Below, one piece after another: positions 1 through 64,000 of a stretch of DNA of 64,000 nucleotides; position 1 is the first letter of the stretch, and each line of letters opens with the position of its first letter. The stretch covers positions 735,811 through 799,810 of the forward strand of contig SVAI01000001.1 in the NCBI GenBank assembly GCA_015059495.1, read 5' to 3'. The DNA comes from Bacillota bacterium (GTDB lineage: Bacteria > Bacillota_I > Bacilli_A > RF39 > UBA660). The translations under genes and the position numbers were made by a program. The notes under the pieces are model-generated. The model had not been told where the DNA came from, made no database searches, and saw only the letters and a program-made list of their open reading frames with translations.

Positions 1-159
1 ATCGACTATTTTGACAAGTAATCTATCATCATAAATACCACCAAATAATACTCCGTTATAATAAAGTAAATATTCTCCCATCATAGATTTACAAGTAATG
101 TTATCTAATAAGTTTAGTTGTTCTAAAATATAATCTCTATAATCTTTTGTAGTAGCCAT
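1..159 (-). CDS. TfoX N-terminal-domain-like protein, partial (C-terminus lies beyond the window start)
   Basis: Minus-strand ATG at 159..157 preceded by AGGAG. The translation MATTKDYRDYILEQLNLLDNITCKSMMGEYLLYYNGVLFGGIYDDRLLVKIVD... is open to the window edge. The MGEYLLYYNG-LFGGIYDD-LLVK pattern resembles the TfoX_N domain. Confidence 0.35.
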   Translation of the reverse strand, partial: MATTKDYRDYILEQLNLLDNITCKSMMGEYLLYYNGVLFGGIYDDRLLVKIVD

Positions 160-235
160 TATATCAACTCCTATAATTAATTATAACATAAAAGAACGAA
201 TTCTCATCCGTTCTATATATCTTAATATTCCGATT

Positions 236-454
236 TTAATATACTCTTTTATTTAAATCTATTGCATGTAATTGTAATTTAATTATAATTTGACTTATCT
301 CACTATCAGAAAACCCTAATTGTTTTAGTTCTTTTCTCTTCATCTTCCATAAGTCTTTAATTATTCTTATATCTTTTTCTTTAAGTTTATTTATAATCTT
401 TTTGTTAAGTTGTAATTCCTCTATATTTTTTTCTAAAATCATAATACTTACCAT
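236..454 (-). CDS. hypothetical small basic protein
   Basis: 72-aa ORF from the ORF track. It is tightly packed 1 nt downstream of the CarD-like gene. No motif recognised. Confidence 0.3.
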   Translation of the reverse strand: MVSIMILEKNIEELQLNKKIINKLKEKDIRIIKDLWKMKRKELKQLGFSDSEISQIIIKLQLHAIDLNKRVY

Positions 455-455
455 T

Positions 456-950
456 TTACTTAATTAATTCTTGTACTTTATTAACAACATATTCTTTTGT
501 TTCGTCAAAAGTCATATTTAATGCTATTGATAATTCATTATACAAATATTGTTCAGCTTTATTGAAATAGTTTGAATCTTTATCGCTTATTTTTTTCTTA
601 TTATTAATTCTTTCTTCATTTCTTAAATATGCGGTTTTAATTATCTTTATTAGATCTTCTTGAGTTCCATTATAAATTAAGTCTTTATATGTATTTTCAA
701 TATATTTATCTTCAATGTTTTTTAGAGGTTTTATATTTGGAATATTATTAATAAGTTTTTCAGCTTCTTCTTTAGAAATTATATCTCTAATATAACCCAT
801 TCTATTATCAGCAGGAACATCAATTATTAAGGAATCATCGTCTATTGGAACTAATATATAATAATCTAAACCATTCATTTTATTTTTCTTTACTTCTCTA
901 ACTTTGCATACATCTTTTTTGTATACTAAATAATCATTTGCCTTATACAT
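456..950 (-). CDS. CarD/CdnL-family RNAP-binding transcription factor
   Basis: The N-terminus YKANDYLVYKKDVCKVREVKKNKMNGLDYYILVPIDDDSLIIDVP matches the CarD_CdnL_TRCF RNAP-interacting domain pattern (G-D-V-V, G-V-x-I-Y-L). AAGGAGGG RBS upstream. Confidence 0.5.
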   Translation of the reverse strand: MYKANDYLVYKKDVCKVREVKKNKMNGLDYYILVPIDDDSLIIDVPADNRMGYIRDIISKEEAEKLINNIPNIKPLKNIEDKYIENTYKDLIYNGTQEDLIKIIKTAYLRNEERINNKKKISDKDSNYFNKAEQYLYNELSIALNMTFDETKEYVVNKVQELIK

Positions 951-1185
951 CTTATCCCTCCTTTAATTGTTTTAGAAAATAAAAATACGCAAGTCCTTAT
1001 ACAATCGGACTTACGCATTATTGCTACACTTGAATATAATTGACTTAAATATACCTCTTAACACTTATAATTATATCATTTTTTTCTTTTTTTCGTAAGC
1101 TTTAAAAGAAAAAATATTTTTTTAAAAGTATCACAACATTACTATTTTTTGATCTAAAAAATATTTAATAATAAACAAAAAAACG

Positions 1186-1210
1186 GAGCCTTTCGGCTCC
1201 AAGGGGGTTT
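1186..1210 (-). terminator. rho-independent terminator downstream of recG
   Basis: Minus-strand GGAGCC-gaaa-GGCTCC hairpin followed by TTTTTTT. It is preceded by the GC-rich motif CCAAAACCCCC. Confidence 0.6.
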
Positions 1211-1318
1211 TGGTTGATTACATAAGTCACATTACATCGTAAAATATGTAACCGATAAATTTTTTATAGCATAACTACTGTTATGCTATATCAATAATAA
1301 TAGATTTTTATAATTTTG

Positions 1319-3289
1319 TCAATTATTAAAATCTAAATTTTTCATAATATTTTGATAGTTATTGTCAACATGTCCATTCTTTAAATATTCTTCACTATCT
1401 TTTTTAGTTTGCATCAATATTTTATAGTCTCTTCTTATATCTCCAACTTTAAATGCCATGTCTCCACTTTGTCTAATACCAAAAAGATCACCTTCACCAC
1501 GCATTTCAAAATCCTTTTCAGATATATAAAAACCATCATTAGATTCCTCTAAAACTTTTAATCTATCTATATCTTTATCACATATTAAATAACAATAAGA
1601 AGTTAAATCATTTCTACCTACACGACCTCTTAACTGATGAAGTGTAGCAAGACCAAATCTCTCAGAATTATAAATAGCCATAACAGTAGCATTCTTAACA
1701 TCAATACCTACTTCAATAACAGTAGTACTAATTAATATTTGAATATGTCCATTCTTATATTCTTCCATTACTCTGTTTTTTTCAATCTTAGACATCTTAC
1801 CATGTAATATATCTATATTTACTTTAGATCCAAAAGCTTTAACATAATTATCTTTTAATTTCTTAATATCATTTAAATCACTATCTTCTTCATCTTCAAT
1901 TAAAGGAGCTACTACATATATTTGATGACCACTTTTTAATTCATTCCACATATTTTCAAGTACATCTTTAATTTCACTTTCTTTTTTAACCATTGTAACT
2001 ATTTCTTTTCTATTAGCTGGTTTACTCTTAATTAAAGATATATCCATATCACCATATAACGCTAATGCATAAGTTCTAGGTATAGGTGTAGCACTCATAT
2101 AAATAACATCAGTTAAAGTACCTTTATTTTGTAATATATTTCTTTGATTAACACCAAATCTATGTTGTTCATCTGTTATTACTAAACCTAAATTATTAAA
2201 TTCTACATTATCACTTAATATAGCATGAGTACCTATTAATATATCTATTTCCCCTAGTCTTAACTTTTCAATAACTTTCTTCTTTTCTGATGCTTTTAAA
2301 CTACCTACTAATAAACCTATTTTAAGGTCTTTAAATAACTTTGTAAGTGTTTCATAGTGTTGTACTGCTAAAACTTCTGTAGGAGCCATTAAAGCACCTT
2401 GATAGCCACCTAAATAGTTAATATATAAACCAATCGTAGCAACAATAGTTTTACCTGATCCAACATCCCCTAATAATAATCTATTCATTCTTTGAGGACT
2501 AACTAAATCTCTATAAATATCATTAACAGATGTTTCTTGATCTTCAGTTAACTTAAAAGGTAAACTATTAATAAATTCATCTACTTTACTTTTATCTACT
2601 TCTCTTTTTAATCCTATATTATTAATAGTTCTCTTATACTTTAAATAATTCATCTTAAACATAAAAGTAAAGAATTCTTCATATATAGTTCTAAGCTTAG
2701 CTTGTTTTAATAACTTAATATCACTAGGATTATGTAATATACTAATAGCACTACTCTTATCTATAAAGTTATACTTTTCACTATAAATACTAGGTATATA
2801 ATCATCTATATTATATGAAGGAACACTATTAATTAATTTATTTAATTGTTTAGAAGTAATACCACTAGTTAAATGATATACACTTTCAATAGTAGGTTTA
2901 TCTATAACTTCAAACTTAATATCACTAGCAACAAAACTATTAGTCTTATTATTATATTTACCTATTAAAGATATCTCTTTTCCTCTAATTAAATTATTCT
3001 TCATAAATGCTCTATTAAATATAACAACTTTAACTATTTTATTTTCAGTAATAATTCTAAAATTTAAACTATTGAAATTTCTTCTTATATAAGCTACCTT
3101 AACATCACTTTCAATAACACCAGTAATTAACCCTGGATTATCTATTGTATTACTTAATGTAGTTCTATTTAACATATTATATCTATAAGGATAATATGTT
3201 AATAAATCATAAGTATTATATATATTTAATTTATTCAAATTTGATACAATTTTAGGGCCAATTCCCTTTATTTTACTTAATTCTTCCAT
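1319..3289 (-). CDS. recG: ATP-dependent DNA helicase RecG
   Basis: 656 aa. Walker A GDVGSGKT, DEQHRFG box and helicase C motifs. Wedge-domain N-terminus. Confidence 0.9.
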   Translation of the reverse strand: MEELSKIKGIGPKIVSNLNKLNIYNTYDLLTYYPYRYNMLNRTTLSNTIDNPGLITGVIESDVKVAYIRRNFNSLNFRIITENKIVKVVIFNRAFMKNNLIRGKEISLIGKYNNKTNSFVASDIKFEVIDKPTIESVYHLTSGITSKQLNKLINSVPSYNIDDYIPSIYSEKYNFIDKSSAISILHNPSDIKLLKQAKLRTIYEEFFTFMFKMNYLKYKRTINNIGLKREVDKSKVDEFINSLPFKLTEDQETSVNDIYRDLVSPQRMNRLLLGDVGSGKTIVATIGLYINYLGGYQGALMAPTEVLAVQHYETLTKLFKDLKIGLLVGSLKASEKKKVIEKLRLGEIDILIGTHAILSDNVEFNNLGLVITDEQHRFGVNQRNILQNKGTLTDVIYMSATPIPRTYALALYGDMDISLIKSKPANRKEIVTMVKKESEIKDVLENMWNELKSGHQIYVVAPLIEDEEDSDLNDIKKLKDNYVKAFGSKVNIDILHGKMSKIEKNRVMEEYKNGHIQILISTTVIEVGIDVKNATVMAIYNSERFGLATLHQLRGRVGRNDLTSYCYLICDKDIDRLKVLEESNDGFYISEKDFEMRGEGDLFGIRQSGDMAFKVGDIRRDYKILMQTKKDSEEYLKNGHVDNNYQNIMKNLDFNN

Positions 3290-3505
3290 ATTTCAATTAA
3301 CCTTTACATTTATATGTAAATTATACCAAAAAAGTGTTGACTTTTAAAGGCTTTTACATTAGTATAGTAAATACCAATTAGCTTATTGGTTAATTGGTGC
3401 TAGTATCACACTAGCCAACCCCTTTTTATTCTTTTTTTGAGGTAGTTCCCAAGGGGGTCTACCTCTTTTTTGTTTGTTATGATATAATTACTAAGGTGAT
3501 AATAA

Positions 3506-3772
3506 ATGAAAAAAGAAAAAAGATGGTTATATAGTGCTTTAATAATTACAACATATGTAATCTATATTATTGCAAGAACTATATATTATTTAATTAATAA
3601 TAAAACATATGGAGATGTATACTTTGAATTTATGTTCTATCCACATTTAATATTTATGTTAGCAGGACTAATATTAAACTACATCTTATATTTTAAAAAT
3701 AATAAATATCTAAAATACACTATGATACTATGTTATATCATTGGTGTTATATTCTTATTTATAAACAAATAA
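3506..3772 (+). CDS. small integral membrane protein (hypothetical)
   Basis: 88 aa with 2-3 predicted TM helices. TGaTATAAT extended -10 and AGGTGA RBS upstream. Confidence 0.4.
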   Translation: MKKEKRWLYSALIITTYVIYIIARTIYYLINNKTYGDVYFEFMFYPHLIFMLAGLILNYILYFKNNKYLKYTMILCYIIGVIFLFINK

Positions 3773-3777
3773 AAGAC

Positions 3778-4872
3778 TCAAGATTCACTTGAGTCTTTAT
3801 TTTCTAATACTTTAATATCTACTTTATTAATAGCATCAAAACGTTTAGTAATCTTATCAGTAGTAATATTAATATCTTTAATATCTTTAGTTACTGTTTC
3901 AATACTTCTATTTAACTTATCCCAACGTACTCTATACTTACTAAATTCATCACTTAACTTAGATAATTCTAAATGAATTACTTTAGCATATTTATCTCTT
4001 TCCATATTCTTTAATATCATTTGAATAATAGATAATGTAGACATTAATGTAGTTGGAGATGTAATCCATACTCTCTTATCATAAGCATACTTTAATAAAT
4101 CATTATGATATGCATTAATCTCTGCAAATATTGCCTCAGCTGGTAAGAACATAATAGCTTGATCTGTTGTTTCACCTTTAATAATATACTTAGTTGATAT
4201 AGCATCAATATGCTTTTTAACATCACTCTTAAATAACTTAGCAGCTGCTTCTCTTTCAGTCATAGTTAATGATTTATCAGTCATTCTTTGATAATTTTCT
4301 AATGGGAACTTAGAGTCAATACCAATAGTACCAAGTGGCGCAGGAGCATAAAGTATTGCATCTACAATATAATCATTACTCATCTTATGTTGTAATTCAT
4401 ATATCTTAGAATTATTTTCTCCAAATATAGAACTTAAAATATAATTTAAATTAACTTCACCAAATATACCTCTAGTCTTTTTATCAGTTAATACACTTTG
4501 TAAAGAAACTATTTCAGATGATAATCCATCTATCTTCTTTTGTGCTTCATCTATCTTAGTTAATCTCTCTAAAATATTAGTAAATGTTTTATTAGTCTTT
4601 TCAAAATTAACATCTAATCTTTCATTTACTTTATCATTAATCTTATTTAATCTATCTTCAATTTTATCATTTAATTTATCAAAATCATCTCTTAAATTCT
4701 TTGAAAAATCAATCTTAAAATCTGCAATATCCTTTGTCATAGTAGTTTCAAATTTACCTAATCTTTCAGTAACATTTACTTCACTACCTCTATTTTTACT
4801 AACTTTAATTAATAATATAATTACAAGTATTATTAATAAACTAACTAATCCAATTATTATATAACTTTCCAT
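3778..4872 (-). CDS. rmuC: DNA recombination protein RmuC
   Basis: N-terminal TM helix, long coiled coil, then a C-terminal RmuC-type nuclease-like region (VDAILYAPAPLGTIGIDSKFPLENYQ). Confidence 0.65.
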   Translation of the reverse strand: MESYIIIGLVSLLIILVIILLIKVSKNRGSEVNVTERLGKFETTMTKDIADFKIDFSKNLRDDFDKLNDKIEDRLNKINDKVNERLDVNFEKTNKTFTNILERLTKIDEAQKKIDGLSSEIVSLQSVLTDKKTRGIFGEVNLNYILSSIFGENNSKIYELQHKMSNDYIVDAILYAPAPLGTIGIDSKFPLENYQRMTDKSLTMTEREAAAKLFKSDVKKHIDAISTKYIIKGETTDQAIMFLPAEAIFAEINAYHNDLLKYAYDKRVWITSPTTLMSTLSIIQMILKNMERDKYAKVIHLELSKLSDEFSKYRVRWDKLNRSIETVTKDIKDINITTDKITKRFDAINKVDIKVLENKDSSES

Positions 4873-4927
4873 AATATCTACCTCATATATATAATAACAC
4901 TAAAAGTAATACTTTATAAAGTATTAC

Positions 4928-5197
4928 TTAATTATTTAACAAAACTTGTACAACCTTATATCCATATAATTCAAGTATAGATACTACTCTTCTACTTTTA
5001 TTACCTTTGCTACAATAAATATAATATGTTTCATCTTTATTTAATAATCTATCTCTATTATAAAGTAATGTATCTTTATCTATATTAATAGCACCATTAA
5101 CATGGTGTTTTAAATATACTTCCTTACTCTCTATATCAATTAACTTACCCATTGAAGAATTATATTCATTAATATTAATAGTTTTAATAATAATCAC
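4928..5197 (-). CDS. single-domain rhodanese-like sulfurtransferase
   Basis: 89 aa. Active-site loop YIYCSKGNKSRR with catalytic Cys. Confidence 0.5.
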   Translation of the reverse strand: MIIIKTININEYNSSMGKLIDIESKEVYLKHHVNGAINIDKDTLLYNRDRLLNKDETYYIYCSKGNKSRRVVSILELYGYKVVQVLLNN

Positions 5198-5244
5198 CTC
5201 ATAATATTATATGAAATAAAAAAAGTTTAGTATAACTAAACTTT

Positions 5245-7566
5245 TTATTCATCATCTCCAAAGAAATCATCAAAGAATTCATCATCAGAAATAACATTTT
5301 CATCAACTACAATACTATCGGCATCAACGTTAACTCTTGGTTTAGGTACATCCATAGTTACACTAGGTTGTACAACATTTGGAGTTTGTACAGGTACAAC
5401 GTTTGGTGTAGAAACTGGAGTAACTTGTGGTGTTTCAACAACTGGAGTTGGTTTAACATCAACTTCTGGAGCAGGAACACTAACTGGTTCCTTCTTAATC
5501 ATATTATCAATACTTGGAAGTTCAATATTAGCTTCCTTAATATCATCTTCAATAATCTTCTTATTTTCAATAGCATCAGCTTTTTCTTCTTTTTCTAATT
5601 TAGCAAGTTCAGCTTTCTTTCTTGCTTCTTCAGCATCAAGCTCTGCTATCTTTTTATCAATATCTCTCATCATTTGATCGATATCAAGTTCAGATAAACC
5701 TCCAGGTCCAAAAGGATTCTTAGGCATTCCACCACCCATAGGGTTAGGTCCCATTGGATTTGGTCCCATAGGTCCAGGACCCATTGGAGGAATTCCTCCC
5801 ATAAATGGATTAAATCCTGGTCCCATACCCAATGGTTGAGACATTGAATTCATTGTTTGTTCTTGTTTTTTAGCTTTAACATAAGCTTTAATATCAAATA
5901 CTTCGATTGGTTTTACTTCTCTTGTTGGATATTTAGCTGGAGTTGTTGTATGTCCCCAATCTGTTTTAAAGTTAACTGGTAACTTAGTCTTAAATGGATG
6001 TGATCTTAAACGTAATAAAATCGCATCAGGCCAGTGCATATGTTGTAAGTCAGTAACTGTAATTAATGGAGTTGAAGCAGTCTTATCATCTTTCTTAGAC
6101 TTAACTTCACCACAGACTTTAGATATTTCTTCTAAAGCAGCTAACTCAGTAGAAATTAAGTAAATTGTGTTACCGCAGTTACCTTTAATTACTTCTCCTA
6201 CTTCTTTACCATATACATCATTTAACTGTGCATAGTTTTGAATAATAAATGTAAATCTTATTTTACGTGAACGTGCAGCAGAAACCATTGAATCAACATC
6301 TTTTAATGGAGGCATGTTTGCAAACTCATCTAAGATAAAGTTTGTTCTATATGGTAATTTACCACCATTTTCTTGAGCAACATCAATTAATGTTTCATAA
6401 CATTGTTTAACAAAGATAGTAGCAAGGCCATGATATGTTGTTTTTTCATCATGAATAATTAAGAATACTGCAGTCTTACCCTTACCAATATCTCTCATAT
6501 CAAAATCACTATGACCTAACATTTCAGATAGGTTATCACGTGATGTAAATGTTCTAATCTTTTCTCTAAATGAAGCTAAGATACCACCTTGAGTTTCATT
6601 AGGAGATTCAATAGTACCAGATGCAAATGTATAAGCATTTGACTTAGTACCCATCATTTTAAAATACTCGTTAATATATTTAGATGTACCAAATCTCTCA
6701 TCACCATCAGTAGTCATCGCATTAATTGAGTTTAAGTTAGTTTCTTCTTCTTTAGCATTTTCAAATAATGATAATGCACAACCTGCAAAGAAACTTGATG
6801 CAGACTTTTCCCAGAATGGGTCACTCTTATTAGTAACATCTAAGATTGAAGATGAAACATCATCTAAAAGCTCAATTGCTTTATCTTTATTACCTGCTTT
6901 ATAAAATTGATATGGTAAAGCAAGTGGATTCCATGCAGAACCATGTGTTGGTTCTCTGAAGTTTAATACAATAACTTTATATCCTAACGATTTTAAATAT
7001 TCAGCGCTTTCTTGATAAATTTCACCCTTAGGGTCTGTAATAATCATTGATTCATTATTCTTAGCTAAAATATTAACCATTGGTTTAACAACACATAATG
7101 TTTTACCTGAACCAGATGAACCAATAACTAATGAGTGGAACTCACCATTATCAACCCAAACATGACCTTTTTTATCAGCATAAACAGGAATACCAGCAGC
7201 ATTAGTTGATTGAGCATTAGAATCAATCATTTCAATATCATCTGCTTCTTTCATTTCCTTTAATTTAGCCCATCTATTATATCCTTTTTCTTCTTTTTCT
7301 CCTATTTTTAACCCTATTCCAGATCCATCTTTAGAGAATATATAAGAAGATACACTTGTAAATATTACTATTAAAGATGCAATAAATAATGTAAATGTAA
7401 TACCAATATATTTACCTGTAAAAGCTTCAAATGGTACTAAACCATAAAGTTTTCCATGAGCACCAAATTCAACAAAATTCAATACTGCTATTGCACATAA
7501 GTAAAGTAATAGTATACAAAATATAATAAAAATTATTAAATCATCTTTTGATACCCTAAATTTCAT
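5245..7566 (-). CDS. TraG/VirD4(TrwB)-family type IV coupling-protein-like ATPase with disordered C-terminal tail
   Basis: Two N-terminal TM helices. Walker A VIGSSGSGKT, ITDPKGEIY, SAWNPL, Walker B NFILDEFANMPPL, and a TraG-D_C-like IIQNYAQL stretch. The C-terminus carries PMGPNPMGPNPMGGG repeats, a coiled coil, a P/T/V-rich stretch and an acidic DDEFFDDFFGDDE end. Confidence 0.6.
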   Translation of the reverse strand: MKFRVSKDDLIIFIIFCILLLYLCAIAVLNFVEFGAHGKLYGLVPFEAFTGKYIGITFTLFIASLIVIFTSVSSYIFSKDGSGIGLKIGEKEEKGYNRWAKLKEMKEADDIEMIDSNAQSTNAAGIPVYADKKGHVWVDNGEFHSLVIGSSGSGKTLCVVKPMVNILAKNNESMIITDPKGEIYQESAEYLKSLGYKVIVLNFREPTHGSAWNPLALPYQFYKAGNKDKAIELLDDVSSSILDVTNKSDPFWEKSASSFFAGCALSLFENAKEEETNLNSINAMTTDGDERFGTSKYINEYFKMMGTKSNAYTFASGTIESPNETQGGILASFREKIRTFTSRDNLSEMLGHSDFDMRDIGKGKTAVFLIIHDEKTTYHGLATIFVKQCYETLIDVAQENGGKLPYRTNFILDEFANMPPLKDVDSMVSAARSRKIRFTFIIQNYAQLNDVYGKEVGEVIKGNCGNTIYLISTELAALEEISKVCGEVKSKKDDKTASTPLITVTDLQHMHWPDAILLRLRSHPFKTKLPVNFKTDWGHTTTPAKYPTREVKPIEVFDIKAYVKAKKQEQTMNSMSQPLGMGPGFNPFMGGIPPMGPGPMGPNPMGPNPMGGGMPKNPFGPGGLSELDIDQMMRDIDKKIAELDAEEARKKAELAKLEKEEKADAIENKKIIEDDIKEANIELPSIDNMIKKEPVSVPAPEVDVKPTPVVETPQVTPVSTPNVVPVQTPNVVQPSVTMDVPKPRVNVDADSIVVDENVISDDEFFDDFFGDDE

Positions 7567-7610
7567 ATATAATCACCTAATCTTTTATCATTATACTACA
7601 TATAATTAAT

Positions 7611-8384
7611 TTAATCTATTACATAATTACTATTTTTATAATTAATAATTACATTTGTAACATTACTACTTTCAGCAAGATAACCTTCTATTTTATTTAA
7701 TATAATACTATCATTACTATTATCTAAAATATTAATAATAGAATTAATATTATAAACATATAAAGCATCTTCTTTTCTCTCATCTATTAAAGTAATAACT
7801 TCATTATTATACTTTATTAAAACTAAATTATAATAATTATTAATATTATCATTATCTTCCATTGAAGATAAAACTATTATTTCATCTTCAACACCATTCT
7901 TATCTAAATCAATATCTACTACTTCATTAGTAGTTAAATATTTAAATGAACTAATACCATAATTTTGTAATAATAAATATTTATCATCATCATTTATTTC
8001 TCTAACAGTATATTCTCTAGGTACTACTTCAAAATCATTAGATACAGCAAGTAATCTACCTTTATAAGAAACAAATTCATATTTATCATTTAATAAATTC
8101 CATTTAGCAACATATTTTAATCTATAATTACCAAAATATTTATTATCTACAAATACCTTCATATTATTTAACGCTTCGATAGTATTTTTACTAGCCTTTG
8201 AAAAACTATTCTTCTCATATTTATATATGCCAGATTCACCAACAACCATATAATAAGTTGCAGTTTTTGTTGGTGTATTATTAGTTGTTGTACCTTGTTC
8301 TGGTTTACCAAGAACAAAGTACATTACTAATCCATATATTGAAAATATTACAATAGCAATTATTAACCCTTTTATATTTTTCAT
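7611..8384 (-). CDS. membrane-anchored hypothetical protein
   Basis: 257 aa with an N-terminal signal-anchor. It sits between the T4CP-like gene and the hydrolase gene. Confidence 0.4.
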   Translation of the reverse strand: MKNIKGLIIAIVIFSIYGLVMYFVLGKPEQGTTTNNTPTKTATYYMVVGESGIYKYEKNSFSKASKNTIEALNNMKVFVDNKYFGNYRLKYVAKWNLLNDKYEFVSYKGRLLAVSNDFEVVPREYTVREINDDDKYLLLQNYGISSFKYLTTNEVVDIDLDKNGVEDEIIVLSSMEDNDNINNYYNLVLIKYNNEVITLIDERKEDALYVYNINSIINILDNSNDSIILNKIEGYLAESSNVTNVIINYKNSNYVID

Positions 8385-8395
8385 ATCTTTTTCTC

Positions 8396-10789
8396 CTATT
8401 TAGCTGGTCTACAGAAATATGTACCATTGCCTTTATATAGTGAAACACTAACTTGATCTGGTTGTGGTTTAGGTACTGTATGATTTTTGTCTTGCCATTG
8501 ACCATGTGCAGCAAACTCTTGGTTGTTACCAATATACATTGATACATGACCTATACTCTTATAATTATCACTATTAGCATAACCATTACCTGCATAGAAT
8601 ATTAAATCTCCAACAGACAAGCTGCCACTAGAAATAACTTTACCATTCTTTTCACACCATCTATATATTTCACCAGATGTATCTGAACTATCATAAATTT
8701 TATAACTGAAGTGTCCATATGCTCTAGATACCATTGAAGAACAATCTACATATCCATCTTGATGCCTATTACTTTGAGAATAACTCCAACTATCATATGT
8801 AGCAACAGCATATTCAGCTACTCTCTTACCTAATGTTAATAAATCACCAGTAGCAACCGCATCTCCTTCTTCAGTACATGATTCTCCACCTAAATCAAAT
8901 ACTTGTTGTCTAGTTTCACTCATCCTAGAAACTTGCCATTTAGCATAAGCACTTTGATCTTCATCTGTAGTAGGAACACAACTTGCCTCTGATCCAGTAC
9001 ATTTATTTCCTTCAGCACAAGCAGCTTCAACAACACTTTGCCTTTCTTCACTTAAATACTCTCTTATATAAGGAAAGTAATAACAACCTCCAACACCTGA
9101 TCCACCTGGATTTAGCCAAACACGACCTATATAAGAATACTTCATCATCATTTGATATGCAGTAGCATAATTATGATTCTTTATATTATTAATAAATCCC
9201 ATAACACCAGCATCAAATGAAGGGAACTGTTGACATTGTTTTTCACTAGCACCGTTAAAACATCCTAAACCCCAATAGTTGTTAGATGAACCACCTGGGT
9301 CAAATCCTTCTCTAACAGCTCTAACTACAACCATCTCAGGGTTAAAGTTATTTTCAACTGAAATATCATATATTCTTCCAGCATTAGATTTAAACGCTCC
9401 ATTATTAACATTAGACATAACATAATTAATAAATTCTTCTCTAGATAATGTAGTTTCAGTTAATGATATATCACTACAATAACTACCATATTCTCCACCA
9501 GAACCACCAAATTTAACTACATTATAAATATGTCCTTCACCAGTAGCTTTCCAGTCATAGAAATGATATAAAATACCATGATAATTTTGATCCATTTTCT
9601 CAACTAAATACCAAGCAGCCCATGGTGAAAAACTATCTTTATCTGCATCACCTTGTTTAATATAATTAGAATCAACTGTTGAATCTATCCAATCCTTTAT
9701 ATAGTACATATCATCTTGAGATAATACATATACTTCTCCATCATAAGTTGTAGTAACTTCTTTATAAGTAAAATTATCATCTATTTTTAATTCACTTAAA
9801 TTTATAGGATCTAAAGAGAATACCTTATTATGAGTATATTCAATAGCATCAAATATAACTTGATTTTCATCATCTTCTTTAGGGTCAAAATAAGGTTGAT
9901 CTATTTCAAACTCACATGTATTAGATGACATATTATTAGAATTATAATATAAGTTAGTTCTATAAATAATCGCTAATGCTCTTAAAACTTCTTCATTATC
10001 TATTTCTTTATAATTTTTAACAGCCATTTGATAAGCTAAATATTCTTTATTAGTAACAGTTTCTTCTTTTTCTACTAAAACAGTACCTTCCCATTCTTCC
10101 CATTTTACTTTAACATTATCACAATAATTAACATACATATTAGTTACATTAATCTTTTCATCAGTAATAGATGATGTAACAATAAATACTACTGCAATAA
10201 CTAGTAAAATTAAAAGTAATATTCCAAGAATAGGTAATAAAAAAGGTAATACTCTTTCAACAAGGAATACAAATATCTTCTTTCTAACAACAGCTTTAGT
10301 TTTTTCTTTAGCTACTTGAGCAGCAGCACTTGCAGCATTTTCTCCTTCTTCTTTTGCTTTTTTTACTACTTGATTAGCAGCTCCAACTGCACTAGCCATC
10401 TTACTAGAAGCTTCTTTAGCCTTGTTATTAGCAGTAGTCTTCTTATTTTTATCATCTTGATTTTCATCATTTTTCTTTTTGTTATTATTTCTTAAGTTAT
10501 TAATTTTATTATTAATAATTTGAGACATTGAATCTTTAGTTGGTAACTTAGAAGCACCAACTCTATTTCTTTGTCTAGCATTTTGAAGTTGACTATCCAT
10601 TACAACATTCTCATTATTATCTACTTCTTCTTCAACATCATCTTCAATATCAGGAACATTATTTAATGGAGTTTCCATTTCTTCATTTTTAATATCATTA
10701 TCATTTAAAGTATCTATTGGATTAATTTTCCTAGGTTGTCTAGGCAATCCATTGGTAGTGTTATTATTATTTTCATTATTATCACTCAT
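8396..10789 (-). CDS. membrane-anchored cell-wall hydrolase with C-terminal NlpC/P60 (C40) peptidase domain
   Basis: The N-terminus is N/K/E-rich low complexity with one TM segment (LPFLLPILGILLLILLVIAVVFIV), followed by a large extracellular region. The C-terminus has NlpC/P60 signatures (DCSSMVSRAYGH...GDLIFY...IGHVSMYIG). Cys-rich mid-region. Confidence 0.6.
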   Translation of the reverse strand: MSDNNENNNNTTNGLPRQPRKINPIDTLNDNDIKNEEMETPLNNVPDIEDDVEEEVDNNENVVMDSQLQNARQRNRVGASKLPTKDSMSQIINNKINNLRNNNKKKNDENQDDKNKKTTANNKAKEASSKMASAVGAANQVVKKAKEEGENAASAAAQVAKEKTKAVVRKKIFVFLVERVLPFLLPILGILLLILLVIAVVFIVTSSITDEKINVTNMYVNYCDNVKVKWEEWEGTVLVEKEETVTNKEYLAYQMAVKNYKEIDNEEVLRALAIIYRTNLYYNSNNMSSNTCEFEIDQPYFDPKEDDENQVIFDAIEYTHNKVFSLDPINLSELKIDDNFTYKEVTTTYDGEVYVLSQDDMYYIKDWIDSTVDSNYIKQGDADKDSFSPWAAWYLVEKMDQNYHGILYHFYDWKATGEGHIYNVVKFGGSGGEYGSYCSDISLTETTLSREEFINYVMSNVNNGAFKSNAGRIYDISVENNFNPEMVVVRAVREGFDPGGSSNNYWGLGCFNGASEKQCQQFPSFDAGVMGFINNIKNHNYATAYQMMMKYSYIGRVWLNPGGSGVGGCYYFPYIREYLSEERQSVVEAACAEGNKCTGSEASCVPTTDEDQSAYAKWQVSRMSETRQQVFDLGGESCTEEGDAVATGDLLTLGKRVAEYAVATYDSWSYSQSNRHQDGYVDCSSMVSRAYGHFSYKIYDSSDTSGEIYRWCEKNGKVISSGSLSVGDLIFYAGNGYANSDNYKSIGHVSMYIGNNQEFAAHGQWQDKNHTVPKPQPDQVSVSLYKGNGTYFCRPAK

Positions 10790-10849
10790 AGTTTCACACC
10801 ACCTTCACTCTAAATATTTTAACATAAATACTATAAAATATAAAGAAAT

Positions 10850-10883
10850 AAAAAAAACGATATACTAAATATCGTATTTTTTT
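10850..10883. terminator. bidirectional intrinsic terminator
   Basis: ACGATAT-actaa-ATATCGT hairpin flanked by an A-run and a T-run. Confidence 0.5.
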
Positions 10884-11137
10884 CTTATTCTAGATTTTGC
10901 AGTATTGGCGTTTGCTTTTTTTAATTCGTTATAAGTCTTTTGAACACGTTCAAATGTTACTGGTTTAAAGTCATCTAAATGCTTATTAACCGTAACAACG
11001 TTTGCTCTTCCAACGCCAGTAATTGAAATAACTTTTTCATATCCGCAGTCTAAACACTTACATTTACTATTTTCTGTAAAATTGTCTAAAACACCTGCAA
11101 ACCAAATCTCATGTTGACAATCATTATTTTGCATCAC
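10865..11137 (-). CDS. zinc-ribbon small protein (hypothetical)
   Basis: 90 aa. The first pair CxxH...CxC (CQHEIW...CKC) and the second CxxC (LDCGYEK) suggest a 4-ligand zinc ribbon. Confidence 0.35.
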   Translation of the reverse strand: MMQNNDCQHEIWFAGVLDNFTENSKCKCLDCGYEKVISITGVGRANVVTVNKHLDDFKPVTFERVQKTYNELKKANANTAKSRIRKKYDI

Positions 11138-11172
11138 ACTATTCCCCCAACAAGTACTGTATTATATATTAA

Positions 11173-12303
11173 CTATAGATACTTGTCAATAGTTTTAAAT
11201 TCACTATTAATTCTTAAATTAGTGTCATCTAATTCTTTAAATAATTCTTTTTGTTTCTTATCTAATTTTTCAGGAATTAATACATTAACTATAACGTACA
11301 TATCTCCCTTTCTTCCAGTTCTAACATTTTCAACACCTTTAGATTTAATTCTTAACTTAGTACCTGCTTGAGTACCAGCATCTATTTCAATAACTAAGTT
11401 TCCATATACAGTAGGAATTTCTTTTTTACATCCTAATACTGCTTCAGTAATAGTTATAGGTAAATCTAAATAAATGTCGTCACCTTCTCTTTGGAATATA
11501 CCATGTTCTTTAACCTTAAATTGAATATAAATATCTCCATTAGGTCCACCATTAAATCCCTTAGATCCTTTACCAGTAATTCTAAGTTCAGATCCATTAT
11601 CTACACCTGCAGGTATATCAACTTCAATAGTTTTATTCTTAGTAACATGACCATGTCCTTTACAATCAGAACATACTCTTCCAAATGTTCTACCTGTACC
11701 ACCACAATCAGGACAAGTAGTTTGTTGTTGAATTACACCAAATATACTTTGTGTTTGACTAACAACTCTACCAGTACCACCACAAGTTGAACAAGTTTTT
11801 TCATCAAATCCACCTTTACCATTACAAGTAGCACAGTCTTCATCTAAATCAAGTTTTAATTCTTTCTTACATCCAAATATAGCTTCTTCAAAAGTTAAAT
11901 TAACTCTAACTAGAGTATCATCACCTTTTCTAGCTCTATTCTTTTTAGCACCTCTTCTTGATGAGAAACCAAATCCCCCACCAAACATATCTTCAAAAAT
12001 ATCACCTAAATCGATATCTTCAAAACCTTGGAAGCCACTAAATCCACCATAGTTGCCGTATGGATTACCACCAGCACCATTTTCAAATGCAGCATGACCA
12101 AATTGATCATATTGTTTTCTTTTTTGTTCATCACCTAATACAGAATATGCTTCTCCTACTTCTTTAAACTTAGCTTCTGCACCTTCTTCTTTATTAATAT
12201 CAGGATGATATTTCTTAGCCATCTTTCTAAAGGCTGATTTTATCTCTGCTTGTGAAGCATTCTTATCAACACCTAAAACTTCATAATAATCTTTTTTTGC
12301 CAA
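11173..12303 (-). CDS. dnaJ: molecular chaperone DnaJ
   Basis: J-domain with HPD, G/F-rich linker, four CxxCxGxG zinc-finger repeats, C-terminal domain. Confidence 0.92.
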
Positions 12304-12304
12304 A

Positions 12305-14098
12305 TTACTTCACCTCGTCTCTTAATTCAACGAATTTATCTAATAAACTATCAAAATAATTAATAGCTTTTATATAAACTTGTTTATCACTAATATCAAT
12401 ACCTAATACTTTATAGATATCAACATTATCTTTATCTCCTCCTGTAGATAAGAATTTAATATACTTATCCAACATTTCTTTATTACCAGATAATATTTCA
12501 CTAGCAACATAAGATGCTATTGAAATACAAAAAGCATATGCAAATAAATAATAATTCATATAATAATGACTACGTCTAGCCCATGATAGACCAGCATATT
12601 CATCTTTATTAACAGTATCACCATAATATTTATCAATACTATCTATAGTCAATTTATTCATATAATCAGCAGTAATAAAATTGCCATCATTAACATAATT
12701 ATAGAAATCTAATTCCATTTTACCTTCTCTAACAGCACCAAATAAATTAGATACAATTACATCTAAAACATTTTCAATACCTTTTAATTGTTCTTTCTTA
12801 TCTTTACCATTATTAGCTAAATATGAAGATAATAAACATTCATTAGTTAATGATGCTACTTCTGCAATTAAAGATCCAACTTCTCTATATTGTTTAGGAT
12901 TATTTTCTATTAAATATTGATGATGAACATCATGTCCACCTTCGTGAATAATAGTAGATACAGAAGTTAAATCATAGTTATAACTCATTAATATTCTAGA
13001 TTCAAAATCTAAACCAGAAGCACAATATCCACCAGAACACTTACCTGGATAACAAGCATAATCTATATGTCTATTATCAAATACTTTTTTAAAGTGATTG
13101 TAATAATCTTCACCTAATACTTTAATAGAATTCAAACATAATTCTTGAGCTTCTTCGATAGAATATTCTTTATCTAATTTAACCATCTCAAGATTTAAAT
13201 CACACATATCTAATGTATCTAAATTTTTAGTTTCTTTTAATACTTTAAAAAACTTTTGTAACTTATCAACATTTTCTTCAACAGCACTAATTAATGCATC
13301 ATATGCTGATTGAGGCATCTTATTATGAAACAATTTAGCATCCCATGCATCTTTATAATTATGTAATTTACAATTTGTAATATTACTCTTAACATATCCA
13401 TTTAATAATATAGCAGACATATCAGCATATTGTTTTAATACTTTATTATATTTTTTTCTAACTTCTTTTCTTATTTCTTTATTTTCATTTTTATAAAATC
13501 TATCCAAATTAGTTGGAGTAATCTTTTCTTCTTCACCATCTATATTAATAGTTCCATAATCATGTAACTTATTTAACATAGTTGAAGAAGCACTATCAAA
13601 ATTAGGACTAGCATTATTTAATTCATTAATAATTATTTCTTTATCTGTAGATAAAATATGATCTTTAGCTCTATAAATATCATCTAATATAGCTTTATAT
13701 TCTTTTAACTTATCATTTTCAAATAATTTATCATATTCTTCTTTAGATAACTCTAATAATTCAGATGAAAAGAATGCGATAGCATTAGAATACTTAGTTT
13801 CTAAATCATCAGTTTTATTCATTCTTTCCATGTTTTCAGATACACCTAATTCTTGATCATTAACTAAAAATGCATATACACTTAATCTATATAATAAAGT
13901 CATAGTATCAGTATCTAATCTTAAAAATTCATATAATTTATTACTATCTTTAGTACAATTTTTATATGTTGATAATTTATCTACATTACTTTTAGCAATA
14001 TCAAAATCTTTATTAAAAGATTCAATATCTGGATATATTTCTTTTAAATCCCACTTATATTGTTCTGGAACATCACTTCTACTATTATATTTTTGCAT
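12305..14098 (-). CDS. pepF: oligoendopeptidase F (M3B family)
   Basis: 597 aa with the HEGGH zinc-binding motif ([10 protein letters not shown]) and M3B architecture. It lies between dnaK and dnaJ. Confidence 0.85.
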
Positions 14099-14149
14099 AT
14101 TAACTCCTTTATTAGCAGTAAAGGTTCTAGTTTCCTAGAACCTAACTAC

Positions 14150-15991
<1,842 letters not shown>

Positions 15992-16002
15992 TCATCCTTT
16001 CA

Positions 16003-16593
16003 TTATTCAGACACTTTTACAAAGGCATGTCTAATAACCTTATCTTTATACATATAACCTTTTTGAAGTACCATTAACACATAATTTGGTTCAACACCAT
16101 CTACATGTTCAGTCATAATTGCTTCCATAGTATTAGGATCAAATTCCTTATCTTGGCAATCAATTGCTTTTACTTCATACTTTTCTAAAATACTTAAAAG
16201 ATTTGAATAAATCATTTTATAACCTTCTAAATACTTTTCATTAACAGACTTATCCATTTCGATAGCTCTTTCAAAGTTATCTACAATTGGTAAAATATCT
16301 TTAATGAAATCTAATCCTTCATATTTAAACATATTTTGAACTTCATCATTATGTCTTTTACCAATATTTTGAATTTCAGCACTAAGTCTAAGTACTTTAT
16401 CACTTAAATCTCTAATAACTACTTCGTATTTTTCAGAGATTTCTTTTATTTCATCTTTTTTATTTTTCTTTTTATCATGATTCTTGCACTCTTTATCTTC
16501 ACAATGACATTCTTCATTGCAAGTACATTCTTTACCATCTTGGCATCCACAAGTGCAATTTTCATCACATTCGCAATTATTATGCTTTTTCAT
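16003..16593 (-). CDS. grpE: nucleotide exchange factor GrpE with Cys/His-rich N-terminal extension
   Basis: The C-terminal ~150 aa are a typical GrpE coiled-coil plus beta domain. The N-terminal 40 aa read MKKHNNCECDENCTCGCQDGKECTCNEECHCEDKECKNHD. The start overlaps the hrcA stop. Confidence 0.85.
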   Translation of the reverse strand: MKKHNNCECDENCTCGCQDGKECTCNEECHCEDKECKNHDKKKNKKDEIKEISEKYEVVIRDLSDKVLRLSAEIQNIGKRHNDEVQNMFKYEGLDFIKDILPIVDNFERAIEMDKSVNEKYLEGYKMIYSNLLSILEKYEVKAIDCQDKEFDPNTMEAIMTEHVDGVEPNYVLMVLQKGYMYKDKVIRHAFVKVSE

Positions 16594-17603
16594 TAATTAT
16601 CCTCCTCGTCATTTAAATTATCACTGATGTATTTAAGTAAACCTATAACTCTATCATATTCCATTCTCTTAGGACCAATAACAGCTATAGTACCTTCTTC
16701 ACCATTCTTGTGATACTTAGTTTTAATAACAGTAACATCTTTATCAAATTCACTATCATCACCAATATAAACATTAATACCATTATCTTTACTTTCTATT
16801 CTTTTAACGATATCTTCATCATCAAACTTAGAAAGTATTCTCTTAATGTCTTCACTATTTTGAAATTCACTTTGATGTAATAATTTAACTTGACCAGACA
16901 TATGAACATTGCTTGTATTTTTAGCAAAGTCATTAAATGCATCATAAAAGATTGAATATATTTGCTCATATTGTTTAACCTTCTTAGCTATAATAGGTTT
17001 AATATCAAATTCTAATCTTTTTGATACTTCATTAATTGGAATACCAATTAGCATCTTATTAATAATCTCCGAAGTTTTAACAACTTCTGAAACCATAGTG
17101 TCATCAGGTAATGTATATTGTTTATTTTCAACAATACCCTTATCTGTACAAACTAAAGCTACTATTTTATTATCTGATAAAGGAATTATACTTACTTGTT
17201 GAAGTGTATTATCTTTAGATGTACTACCAAGTATTATAGATGTATAGTTTGTAATATCACTAATGATATCAACACATTTTTCTATAGCATCACTAACTTC
17301 TAATTTAGAGTTAGAAAATACTGTTTGTAGTTGTAATACATCTTCACCCGTAAGTTCTTTGACTTCCATTAGGTTTTCAACATAATATTTGTAACCTTCT
17401 TCCGACGGAATTCTACCACTAGATATATGATTCTTTTCAATATATCCAAGACTTTCAAGTTTAGCCATATCATTTCTGATTGTAGCTGAAGAACACTTGA
17501 ACTTCTTGCAAAGCGATTTTGATCCAATCGGAACAGCAGTCTTGATGTATGTTTCTACGATGGCCTTTAACAGTTCACTTTGTCTTTGATTCAAAGTAAT
17601 CAC
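16593..17603 (-). CDS. hrcA: heat-inducible transcription repressor HrcA
   Basis: N-terminal winged HTH (RQSELLKAIVETYIKTAVPIGS) and HrcA C-domain. GTG start with AAAGAGGG RBS. First gene of the hrcA-grpE-dnaK-dnaJ cluster. Confidence 0.85.
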   Translation of the reverse strand: MITLNQRQSELLKAIVETYIKTAVPIGSKSLCKKFKCSSATIRNDMAKLESLGYIEKNHISSGRIPSEEGYKYYVENLMEVKELTGEDVLQLQTVFSNSKLEVSDAIEKCVDIISDITNYTSIILGSTSKDNTLQQVSIIPLSDNKIVALVCTDKGIVENKQYTLPDDTMVSEVVKTSEIINKMLIGIPINEVSKRLEFDIKPIIAKKVKQYEQIYSIFYDAFNDFAKNTSNVHMSGQVKLLHQSEFQNSEDIKRILSKFDDEDIVKRIESKDNGINVYIGDDSEFDKDVTVIKTKYHKNGEEGTIAVIGPKRMEYDRVIGLLKYISDNLNDEEDN

Positions 17604-17609
17604 CCTCTT

Positions 17610-17636
17610 TTAGCACTCACTTAATTAAAATGCTAA
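17610..17636. promoter_or_regulatory. CIRCE-like inverted repeat (proximal, degenerate)
   Basis: TTAGCACTC-N9-AAATGCTAA, matching the TTAGCACTC-N9-GAGTGCTAA consensus at 16/18 positions. It lies immediately upstream of the hrcA RBS. Confidence 0.45.
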
Positions 17637-17655
17637 TAATATATTACTATTATAT

Positions 17656-17682
17656 TTAGCACTTGTCAAGTTTATGTGCTAA
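17656..17682. promoter_or_regulatory. CIRCE-like HrcA operator (distal)
   Basis: TTAGCACTT-N9-ATGTGCTAA. The TTAGCAC/GTGCTAA arms are a perfect inverted repeat with a 9-nt spacer. Confidence 0.6.
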
Positions 17683-17727
17683 TTATTTACATAATTAAAA
17701 AAGTGACCTAAAAAAGCCACTTTTTTA

Positions 17728-19500
17728 TTAAACAATCTTATCTTCGACTGTATGTAATTTTTGATAATATTTACAACTCTTCATTAAAGATTCATGTGTT
17801 CCATGATCTAACACTTTTCCATTAGAAATAACATATATTTCATCACTATCTATAATAGTAGATAATCTATGTGCTACTATTAATACAGTATGATCTTTTG
17901 CTAAAGCATCAACAGAATCTTTAATTATCTTTTGAGAAGCATTATCTAAAGCAGATGTAGCCTCATCCATTAATATAATTTTAGATTTCTTTAATAATGT
18001 TCTAGCAATAGCAATTCTTTGCTTTTGACCACCTGATAAATTAACTCCACCTTCACCTAAAACAGTGTCATATTTTTTAGGTAAAGACATTATATAATCA
18101 TCAATTGATGCTAGTTTACAATACTTTCTTATTTCCTTTAATGTTATCTTATCATCCAACATTTTAAAGTTATCTTTTATAGACATATTAAAGATAAATG
18201 GTTCTTGTCTAATAATTGAAATATTACTTCTTAATGATTTTTCACTAATTCCTTTAATATCTACTCCATCAATTGTAATACTTCCTTTATCAGTATCAAA
18301 TAATCTTGTTAATAAGTTAAATATTGTAGTTTTACCACCACCAGATGCACCAACAATAGCTATCTTTTTATTTGGTTCAAATTTAATACTAAAATCATTT
18401 AATATAACTCCTTCATTAGGATAATTAAATGTTACATTTTTAAATTCTACTACCCCTTTTATATTCTTTAATTCTTTATCACCAAATTTAACATCTTCAT
18501 ATAATTTATTATTTAATATATCAGAAATTCTATCAAACGATACAGATAATCTTGCCATATCCTTTGAAAAATCAGTTACTGAATGAATAATCCAAGTATA
18601 TCTATAAACATAATATGTCATAGCTATAAAGAATGTTACATTACTCTTACCAGTACCTACTAGTACAGCACAAGTAATAAATACTAAACTTTCTAAAATA
18701 CCACACATTGTATCGCTTATAGAATCATACTTCACAGTTTCTTCCATTCCTTTAAAACTAACCTTAGTTAATCTTTTAACTACTTCATCAACTCTTGAAT
18801 AAACCCTATTTACAATTCCTAAAGTTTTTATTTCTCTAATACCCCTAATTGATTCAGTTGTTAATGATGTATATTTATCATTTTCCTTTTTAGTATCTTC
18901 TCTATATTTCTTCAATCTCTTTGTAAAATACTTAACTATAAAATAATAAATAGCTAAAAAGAAAATTATTTCTAGACCTACTACATAAGAATTAATAAAT
19001 ATGTATATTAATATTAATGCAGCAGCTATTATTCTAGATACCATTTCTACTAGTTTTTGTGAAATACCAATAATACTTTCAGTATCACTAGTAACTCTGT
19101 TAACTAACTCACCTGTAGATAAATCTTCAAATGCTCTAGCAGGTAATCTTAATGTTTTATTATAAACATCAAGTCCAATTCTTCTAGATATCAATGTTTG
19201 TGCTTTATTAAATAAATAATAAACTACTACAATAACTACATTAGAAACAGTAGCAATTAAAAAGTAAATAAATAAGTAAAATAATCCTTTTCTTACATCT
19301 AATAATGTTACAGCTTCAGTAGCAGCACCAACTAAATATCCAGAAAACACAAAAGACATATTAAATATAAATAATAAAATAGAATAAAATAATAGCTTAC
19401 CTTTAAATTCATCAAAATATTTTAATAAAGGTTTAACACTATTAATATAATCTTTTAATGTTTTTTTATTTTCTTTAGACGTTTTTGAAACGTTCAACAC
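17728..19500 (-). CDS. ABC transporter ATP-binding/permease protein (MsbA-like exporter)
   Basis: Six-TM domain followed by an NBD: Walker A GASGGGKTT, LSGGQKQR, Walker B ILMDEATSALD. Confidence 0.8.
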   Translation of the reverse strand: MLNVSKTSKENKKTLKDYINSVKPLLKYFDEFKGKLLFYSILLFIFNMSFVFSGYLVGAATEAVTLLDVRKGLFYLFIYFLIATVSNVVIVVVYYLFNKAQTLISRRIGLDVYNKTLRLPARAFEDLSTGELVNRVTSDTESIIGISQKLVEMVSRIIAAALILIYIFINSYVVGLEIIFFLAIYYFIVKYFTKRLKKYREDTKKENDKYTSLTTESIRGIREIKTLGIVNRVYSRVDEVVKRLTKVSFKGMEETVKYDSISDTMCGILESLVFITCAVLVGTGKSNVTFFIAMTYYVYRYTWIIHSVTDFSKDMARLSVSFDRISDILNNKLYEDVKFGDKELKNIKGVVEFKNVTFNYPNEGVILNDFSIKFEPNKKIAIVGASGGGKTTIFNLLTRLFDTDKGSITIDGVDIKGISEKSLRSNISIIRQEPFIFNMSIKDNFKMLDDKITLKEIRKYCKLASIDDYIMSLPKKYDTVLGEGGVNLSGGQKQRIAIARTLLKKSKIILMDEATSALDNASQKIIKDSVDALAKDHTVLIVAHRLSTIIDSDEIYVISNGKVLDHGTHESLMKSCKYYQKLHTVEDKIV

Positions 19501-19744
19501 AATATCACTCTCCTTTTTTTCTCATAATAAAAATCCTATTTTCATAGGATTCAAGTGATATTTTTATACACAAAAATATTAGAGACTTAAATCCCATGAA
19601 AAATAATATTTGTTATTAATTTTAATATTGTAAAATAATCTAATCATGGAACTCACATCTCCTTTCTTTTTCCCATTTCAAAAATTACAAGTATAATGTA
19701 TCAAATATGTCAATAAATGTCAACCAAATTTTAAGTAATAATTA

Positions 19745-19773
19745 TTGATAAAATTTACCTAAAATAGTATAAT
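19745..19773 (+). promoter_or_regulatory. sigma-A-type promoter upstream of the GspE-like gene
   Basis: TTGATA, 17-nt spacer, TATAAT. Confidence 0.4.
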
Positions 19774-19796
19774 GGATATTAGGATAAAAGGGTACG

Positions 19797-21086
19797 GTGA
19801 GGAATATGAACGAAGAAGCTAAAAAAAGTCCAATATTTCATAAGTTCGACTACGATAAGATTCCTATCGTAGATTTAGTTAACCAAATCATTACTGACGC
19901 TTATGAAAAAAGAGCTTCAGATATTCACTTCGATCCAGCTGAAACTGACCTTAACGTTAGAATCAGAGTCGATGGTGAATTAGTTCTATACGCTATTGTA
20001 CCTGAACATGTAAAAAAGAACTTATCAACAAGAATTAAAATCATCGCTGGTATGAATATTACTGAAACAAGATTACCACAAGATGGTGCTATAAAAATGG
20101 AATTTGATGGAAACCCAATAGACATGCGTGTCTCTTCCCTTCCTTCAGTAAACGGTGAAAAAATCGTTATCCGTATCTTAGACTATTCAAGAAGTTTAGA
20201 TGGTTTAGAAGTAATTGGACTTTCTAGTGAAAACTTAAAAACAATTAAAAATATGTTAAATGCTCAAAACGGTATCATCCTAGTAACCGGTGCTACTGGT
20301 TCAGGTAAATCAACAACTGTATACTCAATGTTACAAAGATTAAATAAAGTTGAAACAAATGTCATCACAGTTGAAGATCCAGTAGAAATGAAAGTTGCTG
20401 GACTAAACCAAGTTCAAGTTATGAGTGATATCGGTCTTACATTTGCAGCCGCACTAAGAAGTATCTTACGTCAAGACCCAGATGTAATAATGATCGGAGA
20501 GATCCGTGATGATGAAACTGCTCGTATCGCTGTACGTGCTGCCATCACTGGTCACTTAGTTTTATCAACAATCCACACAAACAATACATTAAATACAATC
20601 GAAAGACTTTTAGATATGGATGTTGAACGTTACCTATTAGGTTCAGCCTTAACTGGTATAATTTCACAAAGACTTACTAAAAAACTTTGTCCTAAATGTA
20701 AAAAATCAAGACCAACAACAAAATATGAAAAAATCGTATTTGAAAAAGCATTAGGAAGAAAAGTTGATGCAGTTTATGAACCAGTAGGATGTCAACATTG
20801 TATTAAAGGTTACTTAGGTCGTGTTCCAGTACACGAAGTTTTAGAATTAAACCAAGAAATCAGAGACGCTATTGTTAACAACATGAGAGAAGAAGACTTA
20901 AGAGAATTAGTTTATGAAAAATCACATGTAAAATCTATCCTACAAGATGGATTATTCAAAGTTCTTCAAGGTGAAACTTCTTTTGAAGAAGTATTAAGAG
21001 TTGTTGACGTTGAAACAGATTTCGGAGATAAAGACTCTGAACTAAAAGCAGCACTTCTTGGTAAATATCAAGAGATGAATGAATAA
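19797..21086 (+). CDS. GspE/PilB-family secretion/pilus-assembly ATPase
   Basis: N2 domain, Walker A VTGATGSGKSTT, Asp and His boxes, and the tetracysteine CPKCKK...CQHC motif. The track start is a GTG. An ATG three codons downstream (MNEEAKK) is equally plausible. Confidence 0.8.
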   Translation: MRNMNEEAKKSPIFHKFDYDKIPIVDLVNQIITDAYEKRASDIHFDPAETDLNVRIRVDGELVLYAIVPEHVKKNLSTRIKIIAGMNITETRLPQDGAIKMEFDGNPIDMRVSSLPSVNGEKIVIRILDYSRSLDGLEVIGLSSENLKTIKNMLNAQNGIILVTGATGSGKSTTVYSMLQRLNKVETNVITVEDPVEMKVAGLNQVQVMSDIGLTFAAALRSILRQDPDVIMIGEIRDDETARIAVRAAITGHLVLSTIHTNNTLNTIERLLDMDVERYLLGSALTGIISQRLTKKLCPKCKKSRPTTKYEKIVFEKALGRKVDAVYEPVGCQHCIKGYLGRVPVHEVLELNQEIRDAIVNNMREEDLRELVYEKSHVKSILQDGLFKVLQGETSFEEVLRVVDVETDFGDKDSELKAALLGKYQEMNE

Positions 21087-21144
21087 AAAAATTTCATATT
21101 TTTTACATATGAAATTTTTTTATAGATTTAAGGGAGGTATTTTT

Positions 21145-22065
21145 ATGCAAAAGAAAAAATTATTTTTGAAAGGAGAACCAAAACAAACAAAACAAAACAT
21201 TATTTTTATTGATAGTGATTCATTAGTTAAAACAGACACAAATGAATATACTAAACATGATATTAATAAAACTAAAGAATATTTATCAATAAAATATAAT
21301 GATTGTATATATGAGCAAATAAATTCTGAAGATTTAGCTAAATTCTTTTATGATATAGATAATATATCAGTTGGTATTTTAACTGAACTACTAGAACTAT
21401 TCTCTTCTAGTTTAGTTATAACATCTAAAGATAATAAAACAGATGAAGAAATAAAATCATTATTTAGATTATATGGTTTAGATAACTATATTATAGATAT
21501 AATTAGAACTAAAAATTATAATTCTAAATCAAATGATATTAAAGATTATGTTACATCAAATAACATTGAGAATTACATAGTATTTGATGAATATGATTAT
21601 ACTAAAGAATTAGGACATGCCTTTAGAAGAAAATCAGCATCTCTTAGAATTGAAGATATCAAATATAGTGAATTATTATTTAATAAAGATTTAAAAGTTA
21701 TTCAAGATGATACTACTATAAGATTATTATCTAATAATCAAGAAATAATATCATTAAAATATGTTAATTATAAAATACATAATTTAAATATCTTATATTT
21801 AGATTTACAAAGAATATATAATTATGAATATGAAGGTAAAGAATATATTGAATATTTAATTAACTATTTAACTATGACTAATAATGTAGATTATATATTA
21901 TTAGATATGAATCAAATACACGATGAAAACTTAAATATATCTGGTGCTCTAGATCATAATAATATTTATACTATTAATAAAACACATAATGATACCTTAC
22001 ACCAAATATCAGAATGTAAAAAGAAAATTATGAGAATACATGAAAAAGAAAAAAGTGTGATATAA
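21145..22065 (+). CDS. hypothetical protein
   Basis: The ORF track starts at 21079. I place the start at the ATG at 21145, which has an AGGGAGG RBS 8 nt upstream (MQKKKLFLKG...). No recognised domain. IIFIDSD and IVFDEYDY stretches. Confidence 0.4.
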   Translation: MQKKKLFLKGEPKQTKQNIIFIDSDSLVKTDTNEYTKHDINKTKEYLSIKYNDCIYEQINSEDLAKFFYDIDNISVGILTELLELFSSSLVITSKDNKTDEEIKSLFRLYGLDNYIIDIIRTKNYNSKSNDIKDYVTSNNIENYIVFDEYDYTKELGHAFRRKSASLRIEDIKYSELLFNKDLKVIQDDTTIRLLSNNQEIISLKYVNYKIHNLNILYLDLQRIYNYEYEGKEYIEYLINYLTMTNNVDYILLDMNQIHDENLNISGALDHNNIYTINKTHNDTLHQISECKKKIMRIHEKEKSVI

Positions 22066-22080
22066 ATCACACTTTTTATT
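22041..22080. terminator. bidirectional intrinsic terminator shared by the convergent hypothetical gene and rny
   Basis: GTGTGAT-ataa-ATCACAC hairpin with an A-run upstream and a T-run downstream. Both stop codons lie in or next to the hairpin. Confidence 0.6.
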
Positions 22081-23632
22081 TCGCTTCTTCTTGAGCTCTA
22101 GTTTCTCTAATTACTGTAATCTTAATAGTACCAGGATATTGCATTTCTGCTTCAATCTTTTCTTTCATATCTCTAGCAATCTTATAAGATGTAGCATCAT
22201 CAACTTTACCAGGTTCAACCATAACTCTAACTTCTCTACCTGCTTGCATTGCATATGTTTTTTCAACACCTTCAAAAGAATTACCAATTTCTTCTAATTG
22301 TTCTAATCTCTTGATATAGTTTTCTAAACTATCATTTCTTGCACCAGGACGAGATGCACTCATTGTATCTGCTACTTGAACTAAAACAGCAATAATACTC
22401 TTTTGTTCTTCATCACCATGATGTGATGCAATAGCATTAATAACAATATTATCTTCATGGAATTTCTTAGCAATATCTACACCAAGTTCAACATGAGATC
22501 CTTCAACTTCATAATCAATAGCTTTACCAATGTCATGAAGTAAACCAGCACGTTTAGCTAATGTAACATTTTCACCTAATTCACTAGCCATAATACCACA
22601 TAGTTCTGCAACTTCTTTTGAATGTTGTAAAACATTTTGACCATAACTAGTTCTGAAATTTAACTTACCAATTAAATGTACTAATTCTGGATCTACTTTA
22701 GTTAATCCAAGTTCATTAATTGTTTGGTTACCTAATTCAGTAATATGTGCATTAACATCATTACATACTTTATCATATAATTCTTCAATTCTAGCTGGAT
22801 GGATTCTACCATCTCTAATTAAAGTTTCAATGGTTACTTTAGCTATTTCTCTTCTTAATGGATCAAAAGATGATATAACAATAGCTTCAGGTGTATCATC
22901 AATAATTAAATCAACACCAGTAACTGCTTCAATAGTTCTAATATTTCTACCTTCTCTACCAATTAATCTACCTTTCATTTCATCATTAGGTAATGCAATT
23001 GTAGATACAGTTTGTTCAGATGTAACATCATTAGCATATCTTTGCATTGAAGATACAATTAAATTCTTAGCTTTTTCATTAGCTTGTAATTTAGCTTTAC
23101 CTTCTTCTTCTTGAATGTAAGTAGCTATTTCTTTAGACATTTCATCTTCTACTCTTTTCATGATTAAATCATGAGCTTTTTCTTTAGAAAACTTAGCAAT
23201 GTTTTCTAATTGTTTCATTTCTTCTTTTAGAAGTTCATCCATTTTATTTTCTTTTTCTTGCAACTCTTTTTGTTTAACTAATAAATCATTATCTTTTTTA
23301 TCTAAGTTGTCTACTCTAGTTTGTAACATTTCTTCTCTCTTATCAAGATTACGTTCTCTTTGTAGTAATTTATCTTCACTTTCTTTAAGTTCTTGTTTCT
23401 TTTCTCTAATTTCTTTATCAGTTTCTTGTTTTAATCTATAAGATTCTTCCTTTAATTCTAATAAAGCATCTCTTTTTTTCTTTTCAGCTTCCTTTGAAGC
23501 GTTCTCTATTAATTTATTAGCTTTACTCTCTGTTGTTTTATTTCTTATATAACCAATTATAAGTGCAATAACAACTCCAAGTAGTGTCCCAAGAAGAAGA
23601 GTTAAAATGGGCATCACATTAAACTTTTCCAT
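22076..23632 (-). CDS. rny: ribonuclease Y
   Basis: N-terminal TM, coiled coil, KH domain (LIGREGRNIR), HD domain (HDIGK). Confidence 0.9.
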   Translation of the reverse strand: MEKFNVMPILTLLLGTLLGVVIALIIGYIRNKTTESKANKLIENASKEAEKKKRDALLELKEESYRLKQETDKEIREKKQELKESEDKLLQRERNLDKREEMLQTRVDNLDKKDNDLLVKQKELQEKENKMDELLKEEMKQLENIAKFSKEKAHDLIMKRVEDEMSKEIATYIQEEEGKAKLQANEKAKNLIVSSMQRYANDVTSEQTVSTIALPNDEMKGRLIGREGRNIRTIEAVTGVDLIIDDTPEAIVISSFDPLRREIAKVTIETLIRDGRIHPARIEELYDKVCNDVNAHITELGNQTINELGLTKVDPELVHLIGKLNFRTSYGQNVLQHSKEVAELCGIMASELGENVTLAKRAGLLHDIGKAIDYEVEGSHVELGVDIAKKFHEDNIVINAIASHHGDEEQKSIIAVLVQVADTMSASRPGARNDSLENYIKRLEQLEEIGNSFEGVEKTYAMQAGREVRVMVEPGKVDDATSYKIARDMKEKIEAEMQYPGTIKITVIRETRAQEEAK

Positions 23633-23677
23633 ATATTCTCCTTCTTTATAATAGATTAAAGTAATCTATATATATTT

Positions 23678-23706
23678 ATTATAATGACTATTTGTACATT
23701 TATCAA
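23678..23706 (-). promoter_or_regulatory. sigma-A-type promoter for rny
   Basis: Minus strand TTGATA, 17-nt spacer, TATAAT. Confidence 0.45.
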
Positions 23707-23740
23707 GGAAAAAAGGAAAATACTCATGTAAAGACATTAT

Positions 23741-23772
23741 TTGTTGAATATATATAAATTATGTGATATAAA
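23741..23772 (+). promoter_or_regulatory. promoter of convergent small RNA (locus 1)
   Basis: TTGTTG, 17 nt, TGaTATAAA (extended -10). Confidence 0.4.
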
Positions 23773-23779
23773 TTAATTA

Positions 23780-23884
23780 AGGACGACATCCAAACATTAA
23801 TACTGTTCAGGTGTTGTGCCGTATTTTTGGTTTAGCACTCACTGACCAAAACCCCCGTGGGTTAAATCAGTGAGTGCTTTTTTT
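23780..23884 (+). ncRNA. candidate ~105-nt small RNA ending in an intrinsic terminator that abuts the stop codon of the convergent peptide gene (putative type I antitoxin)
   Basis: No ORF. The 5' end begins AAGGACGACAUCC. The 3' end is a 12-bp stem AGCACTCACTGA / TCAGTGAGTGCT (23834..23878) followed by T7. Confidence 0.35.
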
Positions 23885-23963
23885 ATCTATAAATTATAAT
23901 ACCTAGTAAGGTAAAAATAACAACAAATAATAAGATTATTATAAAGTAAACTTTATTACTCAT
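23883..23963 (-). CDS. 26-aa hydrophobic peptide MSNKVYFIIILLFVVIFTLLGIIIYR (putative type I toxin-like membrane peptide)
   Basis: Not in the ORF track. GGAGGG RBS 8 nt upstream of the ATG. An upstream CCUUUC...GGAAGG hairpin can sequester the SD. A paralogue is at 35881..35949. Confidence 0.45.
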   Translation of the reverse strand: MSNKVYFIIILLFVVIFTLLGIIIYR

Positions 23964-24035
23964 AATTATCCCTCCTTCCTTTTAAAGAAAGGCACAAGCA
24001 CACCTGATTTGTATTACATCAGATGCGTCTTTTTT

Positions 24036-24064
24036 CTTATATCACAAGTAATAACAAAAGACAA
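24036..24064 (-). promoter_or_regulatory. promoter for the hydrophobic-peptide mRNA (locus 1)
   Basis: Minus strand TTGTCT, 17 nt, TGaTATAAG. The predicted transcript starts AAGACGCAUCUG. Confidence 0.4.
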
Positions 24065-24186
24065 ATTTCAAAAATATACTCAAACTTAAACAGTTATTTA
24101 ATTATCCATAGATAAAAAAGAATTTATTGATATTAATAAATCTTAATAAATATCTTATTGAACATATTTTCATTCAAAAAATACAA

Positions 24187-24216
24187 TAAAAAAAGTGTAA
24201 TTTTTTACACTTTTTT
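24187..24216. terminator. bidirectional terminator after the PBP gene
   Basis: GTGTAA-tttt-TTACAC hairpin flanked by A and T runs. Confidence 0.5.
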
Positions 24217-24219
24217 ACG

Positions 24220-26121
24220 TTAACTTGTATATAATTTTGAATTAGTTTGAAATAATACTTTGGATAACTTAGCTGCTAAAATCTTTCTACCTACAGTACC
24301 ATCATTAGTAGACATATAGTATTGATGAGATATTTTATCATATCCATACCATAATGCTATTGAATATTCTCTTGAGTATAAACATGCCCAAGAATCTAAA
24401 ATAGCATCTGCAGATAAATTATATTGTCTAATAGCAGTACCACCAACAGTCGATGTTCCAGTCTTAACTGCAACTTCAGTGTTTAAATGATCTATCTTAC
24501 CAATAGCACCTTGGTTTAATGCATATATTAAAATATCATTAATATATTTAGCAGTTTGTAAAGAACATATTTGTGTTCTTTTTATTGTTCTATTATATTC
24601 AATACCTGTTTGTCTATATACTATTTTTGTATATGAGTAAGGTTCAATATAATAACCACCTCTGGCATAAGCACCATATGCTGCGGACATAGTAAGTGGT
24701 GAAACACCTTCAAAAGCTCCAATCGAAGCAGATTCATATAAATTAGGTCCATAATCTATTCCAAAAGAATGAACATAATTAGCAATCTTATTTTTATCCA
24801 CTTGTTGAAATGCTCTTAAAGCAGGTATATTTCTAGATTGAGCTAAAGCTTCTTTAATAGTCATGTTACCTCTATATTGTCTATCAGCATCAGTTATAGG
24901 TGTACCATCTGAATAAGTATATGGTGTATCAGCTAACACTGTACTTGGTGTTGCACCATTATATTCAAATAAAGGTCCATAATCCATAAATGGTTTTATA
25001 GTAGAACCAGGATGTCTTTTAATCATAGTCGCATAATTATATTGTCTAACACCAGTCTTATTTCTACCTGCACCAATTGCAAGTATAGCACCATTATCAA
25101 CACTAGTAATTGCAATACCAGTTTGAATAACATTATCTTTAAAATTTTTAGAATTATTCATTATTTTATTAACAGTAACTTGAATATCAGGATTTAAAGT
25201 TGTATGTATAACCATAGGAACAACATATGGATTATTACCAGTTTCCTTAATTACTTGATCTACTAAAGTATCAATAAAATCTTGATAAGTATTATTATTT
25301 TCTTTATTCTTATCTAACATAGATTCAACAGTAATCTTCTTAGCATCTGCTCTTTGTTCATCGCTAATATATCCATGTCTATACATTAAATCTAATACTG
25401 TATTCTTTCTTTGTTCACATGCTTCAATATCATTATATGGATCATAGGTATAAGGTAAATTAAATAATCCCGCAAGCATCGCAGATTCACTTAATGTTAA
25501 ATCACTAACATTCTTACCAAAATAAGTAAGTGATGCCTGTTTAACACCATATGAATAAGCACCTAAATACTGAGCATTAACATAATATTCTAATATTTCT
25601 TCTTTAGTATACTCTTTTTCAATTTTAAATACTGAAATATAAATATCAGTAAACTTTCTAACTATTCCTTCTATACCTCTAGATTCAGTTGAAGTAAAGA
25701 AGTTCTTTGATAACTGCATAGTAATAGTTGAAGCTCCACCTGCTTTATCATTACCAGATAGTTGTCCTAAAGAAGCTTTAACAAATCTAGGTAAATCAAA
25801 ACCTTTATGTTCAAAGAATCTTGAATCTTCAGCAGATATAATAGCATCAATTAATACTTGTGGTAATTCTTCATATTTAACTAATTCTCTATTTTGTTCA
25901 CCAAGTCTAGCAAACTCAGTATTATCATTATATAAAAGTACAGTTGATTCTTTAGTATATAAATTATCAGGATTAAATTCAGGAGCATTAGTAGCTATGT
26001 AATCAAAGAATAACAAAGCACTAAAAAAAGTAATTATAATAAGACTTAATATAATTTTTAAAAAAATATGTTTCTTCTTTTTCTTAACTACTTTTAGTCT
26101 TGGTAATTCTCTTGGACTCAT
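24220..26121 (-). CDS. class A penicillin-binding protein (glycosyltransferase + transpeptidase)
   Basis: Signal anchor, GT51 motifs (EDSRFFEHKGFD, GASTITMQL), transpeptidase STIKP (SxxK) and KTGTS (KTG). Confidence 0.8.
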   Translation of the reverse strand: MSPRELPRLKVVKKKKKHIFLKIILSLIIITFFSALLFFDYIATNAPEFNPDNLYTKESTVLLYNDNTEFARLGEQNRELVKYEELPQVLIDAIISAEDSRFFEHKGFDLPRFVKASLGQLSGNDKAGGASTITMQLSKNFFTSTESRGIEGIVRKFTDIYISVFKIEKEYTKEEILEYYVNAQYLGAYSYGVKQASLTYFGKNVSDLTLSESAMLAGLFNLPYTYDPYNDIEACEQRKNTVLDLMYRHGYISDEQRADAKKITVESMLDKNKENNNTYQDFIDTLVDQVIKETGNNPYVVPMVIHTTLNPDIQVTVNKIMNNSKNFKDNVIQTGIAITSVDNGAILAIGAGRNKTGVRQYNYATMIKRHPGSTIKPFMDYGPLFEYNGATPSTVLADTPYTYSDGTPITDADRQYRGNMTIKEALAQSRNIPALRAFQQVDKNKIANYVHSFGIDYGPNLYESASIGAFEGVSPLTMSAAYGAYARGGYYIEPYSYTKIVYRQTGIEYNRTIKRTQICSLQTAKYINDILIYALNQGAIGKIDHLNTEVAVKTGTSTVGGTAIRQYNLSADAILDSWACLYSREYSIALWYGYDKISHQYYMSTNDGTVGRKILAAKLSKVLFQTNSKLYTS

Positions 26122-26138
26122 AACTACACCCCCTTAAA

Positions 26139-26732
26139 CTATTTTTTAATTAATTTTCTAGTGGTTCTATAATAAGTTGTTCCATCATAATCTTTAGAAT
26201 CAGCTTTATCTACATCATAATATACACAATAATCTTTTAAATCTTCAAAAGTATCTGAATCATATGTTCTACATACACCATTATAATAATTAAAGTCATC
26301 TTCTTCAAAGATATATAATCCATTATCAATGATGTATTCATATATAATTCTACCATCACTAGTATAATACTTATCTCCAAATTTTACATATTCAATATCA
26401 CTATTAGATACATAATCACAAATGTAATCACCATTTGTATATTCAAGACCTCCATCTAATGTAGTGTAATTTGTATAATCTGAATCTACAAACGCAGTTT
26501 TTCCATAAGTATTATCATCAATTAATTGTTGGGCATTCTTCTTATAAAAACCATCAATTTTTTCTTCATTTTGTTTTTTTATATCGAAATATCTTAAACA
26601 AGTAATAGAACCAAAGACAATTTCTAAAGCAACAATACCTGCAATTATAAATGTTCTTTTTTCATTTTTATCCATAGTTGCCACCCCTTTTTTGATGAAC
26701 TTTATTATAAATCTAATAAAATAAAAAAACAA
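26139..26732 (-). CDS. membrane-anchored hypothetical protein
   Basis: 197 aa. One TM helix after residue 25. Tyr/Asp-rich ectodomain. Confidence 0.35.
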   Translation of the reverse strand: MFFYFIRFIIKFIKKGVATMDKNEKRTFIIAGIVALEIVFGSITCLRYFDIKKQNEEKIDGFYKKNAQQLIDDNTYGKTAFVDSDYTNYTTLDGGLEYTNGDYICDYVSNSDIEYVKFGDKYYTSDGRIIYEYIIDNGLYIFEEDDFNYYNGVCRTYDSDTFEDLKDYCVYYDVDKADSKDYDGTTYYRTTRKLIKK

Positions 26733-26750
26733 GATATAATCTTGTATATT

Positions 26751-27236
26751 TTAACAATTATTTTTAAGCAAAAATATATTATACTCTTTATTCCTATCAA
26801 GTAATTTAATAATTAAATCATGTTTTAGATTATTATTAATACTTAATACTTTATAACATAAATCATTATCTAAATATTTTATATTAACAATATCATTTAT
26901 TCTAATATCATTAACATCCAAATTATTAGTACTAGAATATATAATCGAATTATTATTATTTAATAAATCACCATAAGTATCTAAAAAGAACTCACCATTA
27001 TTACTATCCATATTTAAATAATTATGATCTAAATAATATTTATTATCTAATCCTTGCATTAATTTCCTATCAATATTTAATAATGGTATTTTAATAATAC
27101 CTATTTCATAATCATTACTATAAGATATTACTTCATATGAATTAGAATACTTAATATTATCTTTTAAATAAAAATAACCAAATAAAGAAATAACACTAAT
27201 ACTAACTATATATAATTTAAATTTCATTAATATCAC
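26751..27236 (-). CDS. hypothetical protein with N-terminal signal/anchor
   Basis: 161 aa. No domain recognised. Confidence 0.35.
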   Translation of the reverse strand: MILMKFKLYIVSISVISLFGYFYLKDNIKYSNSYEVISYSNDYEIGIIKIPLLNIDRKLMQGLDNKYYLDHNYLNMDSNNGEFFLDTYGDLLNNNNSIIYSSTNNLDVNDIRINDIVNIKYLDNDLCYKVLSINNNLKHDLIIKLLDRNKEYNIFLLKNNC

Positions 27237-27597
27237 CAGATTAATAGTAACATAATGAAACCAAAAAAAATGTCAAAAAAAAAGTATGATAATCTGTCAA
27301 AATATCATACCCTATGTGAGAAGAATGAATTAAATAGTAAATTGACAGATTTACTAATCAATCTCTCATCTGTTAGGTCACATAAACCCATGTAATTACA
27401 TACTTAATAGTAGACGAGAACTTAGCATTCACAAACAACCAATATAATCTATTAATAAAGATCATTAATAGAAAACACTAGTATACCGAGTAAGAACTCG
27501 CCAGTGTAAAATAAATTCTACATCAGCCAATTCTTACTACTTTCTCTATTAAGTGATTTAAGTATACAATAATATTTATAAAATGTCAATAGACATT

Positions 27598-28089
27598 TTA
27601 TAAAAAATTAAAAAAATTTTTCTTTGCGTCAATTATACACACAAATGATTGTTTATCTATGGACTTTATCAAGGATAATAAGCCTTTTACTTTCCTATTA
27701 TCTACTTCAATAAATAGCATCTTATTGTCATTATCAAGTGTCAATGAAGATAATCTATATCCATTATTTTTAATTATATTAATTTCTTTTTTCTTAATTA
27801 CTTTACTAACTATAAAAATACCTGAGTTACCACTGATAAAATAATTAGATATAAAAGATCCAATTAAAGTACCAAAGGCATAACCTAAAGAATAACATAC
27901 AGCAATCACTATATTAAATTCTTTATAAGTTAAAGCTTCTCTTGCTACAATATACCAAATTAAAACCTCAAAAAAAGCAATTATCACTGCTTTAATTGTA
28001 TTCTTTTTAACAATTTCAACAGTTCTAATTACTCCAAGTGTTACATCAAGTATTCTAGCAAAAAATATTTTTATACTTAAGTAAAACAT
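27598..28089 (-). CDS. UPF0316/DUF2179-like small membrane protein
   Basis: N-terminal TM helices with a conserved-looking LDVTLGVIRT motif and a soluble C-terminal domain. The architecture resembles the Bacillus UPF0316 family. Confidence 0.45.
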   Translation of the reverse strand: MFYLSIKIFFARILDVTLGVIRTVEIVKKNTIKAVIIAFFEVLIWYIVAREALTYKEFNIVIAVCYSLGYAFGTLIGSFISNYFISGNSGIFIVSKVIKKKEINIIKNNGYRLSSLTLDNDNKMLFIEVDNRKVKGLLSLIKSIDKQSFVCIIDAKKNFFNFL

Positions 28090-28101
28090 ATTATAATCAC
28101 C

Positions 28102-28365
28102 TTAAAATATCCAAGCTATTATAACTATTCCTAATAATATTAATAGAATAATAACATATGGTTTAATACTAATATGTTCCCCATTATTATCTAATCTATA
28201 CTTACTTTTTTCAAAACCTAACTTTTCTAATCTTTGCATGTATGGATTATTGACACCATTCATTTCTTTTCTCATCTCTAATTGCTCTTGACTCATTATC
28301 CTTTTACATTTAGGACATATTGGTGAATTCTTAGATAAAGCAGTTCCACAATACTTACAATGCAT
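28102..28365 (-). CDS. zinc-ribbon / TM small protein
   Basis: N-terminal CKYC...CPKC zinc ribbon and a C-terminal TM helix. Confidence 0.35.
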   Translation of the reverse strand: MHCKYCGTALSKNSPICPKCKRIMSQEQLEMRKEMNGVNNPYMQRLEKLGFEKSKYRLDNNGEHISIKPYVIILLILLGIVIIAWIF

Positions 28366-28367
28366 TA

Positions 28368-28880
28368 TTACTCACTCTCCTCAATAAAGTTTTTAGACTT
28401 ATGTGGCTCATCTCTTAAAAGATCTAAATAATCTTGTTGTCTTAATGCTTCATATAACATTATAGCAACACTATTAGAAACATTTAACGCTCTAACCTTA
28501 TCAGTCATAGGAATTCTCATGCAGTGATCTAAATGTGGTTTTAATAATTTTGGAGGAATACCAGTAGATTCCTTACCAAATATAAAATATATATTTTCAT
28601 CTTTATTAGAATAATCAAATGAAGTATGTGGTTTATGACCATATCTAGTTAAATAATAATAAGTACCTTTATTTTTAGAATAAAAGTCTTCAATATTTTC
28701 ATAAACCTCATAATCACAATATGGTATATAATTTACCCCACTTCTCTTAATATATTTTTCATCTAATGAAAAACCTAATGGTTTAATCAAATGTAATTTA
28801 GTATGTGTAGCAACACAAGTTCTCATAATATTACCAGTATTTTGTGGAATCTCTGGTTCAAATAAAACAATATTTAACAT
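28368..28880 (-). CDS. trmL: tRNA (cytidine/uridine-2'-O)-methyltransferase TrmL (SpoU family)
   Basis: 170 aa. The N-terminus LNIVLFEPEIPQNTGNIMRTCVATHTKLHLIKPLGFSLDEKYIKRSGVNY matches the TrmL/CspR SPOUT pattern. Confidence 0.7.
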   Translation of the reverse strand: MLNIVLFEPEIPQNTGNIMRTCVATHTKLHLIKPLGFSLDEKYIKRSGVNYIPYCDYEVYENIEDFYSKNKGTYYYLTRYGHKPHTSFDYSNKDENIYFIFGKESTGIPPKLLKPHLDHCMRIPMTDKVRALNVSNSVAIMLYEALRQQDYLDLLRDEPHKSKNFIEESE

Positions 28881-28924
28881 AATAACCTCCCTTAAAGAAA
28901 AAAAATAGTTATAGAACTATTTTT

Positions 28925-29740
28925 TTAAAAACCATTTCTATCTAATAAACTCTTAACATCATTAATATCAATTAATTTATCATCAATTCTAGTAATAATA
29001 TTTTCATTTCTAACAACATTTTCACTATTAACATAAACTATTGTTGGAACTTTAACTACTAAAGCATCACTAAATCCAAAAATTCTATTAACTTTTTCAA
29101 TTAAATTTTCTTCATTTTTGATATCATCAATATTAACATAATAGAATTTATCTTTAATATTTTTTTCTTCTAATAAACTAACTAGTTCTTTTTCAAATAA
29201 ATTTACTTCTTTATCATTATAAGTAATATAAATAAAATAATTACCATTTAATGCACTTAATTTAAATGAAGCATCTTTATAATCAATAATATTACTCTTA
29301 TCTAATCCACCTTTTGTTTCAATATATGATACTGGATCTTTCTTTTCAACAGGTACTTCTTTAATATTAGTTAATGAATCAACAAAACCAATTACCAAGA
29401 ATACAATAATTAAAGTATAAGATACTAGTAAGATACTTCTCATAACTAAATCTCTATTTAATGTATTTTCTTCAACCTTAGCTTTAGTTTCAACTTTAAC
29501 ACTTGGTCTAGCAATTGTTTTAGGTACACTAGCCTTTTTAGTTACAACTTTTGTCTTAGTTACTGTTCTTTTTACTGGAGCTTTTTTAACTACAGCTTTA
29601 GTAGCAACTTTAGCAGTACTTTTCTTTGGCGCACTTACTGTCTTTTTAGGAACAGCTTTAACTGCAGCATTAACGTTTTTTACAACTCTTTTATTATTAG
29701 ATTTTTTAGTAGCAGTTTTTTTACCATTTTCCATATTCAA
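28925..29740 (-). CDS. membrane protein with histone-H1-like lysine-rich N-terminal tail
   Basis: Roughly 85 aa of K/A/V/T-rich repeats (AVKAVPKKTVSAPKKSTAKVATKAVVKKAPVKR), then one TM helix and a C-terminal extracytoplasmic domain. Confidence 0.4.
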   Translation of the reverse strand: MNMENGKKTATKKSNNKRVVKNVNAAVKAVPKKTVSAPKKSTAKVATKAVVKKAPVKRTVTKTKVVTKKASVPKTIARPSVKVETKAKVEENTLNRDLVMRSILLVSYTLIIVFLVIGFVDSLTNIKEVPVEKKDPVSYIETKGGLDKSNIIDYKDASFKLSALNGNYFIYITYNDKEVNLFEKELVSLLEEKNIKDKFYYVNIDDIKNEENLIEKVNRIFGFSDALVVKVPTIVYVNSENVVRNENIITRIDDKLIDINDVKSLLDRNGF

Positions 29741-29837
29741 CCCTTACTTTCTTAAAATTATTTTATCACACATTAGGTAAAAGAACTAGTGGTAATTTAC
29801 CTAGATTTCATATTTTATAAAAGAAAGGAGAAATAAT

Positions 29838-30251
29838 ATGTTTTTTGATAATCAAAATGATTTAAATATTATTATTAATGATATATCTAATGATAATAAT
29901 ACCCTAACTAATGTAAAAGAAGGATTAATAAAAGGTAACATGTTTAATAAAGAATATATGCCTTATAAAAATATTGAGCCAAAATTAATTGAAGCTTTAA
30001 ATGAAGAATCTAAATTATTACTTAATATCTATGAATTAGATTTTGCTTTAATTGATTTATCACTATATCTAGACTTACATAAAGATGATGAAGATATCTA
30101 TAAAATATTTAAAATGTACCTAAATAAATATAATGATTATAAAAAATTATATGAAGAAAAATATTATATTTTATGCCAAGATAATACCTTAAAAGATACA
30201 TATACTTGGGTAGATAACTCAATAACTACTGGAGGTATAAAATATGTTTAA
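29838..30251 (+). CDS. CotJB-like protein (possibly CotJA-CotJB fusion)
   Basis: YELDFALIDLSLYLDLHKDDEDIYKIFKMYLNKYNDYKKLYEEKY resembles the CotJB motif (L-x-F-A-x-x-D-L-x-L-Y-L-D-T-H-P). It overlaps the CotJC-like gene by 8 nt. Confidence 0.5.
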   Translation: MFFDNQNDLNIIINDISNDNNTLTNVKEGLIKGNMFNKEYMPYKNIEPKLIEALNEESKLLLNIYELDFALIDLSLYLDLHKDDEDIYKIFKMYLNKYNDYKKLYEEKYYILCQDNTLKDTYTWVDNSITTGGIKYV

Positions 30252-30798
30252 GTTTGAAAAAAAATTAGAATATCCAATTAACATAACTAAAAAAGATTTA
30301 CCTATGGCTAAATACTTATTAACTGCTCTTGGAGGAAGTGCTGGCGAACTAGCAGCAGCAATTCGTTATTTCACTCAAAGTTTTTCAATGCCAGATGATA
30401 AAGGTAAAATGTTACTAAAAGATATAGCAACTGAAGAATTAGCTCATGTTGAAATCATATCTACTCTATTTACTGAACTTACTAAAGGTGCAACAATTAA
30501 TGAGTTAAAAGAATATGATTTAGCATGCTATTTTACTGAACATGGAACTGGTGTTTATCCTTCTAATGCTATAGGACTTCCTTTTACAAGTGAGTATATA
30601 GCATCAACAGGAAATCCAATCGTAGATCTAGCCGAAGATATGGCAGCAGAAGAAAAAGCTAGAGCATCATATGAAGCACTAATAGACCTATGTCAAAACG
30701 AAGAAGTATTAAACCCTTTACTTTTCCTACGTCAAAGAGAAGTAGTACACTACAACAGATTTAAAGAACTATATGAAGATTATAAAAATCGACTATAA
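30244..30798 (+). CDS. CotJC-like manganese catalase-family protein
   Basis: EKKLEYPINITKKDLPMAKYLLTALGGSAGELAAAIRYFTQSF...TEELAHVEIISTLF aligns closely with B. subtilis CotJC (ferritin-like di-metal site). Confidence 0.75.
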   Translation: MFKFEKKLEYPINITKKDLPMAKYLLTALGGSAGELAAAIRYFTQSFSMPDDKGKMLLKDIATEELAHVEIISTLFTELTKGATINELKEYDLACYFTEHGTGVYPSNAIGLPFTSEYIASTGNPIVDLAEDMAAEEKARASYEALIDLCQNEEVLNPLLFLRQREVVHYNRFKELYEDYKNRL

Positions 30799-30807
30799 GT
30801 CGATTCT

Positions 30808-33303
30808 TTATATTGCTTTATTTTTATATTTTAATTTAAATAGTATATTAACAGGTATTACACTTAAAGATAACATAATTACATATACTAATTCTTTTAC
30901 ACTTAATCCATATGTTCTAAACAAATCGCTACCATAATATATTAAATATATTTGAATAATAAATATTAATAAAAATATAATTATGAATATTTTGTTTTTA
31001 AATATATTAGCAAATATATTAATTCTAGTAGTTCTAGAATTTAATGCATTAAATATACCCATAAATACAAATAACGCAAAATAAGAAGTCATAATATTTT
31101 TAATATTATTACTTATAAATAATCTAAATATATTACATTTTAAAAACAATAAACTTATTAATGCACTATAAATACCCATAGATAATATTTGCTTAATCAT
31201 ATACTTATTAATAATCTTTTCATCACTATTCTTAGGTAATTCCTTCATGTATTCATCTAATGGTGCTTCATAAGAAAACGCTATACCTGCTAAAGTATCC
31301 ATAATCATATTTATCCATAACATTTGAATAACTGTTACCGGACTAGAAATATTAAGAATTGGTCCAATAATAGATATTAACATTGCACATAAATTAACAG
31401 TTAATTGAAATACTATAAACTTTCTTATACTTTTAAAAATAGTTCTACCATAAAGTATAGCTTTACCAATAGATTTAATATCATCATCTAATATAATAAT
31501 ATCACTTGCTTCTTTTGCTACTTCTACTCCTGATCCAATCGCAAAACCAACATTAGCAAGCTTTAATGCTGATGCATCATTAACACCATCTCCACACATA
31601 CCAACCACTAAATTATTATCTTCTAATATTTTAACTAACCTACTTTTATCATTTGGTAAAGACCTAGCAATTACTTTTAATCTAGGATAAATATCTTTAA
31701 TTTCTTCATCACTTAACTTATTAAACTCTTCACTAGTTAGGCAAATACTATCATCATCTAATATATCTACTTCTCTAGCTATACTCTTAACTGTATTTAA
31801 TGAATCCCCACTAACAATAATAGTATTTATACCAGCGTTACTTAACATATTTATAGTCTCTCTACTACTATCTCTTAAATTATCCTTAATTAATGCTATA
31901 CCTTGATATGTTAAATTAGATATATTATCTTCTAATGTAGATGCTAACAATAATACTCTAATACCATCACTACTATACTTATCTATTAAATTCTTAATTC
32001 TATCTTTATCATATAATATTTTCTTATTACCTAAACTATCTAAATAATAATTACACTTATCTAATAATACTTCACTAGCACCTTTAACATAAGTAATATT
32101 ATTATCCAATTTAACTAAAGAATATTTCTTATTACTATCAAATACTTCTCTATACTTAATATTATATAGATCATTATATTTACTAAATAATAATAATGCT
32201 TTATCAGTAGAATTACTTCCGATAATATTATTATTATTTATTATTGAACTATTATTATAAAAAATATTATTATTAATCTCTAATAATAACTTATTACTTA
32301 AATCATCAATATTACTTATTTCATTATCATAAGTAATAATCTTACTAACACTTAATTTACCCACAGTTAAAGTACCGGTTTTATCAGTTAATAATACATT
32401 AATATTACCAGATGTTTCAATACCTACTAATCTTCTTACCATTACATTATCTTTTATCATTCTTTTCATATTTGATGATAATACTAATGTTATCATCATA
32501 GGTAAACCTTCAGGTACTGATACAACTATTACAGTAACACTTAAAGTTAATGCATATAAAATATTAGATACACTAAAATCTCTTGTTGATAACATATATA
32601 CTATAAACACTAATATAGACCCTATATAACCAAAAATAGATATTAACTTAGCTAAATGAGTTAATCTAATCTTTAGAGGACTAGTAGGACTACTTTCTTG
32701 TATATCTAACGCTACTTTACCTATTAAAGTATTATCTCCTACTTTTTCACATCTTATCTTTGCTTCACCATCTATAACAATACTAGAAGAATACACATAA
32801 TTACTATAAGTCTTCTTTTTCTCTTTAGTTTCTCCATTAATAGAGGATTCATTAACACTAATATTACCATCTATTATTATTCCATCTACAACTATTTTAT
32901 CCCCACTACTAACTACCAAGATATCTCCAACTACTACTTCACTACTACTTATTTCATCAATAATATTATCTCTTATTACTCTAACTTTAATATTATTATT
33001 TTCCTCACTTAATGATTCAAAAGCACTATCACTACCATATTCACTTAAAGCTGATATAACAGATGAAAACAATATAGCAATTAAAATTCCTATAGTTTCA
33101 AAATAATCATAATCTCTAAATAAAAAAATTATTTTAATTAATAATACTATTAATAATATTTTAATTATTGGATCACTAAAAGTCTCTAATAATAATCTAA
33201 TAAAAGATTTTCTTTTAACTTTAGTATAATTATTACTACCATATTTCTTTCTACTTATTACTACTTCTTCTGAAGTTAATCCCATAAAAAAACACCTATT
33301 CAA
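30808..33303 (-). CDS. P-type cation-transporting ATPase (type IIA, Ca2+/Mg2+-type)
   Basis: DKTGTLT phosphorylation site, GDGVNDA hinge, TGES-like actuator, ~10 TM helices. Confidence 0.85.
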   Translation of the reverse strand: MNRCFFMGLTSEEVVISRKKYGSNNYTKVKRKSFIRLLLETFSDPIIKILLIVLLIKIIFLFRDYDYFETIGILIAILFSSVISALSEYGSDSAFESLSEENNNIKVRVIRDNIIDEISSSEVVVGDILVVSSGDKIVVDGIIIDGNISVNESSINGETKEKKKTYSNYVYSSSIVIDGEAKIRCEKVGDNTLIGKVALDIQESSPTSPLKIRLTHLAKLISIFGYIGSILVFIVYMLSTRDFSVSNILYALTLSVTVIVVSVPEGLPMMITLVLSSNMKRMIKDNVMVRRLVGIETSGNINVLLTDKTGTLTVGKLSVSKIITYDNEISNIDDLSNKLLLEINNNIFYNNSSIINNNNIIGSNSTDKALLLFSKYNDLYNIKYREVFDSNKKYSLVKLDNNITYVKGASEVLLDKCNYYLDSLGNKKILYDKDRIKNLIDKYSSDGIRVLLLASTLEDNISNLTYQGIALIKDNLRDSSRETINMLSNAGINTIIVSGDSLNTVKSIAREVDILDDDSICLTSEEFNKLSDEEIKDIYPRLKVIARSLPNDKSRLVKILEDNNLVVGMCGDGVNDASALKLANVGFAIGSGVEVAKEASDIIILDDDIKSIGKAILYGRTIFKSIRKFIVFQLTVNLCAMLISIIGPILNISSPVTVIQMLWINMIMDTLAGIAFSYEAPLDEYMKELPKNSDEKIINKYMIKQILSMGIYSALISLLFLKCNIFRLFISNNIKNIMTSYFALFVFMGIFNALNSRTTRINIFANIFKNKIFIIIFLLIFIIQIYLIYYGSDLFRTYGLSVKELVYVIMLSLSVIPVNILFKLKYKNKAI

Positions 33304-33339
33304 TTATATGAATAGGTATCTTTATTTATTAATTATAAT

Positions 33340-35706
33340 TTATTCTGTTCTAAGTGATGTAACAACATCTTGTTTACTAGCAATATGAGCAGGTATTGCT
33401 CCGCCAATTAATGTTAATACCATACTAATTGCTATTAATATAACTGCATGTATAGGATTTAACTCTGCTACATTTTCTAATGTAGTTAAATCATATAATA
33501 GATTATTAATTGGAATAATTAGCAATAATGCTATTATAATACCAAGTAAACCAGACACTAATCCAATAATAACTGTTTCAGCATTAAATACTCTTTTAAT
33601 ATCTTTTTTACGAGCACCTAAGCTTCTTAAAATACCAATCTCTTTAGTTCTTTCTAATACACTAATATATGTAATTATACCAAGCATAATAGATGATACA
33701 ACTAATGATATTGCACTAAATGCAATTAATACTGCAGTAATACCATCCATGATTGATCCAGACATATTACTAATTAATTCAGCTTGATTAATAAATGATA
33801 CTTTATCTTTTTCTTCTTTACCATCATTATATTTATTTAAATATTCAACTATCTTTTCAGTAGAATTAAAATCATTAGGATAAATATATATATAACCAGG
33901 AGTTTCAATAGCCCCTAAATTTAATAATGTCATATGTCTTTCATATTTACCCATTTCAGTAGTATTATCAAATTCTAATCCAGTTAAAACATTATAATCA
34001 GCTTTTTCTTGTTCTTTAACAATCTTAGAATTCTTAGCACTTTCCTTAACATAATCTTGTAATTTATTAGATGTGTATAAAGAAGACTTACTATCTCTTA
34101 ATCCAATTGAACTATATTTATCTTCTTTGATTCTTATAATACCAACTACTTTTAAGGTTAAATTAGAATTATCATTATACATTTTTTCATTTATTACATC
34201 TGGAATAAATAAGTTTCCAATATTTTTATAATATGTATCATTATTAACTAATTTAATAGTACATTTTAAAATATCATCAAATGTATATTCATCACCATTT
34301 AAATTCAAAGCCTTTACTAAATCAGATGAAATCATATTTGATTTAGATACTTCAACTACTATCTCATCTTTTTCAACAGGTAATTTACCTTCTAATACAT
34401 CATAATAATTTTCTAAAATAGTATTTTTATTTTCATCATATTTTATAGGAATAGGCATAATATTAACATTTAATCTATCTAAATTAATATATTTATCTCC
34501 ACTCTTTTGAATAAGATTCATTCTTATACTATTATCTACTAATGAAGATGAAACATATTCTTTAGGAATATTATTAATATATTCCATATAATCATCAGTA
34601 ATAGGATTAATAGAAGTAGCAAATACATTACTCTTATCTTCATCCACCTTTTTAACTACTCTTTCATCAGTAAAATCATTTTCTTCATCTTCTTGAGTCA
34701 TACCTGAATTAGAAGAAAAAGCACTTCTTATAGATTCAGCAGTAATATTTTGTTTTGTAGCACTAATAATTATTGGCATAGCATCACTAACTTGATGTTC
34801 AAAATCATCTATTTTATTTTGAAAACCATTAGATAATGATAGTATTAAAGCAATACCAATAATACCAATTGATGAAGCAAAAGCAGTTATTAATGTTCTA
34901 CCTTTTTTAGTTTTAATATTATTTAATGATAAATATAATGCAGTAAAGAAAGACATCTTAGTCTTCTTTAATTTATATTCACTATCTTCTTCATCACTAT
35001 CATATTTATTAGAATCATTAATAATTTCTCCATCTTTCATATTAATAACTCTAGATGCATAATCTTTAGCTAAATCAGGATTATGAGTAACCATAATAAC
35101 TAACTTATCTTCAGCTATTTCTTTTATTAATTTCATGATTTGAACACTAGTCTTTGTATCTAATGCACCAGTTGGCTCATCAGCTAAAATAATCTCTGGA
35201 TCATTCGCTAAAGCTCTAGCAATAGCAACTCTTTGCATTTGTCCACCAGAAAGTTGATTAGGTTTCTTATGCATATGGTCTCCTAAACCAACCTTTTTTA
35301 ATAATTCTTTAGCTTTCTTTCTTCTTACTTTATATTTCTTACCAGATAAAGTCATACCCATTTCAACATTATCTAAAATGGAAATATGACTAATTAAATT
35401 ATAACTTTGAAATATAAATCCAATAGATTTATTTCTATAAGCATCAAAGTCTTTATCTTTAAACTTTTTAGTAGATTTACCCTTAATTAATAAATCACCA
35501 CTATCATATCTATCTAAACCACCAATTATATTAAGTAATGTTGTTTTACCACTACCAGATGGTCCTAATATAGCAACAAATTCATTTTTTCTAAACTTTA
35601 AATTAATTCCATTTAAAGCATGTTGAATAAATGTACCAGTCTTATAACTTTTCTTAATATTCTTTAACTCTAACATATTATCCCTCCATATCATTAATAA
35701 TAACAT
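33340..35706 (-). CDS. fused ABC transporter ATP-binding protein/permease (MacB/FtsX-type)
   Basis: N-terminal NBD (GPSGSGKTT, LSGGQMQR, ILADEPTGALD) and a C-terminal FtsX-like 4-TM permease with a large extracytoplasmic loop. Confidence 0.8.
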   Translation of the reverse strand: MLLLMIWRDNMLELKNIKKSYKTGTFIQHALNGINLKFRKNEFVAILGPSGSGKTTLLNIIGGLDRYDSGDLLIKGKSTKKFKDKDFDAYRNKSIGFIFQSYNLISHISILDNVEMGMTLSGKKYKVRRKKAKELLKKVGLGDHMHKKPNQLSGGQMQRVAIARALANDPEIILADEPTGALDTKTSVQIMKLIKEIAEDKLVIMVTHNPDLAKDYASRVINMKDGEIINDSNKYDSDEEDSEYKLKKTKMSFFTALYLSLNNIKTKKGRTLITAFASSIGIIGIALILSLSNGFQNKIDDFEHQVSDAMPIIISATKQNITAESIRSAFSSNSGMTQEDEENDFTDERVVKKVDEDKSNVFATSINPITDDYMEYINNIPKEYVSSSLVDNSIRMNLIQKSGDKYINLDRLNVNIMPIPIKYDENKNTILENYYDVLEGKLPVEKDEIVVEVSKSNMISSDLVKALNLNGDEYTFDDILKCTIKLVNNDTYYKNIGNLFIPDVINEKMYNDNSNLTLKVVGIIRIKEDKYSSIGLRDSKSSLYTSNKLQDYVKESAKNSKIVKEQEKADYNVLTGLEFDNTTEMGKYERHMTLLNLGAIETPGYIYIYPNDFNSTEKIVEYLNKYNDGKEEKDKVSFINQAELISNMSGSIMDGITAVLIAFSAISLVVSSIMLGIITYISVLERTKEIGILRSLGARKKDIKRVFNAETVIIGLVSGLLGIIIALLLIIPINNLLYDLTTLENVAELNPIHAVILIAISMVLTLIGGAIPAHIASKQDVVTSLRTE

Positions 35707-35713
35707 ATTTTAT

Positions 35714-35742
35714 TGATTATTAAACTAAATTGTGTTATATAT
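35714..35742 (+). promoter_or_regulatory. promoter of convergent small RNA (locus 2)
   Basis: TTGATT, 17 nt, TGtTATATA. Confidence 0.35.
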
Positions 35743-35747
35743 TATTT

Positions 35748-35825
35748 AGGGACGACATCTAAAGTGATTAATTTAGATGTTTGTGCCTTAGGTTTTTAGG
35801 CATTCATCTTTGAATGTCCTTTTTA
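35748..35825 (+). ncRNA. candidate ~80-nt small RNA, paralogue of the 23780..23884 RNA
   Basis: Begins AGGGACGACAUCU. Contains an ACATCTAAA/TTTAGATGT hairpin and a CATTCA-tctt-TGAATG hairpin followed by T5. No ORF. Confidence 0.3.
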
Positions 35826-35880
35826 ATTTCTAAAAATTATCCATACCAAAACCCCCACGGTTTTATATATGTAACTTATG

Positions 35881-35949
35881 TCAATTTATGATCATAAGAA
35901 TAATTGTTATAATTAATAATATAATTATGACATAAGAATACTTATTCAT
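35881..35949 (-). CDS. 22-aa hydrophobic peptide MNKYSYVIIILLIITIILMIIN (paralogue of the locus-1 peptide)
   Basis: Not in the ORF track. AAGGAGG RBS 8 nt upstream. The SD lies in a CCUUAAU-gaau-AUUAAGG hairpin. It shares the M-x-N-K-x-Y-x-I-I-I-L-L pattern with the locus-1 peptide. Confidence 0.45.
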   Translation of the reverse strand: MNKYSYVIIILLIITIILMIIN

Positions 35950-36017
35950 AAATTATACCTCCTTAATATTCATTAAGGCATAAACATTCACTTAACCAAA
36001 ATAGATGCGTCTACATC

Positions 36018-36046
36018 CTTATAACACATAAGTATTAAAAAAACAA
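36018..36046 (-). promoter_or_regulatory. promoter for the hydrophobic-peptide mRNA (locus 2)
   Basis: Minus strand TTGTTT, 17 nt, TGtTATAAG. The transcript would start ...GUAGACGCAUCUA. Confidence 0.35.
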
Positions 36047-36095
36047 ATTTCAATTTTTTATATAAAACAACCCAATAATTTAATTATCTTATAGC

Positions 36096-36140
36096 AATAA
36101 AAAAATAATTGAATACATCACAATTCAATTATTTTTATTT
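36096..36140. terminator. bidirectional intrinsic terminator
   Basis: AATAATTGAAT-acatcaca-ATTCAATTATT hairpin with flanking A and T runs. Confidence 0.5.
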
Positions 36141-36185
36141 TGAACTAATTTTAATCTAAAATTAATTATAAAATTTTACATTATT

Positions 36186-36482
36186 TTACACAAATAACTT
36201 ACTTATACTACCAATAAACTCACTTAAACCACTTTCAATAAAGTTGTTTATTGAATTAGATAAACTACTTCCAACCCTTGACATAGTTGAAGAATAATCC
36301 ACATAATCATCACCCAAATAGTTTTTAATATCCACTACTTGATTGTTTTCTAAATCACGCTCAAATTCTTCTTTCTTTTCATTAGTAATAATAGCTTTCT
36401 TTGAATTACTTAATTCATAATAACCACTATTATAAGCAAGTATATAAGATACAAATACTATAAATAACATACCTAATATCAT
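36186..36482 (-). CDS. small membrane-anchored hypothetical protein
   Basis: 98 aa with an N-terminal TM helix. Confidence 0.35.
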   Translation of the reverse strand: MILGMLFIVFVSYILAYNSGYYELSNSKKAIITNEKKEEFERDLENNQVVDIKNYLGDDYVDYSSTMSRVGSSLSNSINNFIESGLSEFIGSISKLFV

Positions 36483-36505
36483 AAAAAAATAATTATTATT
36501 CTTTT

Positions 36506-37390
36506 TTATATATCATCATCTCCAATATAATCACTTAATACATCTGCTAATACTTTAATACTATTACTTACTTCTAATATATTATTATCTACTCCACCTA
36601 TTTCTACTACTATAAGATTATGAGAAAAGTCTTGATTGTATACCCCATTTACTCCTAAACCTTCTTTTTTTAATACTCCCTTTGATATTCCATTAACCTT
36701 CTTATTTAACATATCACTTAATTCATTAGATAACTTTAAATTATATTCATATGATTCATTTTCTAATCCAACTATAAACATTATCTTAGCATATACCTTA
36801 TCACTATTTAATGTAGTCATATCATAACTAGATGAATCTCTATGTATATCTATATAGTATTCATAAGTATTATTTTTTTCTAATAATATCCTACTAGCAT
36901 TATATGAATCTTTATATATCCAATTATTATCATCTAATATCTTTTTAATACTATTTAATTCTACATAAGATTCTATATTATTATTTTTTAAATATTCCTG
37001 TAATACATATGATGCTATTTTAACATTAGGTATAACTGAATATTCACTACTATAATCTAATTTATATTCTTCACTATCATGTGTATTATAAATATATATT
37101 AAACTCTTATTAAATCTTTTATTAACTTTATCTACATAACTAATAAAACTCTTATTATCACTTTTAATATTTTTATCTAATAATAAAGATACATTTAATA
37201 TATTATCTACATTATTAACTTTATAGTTTAATCCTTCATTTACTAAATAATTAATATACTTACTTGGATCTACTTCATTATCCAATATATTTAATGTTAT
37301 TTTAAAGAATACATACATAAAAATAATAAATAATATAAGTTTTAATAACTTATGTTTTCTTCTAGATTTAAACCTTTTCATAATAATCAC
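36506..37390 (-). CDS. spoIIP: stage II sporulation protein P (SpoIIP)-family protein
   Basis: Signal anchor, IYIYNTHDSEEY, IDIHRDSSS and GVYNQDFSHNLIVVEIGG. These match SpoIIP family signature blocks. Confidence 0.65.
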   Translation of the reverse strand: MIIMKRFKSRRKHKLLKLILFIIFMYVFFKITLNILDNEVDPSKYINYLVNEGLNYKVNNVDNILNVSLLLDKNIKSDNKSFISYVDKVNKRFNKSLIYIYNTHDSEEYKLDYSSEYSVIPNVKIASYVLQEYLKNNNIESYVELNSIKKILDDNNWIYKDSYNASRILLEKNNTYEYYIDIHRDSSSYDMTTLNSDKVYAKIMFIVGLENESYEYNLKLSNELSDMLNKKVNGISKGVLKKEGLGVNGVYNQDFSHNLIVVEIGGVDNNILEVSNSIKVLADVLSDYIGDDDI

Positions 37391-37443
37391 TAACTAAATA
37401 ATAAATTACTTATAATAAAAAATATGTCAAAACTTATAAATTA

Positions 37444-37472
37444 GTTGCAATTATTCATTATTTTTGGTATAA
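37444..37472 (+). promoter_or_regulatory. sigma-A promoter of rpsT
   Basis: TTGCAA, 17 nt, TGgTATAAT. GGAAGGAG RBS follows. Confidence 0.55.
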
Positions 37473-37506
37473 TTTCACGTAGTGATTTAAGGAAGGAGCA
37501 ATTACT

Positions 37507-37773
37507 ATGGCTAATATCAAAAGTGCTAAGAAAGATATTAAAAGAACTAAAAAAGTTACTTTAAATAATCATGAATTAAAAGCTAGAGTTAAAAATGATA
37601 TCAAAAAATGTGAAAAAGCTATTCTTGCTGGTGACAAAAAAGTTGCTGACGAAGCTTTCAAAAACGTTCAAAAAACTATCGATAAAGCTCTTGCTAAAGG
37701 CTTAATTAAAAAGAATACTGCCTCTAGAGAAAAATCTAGATTAAATAATAAAGTAAAAGAAATGAATAAGTAA
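37507..37773 (+). CDS. rpsT: 30S ribosomal protein S20
   Basis: MANIKSAKKDIKRTKK..., 88 aa, basic, S20 family. Confidence 0.9.
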   Translation: MANIKSAKKDIKRTKKVTLNNHELKARVKNDIKKCEKAILAGDKKVADEAFKNVQKTIDKALAKGLIKKNTASREKSRLNNKVKEMNK

Positions 37774-37821
37774 TTGTATCGTTTCTTTTTTTTTGTTATA
37801 ATTCTTTTAGGTGAAATTAAT

Positions 37822-38736
37822 ATGAAGAAATACATCTTTTCAATCATACTTGCAACATTAATATTACTTGAAATAATTTTCATGAATCCTATTAAAGAAT
37901 TTGCTATAAAGATTATAAATAATAGACCAGATTTAATTATATTACCTAGTAATAACTATACAAAACACTATGATTTCATGTTTGTTAAACAATCAACTGA
38001 CTATGTACCCTATAGTATTGGTGATATAAGAAATATCTATTATTCAATGATAAATAATGGTTGGAGTGAATTTACTTTTTACTGTCCTACCGAGTATGAA
38101 GAATGTGTAAAAGATGTACAAACAGTTAGTTCTAATGATACTTTACTAACTAATATTAATAATTATACTAATCCATTTAATGCATTTAATAGCATTGAAA
38201 CAACATATGATGATTCTGGTGAAATAAATATTAAACTAGATCAACTATATGATATACAAGAAATAAATGCAATTAATAAAAAGCTAGATCAAATGATTAA
38301 AGAAAATATAACACCAAATATGAGTGATGAAGATAAAATAAAAGCTTTACATGATTATATTATTAATTCAACTGAATATGATAAAGTAAGAAATGATACA
38401 GGTTCATCTACATTTAAATCAAATACAGCATATGGTGCTTTAATTGAAAATAAAGCTATTTGTTCAGGATATGCTGATGCAATGTCATTGTTACTTGATA
38501 AACTTGGAATTAAAAACTTTAAAATAGCAAGTAAGACACATGTATGGAATGCAGTATATATTAACAACCAATGGTTACACTTAGACTTAACTTGGGATGA
38601 TCCAGTGTCTGAGCGTGGACCAATACTAGATCACAAATACTTTTTAATAACAACAGATGAACTAGTAAAAGCTGATGGTGATGATATCGATACACATGTA
38701 TTTGATAAAACAGTGTATCTAGAATTTAATGACTAA
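37822..38736 (+). CDS. transglutaminase-like cysteine peptidase domain membrane protein
   Basis: The ORF track starts at 37774. I start at the ATG at 37822, which has an AGGTGA RBS. Signal anchor. The core CSGYADAMSLLLDKLGIKNFKIASKTHVWNAVYINNQWLHLDLTWDDP is a C-H-D transglutaminase-like fold. Confidence 0.55.
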   Translation: MKKYIFSIILATLILLEIIFMNPIKEFAIKIINNRPDLIILPSNNYTKHYDFMFVKQSTDYVPYSIGDIRNIYYSMINNGWSEFTFYCPTEYEECVKDVQTVSSNDTLLTNINNYTNPFNAFNSIETTYDDSGEINIKLDQLYDIQEINAINKKLDQMIKENITPNMSDEDKIKALHDYIINSTEYDKVRNDTGSSTFKSNTAYGALIENKAICSGYADAMSLLLDKLGIKNFKIASKTHVWNAVYINNQWLHLDLTWDDPVSERGPILDHKYFLITTDELVKADGDDIDTHVFDKTVYLEFND

Positions 38737-38762
38737 AAAAAGATTAACACATGTTAATCTTT

Positions 38763-40961
38763 TTAATTTGTTTTTAAAGTGAAGTATCCTGGATTACCAT
38801 TTGTAGGATCATCAACACGAGCATATTCTTTGTCAGTATGAGATGAATCATATGTTGTACCTGCTCCACCTTTGATATTTATAGATTTTAGAAACATATT
38901 AGTGCTACTTGTAACTGCCGAAGTATTAAAATTGTTGCCAACATACAACGTTGTTAATGCACTCATTCCATTAAACATTGATAACATATTTGTTACATTT
39001 GAAGTATTAAAATTACTTATGTCCAAACTTGTTATACCTTTCGTTCCAGAAAACATTGCGGACATATTTGTTACATTTGAGGTATCAAGATTACTTACAT
39101 TTAAGTTAGTTAGACTACTCATTCCGGAAAACATTGCAGACATATTTGTTACTTTTGAGGTATTAAGATTACTTACATTTAAATTAGTTAAACTTCTCAT
39201 TCCATAAAACATATCTGACATATTCGTTACATTTGAGGTATTAAAACTACTTATATCAAAGCTAGTCAAACTATTCAATCCATAAAACATATAAGACATA
39301 TTTGTTACATTTGAAGTATTAAAATTACGCAAATCTAAACTTGTTAAATTATTCATTCCATTAAACATTGATGACATATCAGTTACATTTGAAGTATTAA
39401 AATTATGCAAATCTAAACTTGTTAAATTATTCATTCCACTAAACATACTGTTCATATTTTCTACATTTGAAGTATCAAAATTTCTTATATCTAAATTTGT
39501 TAGACCACTCATTAAAGAAAACATACTAGACATATTTGTTACATTTGATGTATTAAAACTACTTATATCTAAATTTGTTAGACTACTCATTTTATAAAAC
39601 ATAAAAGCCATACTTGTAACTTTTGAAGTATCAAAATTACTTATATCAAGTACTGTTAAATTGTTCATATTACTAAACATACTATTCATGCCTGTTACAT
39701 TTGAGGTATCAAAACTACTTAAATCTAACGTTGTTAATGCACTCATTGTAGAAAACATATATGACATAGTTGTTACTTTTGAAGTATCAAAATTTCTTAC
39801 ATCTAAAATTGATAAGCTTTGTAAATTGTCAAACATTGACACCATATTTGTAACTTTTGAGGTATTAAAAGTGCTTACATCTAAATCTGTTAGACTATAC
39901 ATTGCATGAAACATACTGTACATATTTTCTACATTTGAAGTATCAAAATTACTTATATCTAGTACTGTTAAATTGACCAATCCATCAAACATACTACCCA
40001 TATTCGTTACTTTTGAGGTATCAAAATTACTTACATCTAAAGTTGTTAATGCACCCATGCTAGAAAACATTTTAGACATGTCAGTTACTTTTGAAGTATT
40101 AAAGATATTTAAGTCTAGGTTTGTTAAACCCAGCATATGGTAAAACATATATGATGAATCACTATTCATATAAATAGTATCCGCTTCACTATAAAGATAT
40201 ACAGTTCCATTATCAAACCACGCATATACAAGAATAGGTTCATTAAAATCAGAAACTATAACCTTATCAGCACCTTCTGGTGGTGGATTCAAACTTCTCA
40301 CGATAGCTTTTATTGACGTATTTCTATCACTATATGACGCATAAGTACTACCAGTTGATTTTTTAAGATACTGGTTAAAATATTTACCATTTTTTAATAT
40401 TACTTCCTTATAATTCTTTTTTAATGTTGATCTAACTGTTATTTTAGAACTTAAAGTTTTACTTAATACTTCATCATTGTCAGCATCTTCTTTAATCCAT
40501 AATCTTAAGTTATATGATTTAGAGTCCCCTGCTGCTATAGTATCTTCATAGAACTTAGCAGCACTAGATGCATTAGATAACGTGGGTTCAACACTATTAT
40601 TATCGCCATATGTATGAATATGTCCATTAACATCTACTCTTAAATTTTCACCAGCAATTTGACTATCATTTAAAGTTTCCAAATTTATTGATATATCTGC
40701 TGCATGTTCACATATATTTGTTAAAGTAAATTTATATGGAGTTGTATATACACCCTTACCATCTTTCATTGGAAATGAATTAGTTAAACTAATAGCTTGA
40801 CTTCCCTCAGTAAAAGTTATTTCAAAACAATCTGATACTACTACATTTGTACTCTCTTGTGATACATTAAATACCCATAATGCATAAGAAGAACTTAGCA
40901 TTAAAGATAATACTAATAAAATACCAATAACTAATAATGTAATTTTATGTTTCTTCTTCAT
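38763..40961 (-). CDS. DUF285 (PF03382)-repeat surface protein, paralogue A
   Basis: N-terminal signal/TM, then about 17 tandem ~25-aa repeats of the form LTxLDISNFDTSNVTNMSSMFxGM, and a C-terminus GGAGTTYDSSHTDKEYARVDDPTNGNPGYFTLKTN. Confidence 0.75.
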   Translation of the reverse strand: MKKKHKITLLVIGILLVLSLMLSSSYALWVFNVSQESTNVVVSDCFEITFTEGSQAISLTNSFPMKDGKGVYTTPYKFTLTNICEHAADISINLETLNDSQIAGENLRVDVNGHIHTYGDNNSVEPTLSNASSAAKFYEDTIAAGDSKSYNLRLWIKEDADNDEVLSKTLSSKITVRSTLKKNYKEVILKNGKYFNQYLKKSTGSTYASYSDRNTSIKAIVRSLNPPPEGADKVIVSDFNEPILVYAWFDNGTVYLYSEADTIYMNSDSSYMFYHMLGLTNLDLNIFNTSKVTDMSKMFSSMGALTTLDVSNFDTSKVTNMGSMFDGLVNLTVLDISNFDTSNVENMYSMFHAMYSLTDLDVSTFNTSKVTNMVSMFDNLQSLSILDVRNFDTSKVTTMSYMFSTMSALTTLDLSSFDTSNVTGMNSMFSNMNNLTVLDISNFDTSKVTSMAFMFYKMSSLTNLDISSFNTSNVTNMSSMFSLMSGLTNLDIRNFDTSNVENMNSMFSGMNNLTSLDLHNFNTSNVTDMSSMFNGMNNLTSLDLRNFNTSNVTNMSYMFYGLNSLTSFDISSFNTSNVTNMSDMFYGMRSLTNLNVSNLNTSKVTNMSAMFSGMSSLTNLNVSNLDTSNVTNMSAMFSGTKGITSLDISNFNTSNVTNMLSMFNGMSALTTLYVGNNFNTSAVTSSTNMFLKSINIKGGAGTTYDSSHTDKEYARVDDPTNGNPGYFTLKTN

Positions 40962-41040
40962 AATACATACCTACTAACTATTTTTTTATCGTCTTTACTA
41001 TATATAAATAATAACATATTTTTTTAAACAAAAAAAGATA

Positions 41041-41913
41041 CTATTTAAAAGTATCTATATAATTTACAACTTCATCTATAGTTTTATTAAAGTCACTATA
41101 ATTAGTATTAAACCATTTAATATTCATTTGATTATTAAACCAAGTATATTGTCTTTTAGCATAATGTCTAGAGTTCTTTTTTATTAAATCTATAGCTTCA
41201 TCTAAAGATATATTACCATCAAAATATTGATATAATTCTTTATATCCTATAGCAGTATTAGTAGCTTTACTATTAATATGATTATCATAAAAGTATTTAA
41301 CTTCTTCTAATAATCCTAAATTGATCATCTCATCTACTCTATCATCTATTCTTTTATAAAGATTCTCTCTATCAGTAGTTAATCCAATAAATATAACATT
41401 ATCATATAATAACTTATCACCATTATTATTAGATTCATTTTCTTTATTTAAAAATCTAACTAATCTTTTTCTATTATTAATATGAATATCCATATTTTTA
41501 TCTTTTTTTAATGCTAATTCATATAATTCTTCATTAGATAAATCATCATAAGTATTAACTTCTTTAGTTTCTTCTTCAAAATTATAATCATATAATAATG
41601 CTTTTAAATATAAACCAGTACCACCAACTAATACTATGTTTTTATCTTTATTATCTTCTAATAACTTTCTAGCATCTTTTTGATAATCATACACAGTATA
41701 ATTGGTTTTAGAATCTACAAAATCAAATAAACAATGAGTAACTCCATCCATTTCTTCTTTAGTTGGTTTTGCAGTTCCAATATCCATTCCCTTATATACT
41801 TGCATAGCATCATTATTAACAACTATAGCATTATACTTTTTAGCTAATTCTACAGATAATTTAGTCTTACCAACACCAGTTGGCCCTACAATTGATATAA
41901 TCATATTTCTCAC
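41041..41913 (-). CDS. miaA: tRNA dimethylallyltransferase MiaA
   Basis: P-loop IVGPTGVGKT. 290 aa. IPPT family. Confidence 0.9.
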   Translation of the reverse strand: MRNMIISIVGPTGVGKTKLSVELAKKYNAIVVNNDAMQVYKGMDIGTAKPTKEEMDGVTHCLFDFVDSKTNYTVYDYQKDARKLLEDNKDKNIVLVGGTGLYLKALLYDYNFEEETKEVNTYDDLSNEELYELALKKDKNMDIHINNRKRLVRFLNKENESNNNGDKLLYDNVIFIGLTTDRENLYKRIDDRVDEMINLGLLEEVKYFYDNHINSKATNTAIGYKELYQYFDGNISLDEAIDLIKKNSRHYAKRQYTWFNNQMNIKWFNTNYSDFNKTIDEVVNYIDTFK

Positions 41914-41931
41914 CTGTTTACATATTATACA

Positions 41932-42723
41932 CTATCTTTTCTTAATTGGGTATCCCCCATCTAACAATAAAAACTGATCATGACTACTAGATAATTCACT
42001 ATCTAAAAAAGCCTTAACTTGTGCATCAGTAGTTCCATTTTTATATACATCAGTTACATCAATTACCATAACATTATCAATATTAATATTTAATTCAGAA
42101 AAGTTAGTATCATTATCAACACCAGTCTTCATATTACTAACATTAAATCCTAAATATTGACTATCACTATTAACATTAACAGTTAATATTTCACTATACA
42201 AATTCCAACTAGAATATTCACCACATAAACGATTCTCTGCTTTTAATGTATAAGTTATAGAACCTATTTTTAAATATGGTTGATCATTAGTACAATTAAT
42301 TGTATAGTTTCTAAATACATTATATCTAACATATATTTTACTTGAAGTAGCTCTTTTCTTTAATAATCTAGAACTATTAATAGTTTGACCAAAAGAAGCA
42401 GCAGTTGGTTTTAGTCTTATATATGATGATCTTTGTGTTGACTCATCATTATACGCTACAGCATTTGTACCTAATGTCCACGCAGTACTATTAAATGCAC
42501 CAGTTTTAATACTATCAAAATCTCCATCTATAATAGAATTATATAAAGTAGTAAATTTACCAATAATAACATTATCATTTAAATCATTTAATACATTTTC
42601 ATTAGAACTATTAATTAAAGTTTGATATTGAGTATATGTAGCCATTATCATTAATGTCATAGTTAAAAAAATAATAAAGAAAGAAAACATTAATGAAGTT
42701 GCAATAAATCCATTCTTTTTCAT
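41932..42723 (-). CDS. hypothetical membrane-anchored protein
   Basis: 263 aa. N-terminus MKKNGFIATSLMFSFFIIFLTMTLMIM. S/T/N-rich ectodomain. It lies downstream of the bacteriocin-like peptide genes. Confidence 0.35.
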   Translation of the reverse strand: MKKNGFIATSLMFSFFIIFLTMTLMIMATYTQYQTLINSSNENVLNDLNDNVIIGKFTTLYNSIIDGDFDSIKTGAFNSTAWTLGTNAVAYNDESTQRSSYIRLKPTAASFGQTINSSRLLKKRATSSKIYVRYNVFRNYTINCTNDQPYLKIGSITYTLKAENRLCGEYSSWNLYSEILTVNVNSDSQYLGFNVSNMKTGVDNDTNFSELNINIDNVMVIDVTDVYKNGTTDAQVKAFLDSELSSSHDQFLLLDGGYPIKKR

Positions 42724-42750
42724 TATCTACTCACCTACTATACATATTTT

Positions 42751-42782
42751 ATCATAATAATAAAAAAAGAGATAGTTAAATC
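42751..42782 (-). terminator. intrinsic terminator after the bacteriocin-like peptide genes
   Basis: Minus strand AAAAAGAGAT-ttaact-ATCTCTTTTTTT. Confidence 0.5.
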
Positions 42783-42791
42783 TCTTTTTTA

Positions 42792-42947
42792 TTAACGACA
42801 TACTTTACCACTTATAGCCATTCGAATAGATGTACCAAGACTTCTACCTAACTCTAAAGCAGTATTAACAACTCTAGCAGCAGCATTCATTAGTGTAGCA
42901 CTAAACCATCCACCACCAACAACATTAATTAGTTCTTCTTCTCTCAT
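42792..42947 (-). CDS. double-glycine-leader bacteriocin-like peptide 1 (51 aa)
   Basis: Not in the ORF track. AAGGAGG RBS. Leader MREEELINVVGG (hydrophobic at -4, -7, -12; Glu at -8). Predicted amphipathic 39-aa core GWFSATLMNAAARVVNTALELGRSLGTSIRMAISGKVCR. Confidence 0.6.
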   Translation of the reverse strand: MREEELINVVGGGWFSATLMNAAARVVNTALELGRSLGTSIRMAISGKVCR

Positions 42948-42958
42948 GATTTACCTCC

Positions 42959-43105
42959 TTATTTTCTACAACCGTATGGTCTAAAAAAGCCATCAATTAT
43001 GCCAATAACGAATGCACCACCAGTAATTAATGCACCGATTAGTCCAAGACTAATTGCACCACCTTTAACATCTTTTAATTCTTCTTTACTAAGTTCTATT
43101 TTCAT
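42959..43105 (-). CDS. double-glycine-leader bacteriocin-like peptide 2 (48 aa)
   Basis: Not in the ORF track. GGAGG RBS. Leader MKIELSKEELKDVKGG fits the LSxxELxxIxGG consensus. The 32-aa core AISLGLIGALITGGAFVIGIIDGFFRPYGCRK has GxxxG-type motifs. Its stop overlaps the RBS of peptide 1. Confidence 0.6.
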   Translation of the reverse strand: MKIELSKEELKDVKGGAISLGLIGALITGGAFVIGIIDGFFRPYGCRK

Positions 43106-43115
43106 AACATACCTC

Positions 43116-43550
43116 CTATAATAAAACATTAATTATTTTATTTATTATTAGTTCTTTATTCGAATACAAACTAACATCTATAAAAGTATTTAATATACCA
43201 TCATCTAGTTGGTCTACTTCTAAAGTTACAATTTGATAATTATTCTTAGTTAATTCATCTGAATATATATCACTAACTGTTATATTATTTATATTTTTGT
43301 TTTCTTTGTTAATTTTAATCATATCTATATTTTTATATTTATTAGTATCTAAATAATTAACAGTTAATTCTATCTTACATATATCATCACAACTAACATA
43401 TCCTTTTATTTTTTTAACATCATATATTTTAAAAATAAATAAAGATATTATGATAATACTAAAACTAATTAATATTAAATATATTAATATATTATATTTT
43501 GGTTTTAAACTTCTTAAATAACTTATATTATCAACCATTAAAACCACCAC
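43116..43550 (-). CDS. short membrane-anchored accessory protein of the bacteriocin exporter (HlyD/LcnD-like, truncated)
   Basis: 144 aa. N-terminal TM then a small beta-rich domain. It overlaps the ABC gene by 20 nt and precedes the peptide genes by 10 nt. Confidence 0.4.
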   Translation of the reverse strand: MVVLMVDNISYLRSLKPKYNILIYLILISFSIIIISLFIFKIYDVKKIKGYVSCDDICKIELTVNYLDTNKYKNIDMIKINKENKNINNITVSDIYSDELTKNNYQIVTLEVDQLDDGILNTFIDVSLYSNKELIINKIINVLL

Positions 43551-45579
43551 TTACTACTAAATCAAAATGATAACTAGGCTTAAAATGAGAAATAATAATG
43601 AAGGTTTTATTATTATAATAGTTAAAAATATTATTAATCATTTTATTAGCATCACCTTCTTCTACTGCACTAAATGTTTCATCAAAAATTATTATTGGGT
43701 TATCTTTTAATAATTCTCTTGCCATGATAATTCTAGATCTTTCTCCACCACTCAAATTAGAAACATCTTCTCTTATCATAGTATCTAATCTTAAAGACTT
43801 CTTATTTAATATATCATTAACTTCACATAATTCTAATACAGTATTTAATTTATTCTTATCAACATCCATATTTAAAGTAATATTATTAAAAATAGTATCA
43901 TTAAATATAGCTTCATCTTGAGATATATAAGAAATATTATTTCTAATAGTATCTAAACTATAATCTAATATATTAATATTATTAATTTTAATACTACCTT
44001 TAATTGGATTATATAATCTATCTAATAATTTAAATAAAGTACTCTTACCACTACCACTTTTACCCATAACTAATACTTTACTATTTTCTCTTATTTTTAA
44101 AGAATAATTCTTAATTGGATAATCATACATATTATAAGAATAATCAATATTATTAAACTCTATATCACCATTTTTAAATGACTCTTTTTTCTTATTACTT
44201 TCTTCCTCCAACATAAGAAAATCATTTATTTTAATAAAACTTCTTCTTATATATACATACTTAGGTATTAAATTAATAATATCTTTTATTGGATTAATAA
44301 AAAACATATATAAAGAATTATAAGTAATTAAATCTAATAATTCTAAAGTATTATTAATTACAAACATAAGAGCAAAACTATTTAAGATAAATAAACCTAT
44401 TTCTAATATAAAAGTATTAATAAAATTATAAATATTTATTTTATTATTAATTGAAAAGGTATTATATAAATATTCATATATTTTATTATTTAACTTACTC
44501 ATAGTAAAAGATTTATTATTCTTAACACTTATAATGTGATTTAAACTATTAGTAAGACTAGAATTAAAACTAGTCTGATAATTAATATTATCCTCAATAT
44601 AATTATTAATTGGTTTAATCCATATTAAATTATTAATTAAATAGATAAATATAACTAATAATAATATAATTGTTAATTTCACATTAATAATCATTAATAC
44701 AATTATAGATGTTATAACTAATAATAAATTTAATACTAAAGTAACAAACATATTAGCAAATAATTCTTTTAAGTTATTTAATTCATTAACTCTAGTAATT
44801 ATTTCACCACTGGTTCTATTACTTATAGCATTCAAAGGGATATTAAATATATGTTTAATAAAATCAGGTAATAAACTACAATCAATATTTTTATTAATAT
44901 AATTTTCAAAATAAGTTCTTAAATAATCTAATATTACTTTTAATAAAGTTATTATAAAGAATATTAAAATAATAAAATAAAACATACCCTTATTATTACT
45001 ATCTACATTACCAATAATTACCTTTATCATAAAAGAACTAATTATGGATACAATAGTTAGTAATAAACTAGTAATAAACATTCTTATTATTAATCTATTA
45101 TCACTTTTAATATATCTTAAAAATATATTCAATAATTTATTATCTTTAGAGTAATTAATTACATTAGATATTAAACTAAATTCAATAATAATATCTTTAT
45201 AAATACTTTTAAATTCATCATACTTTAGTTTTCTTAATCCTTTAGCAGGATCCATAACTAATATATACTTTTTAGTTATTTCATAAACTACTATATAATG
45301 CCTTAAACCATTTTTTAATTCAACGTAGGAAATAAACGGATAAACTAATTTACTCTTTATTAAATCATCAAAACTAATTCTTGTACCCCTTCCATCAAAC
45401 CCGTACCTTTTAGCTGCAGCAATTAAATTAAAAGCACTAATACCTGATGAACTAATACATGAATCTATTTTTATCTTTTCTAGTGATATATTACCACCAT
45501 AATATTTAATAATAGATAGTAAACAAGCAGCACCACAATCCTTAATATCTTGTTGTCTAACAACTACTTTTTTAAACAT
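43531..45579 (-). CDS. bacteriocin-processing ABC transporter with N-terminal C39 double-glycine peptidase domain
   Basis: N-terminus VVRQQDIKDCGAACLLSIIKYYG (C39 Cys motif). Six TM helices. NBD GKSGSGKST, LSGGERSR, Walker B-like IIIFDETFSAVE. Confidence 0.8.
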   Translation of the reverse strand: MFKKVVVRQQDIKDCGAACLLSIIKYYGGNISLEKIKIDSCISSSGISAFNLIAAAKRYGFDGRGTRISFDDLIKSKLVYPFISYVELKNGLRHYIVVYEITKKYILVMDPAKGLRKLKYDEFKSIYKDIIIEFSLISNVINYSKDNKLLNIFLRYIKSDNRLIIRMFITSLLLTIVSIISSFMIKVIIGNVDSNNKGMFYFIILIFFIITLLKVILDYLRTYFENYINKNIDCSLLPDFIKHIFNIPLNAISNRTSGEIITRVNELNNLKELFANMFVTLVLNLLLVITSIIVLMIINVKLTIILLLVIFIYLINNLIWIKPINNYIEDNINYQTSFNSSLTNSLNHIISVKNNKSFTMSKLNNKIYEYLYNTFSINNKINIYNFINTFILEIGLFILNSFALMFVINNTLELLDLITYNSLYMFFINPIKDIINLIPKYVYIRRSFIKINDFLMLEEESNKKKESFKNGDIEFNNIDYSYNMYDYPIKNYSLKIRENSKVLVMGKSGSGKSTLFKLLDRLYNPIKGSIKINNINILDYSLDTIRNNISYISQDEAIFNDTIFNNITLNMDVDKNKLNTVLELCEVNDILNKKSLRLDTMIREDVSNLSGGERSRIIMARELLKDNPIIIFDETFSAVEEGDANKMINNIFNYYNNKTFIIISHFKPSYHFDLVVSGGFNG

Positions 45580-45657
45580 ATCTTATTTCTCCCTTCATAA
45601 GATATATTATCGATAAGTTGCTTATTTCCTTTTTTTTAAATAAAAAAAATGCAAAAT

Positions 45658-46425
45658 TTACTTAAATTTTACATTTTTACTATTTTTCTTAGATGTCTTC
45701 TTTACACCTTTAGCGTCAATAACCATATTTTTAATATCATTCAATTCTTTCCTTAAATCCTTAGCTAAGTTTGGATAGTTCTTAATTAAACGATTTTGCT
45801 TAAATCTAATCTTAGCAAGTTGACTTTGATGTTTACTTTCAAACATTTGAGGTATTAATTTTAATTTATCCTTCTTTAATTCTTCAGCAACTATTAATCT
45901 TGAACGTAAGTTATAAGCAATAAATACTGACCAAACAAAATCCGCAATAACTACAATAAATAATAAAACAGATGCCATAATTAAATACTTACTACTAATA
46001 CTTAATATTATATTATCTACTACTGGATTAATAATATATAAAATAATTAATATACCAAATCCAAATAGAATAGAATTTTGTAAACATATTCTACCATTAA
46101 TACTATCTCTTCTATATGAATAATCCCACCATTTATTATTAAATATTTTTTCAAATATATAACTAGTAAAATATTCTAATATAGATGTTATTAACATACC
46201 CATAACAAATACTATTATTGGATCATCTAAATATTCTTTTAAAGTGTATATAGTTAATATAGCACCAAAGCCATAAATTGGACAAAGAGGTCCAAATAAG
46301 AAACCTCTATTAACCCATTTCTTTTGTAAGAAACTACAATATATAACTTCACTAATATATCCTATTACACTATAAATAATAAATTGAATAAAAATATAGC
46401 TTAAATTATACATAATTATCACCAA
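45658..46425 (-). CDS. polytopic membrane protein (DUF1113 / 'ABC-transporter type IV'-like)
   Basis: 255 aa, ~6 TM helices. FGPLCPIYGFG and WWDYSY motifs are reminiscent of PF06541. A possible immunity or accessory role is speculative. Confidence 0.35.
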   Translation of the reverse strand: MVIIMYNLSYIFIQFIIYSVIGYISEVIYCSFLQKKWVNRGFLFGPLCPIYGFGAILTIYTLKEYLDDPIIVFVMGMLITSILEYFTSYIFEKIFNNKWWDYSYRRDSINGRICLQNSILFGFGILIILYIINPVVDNIILSISSKYLIMASVLLFIVVIADFVWSVFIAYNLRSRLIVAEELKKDKLKLIPQMFESKHQSQLAKIRFKQNRLIKNYPNLAKDLRKELNDIKNMVIDAKGVKKTSKKNSKNVKFK

Positions 46426-46427
46426 AC

Positions 46428-47702
46428 TTACTTAGAAGTTTCCTTAATATTTTCATTCTTAGTATTAGGATTTAATTGGCCATTACTTCTTTCTCTAGCT
46501 CTACGTTTAGTTTCTTCAACTAATTCTTCATCAGTCATTACGTGTCCAGAATCACCAGTAGATCCATTTGCACCAAATCCAACATTAGGACACTTCTTAC
46601 TTCCTAAAATACAATCCATACATGTACTGAACTGTCCTTTAACATTATCCCATCCATCAATATAATGGAATAAAGCAAGTATAATCGATGGAACAAAGAA
46701 TATTAATACACAAGCAATAGCTCTTCTTAATAAACTTATAGCTTGTTTTTTAATACTATCATCTTTTCCTTCAAGTACAGCCTTAGACATATCAAACATA
46801 CCCATAATTATAATAACAATAGGAGCAATTATTTTAATAATAGTAACAAATATACCAACTAATCTAAATGATGCAACAACTTTAGGATTTTCATTAGCAT
46901 CACATATTTCTAATGCATCAGATACATTCGCAATTGTTGGATCTTCAGTTGTTCCAGATTCACCAGAACCTGAACCTTCATTACCAGAATCACAGTCAAT
47001 ATTAACTCCCATGGCTTTTTTAAAGTCATTACAAGAAGCATAATTTAATGCAGTTTGATATTCACCAATATTAGTTAGTGCTGAGGCACAATTCTTTTGC
47101 ATTTCAGAATAAGTAGAATCATCTTTAGAAATATATCCACTAGAAACATAACCATTTATCTCAGAAACTTTACTTCTAATTTGTGAAGCGTAAGCATTAG
47201 CCTCATTTTTACACTCAGTATATTTTGTTGAAACTTTACCTTCAGCCCAACATTTTGTATAATCAAACTTCATTGAAGATACATTTTTACATTGAGTATT
47301 TAAATTTGTTAGTTCCTCTTTAGCACTATCGACATGTCTTGTATCACCAGTATCTTCCGCATAAGTCAAACTATTTAAAATAGTAGCCTTTTTTTCAGTA
47401 GCATCAGCAATCATTTGATCATAGTCATAATATAAATATAATTTAGAATTGTAAACATAACTATATGATGGACACTTCTTGCCAGATATAAATGTATCTT
47501 TTACATTTTCCCAGTTAGAAATTGGTAACCCATCAACATTAGAAACATTACCTTTATCATCTACATCAAAAGTAATTTTATATTTATTAGCAGCCAAAGA
47601 ATTATCATAATTACTATAACCACATGATACAGCATAAACATTACTTTTTAAAACAAATAAACTAAAAATTGCAAAAATAATTAAATTTAATTTTTTCTTC
47701 AT
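46428..47702 (-). CDS. secreted Cys-rich protein with C-terminal membrane-spanning region
   Basis: Signal peptide MKKKLNLIIFAIFSLFVLKSNVYA. The ectodomain has ~16 Cys. Two to three C-terminal TM helices and a basic cytoplasmic tail. Co-operonic with the 255-aa protein (2-nt gap). Confidence 0.35.
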   Translation of the reverse strand: MKKKLNLIIFAIFSLFVLKSNVYAVSCGYSNYDNSLAANKYKITFDVDDKGNVSNVDGLPISNWENVKDTFISGKKCPSYSYVYNSKLYLYYDYDQMIADATEKKATILNSLTYAEDTGDTRHVDSAKEELTNLNTQCKNVSSMKFDYTKCWAEGKVSTKYTECKNEANAYASQIRSKVSEINGYVSSGYISKDDSTYSEMQKNCASALTNIGEYQTALNYASCNDFKKAMGVNIDCDSGNEGSGSGESGTTEDPTIANVSDALEICDANENPKVVASFRLVGIFVTIIKIIAPIVIIIMGMFDMSKAVLEGKDDSIKKQAISLLRRAIACVLIFFVPSIILALFHYIDGWDNVKGQFSTCMDCILGSKKCPNVGFGANGSTGDSGHVMTDEELVEETKRRARERSNGQLNPNTKNENIKETSK

Positions 47703-47787
47703 TTATATCAACTCTTCTCTATAATTATAACATAAAATTACTATATTTCTATCATAAATATTTAATACTTAACATATTTATTATTAG

Positions 47788-48282
47788 GTGATATTAATGA
47801 ATAAAAAGAATCTTATATATGTATCTTTAATTAGTCTTATTTTAATACTTGGTATATATTATATAACTATACCAAATAACATGTTAGAGAATGTTGAACC
47901 AACCATATCTGAATCAATTGATAATACATCAACTGAAGAAATAAGTTCTCTTGTAGGTCTACGTGTAGAAAATGAAGAAATGGTAATTGCTAAACTAGAG
48001 GACCTTCAAAACACTATTACTGATACATCCAAATCTTCAGAAGAAAAAAACATAGCATATGAACAACTAAAAAACTTAAACCAGCTTAAAGGTAAACAAG
48101 AAGAAATTGAAAAATTAATTAAAAAAGAATTTAACTTTGATTCATTTGTTAAAATAAATGAAGATCAAATAAATATAGTTATTTCAAATAATAATCATAA
48201 TAAAGAATTAGCAAATAACATTATTAAAAAAGTACAATCTATGTTTAAAGAAAAGAAATATATAACCATTAAATTTAATTAA
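47788..48282 (+). CDS. SpoIIIAH-like protein (putative)
   Basis: N-terminal TM, coiled coil, and a C-terminal FDSFVKINEDQINIVISNNN...ANNIIKKVQSMF block resembling the SpoIIIAH/YscJ-like fold. Confidence 0.35.
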   Translation: MILMNKKNLIYVSLISLILILGIYYITIPNNMLENVEPTISESIDNTSTEEISSLVGLRVENEEMVIAKLEDLQNTITDTSKSSEEKNIAYEQLKNLNQLKGKQEEIEKLIKKEFNFDSFVKINEDQINIVISNNNHNKELANNIIKKVQSMFKEKKYITIKFN

Positions 48283-48308
48283 CATATAATATACTAGAGA
48301 GTGATTAT

Positions 48309-48509
48309 ATGAATATATTAACAATTAGAGAAAAAGAAATATTTGATTTATTAATACAAAATAACACTACTAAAGAAATATCTAAATTATTACATATTAG
48401 TGAAAAAACAACTAGAAATCATATTTCGAATGTAATACAAAAACTGGGAGTAAAATCTAGAACTCAAGCACTAGTAGAACTAATAAAACTAAAGTGTATA
48501 AAAATATAG
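48309..48509 (+). CDS. gerE: GerE/LuxR-family HTH transcription regulator
   Basis: 66 aa. LTIREKEIFDLLIQNNTTKEISKLLHISEKTTRNHISNVIQKLGVKSRTQA is a LuxR-type HTH of GerE size. Confidence 0.6.
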   Translation: MNILTIREKEIFDLLIQNNTTKEISKLLHISEKTTRNHISNVIQKLGVKSRTQALVELIKLKCIKI

Positions 48510-48554
48510 GTCTATTTAAGACCTATTTTTATATACTTTATTAGAGGTTATATT

Positions 48555-49448
48555 ATGTTAAAAAGAGCTATTAAAAAAAGAATATTAATTACTATAACTA
48601 CTCTAATAATATTATTAATAATTTATATAATACCAATAAATAAAGAATTTAATGAAACTATATCTTATAACAATAATATTAATTATATATATTTACTTAA
48701 TGATAACAAATTAATTAGAACTAGTATTATTTCAAATGAAGAAGATACTCTAAACAAAGTTAAAGAAATAATTAATAACTTAAAAGATAATAACTATAAT
48801 GATAAATTAAAATCAATAATACCTAAAGATACTAAAATAATAAATTTATCTTTAGATAATAAATTATTAAAGATTAACTTTAGTAAAGAACTATTAAATA
48901 TACCATCTAATCTAGAAGAAAAATTAATTGAATCACTTATATATTCTTTAACTGAACTAGATGAAATAGATTCAATAATGATATTTATTGAAGATAAATT
49001 ATTATTGCAATTACCTAACTCTAATAAAAAACTACCAAGTATATTAACTAGAGATTATGGTATTAATAAAATATATAATTTAACTAGTATTAATAATGTT
49101 AATAAAGTAACTATATATTATTATCAAGAATTAAATAATAACTATAATGCCGTACCAGTAACTATATTTACTAATGATAATACTGAAAAAATAGAAGTTA
49201 TTATTAAAGATTTAAAATCATCTTCTATATACCAAACTAACTTAGTATCATTTCTATCAAGTAATACTAAATTATTAGATTATGAATTAACCGAAAATAA
49301 AATAAAACTTAATTTTAATCAACCCCTATTAGACACATTTTATAATGATTCCCTACTAGAAGAAGTTAAATATGCTATATCTAATTCTATTAAAGATACT
49401 TATAATGTTAAAGATGTAATAATAACTGTTAATAATAAAGAAATATAA
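48555..49448 (+). CDS. GerM-like (GerMN-domain) membrane-anchored protein, putative
   Basis: Signal anchor and two repeated ~120-aa modules of Germane-domain size. Context next to gerE and the spoIIIAH-like gene. Confidence 0.3.
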   Translation: MLKRAIKKRILITITTLIILLIIYIIPINKEFNETISYNNNINYIYLLNDNKLIRTSIISNEEDTLNKVKEIINNLKDNNYNDKLKSIIPKDTKIINLSLDNKLLKINFSKELLNIPSNLEEKLIESLIYSLTELDEIDSIMIFIEDKLLLQLPNSNKKLPSILTRDYGINKIYNLTSINNVNKVTIYYYQELNNNYNAVPVTIFTNDNTEKIEVIIKDLKSSSIYQTNLVSFLSSNTKLLDYELTENKIKLNFNQPLLDTFYNDSLLEEVKYAISNSIKDTYNVKDVIITVNNKEI

Positions 49449-49456
49449 AAAGAATA

Positions 49457-50383
49457 TTATGGTTTTAATATTCTCTTCTTTGTTTTCTCTTCTTTAAGTG
49501 CTCTATCAAGTTCTTTTATCATATCTATATTATTATATACTTTAATATTATTATCAAAACTAATATTAAATTCATCACTTACCATTGCTTCACCATCAAC
49601 ATTAGCATTAATAGGTTTTCTAGATACAATAGTAATATTATCAAGCATGTGTTTTTCTACGCCATTCATATCTTCATGTTTACCATCATGCATTTTAAGA
49701 ATAGTCTTTAAAAGTTGTATATGACCAAAACCATCTACTAAATAAACATCAAATAAATTGTCTTGAATATCTGCAGTTGGTGCAATATTAAATCCACCAC
49801 CATAATATCTACTATTGCATACAGCTACAGTAGCAAACTTACCTGCTATAGCAGTATTATAAATACCCTCTTTAAAATATATTTCTAATTCTTTAGGTCT
49901 ATAACTAGCAAAATGTGCTATAGCACTTAATGGATATCTAAGTTTTTCAGGTATTATTCTATTATGAATAAATCTATCATCATTAGCAGCATCAGCATCC
50001 ATACCAAAACAAGCAACATTAATAAAATATTTATCATTTATTTTACCAACATTTACTTCTCTAATATCTTGTTTATAAGTAGACATTACTCTATCAAAAT
50101 CATTACCAGTACCATTAGGTAAATAACCTAACGTAGCTTCTGTACCAACAATAGCATTTAATACACGGTTGATCATTCCATCTCCACCAACTGCATATAT
50201 AATACTATTCTTATTAGCATATTCTTTAACTAAATCTTCAGTTGATTTTTTCTTACTATTAGTAACACATTTATAATCCATATTATGATTAACACAATAT
50301 TTAAATATTTCATTACTTAGTTTATTACAATCTTCATTTCTAAAACTATTTAATATAAACACATGTTTCATAAAACCCTCCAC
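49457..50383 (-). CDS. diacylglycerol/lipid kinase (DagK/YegS family)
   Basis: DAGK catalytic motif IYAVGGDGMINRVLNAIVG. 308 aa. Confidence 0.75.
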   Translation of the reverse strand: MEGFMKHVFILNSFRNEDCNKLSNEIFKYCVNHNMDYKCVTNSKKKSTEDLVKEYANKNSIIYAVGGDGMINRVLNAIVGTEATLGYLPNGTGNDFDRVMSTYKQDIREVNVGKINDKYFINVACFGMDADAANDDRFIHNRIIPEKLRYPLSAIAHFASYRPKELEIYFKEGIYNTAIAGKFATVAVCNSRYYGGGFNIAPTADIQDNLFDVYLVDGFGHIQLLKTILKMHDGKHEDMNGVEKHMLDNITIVSRKPINANVDGEAMVSDEFNISFDNNIKVYNNIDMIKELDRALKEEKTKKRILKP

Positions 50384-50432
50384 TAACTATTTTTATTATA
50401 AATAAAAAGAATAAAACTATCAAGTTTTATTC

Positions 50433-52397
50433 TTATGTTGTTTTTAAAGTAAATAACCCAGGTTTTCCATTATCTGGATCATCTACTCTAGCTAGCTTAG
50501 TATTTATATAACCAACACTTGATTTAGTTGTACCAGCACCACCAATTAAATTATCACATCCAGCAAATACACTGTTAAAATAATCAGCGCTTATTCTTTC
50601 AGTATCCCATTCACTAGAAACATATATAGTTTCTACAGATGTCATATCTTTAAACATATTATTAATATTACTAAGAGAAGAAGTATTAAAACTACTTAAA
50701 TCTAAAACTTTTAATGTTGAAGCACCCTCAAACATACTTGCCATACCTGTAACTTTAGATGTATTAAAACTTGTTATATTTAAAGATGTTAGTTTTACCA
50801 TATTACGAAACATCCATGACATATCTGTTACATTTGAGGTATCAAAATTAGATAAATCCAATTCTTCTAACTTAGTATCTCCGCTAAACATTACTGACAT
50901 ATAGTTTACATTTGATGTATTAAAAGAACTTAGATTTATACTTTTTAATTCATGCATATCACTAAACATACTCGTCATATTCTCAACTTTGGAAGTATCA
51001 AAATTACTCAAATCTAAGGATTGTAATGCCCATAAATTAGAAAACATATAAGACATATTTGTTACATTTGATGTATTAAAATTACTTATATCTAAATATG
51101 TTAACGAGCCTAAATCATCAAACATATTACTCATATTTTCAACCTTAGAAGTATCAAAATTACTTAAATCTAAGGATTGTAATGTCCATAAATGAGAAAA
51201 CATATTTGACATATCAATAACATTAGATGTATCAAAACTACTTAAATCTAAATAAACCAATTCAGTATTATTATCTCCCTTATCAAACATCCATGACATA
51301 TCAGTAACTTTTGAGGTATCAAAGTTAGATAAATCTAATCTTTCAATACTACATAGATACGAAAACATATGAGACATGTTTTCTACATTGGAAGTATCAA
51401 AGGAACTAATATTAAGATTAATAAGACCCTGATCTTCATTAAACATACTACTCATATCAGTTACATTAGACGTATCAAAATTAGATAAGTCCAATGTCTC
51501 TAAATGAATCATACCATAAAACATACTAGACATATCAGTAACTATAGATGAATCAAATCTAGACACATCAATTTCACTAAGATTGTAAAGAGATGAAAAC
51601 ATATGTGACGAATCTTCGTTTAAAAATATTTTAGGACTATCACTATAAATATAAATAATACCATTTTCAAACCACATCAAAACGTCACTTTTTGAATCAG
51701 CAGTAGAAACTACAACATAAGTATCATTAGAAGGAGCTTCTTGAGAAAATAATACTTTTTCAACATTACCATTATTTCCAGATAATTCATATATTTTATC
51801 ATTAATATACTGACCATCCATAAGTTTAGCACCAACTTCTACTCGCTTTAATCTAGAAATTACAACTACTTTTGAATAAAACTCCTTATCAGCACTTTGC
51901 TCAACTGTAGAATTTTCATCAATGTATAATCTTAAATCAAAGCTTTTTGAAGTATTACCTTTTAAAGAACCTGACTTGATATTTTTTGATGATATTGCAT
52001 TATTATTTATTATAGAACTATTATCATTATTTTCTATATCCCCTAAATTAAACGGAGCAAACTGATTAATTTTTACTTTAACAGCACTTAAATCAATAGT
52101 ACTACCATCTAAAGTTTCAAGATTAACATCATAGTCTATATCATAATTACACACATTACTAATAGTAAAAGTATATGGATCTAATTCTCTTGCATCTTTA
52201 TCACTTAAAGGTATAGTGTTTGTTAAGTTAATCGCATTACCATCACTAAAAGTTATTTCAAAGCAGTCAGTTCTAACAACATTACTACCACTCTGTGACA
52301 CGTTAAAAATATAATATGCATAAGATATACCTATTAATATACTAGTAACTAAAAAGATACCTATTACACATAATAGTATTTTACTCTTCTTACTCAT
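50433..52397 (-). CDS. DUF285 (PF03382)-repeat surface protein, paralogue B
   Basis: N-terminal signal/TM (homologous to the N-terminus of paralogue A), about 13 LDLSNFDTSNVTDMSxMF repeats, and a C-terminus GGAGTTKSSVGYINTKLARVDDPDNGKPGLFTLKTT. Confidence 0.75.
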   Translation of the reverse strand: MSKKSKILLCVIGIFLVTSILIGISYAYYIFNVSQSGSNVVRTDCFEITFSDGNAINLTNTIPLSDKDARELDPYTFTISNVCNYDIDYDVNLETLDGSTIDLSAVKVKINQFAPFNLGDIENNDNSSIINNNAISSKNIKSGSLKGNTSKSFDLRLYIDENSTVEQSADKEFYSKVVVISRLKRVEVGAKLMDGQYINDKIYELSGNNGNVEKVLFSQEAPSNDTYVVVSTADSKSDVLMWFENGIIYIYSDSPKIFLNEDSSHMFSSLYNLSEIDVSRFDSSIVTDMSSMFYGMIHLETLDLSNFDTSNVTDMSSMFNEDQGLINLNISSFDTSNVENMSHMFSYLCSIERLDLSNFDTSKVTDMSWMFDKGDNNTELVYLDLSSFDTSNVIDMSNMFSHLWTLQSLDLSNFDTSKVENMSNMFDDLGSLTYLDISNFNTSNVTNMSYMFSNLWALQSLDLSNFDTSKVENMTSMFSDMHELKSINLSSFNTSNVNYMSVMFSGDTKLEELDLSNFDTSNVTDMSWMFRNMVKLTSLNITSFNTSKVTGMASMFEGASTLKVLDLSSFNTSSLSNINNMFKDMTSVETIYVSSEWDTERISADYFNSVFAGCDNLIGGAGTTKSSVGYINTKLARVDDPDNGKPGLFTLKTT

Positions 52398-52451
52398 AAG
52401 TCTTACCTCTACTATAAATATAATAACATAATAAAAAGAATAAAACTAGTT

Positions 52452-53795
52452 TTATTCTTTAGATAATTCTACTATCTTTCTCCATAGTAATGGACCAACT
52501 ATTCCATTTATATCAAACCCATTATCATTTTGTATTTTATATATACTTTTTAATGTTAAATCATCAAATGTACCATTAACTCTAACACCCGGTATATTCT
52601 TTTTACTCTTACATATTTTAAGTAAAAACTTTTGTAATCTTCTTACATCTTCTCCGCTCATACCATATGTTAAAAAATAATCAGGATATAATTCATTAAC
52701 ATACTCTTGATATTCTTTTGGATAAGATCTCAATATATTTTTATAAGCATTTCTTAATACTTCCCAATCACTATAAGTAAATACACCAGTAACTGGTAAC
52801 TTATATTTATTTTGAAATGCTTTAACCATATTTTGAGTATTATAAGTAAATATAGAATTAGTAGGTAATCTAGGTATATCTCTATCTAAAAAAGCTAAAG
52901 CATCTAAATAATAATGCATATATTCTACTTCTATTCCAGTATCACCATATTTTAATTCATCTTCATATAAAAAAGTAACATCATCATCAGATAATCCTTC
53001 ACTATATAAATCCCCTAGTTTTTTAACACTATTATAAACATACTTTATTTTATACCATGTTGCTTTATCAACATTACCAGTTATAGGTAAAGAAAATATT
53101 TCTTGAAACTTTTTAACAGATTCACTAACTTTATTATCATATGTACCAATATTATTACTAATACTAGGTATAGCAGGATAATTCTTACTAATTCTATTTA
53201 AATCTCTAATAATAGCAAGTACTGGATTACCAACATCCCCTATAGTAATAACTTTACCTGGATATCCTTCTTTTAAATCACCTACTGGAGCATCATATAC
53301 TATTTTTATATCATTACCATAATAATACTTTAATATATCTATTGCCTTATAACCCCTATTAGCAAGTTCAACACTTCCCCACTGACTTAAACCATCACAT
53401 GTCTTATTTCTACCATCACAATAAGTAGTAAATAAAGGTTGAACTTGATTACCTTTAACTACATAATTATTAAATATATCATTAACTATATCATCTATAT
53501 TTTCATATGTAGATCTATTTTCATTAAATGCTTGATCATATATTGGAGATGATGTTATATCAAAATTATAACCCCTAGATCTATACCATTCATTATATAT
53601 TCTATTTAAAGTAAAAGATATAATAGCATATATATTAGCTATTAATGCTTCTTTTGGCCATGTAGGATATATTTCTGAAGACGCTACATTAGATATATAA
53701 TCAGTAAATGATATTGTTATATCTTTTGCAGCACTACTAGGTATACCTAAATGAACAGTTATATTATTAGGTACTTTAGGATATCTAATAGCCAT
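52452..53795 (-). CDS. SpoIID/LytB-domain protein with three PG_binding_1 repeats
   Basis: CDGLSQWGSVELANRGYKAIDILKYYYG matches the SpoIID/LytB signature. Three C-terminal ~60-aa peptidoglycan-binding repeats (VKKFQEIF..LPITG, VKAFQNKYKLPVTG, VRRLQKFLL...GTFD). Confidence 0.55.
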   Translation of the reverse strand: MAIRYPKVPNNITVHLGIPSSAAKDITISFTDYISNVASSEIYPTWPKEALIANIYAIISFTLNRIYNEWYRSRGYNFDITSSPIYDQAFNENRSTYENIDDIVNDIFNNYVVKGNQVQPLFTTYCDGRNKTCDGLSQWGSVELANRGYKAIDILKYYYGNDIKIVYDAPVGDLKEGYPGKVITIGDVGNPVLAIIRDLNRISKNYPAIPSISNNIGTYDNKVSESVKKFQEIFSLPITGNVDKATWYKIKYVYNSVKKLGDLYSEGLSDDDVTFLYEDELKYGDTGIEVEYMHYYLDALAFLDRDIPRLPTNSIFTYNTQNMVKAFQNKYKLPVTGVFTYSDWEVLRNAYKNILRSYPKEYQEYVNELYPDYFLTYGMSGEDVRRLQKFLLKICKSKKNIPGVRVNGTFDDLTLKSIYKIQNDNGFDINGIVGPLLWRKIVELSKE

Positions 53796-54145
53796 TATAT
53801 TACCTCCTGAGAAGGTACTATATTAATATTTTGTAATACTTTAATATTAGAATACATCTTTACTTTAAAATATAAACTTTGATTATTATAATATGCTTCA
53901 ATATCATATTCAGTTGCAATAGGTTCAATCATATTATTATCACTATCTAATTTAGTATTTAACTTAATATTAGATATACTACCTACTTCATCAGTTATCC
54001 CTTCATAAAATATAATCTTTTCATTATCTATAGTTTTACTAATAATTATTTTTACACCACTAACAGGTAAAGCACTATTAGCAAAACTAGTTCTAATATT
54101 TAAATAACCAATACCTTTATTATCTTCTATAAACTTTTCTTTCAT
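53795..54145 (-). CDS. hypothetical protein
   Basis: 116 aa. Translationally coupled between the LysM and SpoIID-like genes. Confidence 0.35.
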   Translation of the reverse strand: MKEKFIEDNKGIGYLNIRTSFANSALPVSGVKIIISKTIDNEKIIFYEGITDEVGSISNIKLNTKLDSDNNMIEPIATEYDIEAYYNNQSLYFKVKMYSNIKVLQNINIVPSQEVI

Positions 54146-54840
54146 TAATTACCCTCCTTTATTTTTAATACTTGTCCTATAGCTAAATTAGCACTTTTTA
54201 AATTATTTAACCCTAATAATTCACTAACACTAGTTTTATATTTATTAGCAATCTTATATAAACTATCTCCCTTTTTAACTGTATAAGTTACGTAATTCTT
54301 TTTAGGTAATTCAAAATCTTCACCTATACATTCTTCTACTTCAATAGTTTCTCCACTTTTTAATCTAATCCTAATTATTTGACCTACACTTAATATATCT
54401 GAAGTTAAAGCATTATCTTTTTTTAATGTATTAATATCTATATTATTATCTTTAGCTATCTTATATAAAGTATCTCCTTTTTTAACTGTATAATTAAAAT
54501 AATTAGGTAAAGACATATTATCCATATCAAAATAAAACTCAGGTATACGAAGTACTTGTCCTACACTTAAATTAGTATTAGTTAAATAATTTAACTTCAT
54601 TATTTCACTAACACTAGTATTATACTTTTGTGCAATCTTATATAAACTATCACCTTTTTTAACTGTATACATAAACATATTATCTGGATTATTATCTTGT
54701 TTAACAGGTATATTTAATACCTGACCTATATTTAAATTAGACCCCTTAATATTATTTAATTTAGCTAGTTCACTAACTGATACTCCATATTGATTAGATA
54801 TTCCATATAAAGTATCACCTTTCTTAACAATATATGTCAT
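54145..54840 (-). CDS. LysM-repeat peptidoglycan-binding protein (4 LysM)
   Basis: Four copies of YxVKKGDTLYxIAxKY...LxxLNxL...L.VGQVLxIP. Confidence 0.75.
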   Translation of the reverse strand: MTYIVKKGDTLYGISNQYGVSVSELAKLNNIKGSNLNIGQVLNIPVKQDNNPDNMFMYTVKKGDSLYKIAQKYNTSVSEIMKLNYLTNTNLSVGQVLRIPEFYFDMDNMSLPNYFNYTVKKGDTLYKIAKDNNIDINTLKKDNALTSDILSVGQIIRIRLKSGETIEVEECIGEDFELPKKNYVTYTVKKGDSLYKIANKYKTSVSELLGLNNLKSANLAIGQVLKIKEGN

Positions 54841-54882
54841 ATATCACCTCTTATAAATTATATGAAATAAAAAAGAATACTA

Positions 54883-55638
54883 TTATAAAATAGTACTCTT
54901 TCTAGCTAATAATCTATCATTATCAAAAGCTTGTAAACCATATACAAAAGTTCTATCTAAATATATACTCTTAGCAATCTTTTCTATTTCTTCATCACTA
55001 AACTTATATGATGATGCATTAGCAACACTATATAATGAGAATTCTCCATTAAGTAAATATATTAATTTAAAATTAATATTATATATACCAAAAGATACTT
55101 CAACATAATTTAACTTAGTAATATCATTACTATCAAATCTAACAGATATAACTACATCATTATTTAAATTTAAATTACTAAACTTATCAACAATAACATT
55201 ATATCTATTTAATAAATCTTGATACTTCTTTCCTACATTTAAATATTCAATAACTATAGATGGATCAATATTCATATTAATTCTATTTTCAATATCACTA
55301 ATACTTTCTTTAATTAATTTAATATTATTATTTAAAATTATAAAATATAATAATGATTCTTCATTAATATATCTTAATGATTTAAAATATGGTGTTTCAT
55401 AATAAGTAGATAATCTATAATTATCTAATACACTTAAAGGAGTTAATTCTTTATAATCTCTAATAAATGATTGATATAAACTATTAAATTCTTTAATATA
55501 ATCTAATAAATTAATACAATTATTATAACTAATATCTACTAAAGAAGAATCAAATCCTGAATATAATATATCATCTATTTTTTCTATACTTCTAGTAGAT
55601 ACTAAATTAATACTTCTTTCATATTCTTTTGCATTCAT
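54883..55638 (-). CDS. hypothetical protein
   Basis: The ORF track extends this to 55854 across two tRNA genes. I start at ATG 55638 (MNAKEYERS...), which has a GGGGTGAT RBS. Confidence 0.4.
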   Translation of the reverse strand: MNAKEYERSINLVSTRSIEKIDDILYSGFDSSLVDISYNNCINLLDYIKEFNSLYQSFIRDYKELTPLSVLDNYRLSTYYETPYFKSLRYINEESLLYFIILNNNIKLIKESISDIENRINMNIDPSIVIEYLNVGKKYQDLLNRYNVIVDKFSNLNLNNDVVISVRFDSNDITKLNYVEVSFGIYNINFKLIYLLNGEFSLYSVANASSYKFSDEEIEKIAKSIYLDRTFVYGLQAFDNDRLLARKSTIL

Positions 55639-55731
55639 AACCATCACCCCAAAAAACAAATATATATTAACATAATAATTATTAATAGACAATAAAAAAA
55701 AGTATCTATAAGATACTTCAATAAACAAAAA

Positions 55732-55806
55732 TGGTGCCGGAGGAAGGAATTGCACCCCAACCTGCTGCATACAATGCAGCTGCTCTAGAAATTGAGCTAC
55801 TCCGGC
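55732..55806 (-). tRNA. tRNA-Thr(UGU)-like gene lacking G18G19 and with GUGC in place of TΨC
   Basis: GCCGGAG-TA-GCTC-AATTTCTA-GAGC-A-GCTGC-ATTGTAT-GCAGC-AGGTT-GGGGTGCAATTCCTTCC-TCCGGC-ACCA. Acceptor, D and anticodon stems are perfect. Anticodon UGU. The D-loop has no GG. The T-arm reads GGGG-UGCAAUU-CCUUCC. Confidence 0.5.
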
Positions 55807-55819
55807 ATAAATAAAAAAA

Positions 55820-55895
55820 TGGTGGACCCTTAGGGATTCGAACCCTAGACCCACTGATTAAGAGTCAGTTGCTCTACCAACTGAGCTAAGGGTCC
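55820..55895 (-). tRNA. tRNA-Lys(CUU)
   Basis: GGACCCT-TA-GCTC-AGTTGGTA-GAGC-A-ACTGA-CTCTTAA-TCAGT-GGGTC-TAGGG-TTCGAAT-CCCTA-AGGGTCC-ACCA. Canonical cloverleaf, encoded CCA. A TGgTATAAT extended -10 lies upstream (55908..55916, minus strand). Confidence 0.85.
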
Positions 55896-55943
55896 AACAC
55901 AATATAAATTATACCACAAATTTTAAAAAAGTATAGTAAAAAT

Positions 55944-55975
55944 TAAAAAAAGTAAGAAATTTCTTACTTTTGTTT
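55944..55975. terminator. bidirectional intrinsic terminator after the ABC-2 permease gene
   Basis: Palindrome AGTAAGAAATTTCTTACT with an A-run and a T-run. Confidence 0.5.
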
Positions 55976-57205
55976 ATATAAAGCTATTATATCTTTAATA
56001 CTTAATTTAGTACCATAATTTAATATTGCATTAGAATAAATTCTAATTGCTATCTTAGCAACAACAAATATTGTTACTGCTAAAATACCTAAAGATATTA
56101 ATACATCAGTTGAACTTGCAAGTCCCATCATTAATCTAAGTGGCATACAAAATGGTGATGAGAATGGGAACATAGCAGCAAATGCATTTAATTCACTAGC
56201 AGGATCCATCATAGTAAAGTATGCTAGATAAAAACATGCAACACCAATTAATGATACAGGTCCGTTAGCCGATTGTACGTCTTCAGGTTTAGATACAGTT
56301 GATCCAGTTAAAGCATAAAGAACAGCATAAGCTAAATAACCTAAAATGAAATATACAAATGTTATTAAACCTAATGTCCAAGTAATTGTAGATAAATCTA
56401 ATAACGAATTAATTAGTTCTGGATCCATAAATGTTCTAGCACTAAATATAGCAGTACCAACAAGTAATATTAATTGGAATAATCCAACAACACCAATACC
56501 TAGTGTTTTTCCTATAACTATATTCTTAGGACTAGTTGATGTAACTAATGTTTCAATTATCTTTGATGTCTTTTCTGTAGTTATTGCAGATGATACTTGG
56601 AATGCATTAAAGTATACTGCATAGAATAACACAATTGATAACATCATAATTGCTAAAACATTACCTTTAGCTTCTTCTTCAGTTTGTTTAATTTCAACTT
56701 GATAATTAGGATTAATCTTAGCTAAATCTTCATCACTTAAATTTAACTTAGATATTTCCATAGCTCTATAAGTCATAGTTAATCTTAAATAAATATCTTC
56801 AGGAATAGATTTAACATACATAGCATTCTTAACAACATAAGTAAACTTTAATCCATTATAAGTTACTCCATCATTTTCTACTAAGATAGCACTTTCTATT
56901 TCTTCATCTTCAATCTTTTTCTTTAATTCATCAATATTATCTTTAGTAACACTAACATCATAATTAACACAATTTTGATTAGGTTCACACTTATTAAACA
57001 TATTAGCTAATTCATCACCATAAATATTATTAGGATCAGAAATAACTAACTTTTCAGGTGTTCCATCATCAAATGCCTTAATAATATTTGGAATATTAAA
57101 TCCTACTACAATCATAGCAAGTAATACTATTGTAGATATAATAAATGATTTTCTTTTTAACATATCTTTAATAGTAAACTTCATTACTGTTAACATATCT
57201 CTCAT
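55964..57205 (-). CDS. ABC-2-type transporter permease (NatB-like)
   Basis: 413 aa. N-terminal TM, a large extracytoplasmic loop, five C-terminal TM helices. It overlaps the upstream ATPase gene. Confidence 0.7.
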   Translation of the reverse strand: MRDMLTVMKFTIKDMLKRKSFIISTIVLLAMIVVGFNIPNIIKAFDDGTPEKLVISDPNNIYGDELANMFNKCEPNQNCVNYDVSVTKDNIDELKKKIEDEEIESAILVENDGVTYNGLKFTYVVKNAMYVKSIPEDIYLRLTMTYRAMEISKLNLSDEDLAKINPNYQVEIKQTEEEAKGNVLAIMMLSIVLFYAVYFNAFQVSSAITTEKTSKIIETLVTSTSPKNIVIGKTLGIGVVGLFQLILLVGTAIFSARTFMDPELINSLLDLSTITWTLGLITFVYFILGYLAYAVLYALTGSTVSKPEDVQSANGPVSLIGVACFYLAYFTMMDPASELNAFAAMFPFSSPFCMPLRLMMGLASSTDVLISLGILAVTIFVVAKIAIRIYSNAILNYGTKLSIKDIIALYKQK

Positions 57206-58098
57206 TTATTATCACCTACCTTTTCAATAAATATATCATTTAATGTAGGTCTCATAATTTCAAATCTTGTTACTTCAACCTTAGCTTTAATAACTTCTTT
57301 TAATAACTTATGACCTTCATCTTCACTATCTATTAATATTGTATAATTATTATCATGCTCATTTTCTACTTTTAATTTTAATTCTTTAATAATAGATTTA
57401 ATAGATTCACTAGTCTCTATTTCAACTCTATTAGCATCATAAGAATTTCTAATATCTTTTAAGTTACCTTTTAATACAGTTTTACCTTTATTTAAAATAA
57501 CTATATCACTACAAAACTCTTGAATAGTATGCATTTCATGAGCAGACATAATAATATATTTACCCTTTTTAACTAAATCAATAATAGCATTCTTTAGTAT
57601 TTCAGTATTAACTGGATCTAGACCAGAGAATGGTTCATCTAAAACTACTAACTCAGGATCATGAATAACTGCAGTTAAAAATTGAACTTTTTGTTGATTA
57701 CCTTTACTTAACTTTTCAGCAGTCATTTCTAGATATTCTTCTATTTTTAACTTTTTAGCCCAATATTCTATAGACTTAAGAGCATCATCTTTTTTCATAC
57801 CCTTAAGTTCCGCAAAATATAATAATTGATCCATTATCTTAACTTTAGGATATACTCCTCTTTCTTCTGGTAAATAACCAAAATTTACACTCTTTCTTGA
57901 AACTTCTTTACCATTCCAAGTAATAACACCACTATCTTTTTTAATAATACCTAAAAGCATTCTAATAGTAGTAGTCTTACCAGCACCATTAGTTCCAAGA
58001 AGACCAAATACAGATGGTTTATCTAAATTAATAGATATATCATCTACTACTTTTTTTCTACCAAATGTCTTTGAAACATTTTCTAACTTTAATCCCAT
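57202..58098 (-). CDS. ABC transporter ATP-binding protein (NatA-like)
   Basis: GTNGAGKTT, LSKGNQQK, VVLDEPFSGLD. Confidence 0.85.
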   Translation of the reverse strand: MGLKLENVSKTFGRKKVVDDISINLDKPSVFGLLGTNGAGKTTTIRMLLGIIKKDSGVITWNGKEVSRKSVNFGYLPEERGVYPKVKIMDQLLYFAELKGMKKDDALKSIEYWAKKLKIEEYLEMTAEKLSKGNQQKVQFLTAVIHDPELVVLDEPFSGLDPVNTEILKNAIIDLVKKGKYIIMSAHEMHTIQEFCSDIVILNKGKTVLKGNLKDIRNSYDANRVEIETSESIKSIIKELKLKVENEHDNNYTILIDSEDEGHKLLKEVIKAKVEVTRFEIMRPTLNDIFIEKVGDNK

Positions 58099-58152
58099 AA
58101 TAAACTCTCCTTAGTATGATTATATCAAAAAAATAAAAAAAGTGATATTAAA

Positions 58153-59118
58153 TCACTTTAGTTTATTCTCTTCTTTATAAACTTTGCAAGCTTCATCTAA
58201 GTCTTTTAATAACTTATCAACATCTTTTTCATCTTCTGTTCTAACACCACTTGCAAGTTTATGTCCACCACCATTATATTTAGCAGCTATCTCATTAATA
58301 ACAGGTCCTCTACTTCTAATATTTATTTTATATAATTTATTTTTTTCATTATATGTAATAAATGTCCATACATAAATACCATCAATATAATTAAAATCAT
58401 TAATCATATTACTTGCAGTAGAAGCATCAACACTATATTTTTCTATTTCTTTAGTTCCTATTTTACAATAAGCAAATCCATTTTCACTTACTATTAAATG
58501 TTGAGCTAAATATGCTTGGAATTGTACTTCACATAGTGGTCTTTCATATAATTTAGGATATAATTCTTTAACATTAATCTTACCCTTTTCAATTAATTCA
58601 CCAACTATTCTTAAAGTCTTAGATGTACCAAGTAAGAATCTATTACTATCACTAACAATACCTACAAATAAATTCTCAGCTACTTTCTTAGTTAACTTTA
58701 ATCTAGTATTTAAAATTAAATAAGCAATTATTTCTGCAGCAGAAGATGCTCTAGTATCAACTATTTCTAGTTTACCCATCTTATCTTCTATTGGATGGTG
58801 ATCTATTTTAATAACATCTTTATATAAAGATATATTAGCACCATCTATTCTAGATATATTAGGTAAATCTACTACTATTAACAATGGATTTACTAACTTA
58901 GATTCATCTATCTTATCTAAAATACCAATATATTTAAATTTATTTACACCAGAACCAACAGCATATACTTTCTTATCTGGAAAAGTTTCTCTAATTGAAT
59001 CCCTTAACGCAATTTGTGAACTAATAGCATCTGGATCTGGTCCTACATGGCGAACAATAACGATTTCGTCATATAGTTTAATTTTCTTGTATATTTTTTT
59101 ATAAATATTATTCACCAT
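58153..59118 (-). CDS. nrnA: bifunctional oligoribonuclease/pAp phosphatase NrnA (DHH-DHHA1)
   Basis: DHH motifs (VRHVGPDPDAISS, DHH) and a DHHA1 GGGH motif (GGGHKLASG). Confidence 0.8.
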   Translation of the reverse strand: MVNNIYKKIYKKIKLYDEIVIVRHVGPDPDAISSQIALRDSIRETFPDKKVYAVGSGVNKFKYIGILDKIDESKLVNPLLIVVDLPNISRIDGANISLYKDVIKIDHHPIEDKMGKLEIVDTRASSAAEIIAYLILNTRLKLTKKVAENLFVGIVSDSNRFLLGTSKTLRIVGELIEKGKINVKELYPKLYERPLCEVQFQAYLAQHLIVSENGFAYCKIGTKEIEKYSVDASTASNMINDFNYIDGIYVWTFITYNEKNKLYKINIRSRGPVINEIAAKYNGGGHKLASGVRTEDEKDVDKLLKDLDEACKVYKEENKLK

Positions 59119-59179
59119 ATTAATTCCCTTTCTTTATATTAATACCATATAAATTATACTACAAACTACCCTATTTTAA

Positions 59180-59214
59180 AAGAAAAATAAAAAGAAGTAG
59201 ACACTTCTACTTCA
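59180..59214 (-). terminator. intrinsic terminator after ackA
   Basis: Minus strand GAAGTAGAA-gtg-TCTACTTC followed by TTTTTATTTTT. Confidence 0.5.
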
Positions 59215-59217
59215 TAA

Positions 59218-60393
59218 TTACTTTACTAAATTATATGTATCTTTAGCAATCATTAATTCTTCATTAGTTGGAACAACCCATACAGGAATTTTAGAATCAT
59301 CTGTAGAGATTAATCTTTCTTCTCCTCTAAAGTCATTCTTTTCTAAATCAATTTTAACTCCAAGTGATGCAATCTTATTTAAGATATCTCTTCTAGTATT
59401 TTTAGAATTTTCTCCTAAACCTGCAGTTAATACAATAACATCTGCACCATTTAGTTCATTATTATATTGAGCAATGTAATTAGCAACTCTTTGTGCATAC
59501 ATATCTTGTGCTAGTTTGCACTTTTCATCACCATTGTTAATTCCTGTTTCTACATCTCTAGAATCACTATAACCACAAATACCTTCTAAACCACTATGTT
59601 TATTTAATGTAGTCATAACTTCTTCTAATGACATATTAGCTTCATCCATTACATATTCAATAATAGATGGATCCATATCTCCAGGTCTAGTTCCCATCAT
59701 AACACCAGTTATTGGACTAAATCCCATTGTTGTATCAACAACTTTATCATTATCGATAGCACAAAGTGATGCACCTGAACCAATATGACAAGAAATAACC
59801 TTTAAATTATCTCTACCAAGAATTTCTTTAATTCTTGAATTAATATATCTATGACTTGTACCATGGAAACCATATTTTCTTACTCCATATTTTGTATACC
59901 AATCATATGGTAGTGCATACATAAAGTTAGTAGCACTCATTGATTGATGGAATGCTGTATCAAATACTGCAACCATTGGAGTATCTTTAAATGCTTCTTT
60001 AGAAGCTTCAATACAAGATAACATAGCTGGCATATGTAACTTAGCTAACTTCTTATATTTTTCACATGTACTAATTACTTCATCATCAATTAATACACTT
60101 TCTTTATAAGATTCACCACCGTGAACTAATCTATGTCCAATACCATCAATTTCATCTAATGATGATACTACACCTAGTTCAACGATTTCTTTTTTAATGC
60201 ACTCAAGTGCAACTAAATGATTAGGTAGATCAAGTTCTCTATGTAACTTTTCTCCATTAATCTTTACATCATAGAAACTATTATCTAGTCCTATTCTTTG
60301 GAAATATCCATTAATTAATTCTTTTTCTTCAGGAAGCTCAAAGATGGAAAATTTCATTGAGGAACTACCTGCATTAATTGTCAAAATCTTCAT
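59218..60393 (-). CDS. ackA: acetate kinase
   Basis: MKILTINAGSSS..., FHGTSHRY. 391 aa. Confidence 0.9.
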   Translation of the reverse strand: MKILTINAGSSSMKFSIFELPEEKELINGYFQRIGLDNSFYDVKINGEKLHRELDLPNHLVALECIKKEIVELGVVSSLDEIDGIGHRLVHGGESYKESVLIDDEVISTCEKYKKLAKLHMPAMLSCIEASKEAFKDTPMVAVFDTAFHQSMSATNFMYALPYDWYTKYGVRKYGFHGTSHRYINSRIKEILGRDNLKVISCHIGSGASLCAIDNDKVVDTTMGFSPITGVMMGTRPGDMDPSIIEYVMDEANMSLEEVMTTLNKHSGLEGICGYSDSRDVETGINNGDEKCKLAQDMYAQRVANYIAQYNNELNGADVIVLTAGLGENSKNTRRDILNKIASLGVKIDLEKNDFRGEERLISTDDSKIPVWVVPTNEELMIAKDTYNLVK

Positions 60394-60471
60394 AAAAACA
60401 CCTCATAGTTTCATTATACAAAATAATATTTAATAATTCTATCTTTTTTTACGTATTTTAAGGTATTTTTT

Positions 60472-60504
60472 AATAAATAAAAAGAAATGGCTTATTGCCA
60501 TTTC
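60472..60504 (-). terminator. intrinsic terminator after xfp
   Basis: GAAATGGC-aata-AGCCATTTC followed by TTTTTATTT on the minus strand. Confidence 0.5.
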
Positions 60505-62801
60505 CAATCCCTAATTTCTGGAGTATCAATTCCATACTCTTTAATATAATTTTTATGTTCAATTAACTTCTTACTCATTAAGTCATATAAGTACAAACCA
60601 TCACTACCTAGATCAGGTAAACTCTCAATAACATTTTGTACTAAATGATATCTATCTATCTTATTTAATACTCTCATATCAAATGGAGTTGTAATAGTTC
60701 CTTCTTCAATATAACCTGCTACTTTCATATTATGATTATGTCTAGTATAAGTTAATTCATGAATTAATGATGGATATCCATGATATGCAAATATAATTGG
60801 TTTATCTTTAGTAAATAATAAATCATATTCAGCATCACTTATTCCATGTGGATGTCTAGAATCTAATTTCATTAAATCTATTACATTAACAAATCTAACT
60901 TTTACTTGTGGTAAATATTCACCTAGAATTTGAGTAGCAGCTAGCGCTTCGACTGTTGGTGTATCACCACAGCAAGCCATAACAACATCTACCCCATCCA
61001 TATCATTACTTGCAAAAGGCCAAATACCTAATCCTTTGGTACAATGCTTAATTGCTTCATCCATATTTAACCATTGATATGATGGATGTTTAGATGCAAC
61101 TATTATATTTATATAATCTTTAGTTTTAGATACATGATCATAACAAGATAATAATGTATTAGCATCTACTGGTAAATAAACTCTAACTATATCAGCTTTC
61201 TTAGTAACCATATGATCAATAAATCCAGGATCTTGATGAGTAAATCCATTATGATCTTGTTGCCATACATTACTTGTTAATATGTAATTTAAAGATGATA
61301 TACTTTGTCTCCAAGGTATTTCTTTACATACTTTTAACCATTTAGCATGTTGACTAGCCATTGAATCTATAATTCTAATAAATGCTTCATAAGAAACAAA
61401 TACACCATGTCTACCTGTTAATAAATAACCTTCTAACATACCTTGACATAAATGTTCTGATAAATAAGAATCCATAATCTTACCATTTTTAGATAAATAT
61501 TCATCATCCATATTTGTTGGTAATTGAAAATCTCTCTTAGTTGCTTCAAATACCTTATATAATCTATTAGACATAGCTTCATCTGGACAGAACAATCTAA
61601 AATTATTATTATCTTTATTTAAATTAAATATATCTCTAATATAACCAGATAATACTAACATATCTTGTTCTTTAACTTGACCAGGATAATCTAATTTTAC
61701 TTGATAATCTCTAAAGTCAGGTAATCTTAAACTCTTAAGTAGTGCTCCACCATTAGCAATTGGATTAGCACCCATTCTTCTATTACCTTTAGGTATTACT
61801 TTATTTATTTCTTCTTTTAATTTACCATTACTATCAAATAACTTTTCTGGATGATAAGATCTTAACCATTTTTCTAACACTTCAATATCTTCATCAGTTT
61901 CAATAGTAACTGGAACTTGATGTGCTCTAAATGATCCTTCAATTTTCTTACCATTAACTACCTTAGGACCAGTCCATCCTTTAGGTGTTCTAAGTATTAT
62001 CATTGGATAATATGGTTTCTTTTCTGGATTTTGTTTAATATATTTAATATCTAATAATACTTGATCTAATGTTTTAGCCATTAACTGATGCATTTCTTCA
62101 AGGTTTTCACCTTCAACAAAATATGGTCTATAACCTAAACCTACAAAATAGAATTTTAAGTTTTGATCATCCATTCTACCAAGTACTGTTGGATTAGAAA
62201 TCTTAAATCCATTTAAATGTAATATTGGTAAAACAATACCATCACTCTTAGGATTAATAAACTTATTAGCTTGCCAACTTGTTGCAAGTGGACCAGTTTC
62301 AGCTTCACCATCTCCAACAACACAAGCAACAATTAAATCAGGATTGTCTAATACTGCACCAAAAGAATGTGCAAGACTATAACCTAATTCACCACCCTCA
62401 TGAATTGAACCAGGAGTTTCTGGTGCAACATGTGAAGGTACTCCACCTGGAAATGAAAATTGTTTAAATAACTTTTTCATTCCAATCTTATCTTGAGTAA
62501 TATCTTGATATTTTTCTGTATATGATCCATCTAAATAATCATTAGCAATCATGAAATTACCACCATGACCTGGACCAGATACATAAATCATATTTAAATC
62601 ATTATCAACAATTAATCTATTTAAATGTGCATATATAAAGTTTTGACCAGGAACTGTACCCCAGTGTCCAACTATTTTCTTTTTTAAATCACTTCTTTTA
62701 AGTGGATTTTCCAATAAGGGATTATCAAGTAAATATAGTTGACATGCAGATAAATAATTAGCTGCATCAAAATATTTAGCCACTAAATCTATATTTTCCA
62801 T
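60492..62801 (-). CDS. xfp: xylulose-5-phosphate/fructose-6-phosphate phosphoketolase
   Basis: 769 aa. The N-terminus MENIDLVAKYFDAANYLSACQLYLLDNPLL, the EGGELGY motif, the ThDP-binding GDGE motif and overall Xfp family architecture. Confidence 0.9.
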   Translation of the reverse strand: MENIDLVAKYFDAANYLSACQLYLLDNPLLENPLKRSDLKKKIVGHWGTVPGQNFIYAHLNRLIVDNDLNMIYVSGPGHGGNFMIANDYLDGSYTEKYQDITQDKIGMKKLFKQFSFPGGVPSHVAPETPGSIHEGGELGYSLAHSFGAVLDNPDLIVACVVGDGEAETGPLATSWQANKFINPKSDGIVLPILHLNGFKISNPTVLGRMDDQNLKFYFVGLGYRPYFVEGENLEEMHQLMAKTLDQVLLDIKYIKQNPEKKPYYPMIILRTPKGWTGPKVVNGKKIEGSFRAHQVPVTIETDEDIEVLEKWLRSYHPEKLFDSNGKLKEEINKVIPKGNRRMGANPIANGGALLKSLRLPDFRDYQVKLDYPGQVKEQDMLVLSGYIRDIFNLNKDNNNFRLFCPDEAMSNRLYKVFEATKRDFQLPTNMDDEYLSKNGKIMDSYLSEHLCQGMLEGYLLTGRHGVFVSYEAFIRIIDSMASQHAKWLKVCKEIPWRQSISSLNYILTSNVWQQDHNGFTHQDPGFIDHMVTKKADIVRVYLPVDANTLLSCYDHVSKTKDYINIIVASKHPSYQWLNMDEAIKHCTKGLGIWPFASNDMDGVDVVMACCGDTPTVEALAATQILGEYLPQVKVRFVNVIDLMKLDSRHPHGISDAEYDLLFTKDKPIIFAYHGYPSLIHELTYTRHNHNMKVAGYIEEGTITTPFDMRVLNKIDRYHLVQNVIESLPDLGSDGLYLYDLMSKKLIEHKNYIKEYGIDTPEIRDWKWQ

Positions 62802-62835
62802 AATTATCCCTTCCTATTCTTAAAATAGTATATCA

Positions 62836-63516
62836 CTATTTACTATTTTTTAAAACTAATTTTTCAATTGGTTCATTTTTATTCTCTTTATAAAATTCAT
62901 GTGATAGTAACATTCTTTGTATTTCTTTCTTATCTTTTAATTCTCTTTCAAATACTTTTTTCTTCTTACCATTCTTTATATATCTTCTAGTATAATCTAT
63001 TAAAGTTATACCTTCAAATATAAATATTATAGTAAGTAAACAATTAATAATTAATTCACTATTTATACTTATATTAAATAATTCATTTATCTTAGTAGGA
63101 TCACTAAGTAATAATATTAATACAATAGATATAGACATAACTACCATCTTAACTTTACCTAACTTAGTAGCTCTAGATTTATTACCATTAACAGTACTAT
63201 TAAATGCTACATAAAATATAATAAATTCCATTAGTATTACAAGTAGCATAATTGGATATTTAATAGATAATAATATTAATACAATTACATTAAATAATTT
63301 ATCTGATACTGCATCAAATATTGCACCAAAGAATGTTGATGTATGTAATACTCTAGCTAAGAATCCATCAATACAATCAGTTGATACGAATATTAATACC
63401 CCAATACCTAAAGCAAAGTATCCTAAATTAAAGTATATTGGTATTAAAAGTAATGAACCAATAACTCTTAAAAAAGTAATACTATTAACTAGTATAAATC
63501 TTTTACTAACCTTCAT
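62836..63516 (-). CDS. CDP-alcohol phosphatidyltransferase family protein (PgsA-like) with C-terminal extension
   Basis: DCIDGFLARV...GAIFDAVSDK matches D-x2-DG-x2-AR...G-x3-D-x3-D. Multi-TM. ~60-aa charged C-terminal tail. Confidence 0.65.
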   Translation of the reverse strand: MKVSKRFILVNSITFLRVIGSLLLIPIYFNLGYFALGIGVLIFVSTDCIDGFLARVLHTSTFFGAIFDAVSDKLFNVIVLILLSIKYPIMLLVILMEFIIFYVAFNSTVNGNKSRATKLGKVKMVVMSISIVLILLLSDPTKINELFNISINSELIINCLLTIIFIFEGITLIDYTRRYIKNGKKKKVFERELKDKKEIQRMLLSHEFYKENKNEPIEKLVLKNSK

Positions 63517-63524
63517 AACCTACC

Positions 63525-64000
63525 TCATATCTTTATATATTTAATATTATATATTCTATCATCATGACTAATAACTATATTATTTAACTTATCATAAGTA
63601 GTTTCTATTTCAAATACTATATCTTTATCATCATAAACATATTTAAAAGTATATGTTTTAATATTCTTATCTTCTTTTTCTTCTCCATTTAAATAACTTA
63701 CATAACTATAAATATTACTAGGTAAAAAGAAATATGCTAAATAATCATCATATAAATTATCTATTACAGTATTAGTAGTAGTATCAGTAATTATATTACT
63801 TTCTACTTTATATGAAATACTTTCTTCTCCCTTAGTTTTAACACCAGTATCTATAGTATTTTTCATAGTGCCTTTATATGTAGTTACATTATCATCTAAA
63901 TCATTAATAATTATTTCATAATTATAATCTTTATATATTGAAAAAATATCTCCTAAATTATTAAAAGTAATAACTTCCTCTTTTGGATTATTAACATTAT
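63525..64000 (-). CDS. hypothetical protein, 5' end probably beyond the window
   Basis: The ORF track starts it at Met 63866, but the frame stays open upstream to the window edge (…NVNNPKEEVITFNNLGDIFSIYKDYNYEIINDLDDNVTTYKGT-MKNT…). Confidence 0.3.
   Translation of the reverse strand, partial: NVNNPKEEVITFNNLGDIFSIYKDYNYEIIINDLDDNVTTYKGTMKNTIDTGVKTKGEESISYKVESNIITDTTTNTVIDNLYDDYLAYFFLPSNIYSYVSYLNGEEKEDKNIKTYTFKYVYDDKDIVFEIETTYDKLNNIVISHDDRIYNIKYIKI

Follow-up and report, generated by a model that had tools for sequence, protein, structure and literature searches.

Three adjacent genes within the 64-kb stretch of DNA analysed here (the window) probably make up the distal, still working portion of a monoderm, MPF-FATA-kind T4SS that is fixed in the chromosome and passed on vertically in a lineage of uncultured low-GC gut Bacilli. 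They encode a 773-aa coupling protein (T4CP; 5245..7566), a 257-aa single-pass membrane protein (7611..8384) and a 797-aa membrane-anchored peptidoglycan hydrolase (8396..10789); these and all other features given below lie on the minus strand. A coupling protein or a T4SS wall hydrolase usually marks a mobile element, and the genes of this trio act like core genes in an abundant uncultured gut bacterial group. A preliminary description of the window had placed the trio between rmuC/recG and dnaJ, as is indeed the case, but did not list a rhodanese ORF and a 90-aa ORF beside it.

Judged by its profile matches, the 773-aa ATPase, annotated at NCBI as 'hypothetical protein' (MBE6158886.1), can be classed as a genuine T4CP of the VirD4/TraG type, CD1115 family. 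It passes the cutoff of NCBIfam NF045973 ('VirD4-like, CD1115 family'; 284 bits, cutoff 250) and matches Pfam T4SS-DNA_transf (PF02534; 1.5e-55, 189.4 bits, cutoff 20.1), TraG-D_C (PF12696; 2.3e-22, 79.7 bits, cutoff 22) and TrwB_AAD_bind (PF10412; 4.7e-20, 72.3 bits, cutoff 20.5). These three Pfam profiles, together with near-invariant columns, place the NTPase and all-alpha domain region at aa 98-497 (6076..7275). Walker A (GSSGSGKT, aa 149-156; 7099-7122) and Walker B (ILDEF, aa 411-415; 6316-6342) are near-invariant among 81 orthologues, and the conserved membrane anchor (aa ~9-77; 7336..7542) consists, on sequence inspection, of two N-terminal hydrophobic helices at aa ~9-33 and ~55-77. 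Pfam, NCBIfam and the sequence therefore agree on the hallmarks first noticed, namely two TM helices, Walker A and B, and a TraG-D_C-like block. That the ATPase might instead be an FtsK/SpoIIIE-type or another non-T4CP translocase can practically be dismissed: FtsK_SpoIIIE matches weakly and in the P-loop region only (E 0.002, 18 bits), which is under the Pfam cutoff, while T4SS-DNA_transf and TraG-D_C reach 189 and 80 bits and the NF045973 equivalog cutoff is exceeded. A sequence search of the T4CP against the PDB gave no match.

The remainder of the T4CP is a lineage-specific tail (aa 561-773; 5248..5886), delimited by per-column conservation in 81 species. Its layout is as previously described, with a PMGP repeat, a coiled coil (~627-649), a P/T-rich linker and an acidic-aromatic end. 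The coiled coil and the acidic-aromatic end (PRVNVDADSIVVDENVISDDEFFDDFF, aa 743-769, DNA 5260-5340) are conserved in the 81 species, whereas the PMGP repeat and the P/T-rich linker are not. Matches to plasmid T4CPs span aa 61-560 only, so that the tail is missing from the plasmid versions, the nearest of which has merely 30% identity. We considered that the DDEFFDDFF acidic end may mimic the C-terminal tip of SSB.

The hydrolase is a multidomain, CwlT-like protein and a VirB1 equivalent. Its N-terminal region (aa 1-171) is of low complexity and non-conserved, and is followed by a TM segment (aa ~172-204; 10178..10276) apparent in both the sequence and the conservation profile. Ectodomain 1 (aa 215-426; 9512..10147) has a confident fold in the AF2 model and is tentatively SpoIID-like; the Pfam SpoIID match is below cutoff (0.0021), one orthologue (L059) matches TIGR02669 at 0.0014, and SleC is found among the Foldseek matches of the hydrolase at rank 50 only (E 0.05). 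In ectodomain 2 (aa ~450-631; 8897..9442) an NPE...R/A..E..NNYWG motif is invariant and cysteines are conserved. This domain appears to be lysozyme/GH73-like, the GH73 LytB (7pj4) matching in Foldseek at 4.6e-3 and LytB being found with the sequence profile of this domain (A3) against the PDB at E 0.075 only. The C-terminal NlpC/P60 endopeptidase domain (aa ~653-797; 8399..8833), also detected by Foldseek, matches PF00877 at aa 680-762 (6e-9, 36.3 bits; cutoff 23). Cys683-Ser684 is nearly invariant across orthologues, and Cys683, His748 and His762 are candidates for the catalytic triad by sequence inspection.

The top Foldseek matches of the hydrolase are 4hpe (CD630_03720; E 1.8e-6) and 4fdy (SAV0400; 8.9e-5), which we take to be CwlT-family models, over ~381 columns with a high rmsd; many NlpC/P60 domains come next (TM-score to target 0.7-0.79). 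The best PDB sequence match is a 'Tn916-like, CTn7-Orf16' hydrolase, and sequence identity to solved structures is ~13-20%. The first reading, a membrane-anchored CwlT/Orf14-like hydrolase ending in NlpC/P60, is supported by this ranking, by the Pfam score above cutoff and by the TM segment. Orthologues exchange the terminal catalytic domain, which can be NlpC/P60, CHAP, M23, C39-like or M15. The gene lies between those for VirB4 and T4CP in relatives and is one gene away from the T4CP gene in the window.

The slot between hydrolase and T4CP is variable and is filled here by the 257-aa protein (NCBI annotation 'hypothetical protein'). Its AlphaFold model (pLDDT 86.9) has one TM helix (4-25), in keeping with the membrane protein originally described at this place, and a beta-rich ectodomain. 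No family match was obtained in Pfam or NCBIfam, a PDB fold search gave nothing under E 0.3 (TcpC, 3ub1, at E 1.7 only), and a VirB8-like (PrgL/TcpC, NTF2-like) fold was not seen. The positional analogues c11, c12 and c15 were rejected as homologues, HMM and hhalign comparisons showing nothing shared beyond the TM helix.

No gene accompanies the T4CP more constantly than that of a single-domain rhodanese of 89 aa (4928..5197; Pfam 2.2e-11), which lies immediately 3' of it in 70/81 loci. The conserved chromosomal flank rmuC (3778..4872; Pfam RmuC 1.8e-58) lies within a few genes 3' of the T4CP in many loci and is possibly the last gene of the trio's transcription unit. A terminator-like hairpin with an 11 bp stem (3772..3798), the only such site on the strand in 3400-12500, follows it. 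At the other end, a promoter-like site inside the 3' end of dnaJ (TTGACA-17-TATAAT, 12/12 matches; 11161..11189) is the sole perfect match in 3400-12500 and a possible start of the unit; the evidence for it is the consensus match alone, promoter-like sites being no more numerous overall than expected from shuffling, and the operon limits as a whole come from consensus scans. The Cys-rich 90-aa ORF that separates dnaJ from the hydrolase gene (p90; 10865..11137) has no Pfam or NCBIfam match. It is kept in the closest relative (L163; 68% identity, dN/dS 0.20), but homologues are lacking from the other 160 loci, which makes its membership of the module doubtful. A TfoX_N gene is also found near the module, along with rmuC and recG.

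The sole other T4SS-related gene in the window encodes a secreted protein of 424 aa whose C-terminal membrane domain has two helices (46428..47702). This intact gene was detected by tblastn and assigned by HMM (4e-31) to the T4SS-pilin-like family c3, which in relatives stands at the head of the T4SS cluster. PF18895 (T4SS_pilin) is matched by 10/20 c3 members (best 4.8e-5), the window copy falling short of 0.01. No VirB4, VirB6-like or VirB3-sized protein was found in the 64-kb window by tblastn and HMM searches with the relatives' proteins, and none was seen in the 4.7 kb to its left. Every window ORF without an obvious housekeeping identity was covered by a Pfam scan, and no relaxase or integrase was detected among these ORFs, in the L001 flanks or around related clusters. 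No ICE hallmark was present within the window or the 4.7 kb past its left end, nor was an oriT identified, and the only repeats flanking the module were at chance level. The absences reported in the preliminary description (relaxase, integrase, VirB4/VirB6 homologue, flanking repeat) are thus confirmed by these scans.

Relatives were collected from one-genome-per-species GTDB contigs, all of them metagenome-assembled genomes. The search gave 403 T4CP relatives, and the best 80 of these all come from different uncultured Bacilli, with 54-67% identity over nearly the full length. Public labels of the host lineage include 'Tenericutes', 'Mycoplasma sp. CAG:776', 'Coprobacillus sp. CAG:605', Candidatus Caccenecus and Ventrenecus. 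A hydrolase is encoded upstream of the T4CP in 52/81 loci. In most relatives, the trio closes, on the 3' side, a T4SS cluster of 9 genes with VirB4 among them, in the order pilin-like, VirB6-like, VirB3-sized, split VirB4, hydrolase, variable ectodomain protein and T4CP. A Tad-like pilus operon (T2SSE ATPase match 4.5e-26) is often found upstream of the cluster; its identification as a spoIIIA operon was excluded by inspection of gene sizes and order. The clusters border on housekeeping genes (FemAB, recG-yebC, glmM, ABC transporters); neither a relaxase nor an integrase was seen in any context examined.

By profile score, the VirB4 of these clusters appears closest to the Mycoplasma ICE VirB4. 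It matches NF045975 at 1e-106 (357.7 bits, under the 590 cutoff) and the CD1110 family at 4.7e-52 (177 bits, under the 325 cutoff), and would thus represent a related lineage that is a member of neither equivalog. The N-terminal piece of the split VirB4 matches NF045975 (2.5e-14) and also PF26593 (TraC-like), and the VirB6-like protein matches NF045889 at 2.8e-6. Mean identity is 81% for VirB4, against 22% for the hydrolase and 28% for the VirB6-like protein.

Mantel tests, which rest on pairwise identities and not on reconciled trees, gave rho 0.80 for VirB4 against rmuC (p 0.001), 0.61 for T4CP against rmuC (p 0.002) and 0.77 for T4CP against the rhodanese. The divergence of T4CP and VirB4 therefore keeps pace with that of the genes beside them, an argument for vertical inheritance. 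Several loci are split. On the T4CP side the trio is found alone or with Tad genes only (L003, L004, L031, L053, L054), and on the VirB4 side the block is followed by unrelated genes (L083, L088, L090, L120, L143). In the T4CP clade of the window, 4/4 members (the window genome and its 3 nearest relatives) are trio-only, the VirB6-VirB4 block being non-adjacent, and in another clade the T4CP lies beside uppS and the rhodanese only. Since the whole nearest clade is trio-only, an ancestral loss of VirB4 is possible; we judge relocation of the block to be more likely than loss. A protein search with VirB4 gave 7,195 matches, the top 120 of which include none on a contig as long as that of the source, and the source contig Ga0214506_1000003 was not among the matches listed in a metagenome scan with the VirB4 profile. 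P0069, which shares the source set of the window's proteins, was rejected as the VirB4 of the window genome, being from another organism with a full cluster.

With relaxase, integrase and VirB4 missing from the window and with T4CP and hydrolase families typical of Firmicutes conjugative elements, the trio could be read, as was first proposed, as a decayed ICE that has lost these genes and is heading to pseudogene status. This reading is largely refuted and now very improbable. The three ORFs are long and intact in a genome of 25% GC, and GC3 and RSCU of the trio fall inside the window's distribution, so that the codon-usage comparison suggested in the preliminary description points to native composition. 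Purifying selection acts on the trio: relative to L163, likewise trio-only in its synteny, the T4CP has a dN/dS of 0.11 (core 0.075, tail 0.19), the hydrolase one of 0.19 and the 257-aa protein one of 0.32, with 0.10, 0.10 and 0.07 for the neighbours pepF, recG and dnaJ and a housekeeping range of 0.02-0.10. The synteny comparison likewise revealed a conserved locus instead of the patchy, strain-specific distribution of an ICE, the syntenic site being shared by at least 80 species and co-diverging with flanking core genes (Mantel rho 0.55-0.80). Moreover, the nearest plasmid T4CP has only 30% identity, att-like repeats are lacking, and no tRNA target lies beside the module, the nearest tRNAs being at 55.7 kb.

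The other initial proposal, a minimal, uncharacterised envelope-translocation module, is supported in part; the trio is not self-contained in the lineage, since most relatives have the 9-gene cluster with VirB4. A reading in which T4CP, hydrolase and ectodomain protein of the window's clade have been exapted to work without VirB4 or a T4SS channel seems unlikely. The T4CP would then, for example, translocate DNA at the membrane or act as the motor for a substrate, in concert with remodelling of the wall nearby, whether for taking up or releasing DNA, for division or for sporulation. No T4CP is known to function without VirB4. The trio-only state of the clade, the purifying selection that persists in trio-only genomes, the clade with only uppS and rhodanese alongside, and the proximity of rmuC, recG and the TfoX_N gene would fit such a module, as would the Patescibacteria, where T4CP genes are mostly distant from virB4 and exaptation has been suggested (PMC12102498). 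Against it, core and tail of the T4CP are equally conserved where the full cluster is present, pointing to a function in common, split VirB4 blocks occur elsewhere in related genomes, and the window has kept a pilin-like T4SS gene. Somewhat more plausible, although still less so than the reading we prefer, is a T4SS that secretes proteins or effectors for contact-dependent interaction with host or neighbour cells and does not transfer DNA. Contact-dependent secretion has been proposed for Patescibacteria and, reportedly, for the type-IVC systems of streptococci. The lack of a relaxase in every context examined, the Tad-like pilus operon with several paralogous pilin-like genes, the very fast evolution of surface-exposed parts, the small source genome suggested by a longest contig of 1.26 Mb and the Patescibacteria analogue (PMC12102498) are all compatible with this. 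No effector candidate was identified, however, and the T4CP retains an all-alpha DNA-binding-type domain (PF10412) and belongs to a conjugative-element family; the proposal differs from the preferred one in substrate alone.

Under the preferred reading of a fixed, vertically inherited T4SS, the hydrolase, held by its one TM helix, would open the peptidoglycan locally, cutting the wall with up to three domains (SpoIID-like, lysozyme/GH73-like, NlpC/P60). A T4CP hexamer in the membrane may take up the substrate or an adaptor via the conserved coiled coil and the DDEFFDDFF end, and ATP hydrolysis would push the substrate into a channel of VirB6-like, VirB3-sized and VirB4 proteins, encoded by a block that would be separated from the trio in the window genome and its 3 nearest relatives. 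The fast-evolving 257-aa protein could have its role on the cell surface, either scaffolding the system or serving as a contact or specificity factor. Our best guess for the substrate is DNA, exchanged through a relaxase-independent route or with an unrecognised relaxase, by analogy with mycoplasma chromosomal transfer.

More speculatively, a whole order-level lineage of uncultured gut Bacilli with low GC and probably small genomes may have domesticated a Mycoplasma-ICE-like T4SS, fused to a Tad-like pilus operon, as core machinery. The conservation of its ATPases would equal or exceed that of housekeeping genes nearby, and the system would lack a relaxase and have a non-plasmid function (exchange of chromosomal DNA without a relaxase, or interaction with other cells on contact), T4CP and hydrolase standing alone without VirB4 in the window's clade. 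If the T4SS is domesticated, this would be a second, independent small-genome lineage, beside the Patescibacteria, with a fixed relaxase-less monoderm T4SS, and the Mycoplasma ICE machinery would plausibly have a relative encoded in a chromosome. ICE-finding pipelines will miss or mislabel such loci, and the system yields testable predictions on DNA exchange or cell contact in these bacteria.

A literature search on RFN20-type or uncultured Bacilli found no description of such a T4SS, and the system was compared with known ones. The CD1115-family VirD4-like proteins (NF045973; Bacillus thuringiensis plasmids) share the two-helix anchor, Walker A/B, all-alpha domain and TraG-D_C block, and the plasmid matches of the T4CP bear the CD1115 annotation. 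The window T4CP differs in its 210-aa tail, the similarity being confined to aa 61-560, and in being chromosomal, vertically inherited and without a relaxase nearby. CwlT (ICEBs1) and Orf14 (Tn916), of which TcpG (pCW3) and PrgK (pCF10) are functional equivalents, resemble the window hydrolase in having an anchored or secreted lysozyme-like domain (tentative in the window protein) followed by NlpC/P60, and in being encoded among T4SS genes. The window protein is far bigger, with a long low-complexity cytoplasmic N-terminus, an additional (tentative) SpoIID-like domain and a terminal catalytic domain that is swapped among orthologues. The type-IVC T4SS of streptococci and Clostridioides difficile reportedly comprise a minimal set of VirB1, VirB4, VirB6 and VirD4 and are said to sit on genomic islands or conjugative transposons. 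A similar minimal monoderm set (wall hydrolase as VirB1 equivalent, VirB4, VirB6-like, VirD4) is found in the lineage of the window, but it is lineage-fixed, with core genes on its flanks.

Mycoplasmas have no cell wall, whereas the window-type system includes a wall hydrolase. Their ICE (ICEA CDS5 TraG/VirD4, CDS17 TraE/VirB4) is nonetheless similar in its simplified monoderm T4SS set. The VirB4 of the related clusters best matches Mbov_0397 (1e-106), their polytopic protein weakly matches the Mbov_0396 family, and the host lineage is often labelled 'Tenericutes' or 'Mycoplasma sp.'. The equivalog cutoffs are missed (358 vs 590; 27 vs 70), and the window-type system is not mobile and has no DDE recombinase. 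ICEA transfers itself (PMC6030558), while nothing marks a transferable unit in window-type loci. Finally, the closest analogue appears to be the relaxase-less chromosomal T4SS of Patescibacteria, which is MPF-FATA-like, with VirB2-like pilins (PF18895) and a TrsD/VirB4-N-terminal-like protein, and is widespread in that small-genome lineage, mostly relaxase-less and often with t4cp far from virB4; in one strain t4cp was dispensable and other T4SS genes were essential (PMC12102498). The loci related to the window are likewise chromosomal, lineage-wide and relaxase-less, with VirB2-like pilins and a TrsD-like VirB4 N-terminal protein, but they belong to another phylum, the T4CP is highly conserved and usually encoded within the cluster, and a Tad-like operon is fused upstream.

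The T4CP, the NlpC/P60 hydrolase and the 257-aa protein (p257) all lie where the preliminary description had placed them, and its observations were confirmed in every particular. The 773-aa product of the gene at 5245-7566 (minus strand) (NCBI MBE6158886.1) is a genuine type IV coupling protein (T4CP) by its profiles. In Pfam it is hit by T4SS-DNA_transf (1.5e-55), TraG-D_C (2.3e-22) and TrwB_AAD_bind (4.7e-20), and it scores 284 bits against NCBIfam NF045973 (CD1115 family), above the cutoff of 250. FtsK_SpoIIIE gave only a sub-threshold match, limited to the P-loop, so the ATPase groups with the coupling proteins and not with FtsK/SpoIIIE. The closest plasmid T4CPs show 30% identity, confined to aa 61-560. 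Across 81 species, there is hardly any change in the anchor, P-loop, Walker B or TraG-D_C block, and no conservation of the PMGP repeat or of the P/T-rich linker. Conservation is ~90-100% in the coiled coil (approximately aa 627-649) and in the end ...SDDEFFDDFF. The tails of other T4CPs bind partners, and by comparison with these, the conservation of the coiled coil and end would point to a conserved binding partner.

The 797-aa hydrolase (8396-10789, minus strand) carries at its C-terminus an NlpC/P60 domain scoring above the Pfam cutoff; a SpoIID-like match was weak. With the AlphaFold model of aa 215-797 (pLDDT 87.5), the top Foldseek matches were 4hpe (E 1.8e-6) and 4fdy, both wall hydrolases of two domains; many NlpC/P60 domains came next (TM-score to target up to 0.79), then the GH73 LytB (4.6e-3). 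A profile of the central domain reached LytB only at E 0.075. In the hydrolase homologues (P0137-P0209 and L059:6898-9120), the central lysozyme-like domain is kept and the terminal catalytic domain is swapped, with NlpC/P60, CHAP, Peptidase_M23, Peptidase_C39_2 (C39-like) and Peptidase_M15_4 exchanged among orthologues. The model of p257 (7611-8384, minus strand; pLDDT 86.9) has a TM helix and a beta-rich ectodomain. No family was matched by p257, and its model found no significant match in the PDB, TcpC appearing only at E 1.7. Homology to the ORF families that fill the same slot in other species (c11, c12 and c15) was undetectable.

The window has a GC content of ~25% and a strongly negative GC skew, and nearly all of its genes lie on the minus strand. 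In minus-strand order, hrcA, grpE, dnaK, pepF and dnaJ (11173-12303) are followed by a 90-aa ORF (p90, 10865-11137), the hydrolase, p257, the T4CP, a rhodanese (4928-5197), rmuC (3778-4872) and recG (1319-3289). The pepF product, an oligoendopeptidase F (Peptidase_M3, 12305-14098, minus strand), is inserted between dnaK and dnaJ of the hrcA-grpE-dnaK-dnaJ operon, and the same insertion is found in the close relative L163. Consensus scans found a perfect TTGACA-17-TATAAT at 11189-11161 (minus strand) and a single terminator-like hairpin on that strand, 3′ of rmuC (3798-3772). With gaps between genes of 11-75 bp, these scans suggest one predicted transcription unit, p90-hydrolase-p257-T4CP-rhodanese-rmuC.

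The trio had been read as either a decayed integrative conjugative element (ICE) or a minimal envelope-translocation module. No integrase, relaxase or VirB4, all three already given as absent in the preliminary description, was found in the window by a Pfam scan of every ORF without a clear housekeeping role, nor by tblastn and HMM searches with the T4SS proteins of relatives; the 4.7 kb past its left end also lack all three. Neither tRNA genes nor att-like repeats were seen near the trio. The GC3 values of the three genes (0.14, 0.07 and 0.12) fall within the range of the window (0.112 ± 0.029), and their RSCU distances are average or below. L163 shares the synteny hrcA...dnaJ-p90-trio-rhodanese-rmuC-recG, and for the T4CP, hydrolase and p257, respectively, dN/dS against it is 0.11, 0.19 and 0.32 (neighbors: pepF 0.10, recG 0.10, dnaJ 0.07). 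The trio is kept by selection and is not an island. The earlier interpretation is supported in part: the coupling-protein/hydrolase module is genuine; selection, native composition and conservation speak against a strain-specific island or decaying genes. An extra 275-aa gene lies between the T4CP and the rhodanese in L163 (13179-14006) and is absent from the window, so this junction is not inviolable.

Scanning a single genome for each GTDB species gave 403 T4CP relatives, of which the best 80, at 54-67% identity, each come from a different uncultured member of the Bacilli and match near full length, extreme C-terminus included. Public labels of these 80 include 'Tenericutes', Mycoplasma sp. 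CAG:776, Coprobacillus sp. CAG:605, Clostridium sp. CAG:609, Firmicutes bacterium CAG:460, Candidatus Caccenecus and Ventrenecus; these 80 may belong to the GTDB order RFN20. By their sequences, window ORFs at 29838-30798 (plus strand), 36506-37390 and 52452-53795 (both minus) may be genes of sporulation or the spore coat (CotJB/CotJC-like, SpoIIP-like); if so, the organism would have a wall and might form spores, even though its relatives carry 'Tenericutes' labels. Also in the window, two large, paralogous surface proteins with similar N-termini (38763-40961 and 50433-52397, minus strand) carry long arrays of ~22-aa repeats (…NxSxMF…LxxLDxSxFNTSNVT…).

Clustering the ORFs of related loci revealed that the trio closes a conserved gene string in most relatives. 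The string starts with one to several secreted c3 proteins having a C-terminal two-helix domain (10/20 members match PF18895 T4SS_pilin), followed by a polytopic, VirB6-like protein of ~720 aa (weak match to NF045889, Mbov_0396 ICE membrane protein) and a two-TM protein of ~103 aa, VirB3-like by size and position. VirB4 is split in two: a 190-aa N-terminal-like protein (c6, e.g., L059:4488-5090; NF045975 2.5e-14, PF26593 TraC-like) and a 594-aa ATPase whose length hardly varies (c5, e.g., L059:5090-6871; NF045975 1e-106, at 358 bits below the cutoff of 590; CD1110 family 4.7e-52). The cluster ends with the hydrolase, a 250-300-aa membrane protein and the T4CP. In a second scan, seeded with a VirB4 alignment, the clusters were flanked by housekeeping genes (FemAB, recG-yebC, glmM and ABC transporters), with no relaxase or integrase in these flanks. 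The sole mobile-element gene near any cluster examined is of IS605 OrfB/TnpB type (L100:2480-3619), 5′ of the FemAB pair preceding one cluster.

A Tad-like pilus operon is often fused directly 5′ of the T4SS cluster (e.g., L110:3-5162, L158:262-2249, L053:1143-6574 and L003:1569-6480). It comprises CpaB-like, T2SSE ATPase (4.5e-26), two TadB/C-like, two small pilin, two TadE-like and TadZ-like genes, the ATPase being assigned by profile and the others by size, order and sequence inspection. The window has a 429-aa PilB/ComGA-like T2SSE ATPase (19797-21086, plus strand), standing alone without adjoining pilin or platform genes and matching the Tad-like ATPase HMM weakly (4.8e-12).

L003 (JAFUTV01), L004 (CAMUZS01) and L031 (CACZPQ01), which share a clade with the window's T4CP at 75-76% identity across aa 1-560, all have the trio only; in L003, the hydrolase gene is directly adjoined by CpaB, CpaF and TadB/C genes. 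Some metagenome contigs (L083, L088, L090, L120 and L143) hold the pilin-to-VirB4 block and then unrelated genes. With trio-only and VirB4-block-only arrangements seen in different loci, the T4SS would appear to be split in some genomes. A c3 pilin-like gene is kept intact in the window, away from the trio (46428-47702, minus strand, 424 aa). Its neighbors (45658-46425, 43531-45579 and 43116-43550) include a CmpB-like membrane protein (PF06541), and another neighboring ORF resembles a C39-peptidase ABC exporter by sequence inspection. Nowhere else in the window is GC as low as in this region (0.18-0.20).

The rhodanese lies directly 3′ of the T4CP in 70/81 loci, often followed by a VTT-domain protein and rmuC. 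Mean pairwise identity is 81% for VirB4, at or above the 72% of rmuC, and 68-71% for the T4CP, values only roughly comparable as the locus subsets differ; it is low for the hydrolase (22%) and the VirB6-like protein (28%). In Mantel tests, the identity matrices of VirB4 and the T4CP correlated with those of rmuC, the VTT protein and the rhodanese (rho 0.55-0.80, p ≤ 0.002), and the correlation between two of the flanking genes was of like strength (rho 0.72). By these pairwise identities, the T4CP and VirB4 co-diverge with their flanks, a pattern that favors vertical inheritance.

The locus is best read as part of a monoderm T4SS that is fixed in the chromosome and has no relaxase; the window contains its module of hydrolase, ectodomain protein and coupling protein. 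The literature searches made here found no description of this T4SS in these Bacilli, and its function is what we infer. Transport of protein, or a contact-dependent role, is nearly as likely as transport of DNA, and such T4SS functions have been proposed for Patescibacteria (PMC12102498). We lean to DNA as the slightly more likely substrate of the fixed, relaxase-less system for two reasons: the T4CP belongs to a conjugation-type family and has an all-alpha domain of that type, and mycoplasma chromosomal transfer sets an example of DNA being exchanged unconventionally by related machinery (PMC6030558).

Follow-up and report, generated by a model that had tools for sequence, protein, structure and literature searches.

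Type I toxins are proteins of fewer than 60 aa with one TM helix (PMC6562991), and both a sequestered SD and convergent promoters belong to the features of the class (PMC7472228, PMC6562991). At the bsrG/SR4 and txpA/RatA loci a toxin mRNA and an antisense RNA converge and pair at their 3' parts; recognition proceeds from the terminator loop, RNase III cuts the resulting duplex, and SR4 additionally tightens sequestration of the toxin SD (PMC6562991, PMC3834814). In the par/Fst-RNA II system of Enterococcus pAD1 and its chromosomal homologues, convergent promoters are combined with an intramolecular stem-loop that hides the SD and with a hairpin shared between the two genes, while the criterion for Fst is a PXXXG motif together with a charged C-terminus (PMC7472228). 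Full-length transcripts of hok/Sok and aapA1/IsoA1 are inactive and closed from 5' to 3' end (PMC5416894). Antitoxins of those two systems target the 5' or translation-initiation region of the 3'-processed mRNA, and their hosts are Proteobacteria and Campylobacterota. The Ibs toxins of E. coli, almost wholly hydrophobic and only 18-19 aa long, are encoded in multiple chromosomal copies, each with a cis-antisense RNA, Sib, that fully overlaps the ibs ORF.

The window, which is the whole stretch of 64,000 nucleotides that was analysed, has a G+C content of 25.4% and carries a cassette of about 420 bp flanked by a PBP1A-like gene (26121..24220, minus strand) on one side and rny (23632..22076, minus strand) on the other. 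Its layout appears closest to that of bsrG/SR4 and txpA/RatA, a likeness of layout only because there is no homology to either, and membership in those families or in Fst/par is not supported. The sequence-only reading had put the locus forward as a candidate type I toxin-antitoxin-like sense/antisense pair, and that candidacy is supported in that every computationally testable element of it holds up. The first copy of the cassette (copy 1) comprises the following parts.

23735..24155, no strand assigned: whole cassette, ~420 bp, delimited as an indel against strains with identical RNase Y (occupied L001 and L003 aligned to empty L002)
23744..23772, plus strand: putative sRNA promoter (TTGAAT, 17 nt, TGTGaTATAAA), read from the sequence and kept in copy 2 and in an sRNA-only allele
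23781..23884, plus strand: putative antisense sRNA, ~104 nt, ORF-less, based on its fold and orthologue variants
23846..23856, minus strand: invariant motif within the loop of the terminator, GGGGGTTTTGG (sRNA strand: ACCAAAACCCCC), 27 nt past the peptide stop codon
23963..23883, minus strand: ORF of a 26-aa hydrophobic peptide, MSNKVYFIIILLFVVIFTLLGIIIYR, stop codon counted
23970..23992, minus strand: predicted SD-sequestering hairpin, based on MFE, ensemble and strand energies, with a compensatory counterpart in copy 2
23991..24030, minus strand: 5' element of the peptide mRNA, AGACGCAUC...UUGUGCC, predicted local hairpin and right arm of an inverted repeat
24036..24064, minus strand: putative promoter of the peptide mRNA (TTGTCT at 24064-24059, 17 nt, TGTGaTATAAG at 24046-24036), read from the sequence, its spacing and boxes matching those of copy 2

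The hydrophobic ORF had been placed behind a GGAGGG ribosome-binding site, and that is where it lies, with 6 nt separating the SD (23975-23970) from the ATG. Upstream, the extended -10 box on the minus strand is TGTGATATAAG, and the predicted 5' end of the peptide mRNA at about A24030 gives a leader of 67 nt that starts with AGACGCAUC. Sequestration of the SD by this leader through CCUUUC/GGAAGG, also proposed earlier, is reproduced by folding: the MFE structure of the isolated leader consists of the 5' hairpin and a 9(+4)-bp helix that contains the CCUUUC/GGAAGG pairing and buries the SD, and in the ensemble the mean P(unpaired) is 0.18 for the SD and 0.02 for the AUG. The peptides of this copy (26 aa) and of the second copy described below (22 aa) each contain a run of about 20 hydrophobic residues, and one TM helix is predicted for them.

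On the plus strand, the extended -10 box of the putative sRNA promoter is TGTGATATAAA (23762-23772), nearly identical to that of the peptide mRNA, as had been noticed, and TATGATATAAA variants of this promoter keep the TG of the extended -10. The earlier assignment of the upstream hexamer needs correction. TGaTATAAA is present as described, but the TTGTTG that had been paired with it lies 20 nt from TATAAA; TTGAAT (23744-23749), which overlaps TTGTTG, is the one that stands 17 nt away, and copy 2 has TTGATT at the same spacing. The predicted sRNA begins GGACGACAUCC and, in agreement with the shared start that had been claimed, both putative RNAs open with GACG(A)CATC. A 40-nt 5' hairpin (23781-23820, the left arm of the inverted repeat) is followed by a 13-nt variable linker, a terminator and a U run; the terminator has a 12-bp stem (AGCACTCACTGA, 23834-23845, with TCAGTGAGTGCT, 23867-23878), a 21-nt loop and a T run to 23884 that overlaps the TAA stop codon of the peptide (23883-23885) by 2 nt. 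The sequence-only reading had anticipated an ORF-less transcript of about 105 nt with such a terminator and a U run abutting the peptide stop, and both predictions agree with these coordinates. The fold of this RNA (107 nt) is predicted at -39.7 kcal/mol (z = -5.7). A consensus promoter and terminator scanner listed neither the two copy 1 promoters nor the terminator of this sRNA, because the final T is missing from the -10 boxes and the loop of the terminator spans 21 nt. Short ORFs follow the GGGGG motif, with a GTG or ATG 7-9 nt downstream of it; we rejected them as coding because neither their length nor their frame is conserved.

Search for further copies, which the sequence-only reading had recommended, yielded one: a motif search uncovered a diverged paralogue (copy 2) with the same parts in the same order.

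About 35692..36110, no strand assigned: whole cassette, flanked by a 98-aa ORF and a gene for a fused ABC ATPase/FtsX-permease
35713..35741, plus strand: putative sRNA promoter (TTGATT, 17 nt, TGTGtTATATA)
35750..35824, plus strand: putative sRNA, ~75 nt, with a 5' hairpin (35750-35787) and a terminator hairpin (35799-35818) followed by T5; fold z = -4.9, terminator detected by the scanner
35846..35856, minus strand: second occurrence of GGGGGTTTTGG, 25 nt past the stop codon and beyond the predicted terminator of the copy 2 sRNA
35881..35949, minus strand: ORF of a 22-aa peptide, MNKYSYVIIILLIITIILMIIN
36018..36046, minus strand: putative promoter of the peptide mRNA (TTGTTT, 17 nt, TGTGtTATAAG), predicted start at about 36012

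A 29-nt pattern of the promoter and 5' end has 2 exact matches in the window, which are these two copies (expected 0.00); the arrangement of copies 1 and 2 exceeds chance. Similarity to copy 2 covers 23725-24125 of copy 1. Outside the common blocks the remaining sequence of the two copies is widely divergent, and it is because of this that the blocks they have in common are meaningful. These include the 5' elements, which read AGACGCAUCU after the peptide-mRNA promoter of copy 2 and GGACGACAUC at the start of its predicted sRNA, and the peptide core Y..IIILL, whose codons differ synonymously between the copies (ATA/ATT, ATC/ATA, TAC/TAT, AAA/AAG). The SD of copy 2, AGGAGG (35963-35958), lies within the hairpin CCUUAAU/AUUAAGG (35978-35961), so that the SD hairpin has changed in compensatory fashion from CCUUUC/GGAAGG to CCUUAAU/AUUAAGG. 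Folding predicts mRNA structure that restrains translation in both copies, with the SD paired in copy 1 by MFE and ensemble and in the free 5' UTR of copy 2. Neither nhmmer nor a covariance model built on the shared 5' element returned a further copy from the window, an additional 20 kb of flanking sequence or ~100 kb of DNA from relatives.

The local hairpins are stabler on the strand from which we predict each RNA to be transcribed, because of G-U pairs, and this asymmetry fits the predicted directions of transcription.

sRNA 5' hairpin, copy 1 (predicted strand plus): -12.3 kcal/mol on plus versus -9.5 on minus
sRNA 5' hairpin, copy 2 (predicted strand plus): -14.5 kcal/mol on plus versus -9.7 on minus
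5' hairpin of the peptide mRNA, copy 1 (predicted strand minus): -13.0 kcal/mol on minus versus -5.9 on plus
SD hairpin, copy 1 (predicted strand minus): -9.3 kcal/mol on minus versus -3.1 on plus

The terminator hairpins have a trailing U run only when read on the plus strand. No intrinsic terminator for the peptide mRNA is evident on the minus strand, where the hairpin is followed by AAACCAAAAAU or AAACCAAAAAT. These properties qualify the earlier claim of a 3' overlap like that of bsrG/SR4 and txpA/RatA: the layout is alike, but the sRNA itself overlaps just 2 nt of the stop codon in copy 1, and in copy 2 the predicted sRNA stops about 57 nt short of the ORF. Complementarity between the sRNA and the peptide mRNA requires the mRNA to read through past its stop codon, which it probably does because no minus-strand terminator is evident; in that case an overlap of ~100 nt at the 3' ends is geometrically allowed.

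Taken together, the size and composition of the peptide, the structured initiation region, the convergent, terminator-ended and structurally constrained sRNA, the duplication, the gain and loss among strains and an antitoxin-only allele (the last three described further below) make a type I system the best-supported explanation, and we consider it reasonably probable that the cassette represents a new type I toxin-antitoxin-like family, with putative transcripts, presumed toxicity and a predicted RNA-RNA interaction. The minus-strand extended -10 promoter would produce an mRNA for a single-helix membrane peptide of 22-26 aa, the presumed toxin, that is poorly translated while its SD and start codon are buried in local helices. 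The near-identical plus-strand promoter would produce an RNA of ~75-105 nt with a 5' hairpin, an intrinsic terminator and no conserved ORF, antisense to the stretch that immediately follows the peptide ORF. Where the peptide mRNA reads through the sRNA gene, its 3' part would be fully complementary to the sRNA; pairing would probably nucleate at the complementary large loops, and the long duplex, through RNase III cleavage, altered mRNA folding or both, would keep the peptide off as in bsrG/SR4 and txpA/RatA. The two ends of such a read-through mRNA could also pair with each other, with the sRNA competing for the same 3' arm, and the transcript would continue toward rny in copy 1 or the ABC gene in copy 2.

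Database comparisons give the locus no named family. An Rfam scan of the window at gathering thresholds returned 2 tRNAs only, a permissive Rfam scan of the locus returned sub-threshold noise (BsrG at 12.4 bits, where the gathering score is 55), and neither Pfam nor NCBIfam matched the peptides. With bsrG/SR4 and txpA/RatA the cassette shares the convergent arrangement, a hydrophobic peptide with one predicted TM helix and a partly sequestered SD; pairing at the 3' parts, starting at a terminator loop and leading to RNase III cleavage, would be a further likeness if the peptide mRNA reads through. It differs from them in that their toxins have 38-59 aa whereas the peptides here have 22-26 aa and no charged C-terminal tail, in that a toxin-mRNA terminator is not evident, in that its two RNAs carry homologous 5' elements forming an inverted repeat, and in lying outside a prophage context. 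With par/Fst it shares the convergent promoters, an SD-hiding stem-loop and a hairpin common to both genes whose complementary loops could nucleate pairing. In par, however, the direct repeats DRa and DRb, transcribed in both directions, give 5' complementarity and make the sRNA complementary to the toxin's translation-initiation region, whereas the 5' ends of the two RNAs here are alike and not complementary because the repeats are inverted; the par terminator is bidirectional, whereas here a T run follows the hairpin on just one strand, the plus strand; and in contrast to Fst the peptides, which are free of proline and have YR, YK or N at the end, lack both the PXXXG motif and the charged C-terminus. 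An Fst-like pairing in trans between the sRNA and the 5' UTR plus ORF gave a predicted duplex no better than shuffles. The ~40-bp 5'-3' closure predicted for the read-through mRNA resembles the inactive full-length transcripts of hok/Sok and aapA1/IsoA1, but the sRNA here is complementary to the 3' arm itself, and the cassette is not homologous to these systems of other hosts. Ibs/Sib offers a parallel in its very short hydrophobic peptides and its multiple chromosomal copies, each with a cis-antisense RNA; it occurs in another phylum, has no sequence relationship to the cassette, and differs in that Sib covers the whole ibs ORF.

The imperfect ~40-bp inverted repeat that had been described around the ORF is real, its arms (23781-23820 and 23991-24030) forming a predicted duplex of -37.4 kcal/mol against -13.7 +/- 3.2 for shuffles, and it exists as a DNA repeat because the 5' elements of the two RNAs are homologous. 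A read-through peptide mRNA is predicted to join its 5' and 3' ends by extended pairing (z of the whole RNA, -9.1 and -6.6). Arm duplexes are more stable within a copy (-37.4 and -31.3 kcal/mol) than across copies (-28.4 and -21.4), a greater likeness within each copy that may stem from evolution of the arms in concert or from selection for complementarity. Substitutions taken singly point in both directions: an orthologue change from CAUCUGAUG to CAUCCAAUG breaks the local hairpin and strengthens the predicted long-range helix from -37.4 to -40.6 kcal/mol, while in L077 a change from GACGCAUC to GACACAUC improves a local pair and breaks a long-range one. One tentative interpretation, which we think doubtful on the present modelling, is that the inverted repeat is itself the mechanism: the read-through mRNA would lock itself by the ~40-bp 5'-3' fold-back, and the 5' domain of the antitoxin, mimicking the 5' end of the mRNA, would compete for the 3' arm in a strand-displacement switch. 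In copy 2, in-silico binding of the sRNA lowers P(unpaired) of the SD from 0.61 to 0.26 as the anti-SD is freed, and competition by the sRNA would there allow the anti-SD to close on the SD; the same calculation for copy 1 shows no change in SD accessibility (0.18 and 0.19). Alternatively, both RNAs could possibly carry one common 5' element since the same protein or RNase recognises both.

Proteins identical to the RNase Y and the ABC transporter encoded beside the two copies occur on metagenome contigs of 0.5-1.26 Mb. Several of the carrier samples are rumen assemblies from sheep or cattle (SHIW14, WILK20), which places the organism among the uncultured rumen Bacilli; the cassette is contained in the SHIW14 assemblies, which are from sheep. 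Copy 1 is present in L001 and L003, whose RNase Y is identical to that of the window, and in L080-L089 (99% identical), and is absent from L002 and 6 similar places despite a 100% identical RNase Y; in the L002 empty site the letters 'tcgttac' replace ~420 bp (window 23735-24155), and the L002 alignment contains no clean target-site duplication. Relatives with an RNase Y 97, 95, 91, 88 and 84% identical have a spacer of 94-135 bp without the cassette. Copy 2 has orthologues in L077, L079, L103 and L111; the next species (L112) lacks it and has a separate TTGACA-17-TATAAA promoter for the ABC gene. One metagenome contig (L078) retains the complete sRNA gene, promoter and terminator included, and has lost the promoter, leader and ORF of the peptide; no peptide-only allele was seen among the alleles compared. 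The cassette is thus an accessory element with insertion/deletion polymorphism: its anatomy is conserved in two paralogues, and it is gained and lost among near-identical strains.

Within the copy 1 sRNA, four orthologue variants leave all 30 base pairs unbroken, and variable columns are concentrated outside the stems (2 of 62 paired positions versus 11 of 43 unpaired, p = 0.0014), with changes in the linker and inner loop. This pattern supports purifying selection on the sRNA stems. Covariation is thin, as the comparison covers just two paralogues and a few nearly identical orthologues. Peptide variants among orthologues are mostly conservative (V15I, R26K, F7Y, V7I), and one strain has T15K within the helix; the variants of copy 1 are V15I, R26K and F7Y plus two synonymous changes. 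Within lineages the peptide changes amount to about 7 nonsynonymous and 2 synonymous, roughly the neutral expectation, and substitution counts alone do not demonstrate purifying selection on the peptide.

Wider searches returned the cassette from close relatives only. Genome contigs of GTDB representatives scanned with the exact pattern AGACGCATCT..TGCCTT..AGGAGG gave 17 matches, mostly in unrelated higher-GC taxa, with no true copy among them, an absence that is weak evidence because the pattern misses the variants AGACGCATCC and TGACGCATCT; inspection showed the three plausible ones (L006, L012, L020) to be coincidental matches in coding-like sequence. A metagenome scan with the sRNA promoter and 5'-end pattern found 3 loci only, in close relatives, and under-samples the distribution because this pattern misses the common TATGATATAAA variant. 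The pattern scan of viral contigs gave 56 matches, all above 40% GC and all due to chance, and blastn of the cassette against plasmids and phages gave AT-rich matches only (E ~0.008). One match near a Lactiplantibacillus 'holin-like toxin' gene is not homologous.

The duplication and the insertion polymorphism invite the interpretation of the cassette as a non-coding mobile repeat, a MITE/REPIN-like set of nested palindromes in which ORF and promoters are incidental, and the ~40-bp inverted repeat built of two hairpins, whose arms evolve in concert within each copy, is in keeping with it. However, the inverted repeat is internal rather than terminal, the indel running ~125 bp past one arm and ~45 bp past the other; there is no clean target-site duplication; and instead of the many copies expected of such elements there are 2 in ~84 kb of this genome and 0 in ~100 kb from relatives. 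Moreover, the ORF, a well-spaced strong SD, both promoters and both terminators have been kept in otherwise divergent paralogues, and we consider a mobile repeat very unlikely.

Position next to rny raises a different question. The sequence-only reading had named, as the alternative that would overturn it, a leader peptide attenuating rny. This is refuted by the presence/absence polymorphism together with rny's own promoter at empty sites.

23678..23706, minus strand: promoter of rny (TTGATA-17-TATAAT), outside the cassette, scanner match 11/12

This promoter is kept at occupied and empty sites alike (empty: L002, L091), and the adjacency to rny is incidental because the cassette comes and goes among strains whose RNase Y is identical, which shows that rny is not regulated by the hydrophobic ORF that precedes it. 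In a broader form, the cassette could control in cis whichever gene lies downstream, rny or the ABC transporter, either as a regulatory leader, be it a leader peptide or an attenuator, or as an inserted promoter cassette. The peptide gene does point at the downstream gene in both copies, without an evident minus-strand terminator, and copy 2 ends ~25 nt from the SD of the ABC gene with no obvious separate promoter there, where the related species has one of its own. Against such control stand the unrelatedness of the two downstream genes, the strong promoter that rny retains, an rny that is intact with its product unchanged in cassette-free strains, and the sRNA-only allele, which would be senseless for a leader. 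As a general explanation we therefore regard it as highly improbable, while read-through from copy 2 may have another role, because the ABC gene lacks an obvious promoter, and the cassette may there also drive that gene.

The remaining alternative accepts both genes of the cassette and disputes the toxicity, taking the peptide for a small membrane protein without toxicity that might modulate, for instance, a transporter or a kinase, and the sRNA for its cis-antisense regulator, with no addiction or toxin behaviour. Many hydrophobic bacterial peptides of 20-30 aa act as regulators. In-silico features do not separate toxic from non-toxic peptides, and the T15K change is tolerated by the peptide in one strain. 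Against it stand the duplication of the cassette at two unrelated sites, its presence and absence among near-identical strains, the sRNA-only allele, and the lack of a constant partner, the neighbour being rny in one case and an ABC transporter in the other; we judge this alternative unlikely.

If the type I toxin-antitoxin-like reading is true, a type I family would be gained for an uncultured lineage of rumen Bacilli with small genomes (contigs up to about 1.25 Mb), in which none is known to have been described. Homologous 5' elements on a toxin mRNA and its antitoxin are an unusual layout that could reveal control by fold-back and competition, and the full cassette, the antitoxin-only allele and the empty site form a natural allelic series, useful for probing what modules of this kind do.

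The two cassettes, copy 1 beside rny and its diverged paralog copy 2, each contain one instance of an 11-nt motif, GGGGGTTTTGG, and a third occurrence lies in the spacer between recG and the gene for a 164-aa protein (0.12 expected, allowing at most 1 mismatch):

1203-1213, + strand, third occurrence of GGGGGTTTTGG, within region 1178-1260 of the recG-164-aa spacer

Read on the minus strand, this site is ACCAAAACCCCC, immediately ahead of the recG terminator, GGAGCC-GAAA-GGCTCC followed by T7. Nearby is CATAAGTCACAT, which is similar to the CATAAGTTACAT that adjoins the motif in copy 2, and 1178-1260 contains no hydrophobic ORF. This could be a third element that has degenerated, or else the motif may be a general feature of 3' ends.

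A marginal blastn match in Lactiplantibacillus plasmids (L110:309-413) falls ~200 bp from a 34-aa ORF annotated 'putative holin-like toxin'. We rejected it as a relative of the cassette: the aligned stretch is AT-rich and not homologous.

Between the copy 2 cassette and the SD of the adjoining fused ABC ATPase/permease gene, no promoter is evident (window 35676-35750), and in a related species that lacks the cassette this gene has a TTGACA-17-TATAAA promoter (L112:1340-1500). The transporter gene may therefore be driven by read-through out of the copy 2 cassette. The copy 2 peptide of one strain, MNKYSYIIIILLIIKIILMILK (L111:1228-1296), carries the substitution T15K, which places a lysine mid-helix and may represent a natural inactivating variant.

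The -10 region of sRNA1, the putative antisense sRNA of copy 1, has the sequence TGTGATATAAA, of which the window holds 5 matches vs 2.7 expected. The fifth lies at 22056-22066 (+), a short way downstream of the stop codon of rny, and could be either a promoter or a coincidental match.

Elsewhere in the window, tandem repeats of 78 nt (26 codons) with 60-81% identity form long arrays at 38873-40186 and 50630-51562, ~11 kb apart, which are presumably repeat domains within large surface proteins. A conjugative-element remnant near the window is suggested by two proteins encoded just beyond its edge (L104:160-5700, ~4-10 kb past window position 1), an NlpC/P60 protein and a coupling protein of the VirD4/TraG type.

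The sRNA1 segment UCACUGACCAAAA (23834-23860) is near-complementary to the 5'-arm sequence UUUUGGUUAAGUGA (35990-36003) of the predicted copy 2 peptide mRNA, and the duplex between the two RNAs is predicted at -45.5 kcal/mol, vs -29.1 +/- 4.6 for shuffles. This predicted pairing may reflect cross-talk between the copies; if true, such cross-talk could explain why an orphan sRNA is kept in the metagenome contig with an sRNA-only allele (L078).

Follow-up and report, generated by a model that had tools for sequence, protein, structure and literature searches.

Type I toxin-antitoxin systems have as hallmarks a primary transcript that cannot be translated, an anti-SD hairpin and a long-distance interaction (PMC6733600), and in the Gram-positive systems the antitoxin is convergent and overlaps at the 3′ end (PMC8167048, PMC8309996). 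In hok/sok of plasmid R1 and aapA/IsoA of Helicobacter pylori the two ends of the full-length toxin mRNA pair and so close it, hairpins that sequester the SD locally are able to act while the mRNA is still being transcribed, and the folding covaries between paralogues (PMC6733600, PMC8167048); 3′ trimming activates the mRNA, and the antisense RNA is aimed at the 5′ leader or start region of this trimmed form. In bsrG/SR4 and txpA/RatA of Bacillus subtilis a convergent antitoxin lies over the 3′ end of the toxin mRNA, and SR4, once bound at the bsrG 3′ end, has two effects: the mRNA is degraded through RNase III, and the structure about the SD becomes tighter (PMC8309996). The par locus of Enterococcus faecalis pAD1 (RNA I/RNA II, Fst) has convergent promoters and an intramolecular hairpin that hides the SD, and its two RNAs owe to the direct repeats DRa and DRb a complementarity of their 5′ ends that covers the start site (PMC7472228). 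In Escherichia coli the Ibs/Sib systems are multi-copy chromosomal repeats, each with its own antisense RNA; this RNA, Sib, covers the entire ORF together with the ribosome-binding site (PMC4147584).

The locus described here combines features of several of these systems. It is a module of about 330 bases in a 510-nt spacer that separates a 98-aa gene from a MacB-type ABC transporter gene, with spoIIP among the other neighbours; the protein record for the flanking gene is MBE6158909.1 (NCBI). The source stretch, 64 kb of DNA with 25% G+C that we refer to as the window, was compared with strain contigs from rumen and herbivore-gut samples. A preliminary description of this DNA had noted the same architecture beside rny (RNase Y), and a diverged paralogue with an ORF at 23963-23883 is indeed present there, between PBP and rny; we refer to the rny locus as copy 1 and to the ABC locus as copy 2. 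We read the two as paralogous copies of a chromosomal type I toxin-antitoxin-like cassette, belonging to an undescribed family, in an uncultured rumen Bacillota, and put the probability of this reading at about 0.6. The elements, their conservation, the covarying structures and the insertion polymorphism reported below come from the sequence and from comparison among copies, strains and relatives.

Anatomy of the module and its paralogue

Direct reading of both strands placed every element listed for copy 2 in the preliminary description at its coordinates. On the minus strand the predicted toxin promoter has a −35 element TTGTTT (36041-36046), identical in seven strain haplotypes, and, across a 17-nt spacer, an extended −10 element TGtTATAAG (36018-36026); its copy 1 equivalent (24036-24064, minus strand) reads TTGTCT (24064-24059), 17 nt, TGaTATAAG (24044-24036). 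The predicted sRNA promoter (35713-35741, plus strand) converges on it with TTGATT (35713-35718), 17 nt and TGtTATATA (35733-35741), the final hexamer being TATAAA in other strains and in copy 1, where the plus-strand promoter has TTGAAT (23744-23749) and TGaTATAAA (23764-23772). The promoters of copy 2 are of the extended −10 type and were read by eye, those of copy 1 from the sequence. Both copy 2 promoters are absent from the list of the promoter scan, because the scan accepts only a −10 that ends in T and a −35 with four or more of six matches. Chance promoter matches are frequent in AT-rich DNA; the calls rest on reading and on placement that is conserved from paralogue to paralogue and across strains.

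Promoter geometry would put the first nucleotide of the toxin mRNA at G36011, giving a predicted 5′ leader (35950-36011, minus strand) that starts GACGCAUC. Within it an anti-SD hairpin, CCUUAAU (35978-35972)-GAAU-AUUAAGG (35967-35961), spans 35961-35978 and overlaps the SD, AAGGAGG (35958-35964); the ATG follows the SD core after 8 nt. The ORF (35881-35949, minus strand) encodes a hydrophobic peptide of 22 aa, MNKYSYVIIILLIITIILMIIN, the putative toxin, and its frame is intact in all strains. In copy 1 the leader (24029-23964, starting GACGCAUCUG) and the ORF (23963-23883) together occupy 23883-24029 on the minus strand and would yield a peptide of 26 aa, MSNKVYFIIILLFVVIFTLLGIIIYR. Both peptides stand behind AAGGAGG and an ATG and have hydrophobic cores of 15-18 residues, in agreement with the generic type I toxin, a small (<60 aa) hydrophobic single-helix peptide with a real translation start. 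Only three ORFs in the window (both strands) are preceded by an SD, have 15-50 codons and contain a hydrophobic run of at least 12 residues, namely the two peptides and a bacteriocin precursor; short Ile/Leu-rich ORFs as such arise easily in AT-rich genomes. The Ibs peptides are very short and nearly all hydrophobic, with 18-19 aa. Fst has a PXXXG(C) motif, a conserved Trp and a charged C-terminal tail, whereas neither peptide here has any of these and no Fst model matched; a charged tail is common in many type I toxins. The BsrG peptide has 38 residues (PMC8309996), as against 22-26 here.

Downstream of the copy 2 ORF the 3′UTR contains a hairpin, AAAACC-GUGGG-GGUUUU (35848-35864, minus strand), that overlaps a conserved 12-mer, GGGGGUUUUGGU (35845-35856). 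The 12-mer is next to the ORF in both copies, in a hairpin loop in copy 1 and in the 3′UTR hairpin in copy 2. The ORF-less plus-strand RNA that had been proposed, with a 5′ hairpin, a terminator hairpin and a U5 tract, was recovered by terminator scan and folding. This predicted antisense sRNA, the putative antitoxin, has about 78 nt (35749-35826, plus strand) and starts GGGACGACAUCU; the 5′ hairpin is followed by the terminator hairpin (35799-35818) and CUUUUU, where the scan gave a chance expectation of 0.0 terminators, the fold has z = −4.2, and no SD-preceded ORF lies inside. In copy 1 the sRNA (~23781-23885, plus strand) has a terminator hairpin at 23834-23878 followed by U7, and a fold z of −5.3.

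Provided that the toxin mRNA extends through its 3′UTR, the sRNA is complementary to the 3′UTR only and overlaps neither the ORF nor the SD, which the Sib RNAs by contrast cover. If the mRNA reaches that far the geometry is that of bsrG/SR4 and txpA/RatA. Convergent promoters and an SD-hiding intramolecular hairpin are shared with par, as would be the overlap of the two RNAs at their 3′ ends through the terminator hairpin, where complementary loops could start contact (PMC7472228). In par, however, a bidirectional terminator is shared by the two RNAs, whereas here the U-tract is on the sRNA side only.

The order of parts is identical in copies 1 and 2. Their overall identity is only about two-thirds, and blastn aligns them over only 63 nt, at 76%, as against 92-98% among the strain variants of each copy; on this comparison they are old paralogues and not the product of a recent duplication, as the preliminary description had suggested. 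With at most one mismatch, GGATGTCGTCC occurs at two sites where 0.02 were expected, and GGGGGTTTTGGT occurs at four where 0.06 were expected; AGACGCATCT alone, at two sites against 0.82, is not significant.

Predicted pairing between the mRNA ends and variation among strains

If the toxin mRNA ends opposite the start of the sRNA, the ~38 nt at its 5′ end and the ~40 nt at its 3′ end form, in both paralogues, a duplex of 30-31 bp made of four helices (H1-H4). This pairing appears in the MFE folds and as inverted repeats, and its helices H1 and H2 also in RNAalifold. In copy 2 the 5′ strand of the duplex is mRNA nt 1-38 (35974-36011, minus strand); the 3′ strand, to which the 5′ domain of the sRNA is complementary, is nt 222-261 (35751-35790, minus strand), ending GAUGUCGUC, with the mRNA 3′ end assumed; in copy 1 the 3′ strand (23782-23820, minus strand) pairs with 23991-24029. 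Whole-mRNA folds with the assumed 3′ end have z = −6.1 and −9.2 for the two copies. The sequence of H1 is conserved (GACG-CAUCU with AGAUG(U)CGUC, the bulged U included) and the H4 core UGCC/GGCA is common to both copies; H2 and H3 differ in sequence between the copies, with pairing retained.

A scripted count in the structural register gave 18 identical pairs, three changed on one side, five compensatory and none broken. From an unguided MAFFT alignment RNAalifold recovers H1, H2, the anti-SD hairpin and a hairpin at the AUG, and it finds double-sided changes in 14 of 53 predicted pairs, including three of the six pairs of H2, three in the anti-SD hairpin and two in the AUG hairpin. Since there are just two independent paralogues, this covariation amounts to one comparison plus near-identical strains. 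Alignment of the two loci, a check named in the preliminary description, yields motifs conserved above chance and compensatory changes in the long-range duplex, a pairing that the description did not include; covariance of the sRNA by itself, which it had also put forward, proved uninformative, the two sRNAs aligning so poorly that a consensus structure is meaningless.

On these models, pairing of the mRNA 5′ end with the mRNA 3′ end is the best explanation for the conservation of the 5′ motifs. Because the sRNA 5′ domain complements the 3′ closing strand, mRNA and sRNA both start GACG(A)CAUC, and this domain nearly repeats the sequence of the toxin leader, a relation that at the DNA level appears as an inverted repeat. 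Pairing of the sRNA with leader plus ORF is no better than that of shuffled RNAs (fractions 0.08 and 0.18). The SD of copy 1 has a modelled unpaired probability of ~0.16, low in every modelled state, while that of copy 2 goes from 0.62 to 0.24 in the model once blocking or removal makes the 3′ region unavailable.

Closure of the full-length mRNA by its own ends is thus predicted here as in hok and aapA, with local hairpins over the SD that could act during transcription and with folding that covaries between paralogues. The antisense RNA of those systems, however, goes to the leader and start region, whereas here it would go to the 3′ closing strand, and the copy 1 SD is sequestered in a local hairpin and not by distant 3′ sequence. 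Copy 2 behaves in the model much as bsrG does under the two effects of SR4. As in par, the toxin mRNA would have its very 5′ terminus buried, here by the long-range duplex and in par by an upstream helix, but the repeats here are inverted and the 5′ ends of the two RNAs alike, whereas those of par are direct and the 5′ ends complementary. Membership of the Fst/par family was rejected on these grounds (inverted repeats, no 5′ complementarity, no Fst motif or model match). In the type I literature that we compared, we found no description of an antitoxin that targets the 3′ strand of a 5′-3′ closing duplex.

Among the strain contigs, the leader (62 nt) and the 3′UTR/sRNA region (131 nt) of copy 2 carry no substitution in 193 nt, and one A-run differs in length. 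On the same contigs the ABC gene, spoIIP and the 98-aa gene are 5-6% diverged and the spacer upstream of the promoter 13%; at ~5% divergence, zero changes in 193 nt would have a probability of 0.95^193, or ~5e-5. The copy 2 ORF changes at the background rate. It has four strain substitutions, V7I, I21L, N22K and T15K (two contigs), all of them amino-acid-changing, and T15K falls in the middle of the helix. A strain variant of copy 1 (L191) differs in the leader only by UG to CA, a change that converts two G.U pairs to Watson-Crick pairs, which strengthens the long-range helix and disrupts a competing local 5′ hairpin; its 3′UTR changes are confined to loops and linkers, and its ORF has two silent and two conservative changes. 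As judged from the strain variation of copy 2 and from this variant, RNA structure is more constrained than the exact peptide sequence, and what is preserved in the peptide is hydrophobicity, length and frame. Selection had earlier been suggested on both the RNA 5′ motifs and the peptide; the first half of that suggestion agrees with the unchanged leader and sRNA, while the evidence for selection on the copy 2 peptide sequence is weak.

Such tolerance of amino-acid changes would also suit a gene whose product is a small membrane protein that is not toxic, for example a membrane-protein modulator, and whose expression an antisense RNA controls, with no toxin-antitoxin behaviour. The RNA anatomy would be equally expected of such a gene, the peptides are without known toxin motifs, and both copies adjoin genes for membrane-associated proteins (the MacB-type ABC transporter and RNase Y). 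A triple translation lock, made up of the anti-SD hairpin, the AUG hairpin and the 5′-3′ closure, is however typical where basal synthesis is harmful (PMC6733600); the module also occurs in two unrelated genomic contexts and is dispensable, since one strain and relatives do not have it at rny (see below), and we consider a non-toxic product unlikely.

Genomic context and the search for relatives

Copy 1 is carried by a 412-bp segment (23744-24155), flanked by an imperfect direct repeat ATATrTTCAAyAA, that is missing in one strain (L003), where the RNase Y protein is identical and the PBP-rny spacer measures 175 nt as against 587 nt. A related species (L209) has a PBP-rny spacer of 101 nt with the same rny promoter and without the module, so that the empty site is probably ancestral. 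Upstream of the ABC homologues of relatives (~70% identity) the module is absent.

These comparisons bear on the question of whether the module is independent of the genes that it precedes. The peptide ORF and the downstream gene (ABC or rny) are on one strand in both copies, and the terminator scans saw no intrinsic terminator on the toxin strand, in copy 2 between the ORF and the ABC start, so that the toxin mRNA may read on into the ABC gene (or rny). This would be expected of a cis-regulatory leader, in which the ABC transporter (or rny) shares its transcript with the peptide ORF upstream and the long 5′UTR is regulated in antisense by the plus-strand RNA. A candidate promoter for the ABC gene itself, read by eye, lies outside the module directly upstream of the ABC SD, with an extended −10 element TGtTATTAT (35692-35700, approximate, minus strand) ~8 nt upstream of AUGGAGGG; its −35, also judged by eye, is weak, which would favour such co-transcription, and the ‘n’ base of the extended −10 differs among strains. 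The presence of this element nevertheless argues for separate transcription of the ABC gene, and rny has a promoter of its own, TTGATA-17-TATAAT, with 11 of 12 matches, which is intact and in the same position in the strain and the species without the module. The ABC homologues have no such leader, one and the same module stands before two unrelated genes, and the exact coincidence of the end of the long-range duplex with the position opposite the sRNA start points to a discrete unit. A role as a cis-regulatory leader is on this evidence quite improbable.

The polymorphism at rny could alternatively point to a miniature inverted-repeat mobile element or a repeated intergenic element, the arms of which would serve DNA transactions, with the ORF and promoters incidental. 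A unit of ~380-410 bp with inverted-repeat arms, present in two copies that are both intergenic, would be in keeping with this, as would the presence/absence pattern and the imperfect ~13-nt direct repeat, which flanks copy 1 only. Arms recognised by a transposase would, however, match in all copies, whereas those here covary within each copy and, in H2 and H3, are not alike from copy to copy. The arms also have their conserved motif in an internal position, ~37 nt from the right-hand boundary; the copies number only two in ~84 kb of genome and are about two-thirds identical; and neither copy, in any strain, has lost the SD, the ATG or the reading frame of the hydrophobic ORF. We regard a mobile element as very improbable.

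Relatives of the toxin-antitoxin-like cassette were sought in several collections. There is no further copy in ~84 kb of this genome (the window plus 10 kb beyond each edge) or in 57 kb around the ABC homologues of relatives, and public-collection scans, which required exact motifs, found none outside this species. Of the ‘small paralogous family’ proposed in the preliminary description, the paralogy stands and the members are limited to two in the material covered. Scanning genome contigs for AGACGCATCT-N215-245-GATGTCGTCC gave 58 matches, all in DNA of 44-75% G+C and dismissed as chance. On viral contigs a loose 17-base pattern gave more than 120 matches, also attributed to chance, and stricter patterns gave none. 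Twelve metagenome matches to a 23-base pattern comprised two strain variants of the two copies and ten occurrences of an unrelated human-gut epimerase gene. Searches of plasmids and phages (blastn, tblastn) returned no real relative; a match of 54 nt at 82.5% to Lactiplantibacillus plasmids, ~190 nt from an annotated holin-like toxin and without overlap with it, was set aside as AT-rich chance similarity.

Family models were equally silent. The peptides have no Pfam or NCBIfam match at E up to 10 and no PADLOC match, and the RNAs belong to no Rfam family, scans at gathering thresholds and at E up to 10 having given noise only. Against hok/sok and aapA/IsoA there is no sequence similarity and no Hok/Gef or AapA model match, and the host here is of the Gram-positive type; against bsrG/SR4 and txpA/RatA there is no sequence or covariance-model similarity of either peptide or RNA. 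The occurrence of more than one chromosomal copy, each with its own antisense RNA, is reminiscent of Ibs/Sib.

A proposed mechanism

In the mechanism that we propose for copy 2, the extended −10 promoter would give a toxin mRNA of ~260 nt (36011 to ~35750, minus strand) encoding the 22-aa single-helix membrane peptide. While this mRNA is being made, the local anti-SD hairpin and the AUG hairpin would stop translation, and in the finished mRNA the first ~38 nt and the last ~40 nt would pair, burying the 5′ end and leaving a stable, inert message comparable to those of hok and aapA. The convergent promoter would give the ~78-nt sRNA, with full complementarity to the 3′UTR, the 3′ strand of the closing duplex included, for which the 12-mer GGGGGUUUUGGU could be the first contact, like the terminator loops in par (PMC7472228). 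Binding of the sRNA would produce a long perfect duplex and, by analogy with other Gram-positive systems, decay through RNase III; in copy 2 it would also release the leader, such that the anti-SD hairpin re-forms. A drop in sRNA would then permit peptide synthesis and, if the analogy with described toxins extends to its effect, membrane damage or depolarisation. The transcript ends in this scheme, like the involvement of an RNase and the toxicity, are ones that we infer, the start from promoter geometry.

A more speculative extension concerns the resemblance of the sRNA to the leader. An identical C-rich stretch of 12 nt, ACCAAAACCCCC, occurs in the antitoxin RNAs and in a strongly conserved stand-alone sRNA (~1172-1281, minus strand), and the toxin 3′UTRs contain its complement. 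We tentatively suggest, as a possibility that we would not rate highly, that the antitoxin RNA, as a mimic of the toxin leader, is its rival for pairing with the 3′ closing strand, in which case the effect of antitoxin binding at the 3′ end would reach a ribosome-binding site 200 nt away, and that this core sRNA, given the shared stretch and its complement, may cross-regulate the toxin messages.

If real, the cassette would represent a type I family from uncultured, small-genome rumen Bacillota, where none is annotated, with peptides of 22 and 26 aa that are short for Gram-positive type I toxins. It would join two control principles that are usually separate, the end-to-end mRNA closure of hok and aapA and the 3′-overlapping antitoxin of Gram-positive systems, and an antitoxin aimed at the closing strand would offer a testable model for how binding at a 3′ end controls a distant ribosome-binding site. 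Such cassettes would be missed by gene callers and family models alike, and may be recognisable from an inverted repeat between leader and sRNA that covaries between paralogues.

A candidate stand-alone sRNA in the recG spacer

The spacer between recG and a 164-aa gene contains a candidate stand-alone sRNA of ~110 nt (window 1172-1316, minus strand), which is also present in L210, a sequence outside the window, at about 1610-1760 on the plus strand. The candidate has its own promoter (TTGACA-17-TATTAT) that overlaps the end of recG, and is predicted to form two hairpins as well as a strong terminator, with ACCAAAACCCCC left single-stranded; the fold z is -6.6. In a relative with just 71% identity in the ABC protein, conservation of the candidate is ~85-90%, and hairpin 1 has a compensatory change there. 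A comparison with Rfam gave no match.

Relationship to the two putative toxin-antitoxin cassettes

This sRNA candidate shares an exact 12-mer with the antitoxin-side RNAs of both cassettes (i.e. the predicted convergent sRNAs of copy 1, beside rny, and copy 2, upstream of the MacB-type ABC gene), and both toxin 3'UTRs are complementary to it. By a rough estimate, a third exact copy of the 12-mer would arise by chance with a probability of ~5e-4.

The copy 2 peptide (ORF 35881-35949) carries a T15K substitution in two strain contigs (L196 and L200), placing a lysine mid-way in the predicted membrane helix. Inactivating changes are often seen in chromosomal toxin genes, and T15K may be such a change or else a sequencing variant.

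Conjugation-type, bacteriocin-type and surface protein genes

Conjugation-type genes adjoin core genes such as dnaJ at window 5245-10789 (minus strand), and include a VirD4/TraG-like coupling protein gene, a 257-aa gene and the gene for a 797-aa NlpC/P60 protein; they may be the remnant of an integrative conjugative element. A bacteriocin-type locus (42959-45579, minus strand) encodes a peptide of 48 aa whose leader (MKIELSKEELKDVKGG...) is of the double-glycine type, an adjoining 144-aa protein, and a C39-peptidase ABC exporter. The DUF285/leucine-rich-repeat surface protein gene (38763-40961, minus strand) has only 59% DNA identity to its strain counterpart, whereas the neighbouring genes are ~95% identical there, and it appears to be fast-evolving or recombining.

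Follow-up and report, generated by a model that had tools for sequence, protein, structure and literature searches.

Genes and domain architecture

The window analysed here, a stretch of 64,000 nucleotides, comes from an uncultured Bacilli bacterium of the gut or rumen with sporulation genes and a small genome (roughly 25% G+C). Two ORFs on the same strand, hereafter A and B, sit exactly where the first-pass annotation had placed them, separated by a gap of 9.47 kb (Table 1). Their assignment to DUF285 also holds: PF03382 matches A with an E-value of 1.9e-90 (299 bits) and B with 3.2e-79 (263 bits; curated cut-off 25), and the PARCEL repeat model TIGR02167 matches 15 stretches of A (E 2.8e-130, 423 bits) and 12 stretches of B (E 5.5e-95, 310 bits; curated cut-off 30). 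A and B belong to the already known PARCEL/DUF285 family and are two of at least four paralogous members in this genome, the further paralogues P0003 and P0004 (471 and 473 aa) being found in the same assemblies. B corresponds to NCBI entry MBE6158926.1, which is named "BspA family leucine-rich repeat surface protein". The paralogy proposed for the two proteins, with a common N-terminus (about residues 1-190) and a common C-terminal tail, was confirmed by 42% identity over the full length, both ends being alignable.

Table 1. Coordinates (in the window) of the two PARCEL genes, their parts and their upstream regions
Feature	Position	Strand	Description	Basis
Gene A	38763..40961	-	732 aa; PARCEL/DUF285 repeat protein, putative surface protein; strain-variable slot	ORF and HMM matches
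A aa 1-27	40881..40961	-	basic N-terminus, hydrophobic helix, S-Y-A motif; candidate signal peptide or signal anchor	sequence reading
A aa 28-190	40392..40880	-	unannotated N-terminal module, predicted beta-sandwich; invariant C45, C84
A aa 191-278	40128..40391	-	linker and N-terminal solenoid cap	aligns with B
A aa 279-668	38958..40127	-	15 tandem PARCEL units of 26 aa (78 bp)	TRF, anchor spacing
A aa 669-732 and stop	38763..38957	-	C-terminal cap and tail (...GGAGTTYD..EYARVDDP..GNPGYFTLKTN)	conserved with B
Upstream of A	40962..41040	-	AT-rich hairpin and T7 after miaA, motif TATGTTATTAT..TATAGTA, RBS; only A7/T7 tracts
Gene B	50433..52397	-	654 aa; PARCEL/DUF285 repeat protein, putative surface protein; conserved paralogue	ORF and HMM matches
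B aa 1-185	51843..52397	-	candidate signal/anchor helix and N-terminal module, predicted beta-sandwich	41% identity to same part of A
B aa 273-587	50637..51581	-	12 PARCEL units	TRF, anchors, unit table
B aa 588-654 and stop	50433..50636	-	C-terminal cap and tail	A/B alignment
Upstream of B	52398..52451	-	motif TATGTTATTAT..TTTATAGTAGAGG, same as upstream of A

Each protein has one N-terminal hydrophobic helix and no further hydrophobic segment, in the sequence as in the AF2 models. No LPXTG, lipobox, SLH or cell-wall-binding repeats were recognised in A or B, so their retention on the cell is assumed; lipoprotein and sortase-substrate readings were dropped for want of a lipobox and of an LPXTG motif, respectively. 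Antisense ORFs within the arrays were rejected as genes (one antisense frame merely open; 5-8 stops). Among the long proteins that carry the N-terminal module, 29 of the 32 with the C-terminal tail also contain PARCEL arrays, and the tail is present in 29 of the 53 with arrays.

The interval between A and B contains miaA, spoIIIAH, gerM and a DAGK-type kinase gene, together with the bacteriocin locus previously noticed there, which comprises two GG-leader peptides and a C39 ABC exporter. A consensus scan returned no terminator, and fewer promoter-like sites than shuffled sequences.

Repeat units and predicted fold

The repeats had been described as 13-17 near-identical units of about 75 bp, a description that has to be revised on each point. 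The unit measures 78 bp (26 aa), with anchors spaced exactly 26 aa apart, and A has 15 units whereas B has 12. Units are on average 73% identical in nucleotide sequence within A, 61% within B and 63.5% between A and B, the most similar pairs reaching 88.5% (A) and 79.5% (B); mean amino-acid identity is 60% and 51%, respectively, and all 27 units are different. In PARCEL proteins it is usual for no two units of an ORF to be the same (Roske et al. 2010, PMC2996958). TRF reports a period of 78 with 74-75% matches in both arrays (14.7 copies and 75% for A) and, in B, a 156-bp period with 80-85% matches. Old unit duplications are visible in A (A10/A11, 88%; A13/A14, 87%) and in B, where units 5-6 and 7-8 form an old 156-bp two-unit duplication and unit 4 has a 3-aa insertion. 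Exact direct repeats of at least 12 bp are indeed as abundant as the first-pass annotation had stated: A has 71, B has 18 and 68 link the two genes, where shuffled sequences give 0.9, 1.0 and 1.8; the longest perfect repeats measure 33, 20 and 31 bp, respectively. With regard to dyad symmetry, 38 of the 78 positions of the consensus unit match its own reverse complement, against 39.6-39.9 in shuffles, by a test simpler than the original MEME-based method.

Structure prediction had been proposed for the repeat domain; AF2, run on the single sequence of B, models it as a beta-solenoid, most pLDDT values lying between the 70s and the low 90s. The best Foldseek matches of the full-length B model are LRR proteins, at non-significant E-values of 0.01 or weaker (for PDB 4h09, E 0.05 and TM-score 0.13-0.18). 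Pfam gives weak LRR_4 and LRR_8 matches and, for A and B, no match to LRR_5 (PF13306), and a sequence search of the PDB returned only weak LRR matches and no solved PARCEL-array structure. The 78-bp periodicity of the DNA reflects protein architecture and is the footprint of the predicted solenoid fold.

The N-terminal module

The module that precedes the arrays (N-module) has no match in Pfam or NCBIfam, the N-terminus not even at E-values up to 10. As a word-index search with the N-terminal part of A gave six matches and missed A and B, an exhaustive profile search was used instead, with residues 1-185 of B included in the profile; it matched 5139 cluster representatives. More than 5,000 clusters at 50% identity thus contain the N-module, yet the domain databases searched have no model for it. 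The N-module is fused to many passenger domains, including PARCEL, Flg_new, LRR_5 and GH5, and occurs also as stand-alone proteins of about 190-220 aa, whose genes, where examined, sit amid housekeeping genes.

In family alignments, S25, Y26 and A27 are invariant or nearly so, and AF2 predicts residues 3-37 of A as a helix. With an alignment the N-module is modelled at a pLDDT of 82.5, and in the single-sequence model of B at about 25; Foldseek matches are weak and of a generic beta-sandwich kind (TM-scores 0.15-0.36). As regards a class III signal peptide, no G precedes the hydrophobic helix and the N_methyl and TadE models are unmatched; similarly, NCBIfam and Pfam gave no SipW-type signal peptide or camelysin/TasA match, and TasA-like archaeal pili reach a TM-score of 0.25. 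The helix would direct export by Sec, followed either by signal-peptidase cleavage or by retention as a signal anchor, and the modelled beta-sandwich with its two invariant cysteines may form a disulphide-stabilised stalk.

Conservation and variation among strains

The comparison of strains relies on consensus assemblies from a handful of strains, in which some near-identical contigs may derive from related samples and minority length variants are invisible. At this level the arrays are stable in length and consist of old, diverged units. Gene B has exactly 12 units, with no indel in the array, in three orthologues at 94-95% identity, and encodes 654 aa in all 11 long contigs with the same neighbourhood; the comparison of repeat numbers proposed in the first-pass annotation therefore returned identical counts for B at assembly level. 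Exact-protein look-ups with DAGK and GerE found the same strain cluster only, so that for slot B the more diverged strains are represented solely by 90% cluster members. In the sister strain L049, gene A encodes 732 aa with 4 residues different and its array DNA is 100% identical. Homopolymers of at least 8 or SSR were found neither within nor upstream of A or B, and the strain differences in the A7/T7 tracts are mostly substitutions and therefore give no sign of a slippage switch. Neither of the changes that the direct repeats had been thought to cause finds support in these data: length change by slippage or unequal recombination is at odds with the constant 12 units of B, the unchanged array of A in L049 and the lack of SSR, and deletion between A and B is at odds with the 9.5 kb being retained in every assembly that spans the region.

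What varies is gene A as a whole, which is exchanged for divergent alleles while its flanks stay conserved. At least five strongly differing alleles, 56-73% identical in nucleotide sequence, occupy slot A between flanks that are 94-100% identical, and the identity profile falls sharply at the gene borders, the divergence being limited to gene A. Between the same neighbours the alleles encode 763, 634, at least 688 and at least 529 aa. A metagenome scan, which missed the source contig itself, provided the key relatives L006 and L010. Compared with A of the window, the L006 allele is 58% identical as a whole, 84% identical within the N-module and 39% within the linker (aa 191-278), whereas the proteins that flank slot A are 97-100% identical. 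L010, a more distant relative, is without A, miaA being joined directly to the transglutaminase-like gene; it retains most of the intervening genes (miaA through gerM) and is without the DAGK gene that adjoins slot B. In the L051 allele, the N-module DNA is 90% identical to that of P0003, whereas with A of the window it has no segment in common that reaches 78% identity.

Functional interpretation

We consider that A and B are probably LRR-like solenoid proteins of the surface or adhesin type with stable arrays, of which B is conserved and A varies through replacement of the entire gene. A hydrophobic helix at the N-terminus, with S-Y-A at its end, would lead to Sec export, and the roughly 150-residue beta-sandwich with two cysteines would act as a stalk carrying a solenoid with 12-15 LRR-like turns, each 26 residues long; the conserved hydrophobic positions of these turns would form the core and the variable polar positions an exposed surface that would bind ligands, and the conserved C-terminal cap would complete each protein. 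We infer the surface location, and ligand binding or adhesion, from this layout. B is conserved, and the slot of A, between miaA and the transglutaminase-like gene, is diversified by replacement of the whole gene, most likely through homologous recombination in the conserved flanks or through exchange with other paralogues, under diversifying selection by a presumed agent acting on the exposed protein. The antigenic or adhesive variation suggested at the outset is therefore upheld in part: these are presumably exported proteins of a family with known surface, antigenic and adhesive roles and A is highly strain-variable, but the mechanism proposed for it is not the one observed. One conserved and one hypervariable PARCEL gene in fixed slots may provide a strain marker in this uncultured mollicute-like gut lineage, and the pair is a candidate target of phage or host selection.

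If the arrays were contingency loci, slipped-strand mispairing or unequal recombination would often alter the repeat number and recombination between A and B would delete the 9.5 kb. Exact short direct repeats, which reach 33 bp inside a gene and 31 bp between the two and far outnumber chance expectation, the old unit duplications and a unit number that varies from 3 to 16 across the wider family are in keeping with such a process, and A and B resemble contingency loci (mycoplasma Vlp/Vsa, slipped-strand systems) as putative surface proteins with intragenic tandem repeats in a multigene family. Contingency systems use near-identical units or SSR tracts, with length polymorphism within clones, whereas the units of A and B average only 61-73% identity and array length is stable across strains. 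B keeps its length at 5-6% protein divergence and A does so among near-identical strains; A alleles differ in length by 98 and 31 aa, neither of which is a multiple of 26, and diverge along the entire gene; the deletion is seen in no assembly, and SSR tracts are lacking. Loss of an interval with miaA, spoIIIAH, gerM and a DAGK-type kinase would also probably be costly. We thus regard contingency arrays as very unlikely; periodic DNA in a surface-protein gene does not by itself amount to a contingency switch. There is still less reason to see A and B as spore-surface or sporulation-associated components rather than vegetative adhesins, a reading that we find scarcely probable: they lie amid spoIIP, spoIIIAH, gerM and a GerE-type regulator gene, with cotJ genes nearby, and there is a weak fold match to the endospore appendage protein Ena3A, but the neighbours are transcribed separately, A and B each have their own promoter-like motif, the widespread family occurs in fusions with many passenger domains, and no specific spore-coat family is matched.

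The N-module could also be the subunit or docking module of a Tad/type IV-like or TasA-like filament, A and B being fibre-borne adhesins instead of proteins simply associated with the membrane or wall. Indeed, the paralogue P0003 ends an operon encoding a T2SSE ATPase and TadB/TadC-like proteins, and in L065, from an unrelated Bacilli MAG (one of 9 loci from a contig scan with a 5-sequence alignment), TadB/TadC, a Flp-like gene and two TadE-like genes are followed by an N-module protein. The stand-alone proteins have the size expected of a major subunit, the predicted layout of an N-terminal helix and a beta-sandwich with a cysteine pair would be pilin-like, the weak fold matches include archaeal bundling pili, the CFA/I pilin and Ena3A, and the G-x-S-Y-A-x-W motif presumably resembles SipW-type signal peptides. 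However, A and B adjoin no Tad/T2SSE-type genes, the stand-alone genes examined have housekeeping neighbours, and no N_methyl, TadE or SipW-signal model is matched; the position of the conserved motif, at the outer end of the helix, is opposite to the inner-end position found in prepilins, and the TM-scores of the fold matches are low, as given above. A filament of this kind is accordingly improbable. On a broader view, the N-module would be the hallmark of a large surface-display system, as yet undescribed, in uncultured gut Bacilli, with interchangeable passengers and, in some genomes, Tad-like export or assembly, and slot A would be a passenger-swap hot spot under phage or host pressure; we put this forward as a speculative and rather unlikely extension.

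Comparison with known systems

Our preferred reading, that of LRR-like solenoid surface proteins, brings A and B close to BspA-type and other bacterial LRR proteins (LRR_5, PF13306; PDB 4h09, EUBVEN_01088), with which they share a predicted beta-solenoid of short repeats, weak LRR_4/LRR_8 matches, the NCBI name of B and the inferred role as surface ligand-binding proteins. They differ from these in having no PF13306 match and in fold-search E-values no better than 0.01.

A and B are also close to the PARCEL/DUF285 repeat proteins of Roske et al. (PMC2996958; TIGR02167, "Liste_lipo_26"), such as LppQ and LppC of Mycoplasma mycoides. In both cases, units of about 25-26 residues, none alike, are repeated in tandem with the pattern (F/W)(D/N)TS.V..M..MF, the N-terminus carries a membrane-targeting sequence, a small genome has several paralogues and the gene content differs between close relatives. 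Unlike these, A and B are without a lipobox and have the helix and predicted beta-sandwich N-module as well as the conserved C-terminal tail, and their unit has 26 rather than 25 residues. The name PARCEL refers to a dyad symmetry, which the simple test used here did not pick up. Phase variation of mycoplasma PARCEL genes has been attributed to separate 5' VNTR tracts (PMC2996958), and A and B are without such contingency tracts. Their host is an uncultured Bacilli bacterium with sporulation and cell-wall-associated genes and not a mycoplasma.

Finally, an adhesive role for the DUF285 family is supported by AJ89_07570 of Lactococcus lactis IBB477 (DUF285, MucBP and Big_3), since deletion of this gene lowers adhesion to polystyrene and mucin (PMC5071367). 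This protein shares the DUF285 domain with A and B and differs from them in domain context and anchoring, as it carries MucBP and Big_3 and is described as cell-wall-associated.

Family membership and domain architecture

Both surface-protein genes of the first-pass annotation, A and B, were found as minus-strand ORFs with exactly the limits it had proposed (see table), in a window of 25.4% G+C. They are members of the PARCEL/DUF285 family: A and B match Pfam DUF285 (PF03382) with E-values of 1.9e-90 and 3.2e-79, and the NCBIfam PARCEL repeat model TIGR02167 with E-values of 2.8e-130 (15 stretches) and 5.5e-95 (12 stretches). A six-frame motif scan of the 64 kb detected no PARCEL-type repeats outside these two genes. 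The proteins are 42% identical over their full length (BLASTP), and the homologous N-terminus and conserved C-terminus previously described are real: the first 190 residues align, and so do the C-terminal tails. From the N- to the C-terminus, each consists of a basic N-terminus, a hydrophobic helix closed by an almost invariant S-Y-A motif, a module of ~150 residues (N-module, with invariant C45 and C84), a linker of ~90 residues, the PARCEL array and a tail, ...GG(A/S)GT...YA(R/H)(V/I)D...PGY(F/L)T(L/Y)K, which accompanies PARCEL arrays and not other passenger domains. Tests of A and B for a BspA LRR_5, a type IV or Tad pilin or a TasA/SipW identity were negative.

Upstream of A, B and two further paralogues of the same genomes (at least two exist, P0003 and P0004, of 471 and 473 aa), a common motif (TATGTTATTAT..TTTATAGTAGAGG) looks like an extended -10 element followed by a ribosome-binding site, which suggests similar transcription signals for the four genes.

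Coordinates of features in the window and in compared loci
Feature	Sequence	Position	Strand	Length
Gene A	window	38763-40961	(-)	732 aa
Gene B	window	50433-52397	(-)	654 aa
Two-peptide bacteriocin-like locus	window	42792-42947, 42959-43105, 43116-43550, 43531-45579	(-)	
Prepilin-like protein gene	window	41932-42723	(-)	263 aa
Diverged 3' third of the preceding gene	window	41900-42150		
Cys-rich protein gene	window	46428-47702	(-)	424 aa
T2SSE/PilB-type secretion ATPase gene	window	19797-21086	(+)	429 aa
Upstream motif	window	40962-41040, 52398-52451		
Upstream motif	L070	3925-4000		
Upstream motif	L072	3915-4000		
Tad-like operon closed by P0003	L070	31-5416		
Tad-type ORFs and N-module protein	L065	1-5503		
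ORF at slot B	L010	259-2184		641 aa
Extra Peptidase_S41 gene	L003	5295-6431		

Repeat units and predicted fold

The repeat period is 78 bp (26 aa) in both genes, which corrects the earlier figure of ~75 bp. Tandem repeats do exist, but they are not the long near-identical ones that had been announced, the units being diverged: mean nucleotide identity is 73% within A (maximum 88.5%), 61% within B (maximum 79.5%) and 63.5% between A and B (maximum 82.1%, one pair), and the longest perfect direct repeats are 33, 20 and 31 bp, respectively. Exact short repeats are ~20-80 times commoner than in shuffled sequences, as expected since the units are homologous, and a simple test detected no dyad symmetry in the repeat DNA. 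The period of 78 bp reflects a solenoid fold, in agreement with the original description of PARCEL, in which nearly every unit within an ORF is unique (PMC2996958). In an AF2 single-sequence model, the array of B forms a beta-solenoid (pLDDT mostly 70s to low 90s). The top fold matches of the model, none of them significant, are exclusively LRR proteins (TLR8, RP105, EUBVEN_01088 and SDS22); a sequence search of the PDB returned no PARCEL structure. Considering the export signal, the LRR-like fold and the literature on LppQ and LppC, which are surface antigens, and on a Lactococcus DUF285 protein that contributes to adhesion (PMC5071367), A and B are most likely exported ligand-binding or adhesive proteins. 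Apart from such cases, the function of DUF285 is described as unknown (10.1101/2023.03.21.533155).

Variation between strains

The variation attributed to this family does occur between strains, at the position of gene A (slot A, between miaA and a transglutaminase-like gene). Alleles located through the invariant S20 protein and a metagenome scan encode 732, 763, 634, at least 688 and at least 529 aa. Between the window and the strain carrying the 763-aa allele (L006), neighbouring proteins are 97-100% identical whereas A is only 58% identical (N-module 84%, linker 39%, tail 58%). In a 250-bp sliding comparison, the flanks are 94-100% identical and gene A 56-73%, with sharp borders. No whole number of 26-aa units accounts for the differences in allele length, and the arrays diverge from end to end. 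In L010, a relative at about 80-84% nucleotide identity, miaA and the transglutaminase-like gene adjoin with no gene A between them, and the position of B (slot B) holds a different ORF and no DAGK gene. This ORF comprises three ~200-aa segments that all terminate in G.G..(D/E)PY(V/I)F, and endings of this kind are also seen in other N-module proteins.

Slipped-strand change in repeat number, or deletion between the two copies, had been put forward as the source of variation. By the refuting condition that the first-pass annotation itself had set, rapid change in repeat number is not supported at the level of assemblies. The exact B protein is present on 10 contigs, a 654-aa gene occupies slot B in 11 of 11 long contigs with exact DAGK or GerE neighbours, and the three other members of its 90% cluster, 94-95% identical, have exactly 12 units and no array indel, two extra C-terminal residues being the sole length change. 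The exact A protein is present on 4 contigs; in sister strain L049 it carries four substitutions, all outside the array, whose DNA is 100% identical. Slippage is likewise unsupported, lengths being stable and no homopolymer of 8 or more occurring in A, B or their upstream regions; at the A7/T7 tracts upstream of A, strains differ mostly by substitutions. In mycoplasmas, PARCEL phase variation was attributed to separate 5' VNTR tracts (PMC2996958). A test of A and B for a contingency-locus identity was negative. Deletion is not supported either: no assembly lacks the 9.5-kb interval. One k-mer-based contig (L005, Logan SRR7109575, 10095 bp) runs exactly from inside B to inside A; ending within both arrays, it looks like an assembly break rather than biology, and such breaks could be mistaken for structural variation.

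B behaves as a conserved member, and A as an accessory slot that is hypervariable and owes its diversity to replacement of the whole gene. The N-module DNA of one slot-A allele (L051) is 90% identical to that of P0003 but contains no segment matching A of the window at 78% identity or more, which suggests either exchange between paralogues or allele lineages of long standing.

The N-terminal module

The less ordinary element of A and B is the N-module, very common yet unannotated: neither Pfam nor NCBIfam gave a match to it, even when thresholds were relaxed. An exhaustive profile search found it in 5139 representatives of 50%-identity clusters (590 at an E-value of 1e-30 or better), always N-terminal. 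Among 69 sampled members, its fusion partners are DUF285 (30), Flg_new (16), LRR_5, GH5 cellulase and others; it also stands alone in proteins of about 190-220 aa. AF2 with an alignment predicts a long helix and a beta-sandwich (pLDDT 82.5), for which Foldseek gave generic beta-sandwich matches only (TM-scores 0.15-0.36).

An N-module protein follows Tad-like pilus genes in two unrelated genomes. In L070, P0003 (N-module and PARCEL) closes an operon encoding a CpaB-like protein, a T2SSE ATPase and TadB- and TadC-like proteins. In L065, an unrelated Bacilli MAG, a 533-aa N-module protein comes after TadB/TadC, a Flp-like 86-aa ORF, two TadE-like ORFs and a ParA-like ORF. No such genes were found at A, B or two stand-alone module genes examined, and we treat this link as a lead only. 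The window also carries, ~18 kb away from gene A, a T2SSE/PilB-type ATPase gene and, behind it, a 328-aa ORF with no function assigned.

Genes between A and B

The interval and its flanks include miaA, spoIIIAH, a GerE-type regulator, gerM, a DAGK-type kinase, a CmpB-type protein, a protein of 263 aa, a secreted protein of 424 aa, and bacteriocin-type genes. The bacteriocin operon reported between A and B is indeed present. Two small ORFs with double-glycine leaders (MREEELINVVGG/GWFSAT... and MKIELSKEELKDVKGG/AISLGL...) precede the genes for an accessory protein of 144 aa and a C39-peptidase ABC exporter; the latter matches Mbov_0121 best among NCBIfam families. Strain L006 keeps the peptides. 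The 263-aa protein has a prepilin-like N-terminus (MKKNG/FIATSLMF, no E5) and no Pfam match. Its 3' third is 79-81% identical between strains, with flanks at 96-100%, and thus constitutes a second, smaller variable segment adjoining slot A. The 424-aa protein, which shares a gene string with the CmpB-type protein and the ABC exporter, combines a signal peptide and a Cys-rich N-terminal half with a Gly/Ser linker and hydrophobic segments towards the C-terminus; it gave no significant family match (DUF1090 below threshold, E 0.0066).

A 946-kb contig of JGI sample 3300021318 matches the window at 100% identity, and relatives are labelled as uncultured Bacilli, Tenericutes or Acholeplasmatales MAGs. 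Compared with the window, sister strain L003 (99.8% identical) has an additional gene, a Peptidase_S41, inserted at the point that corresponds to window position ~55940.
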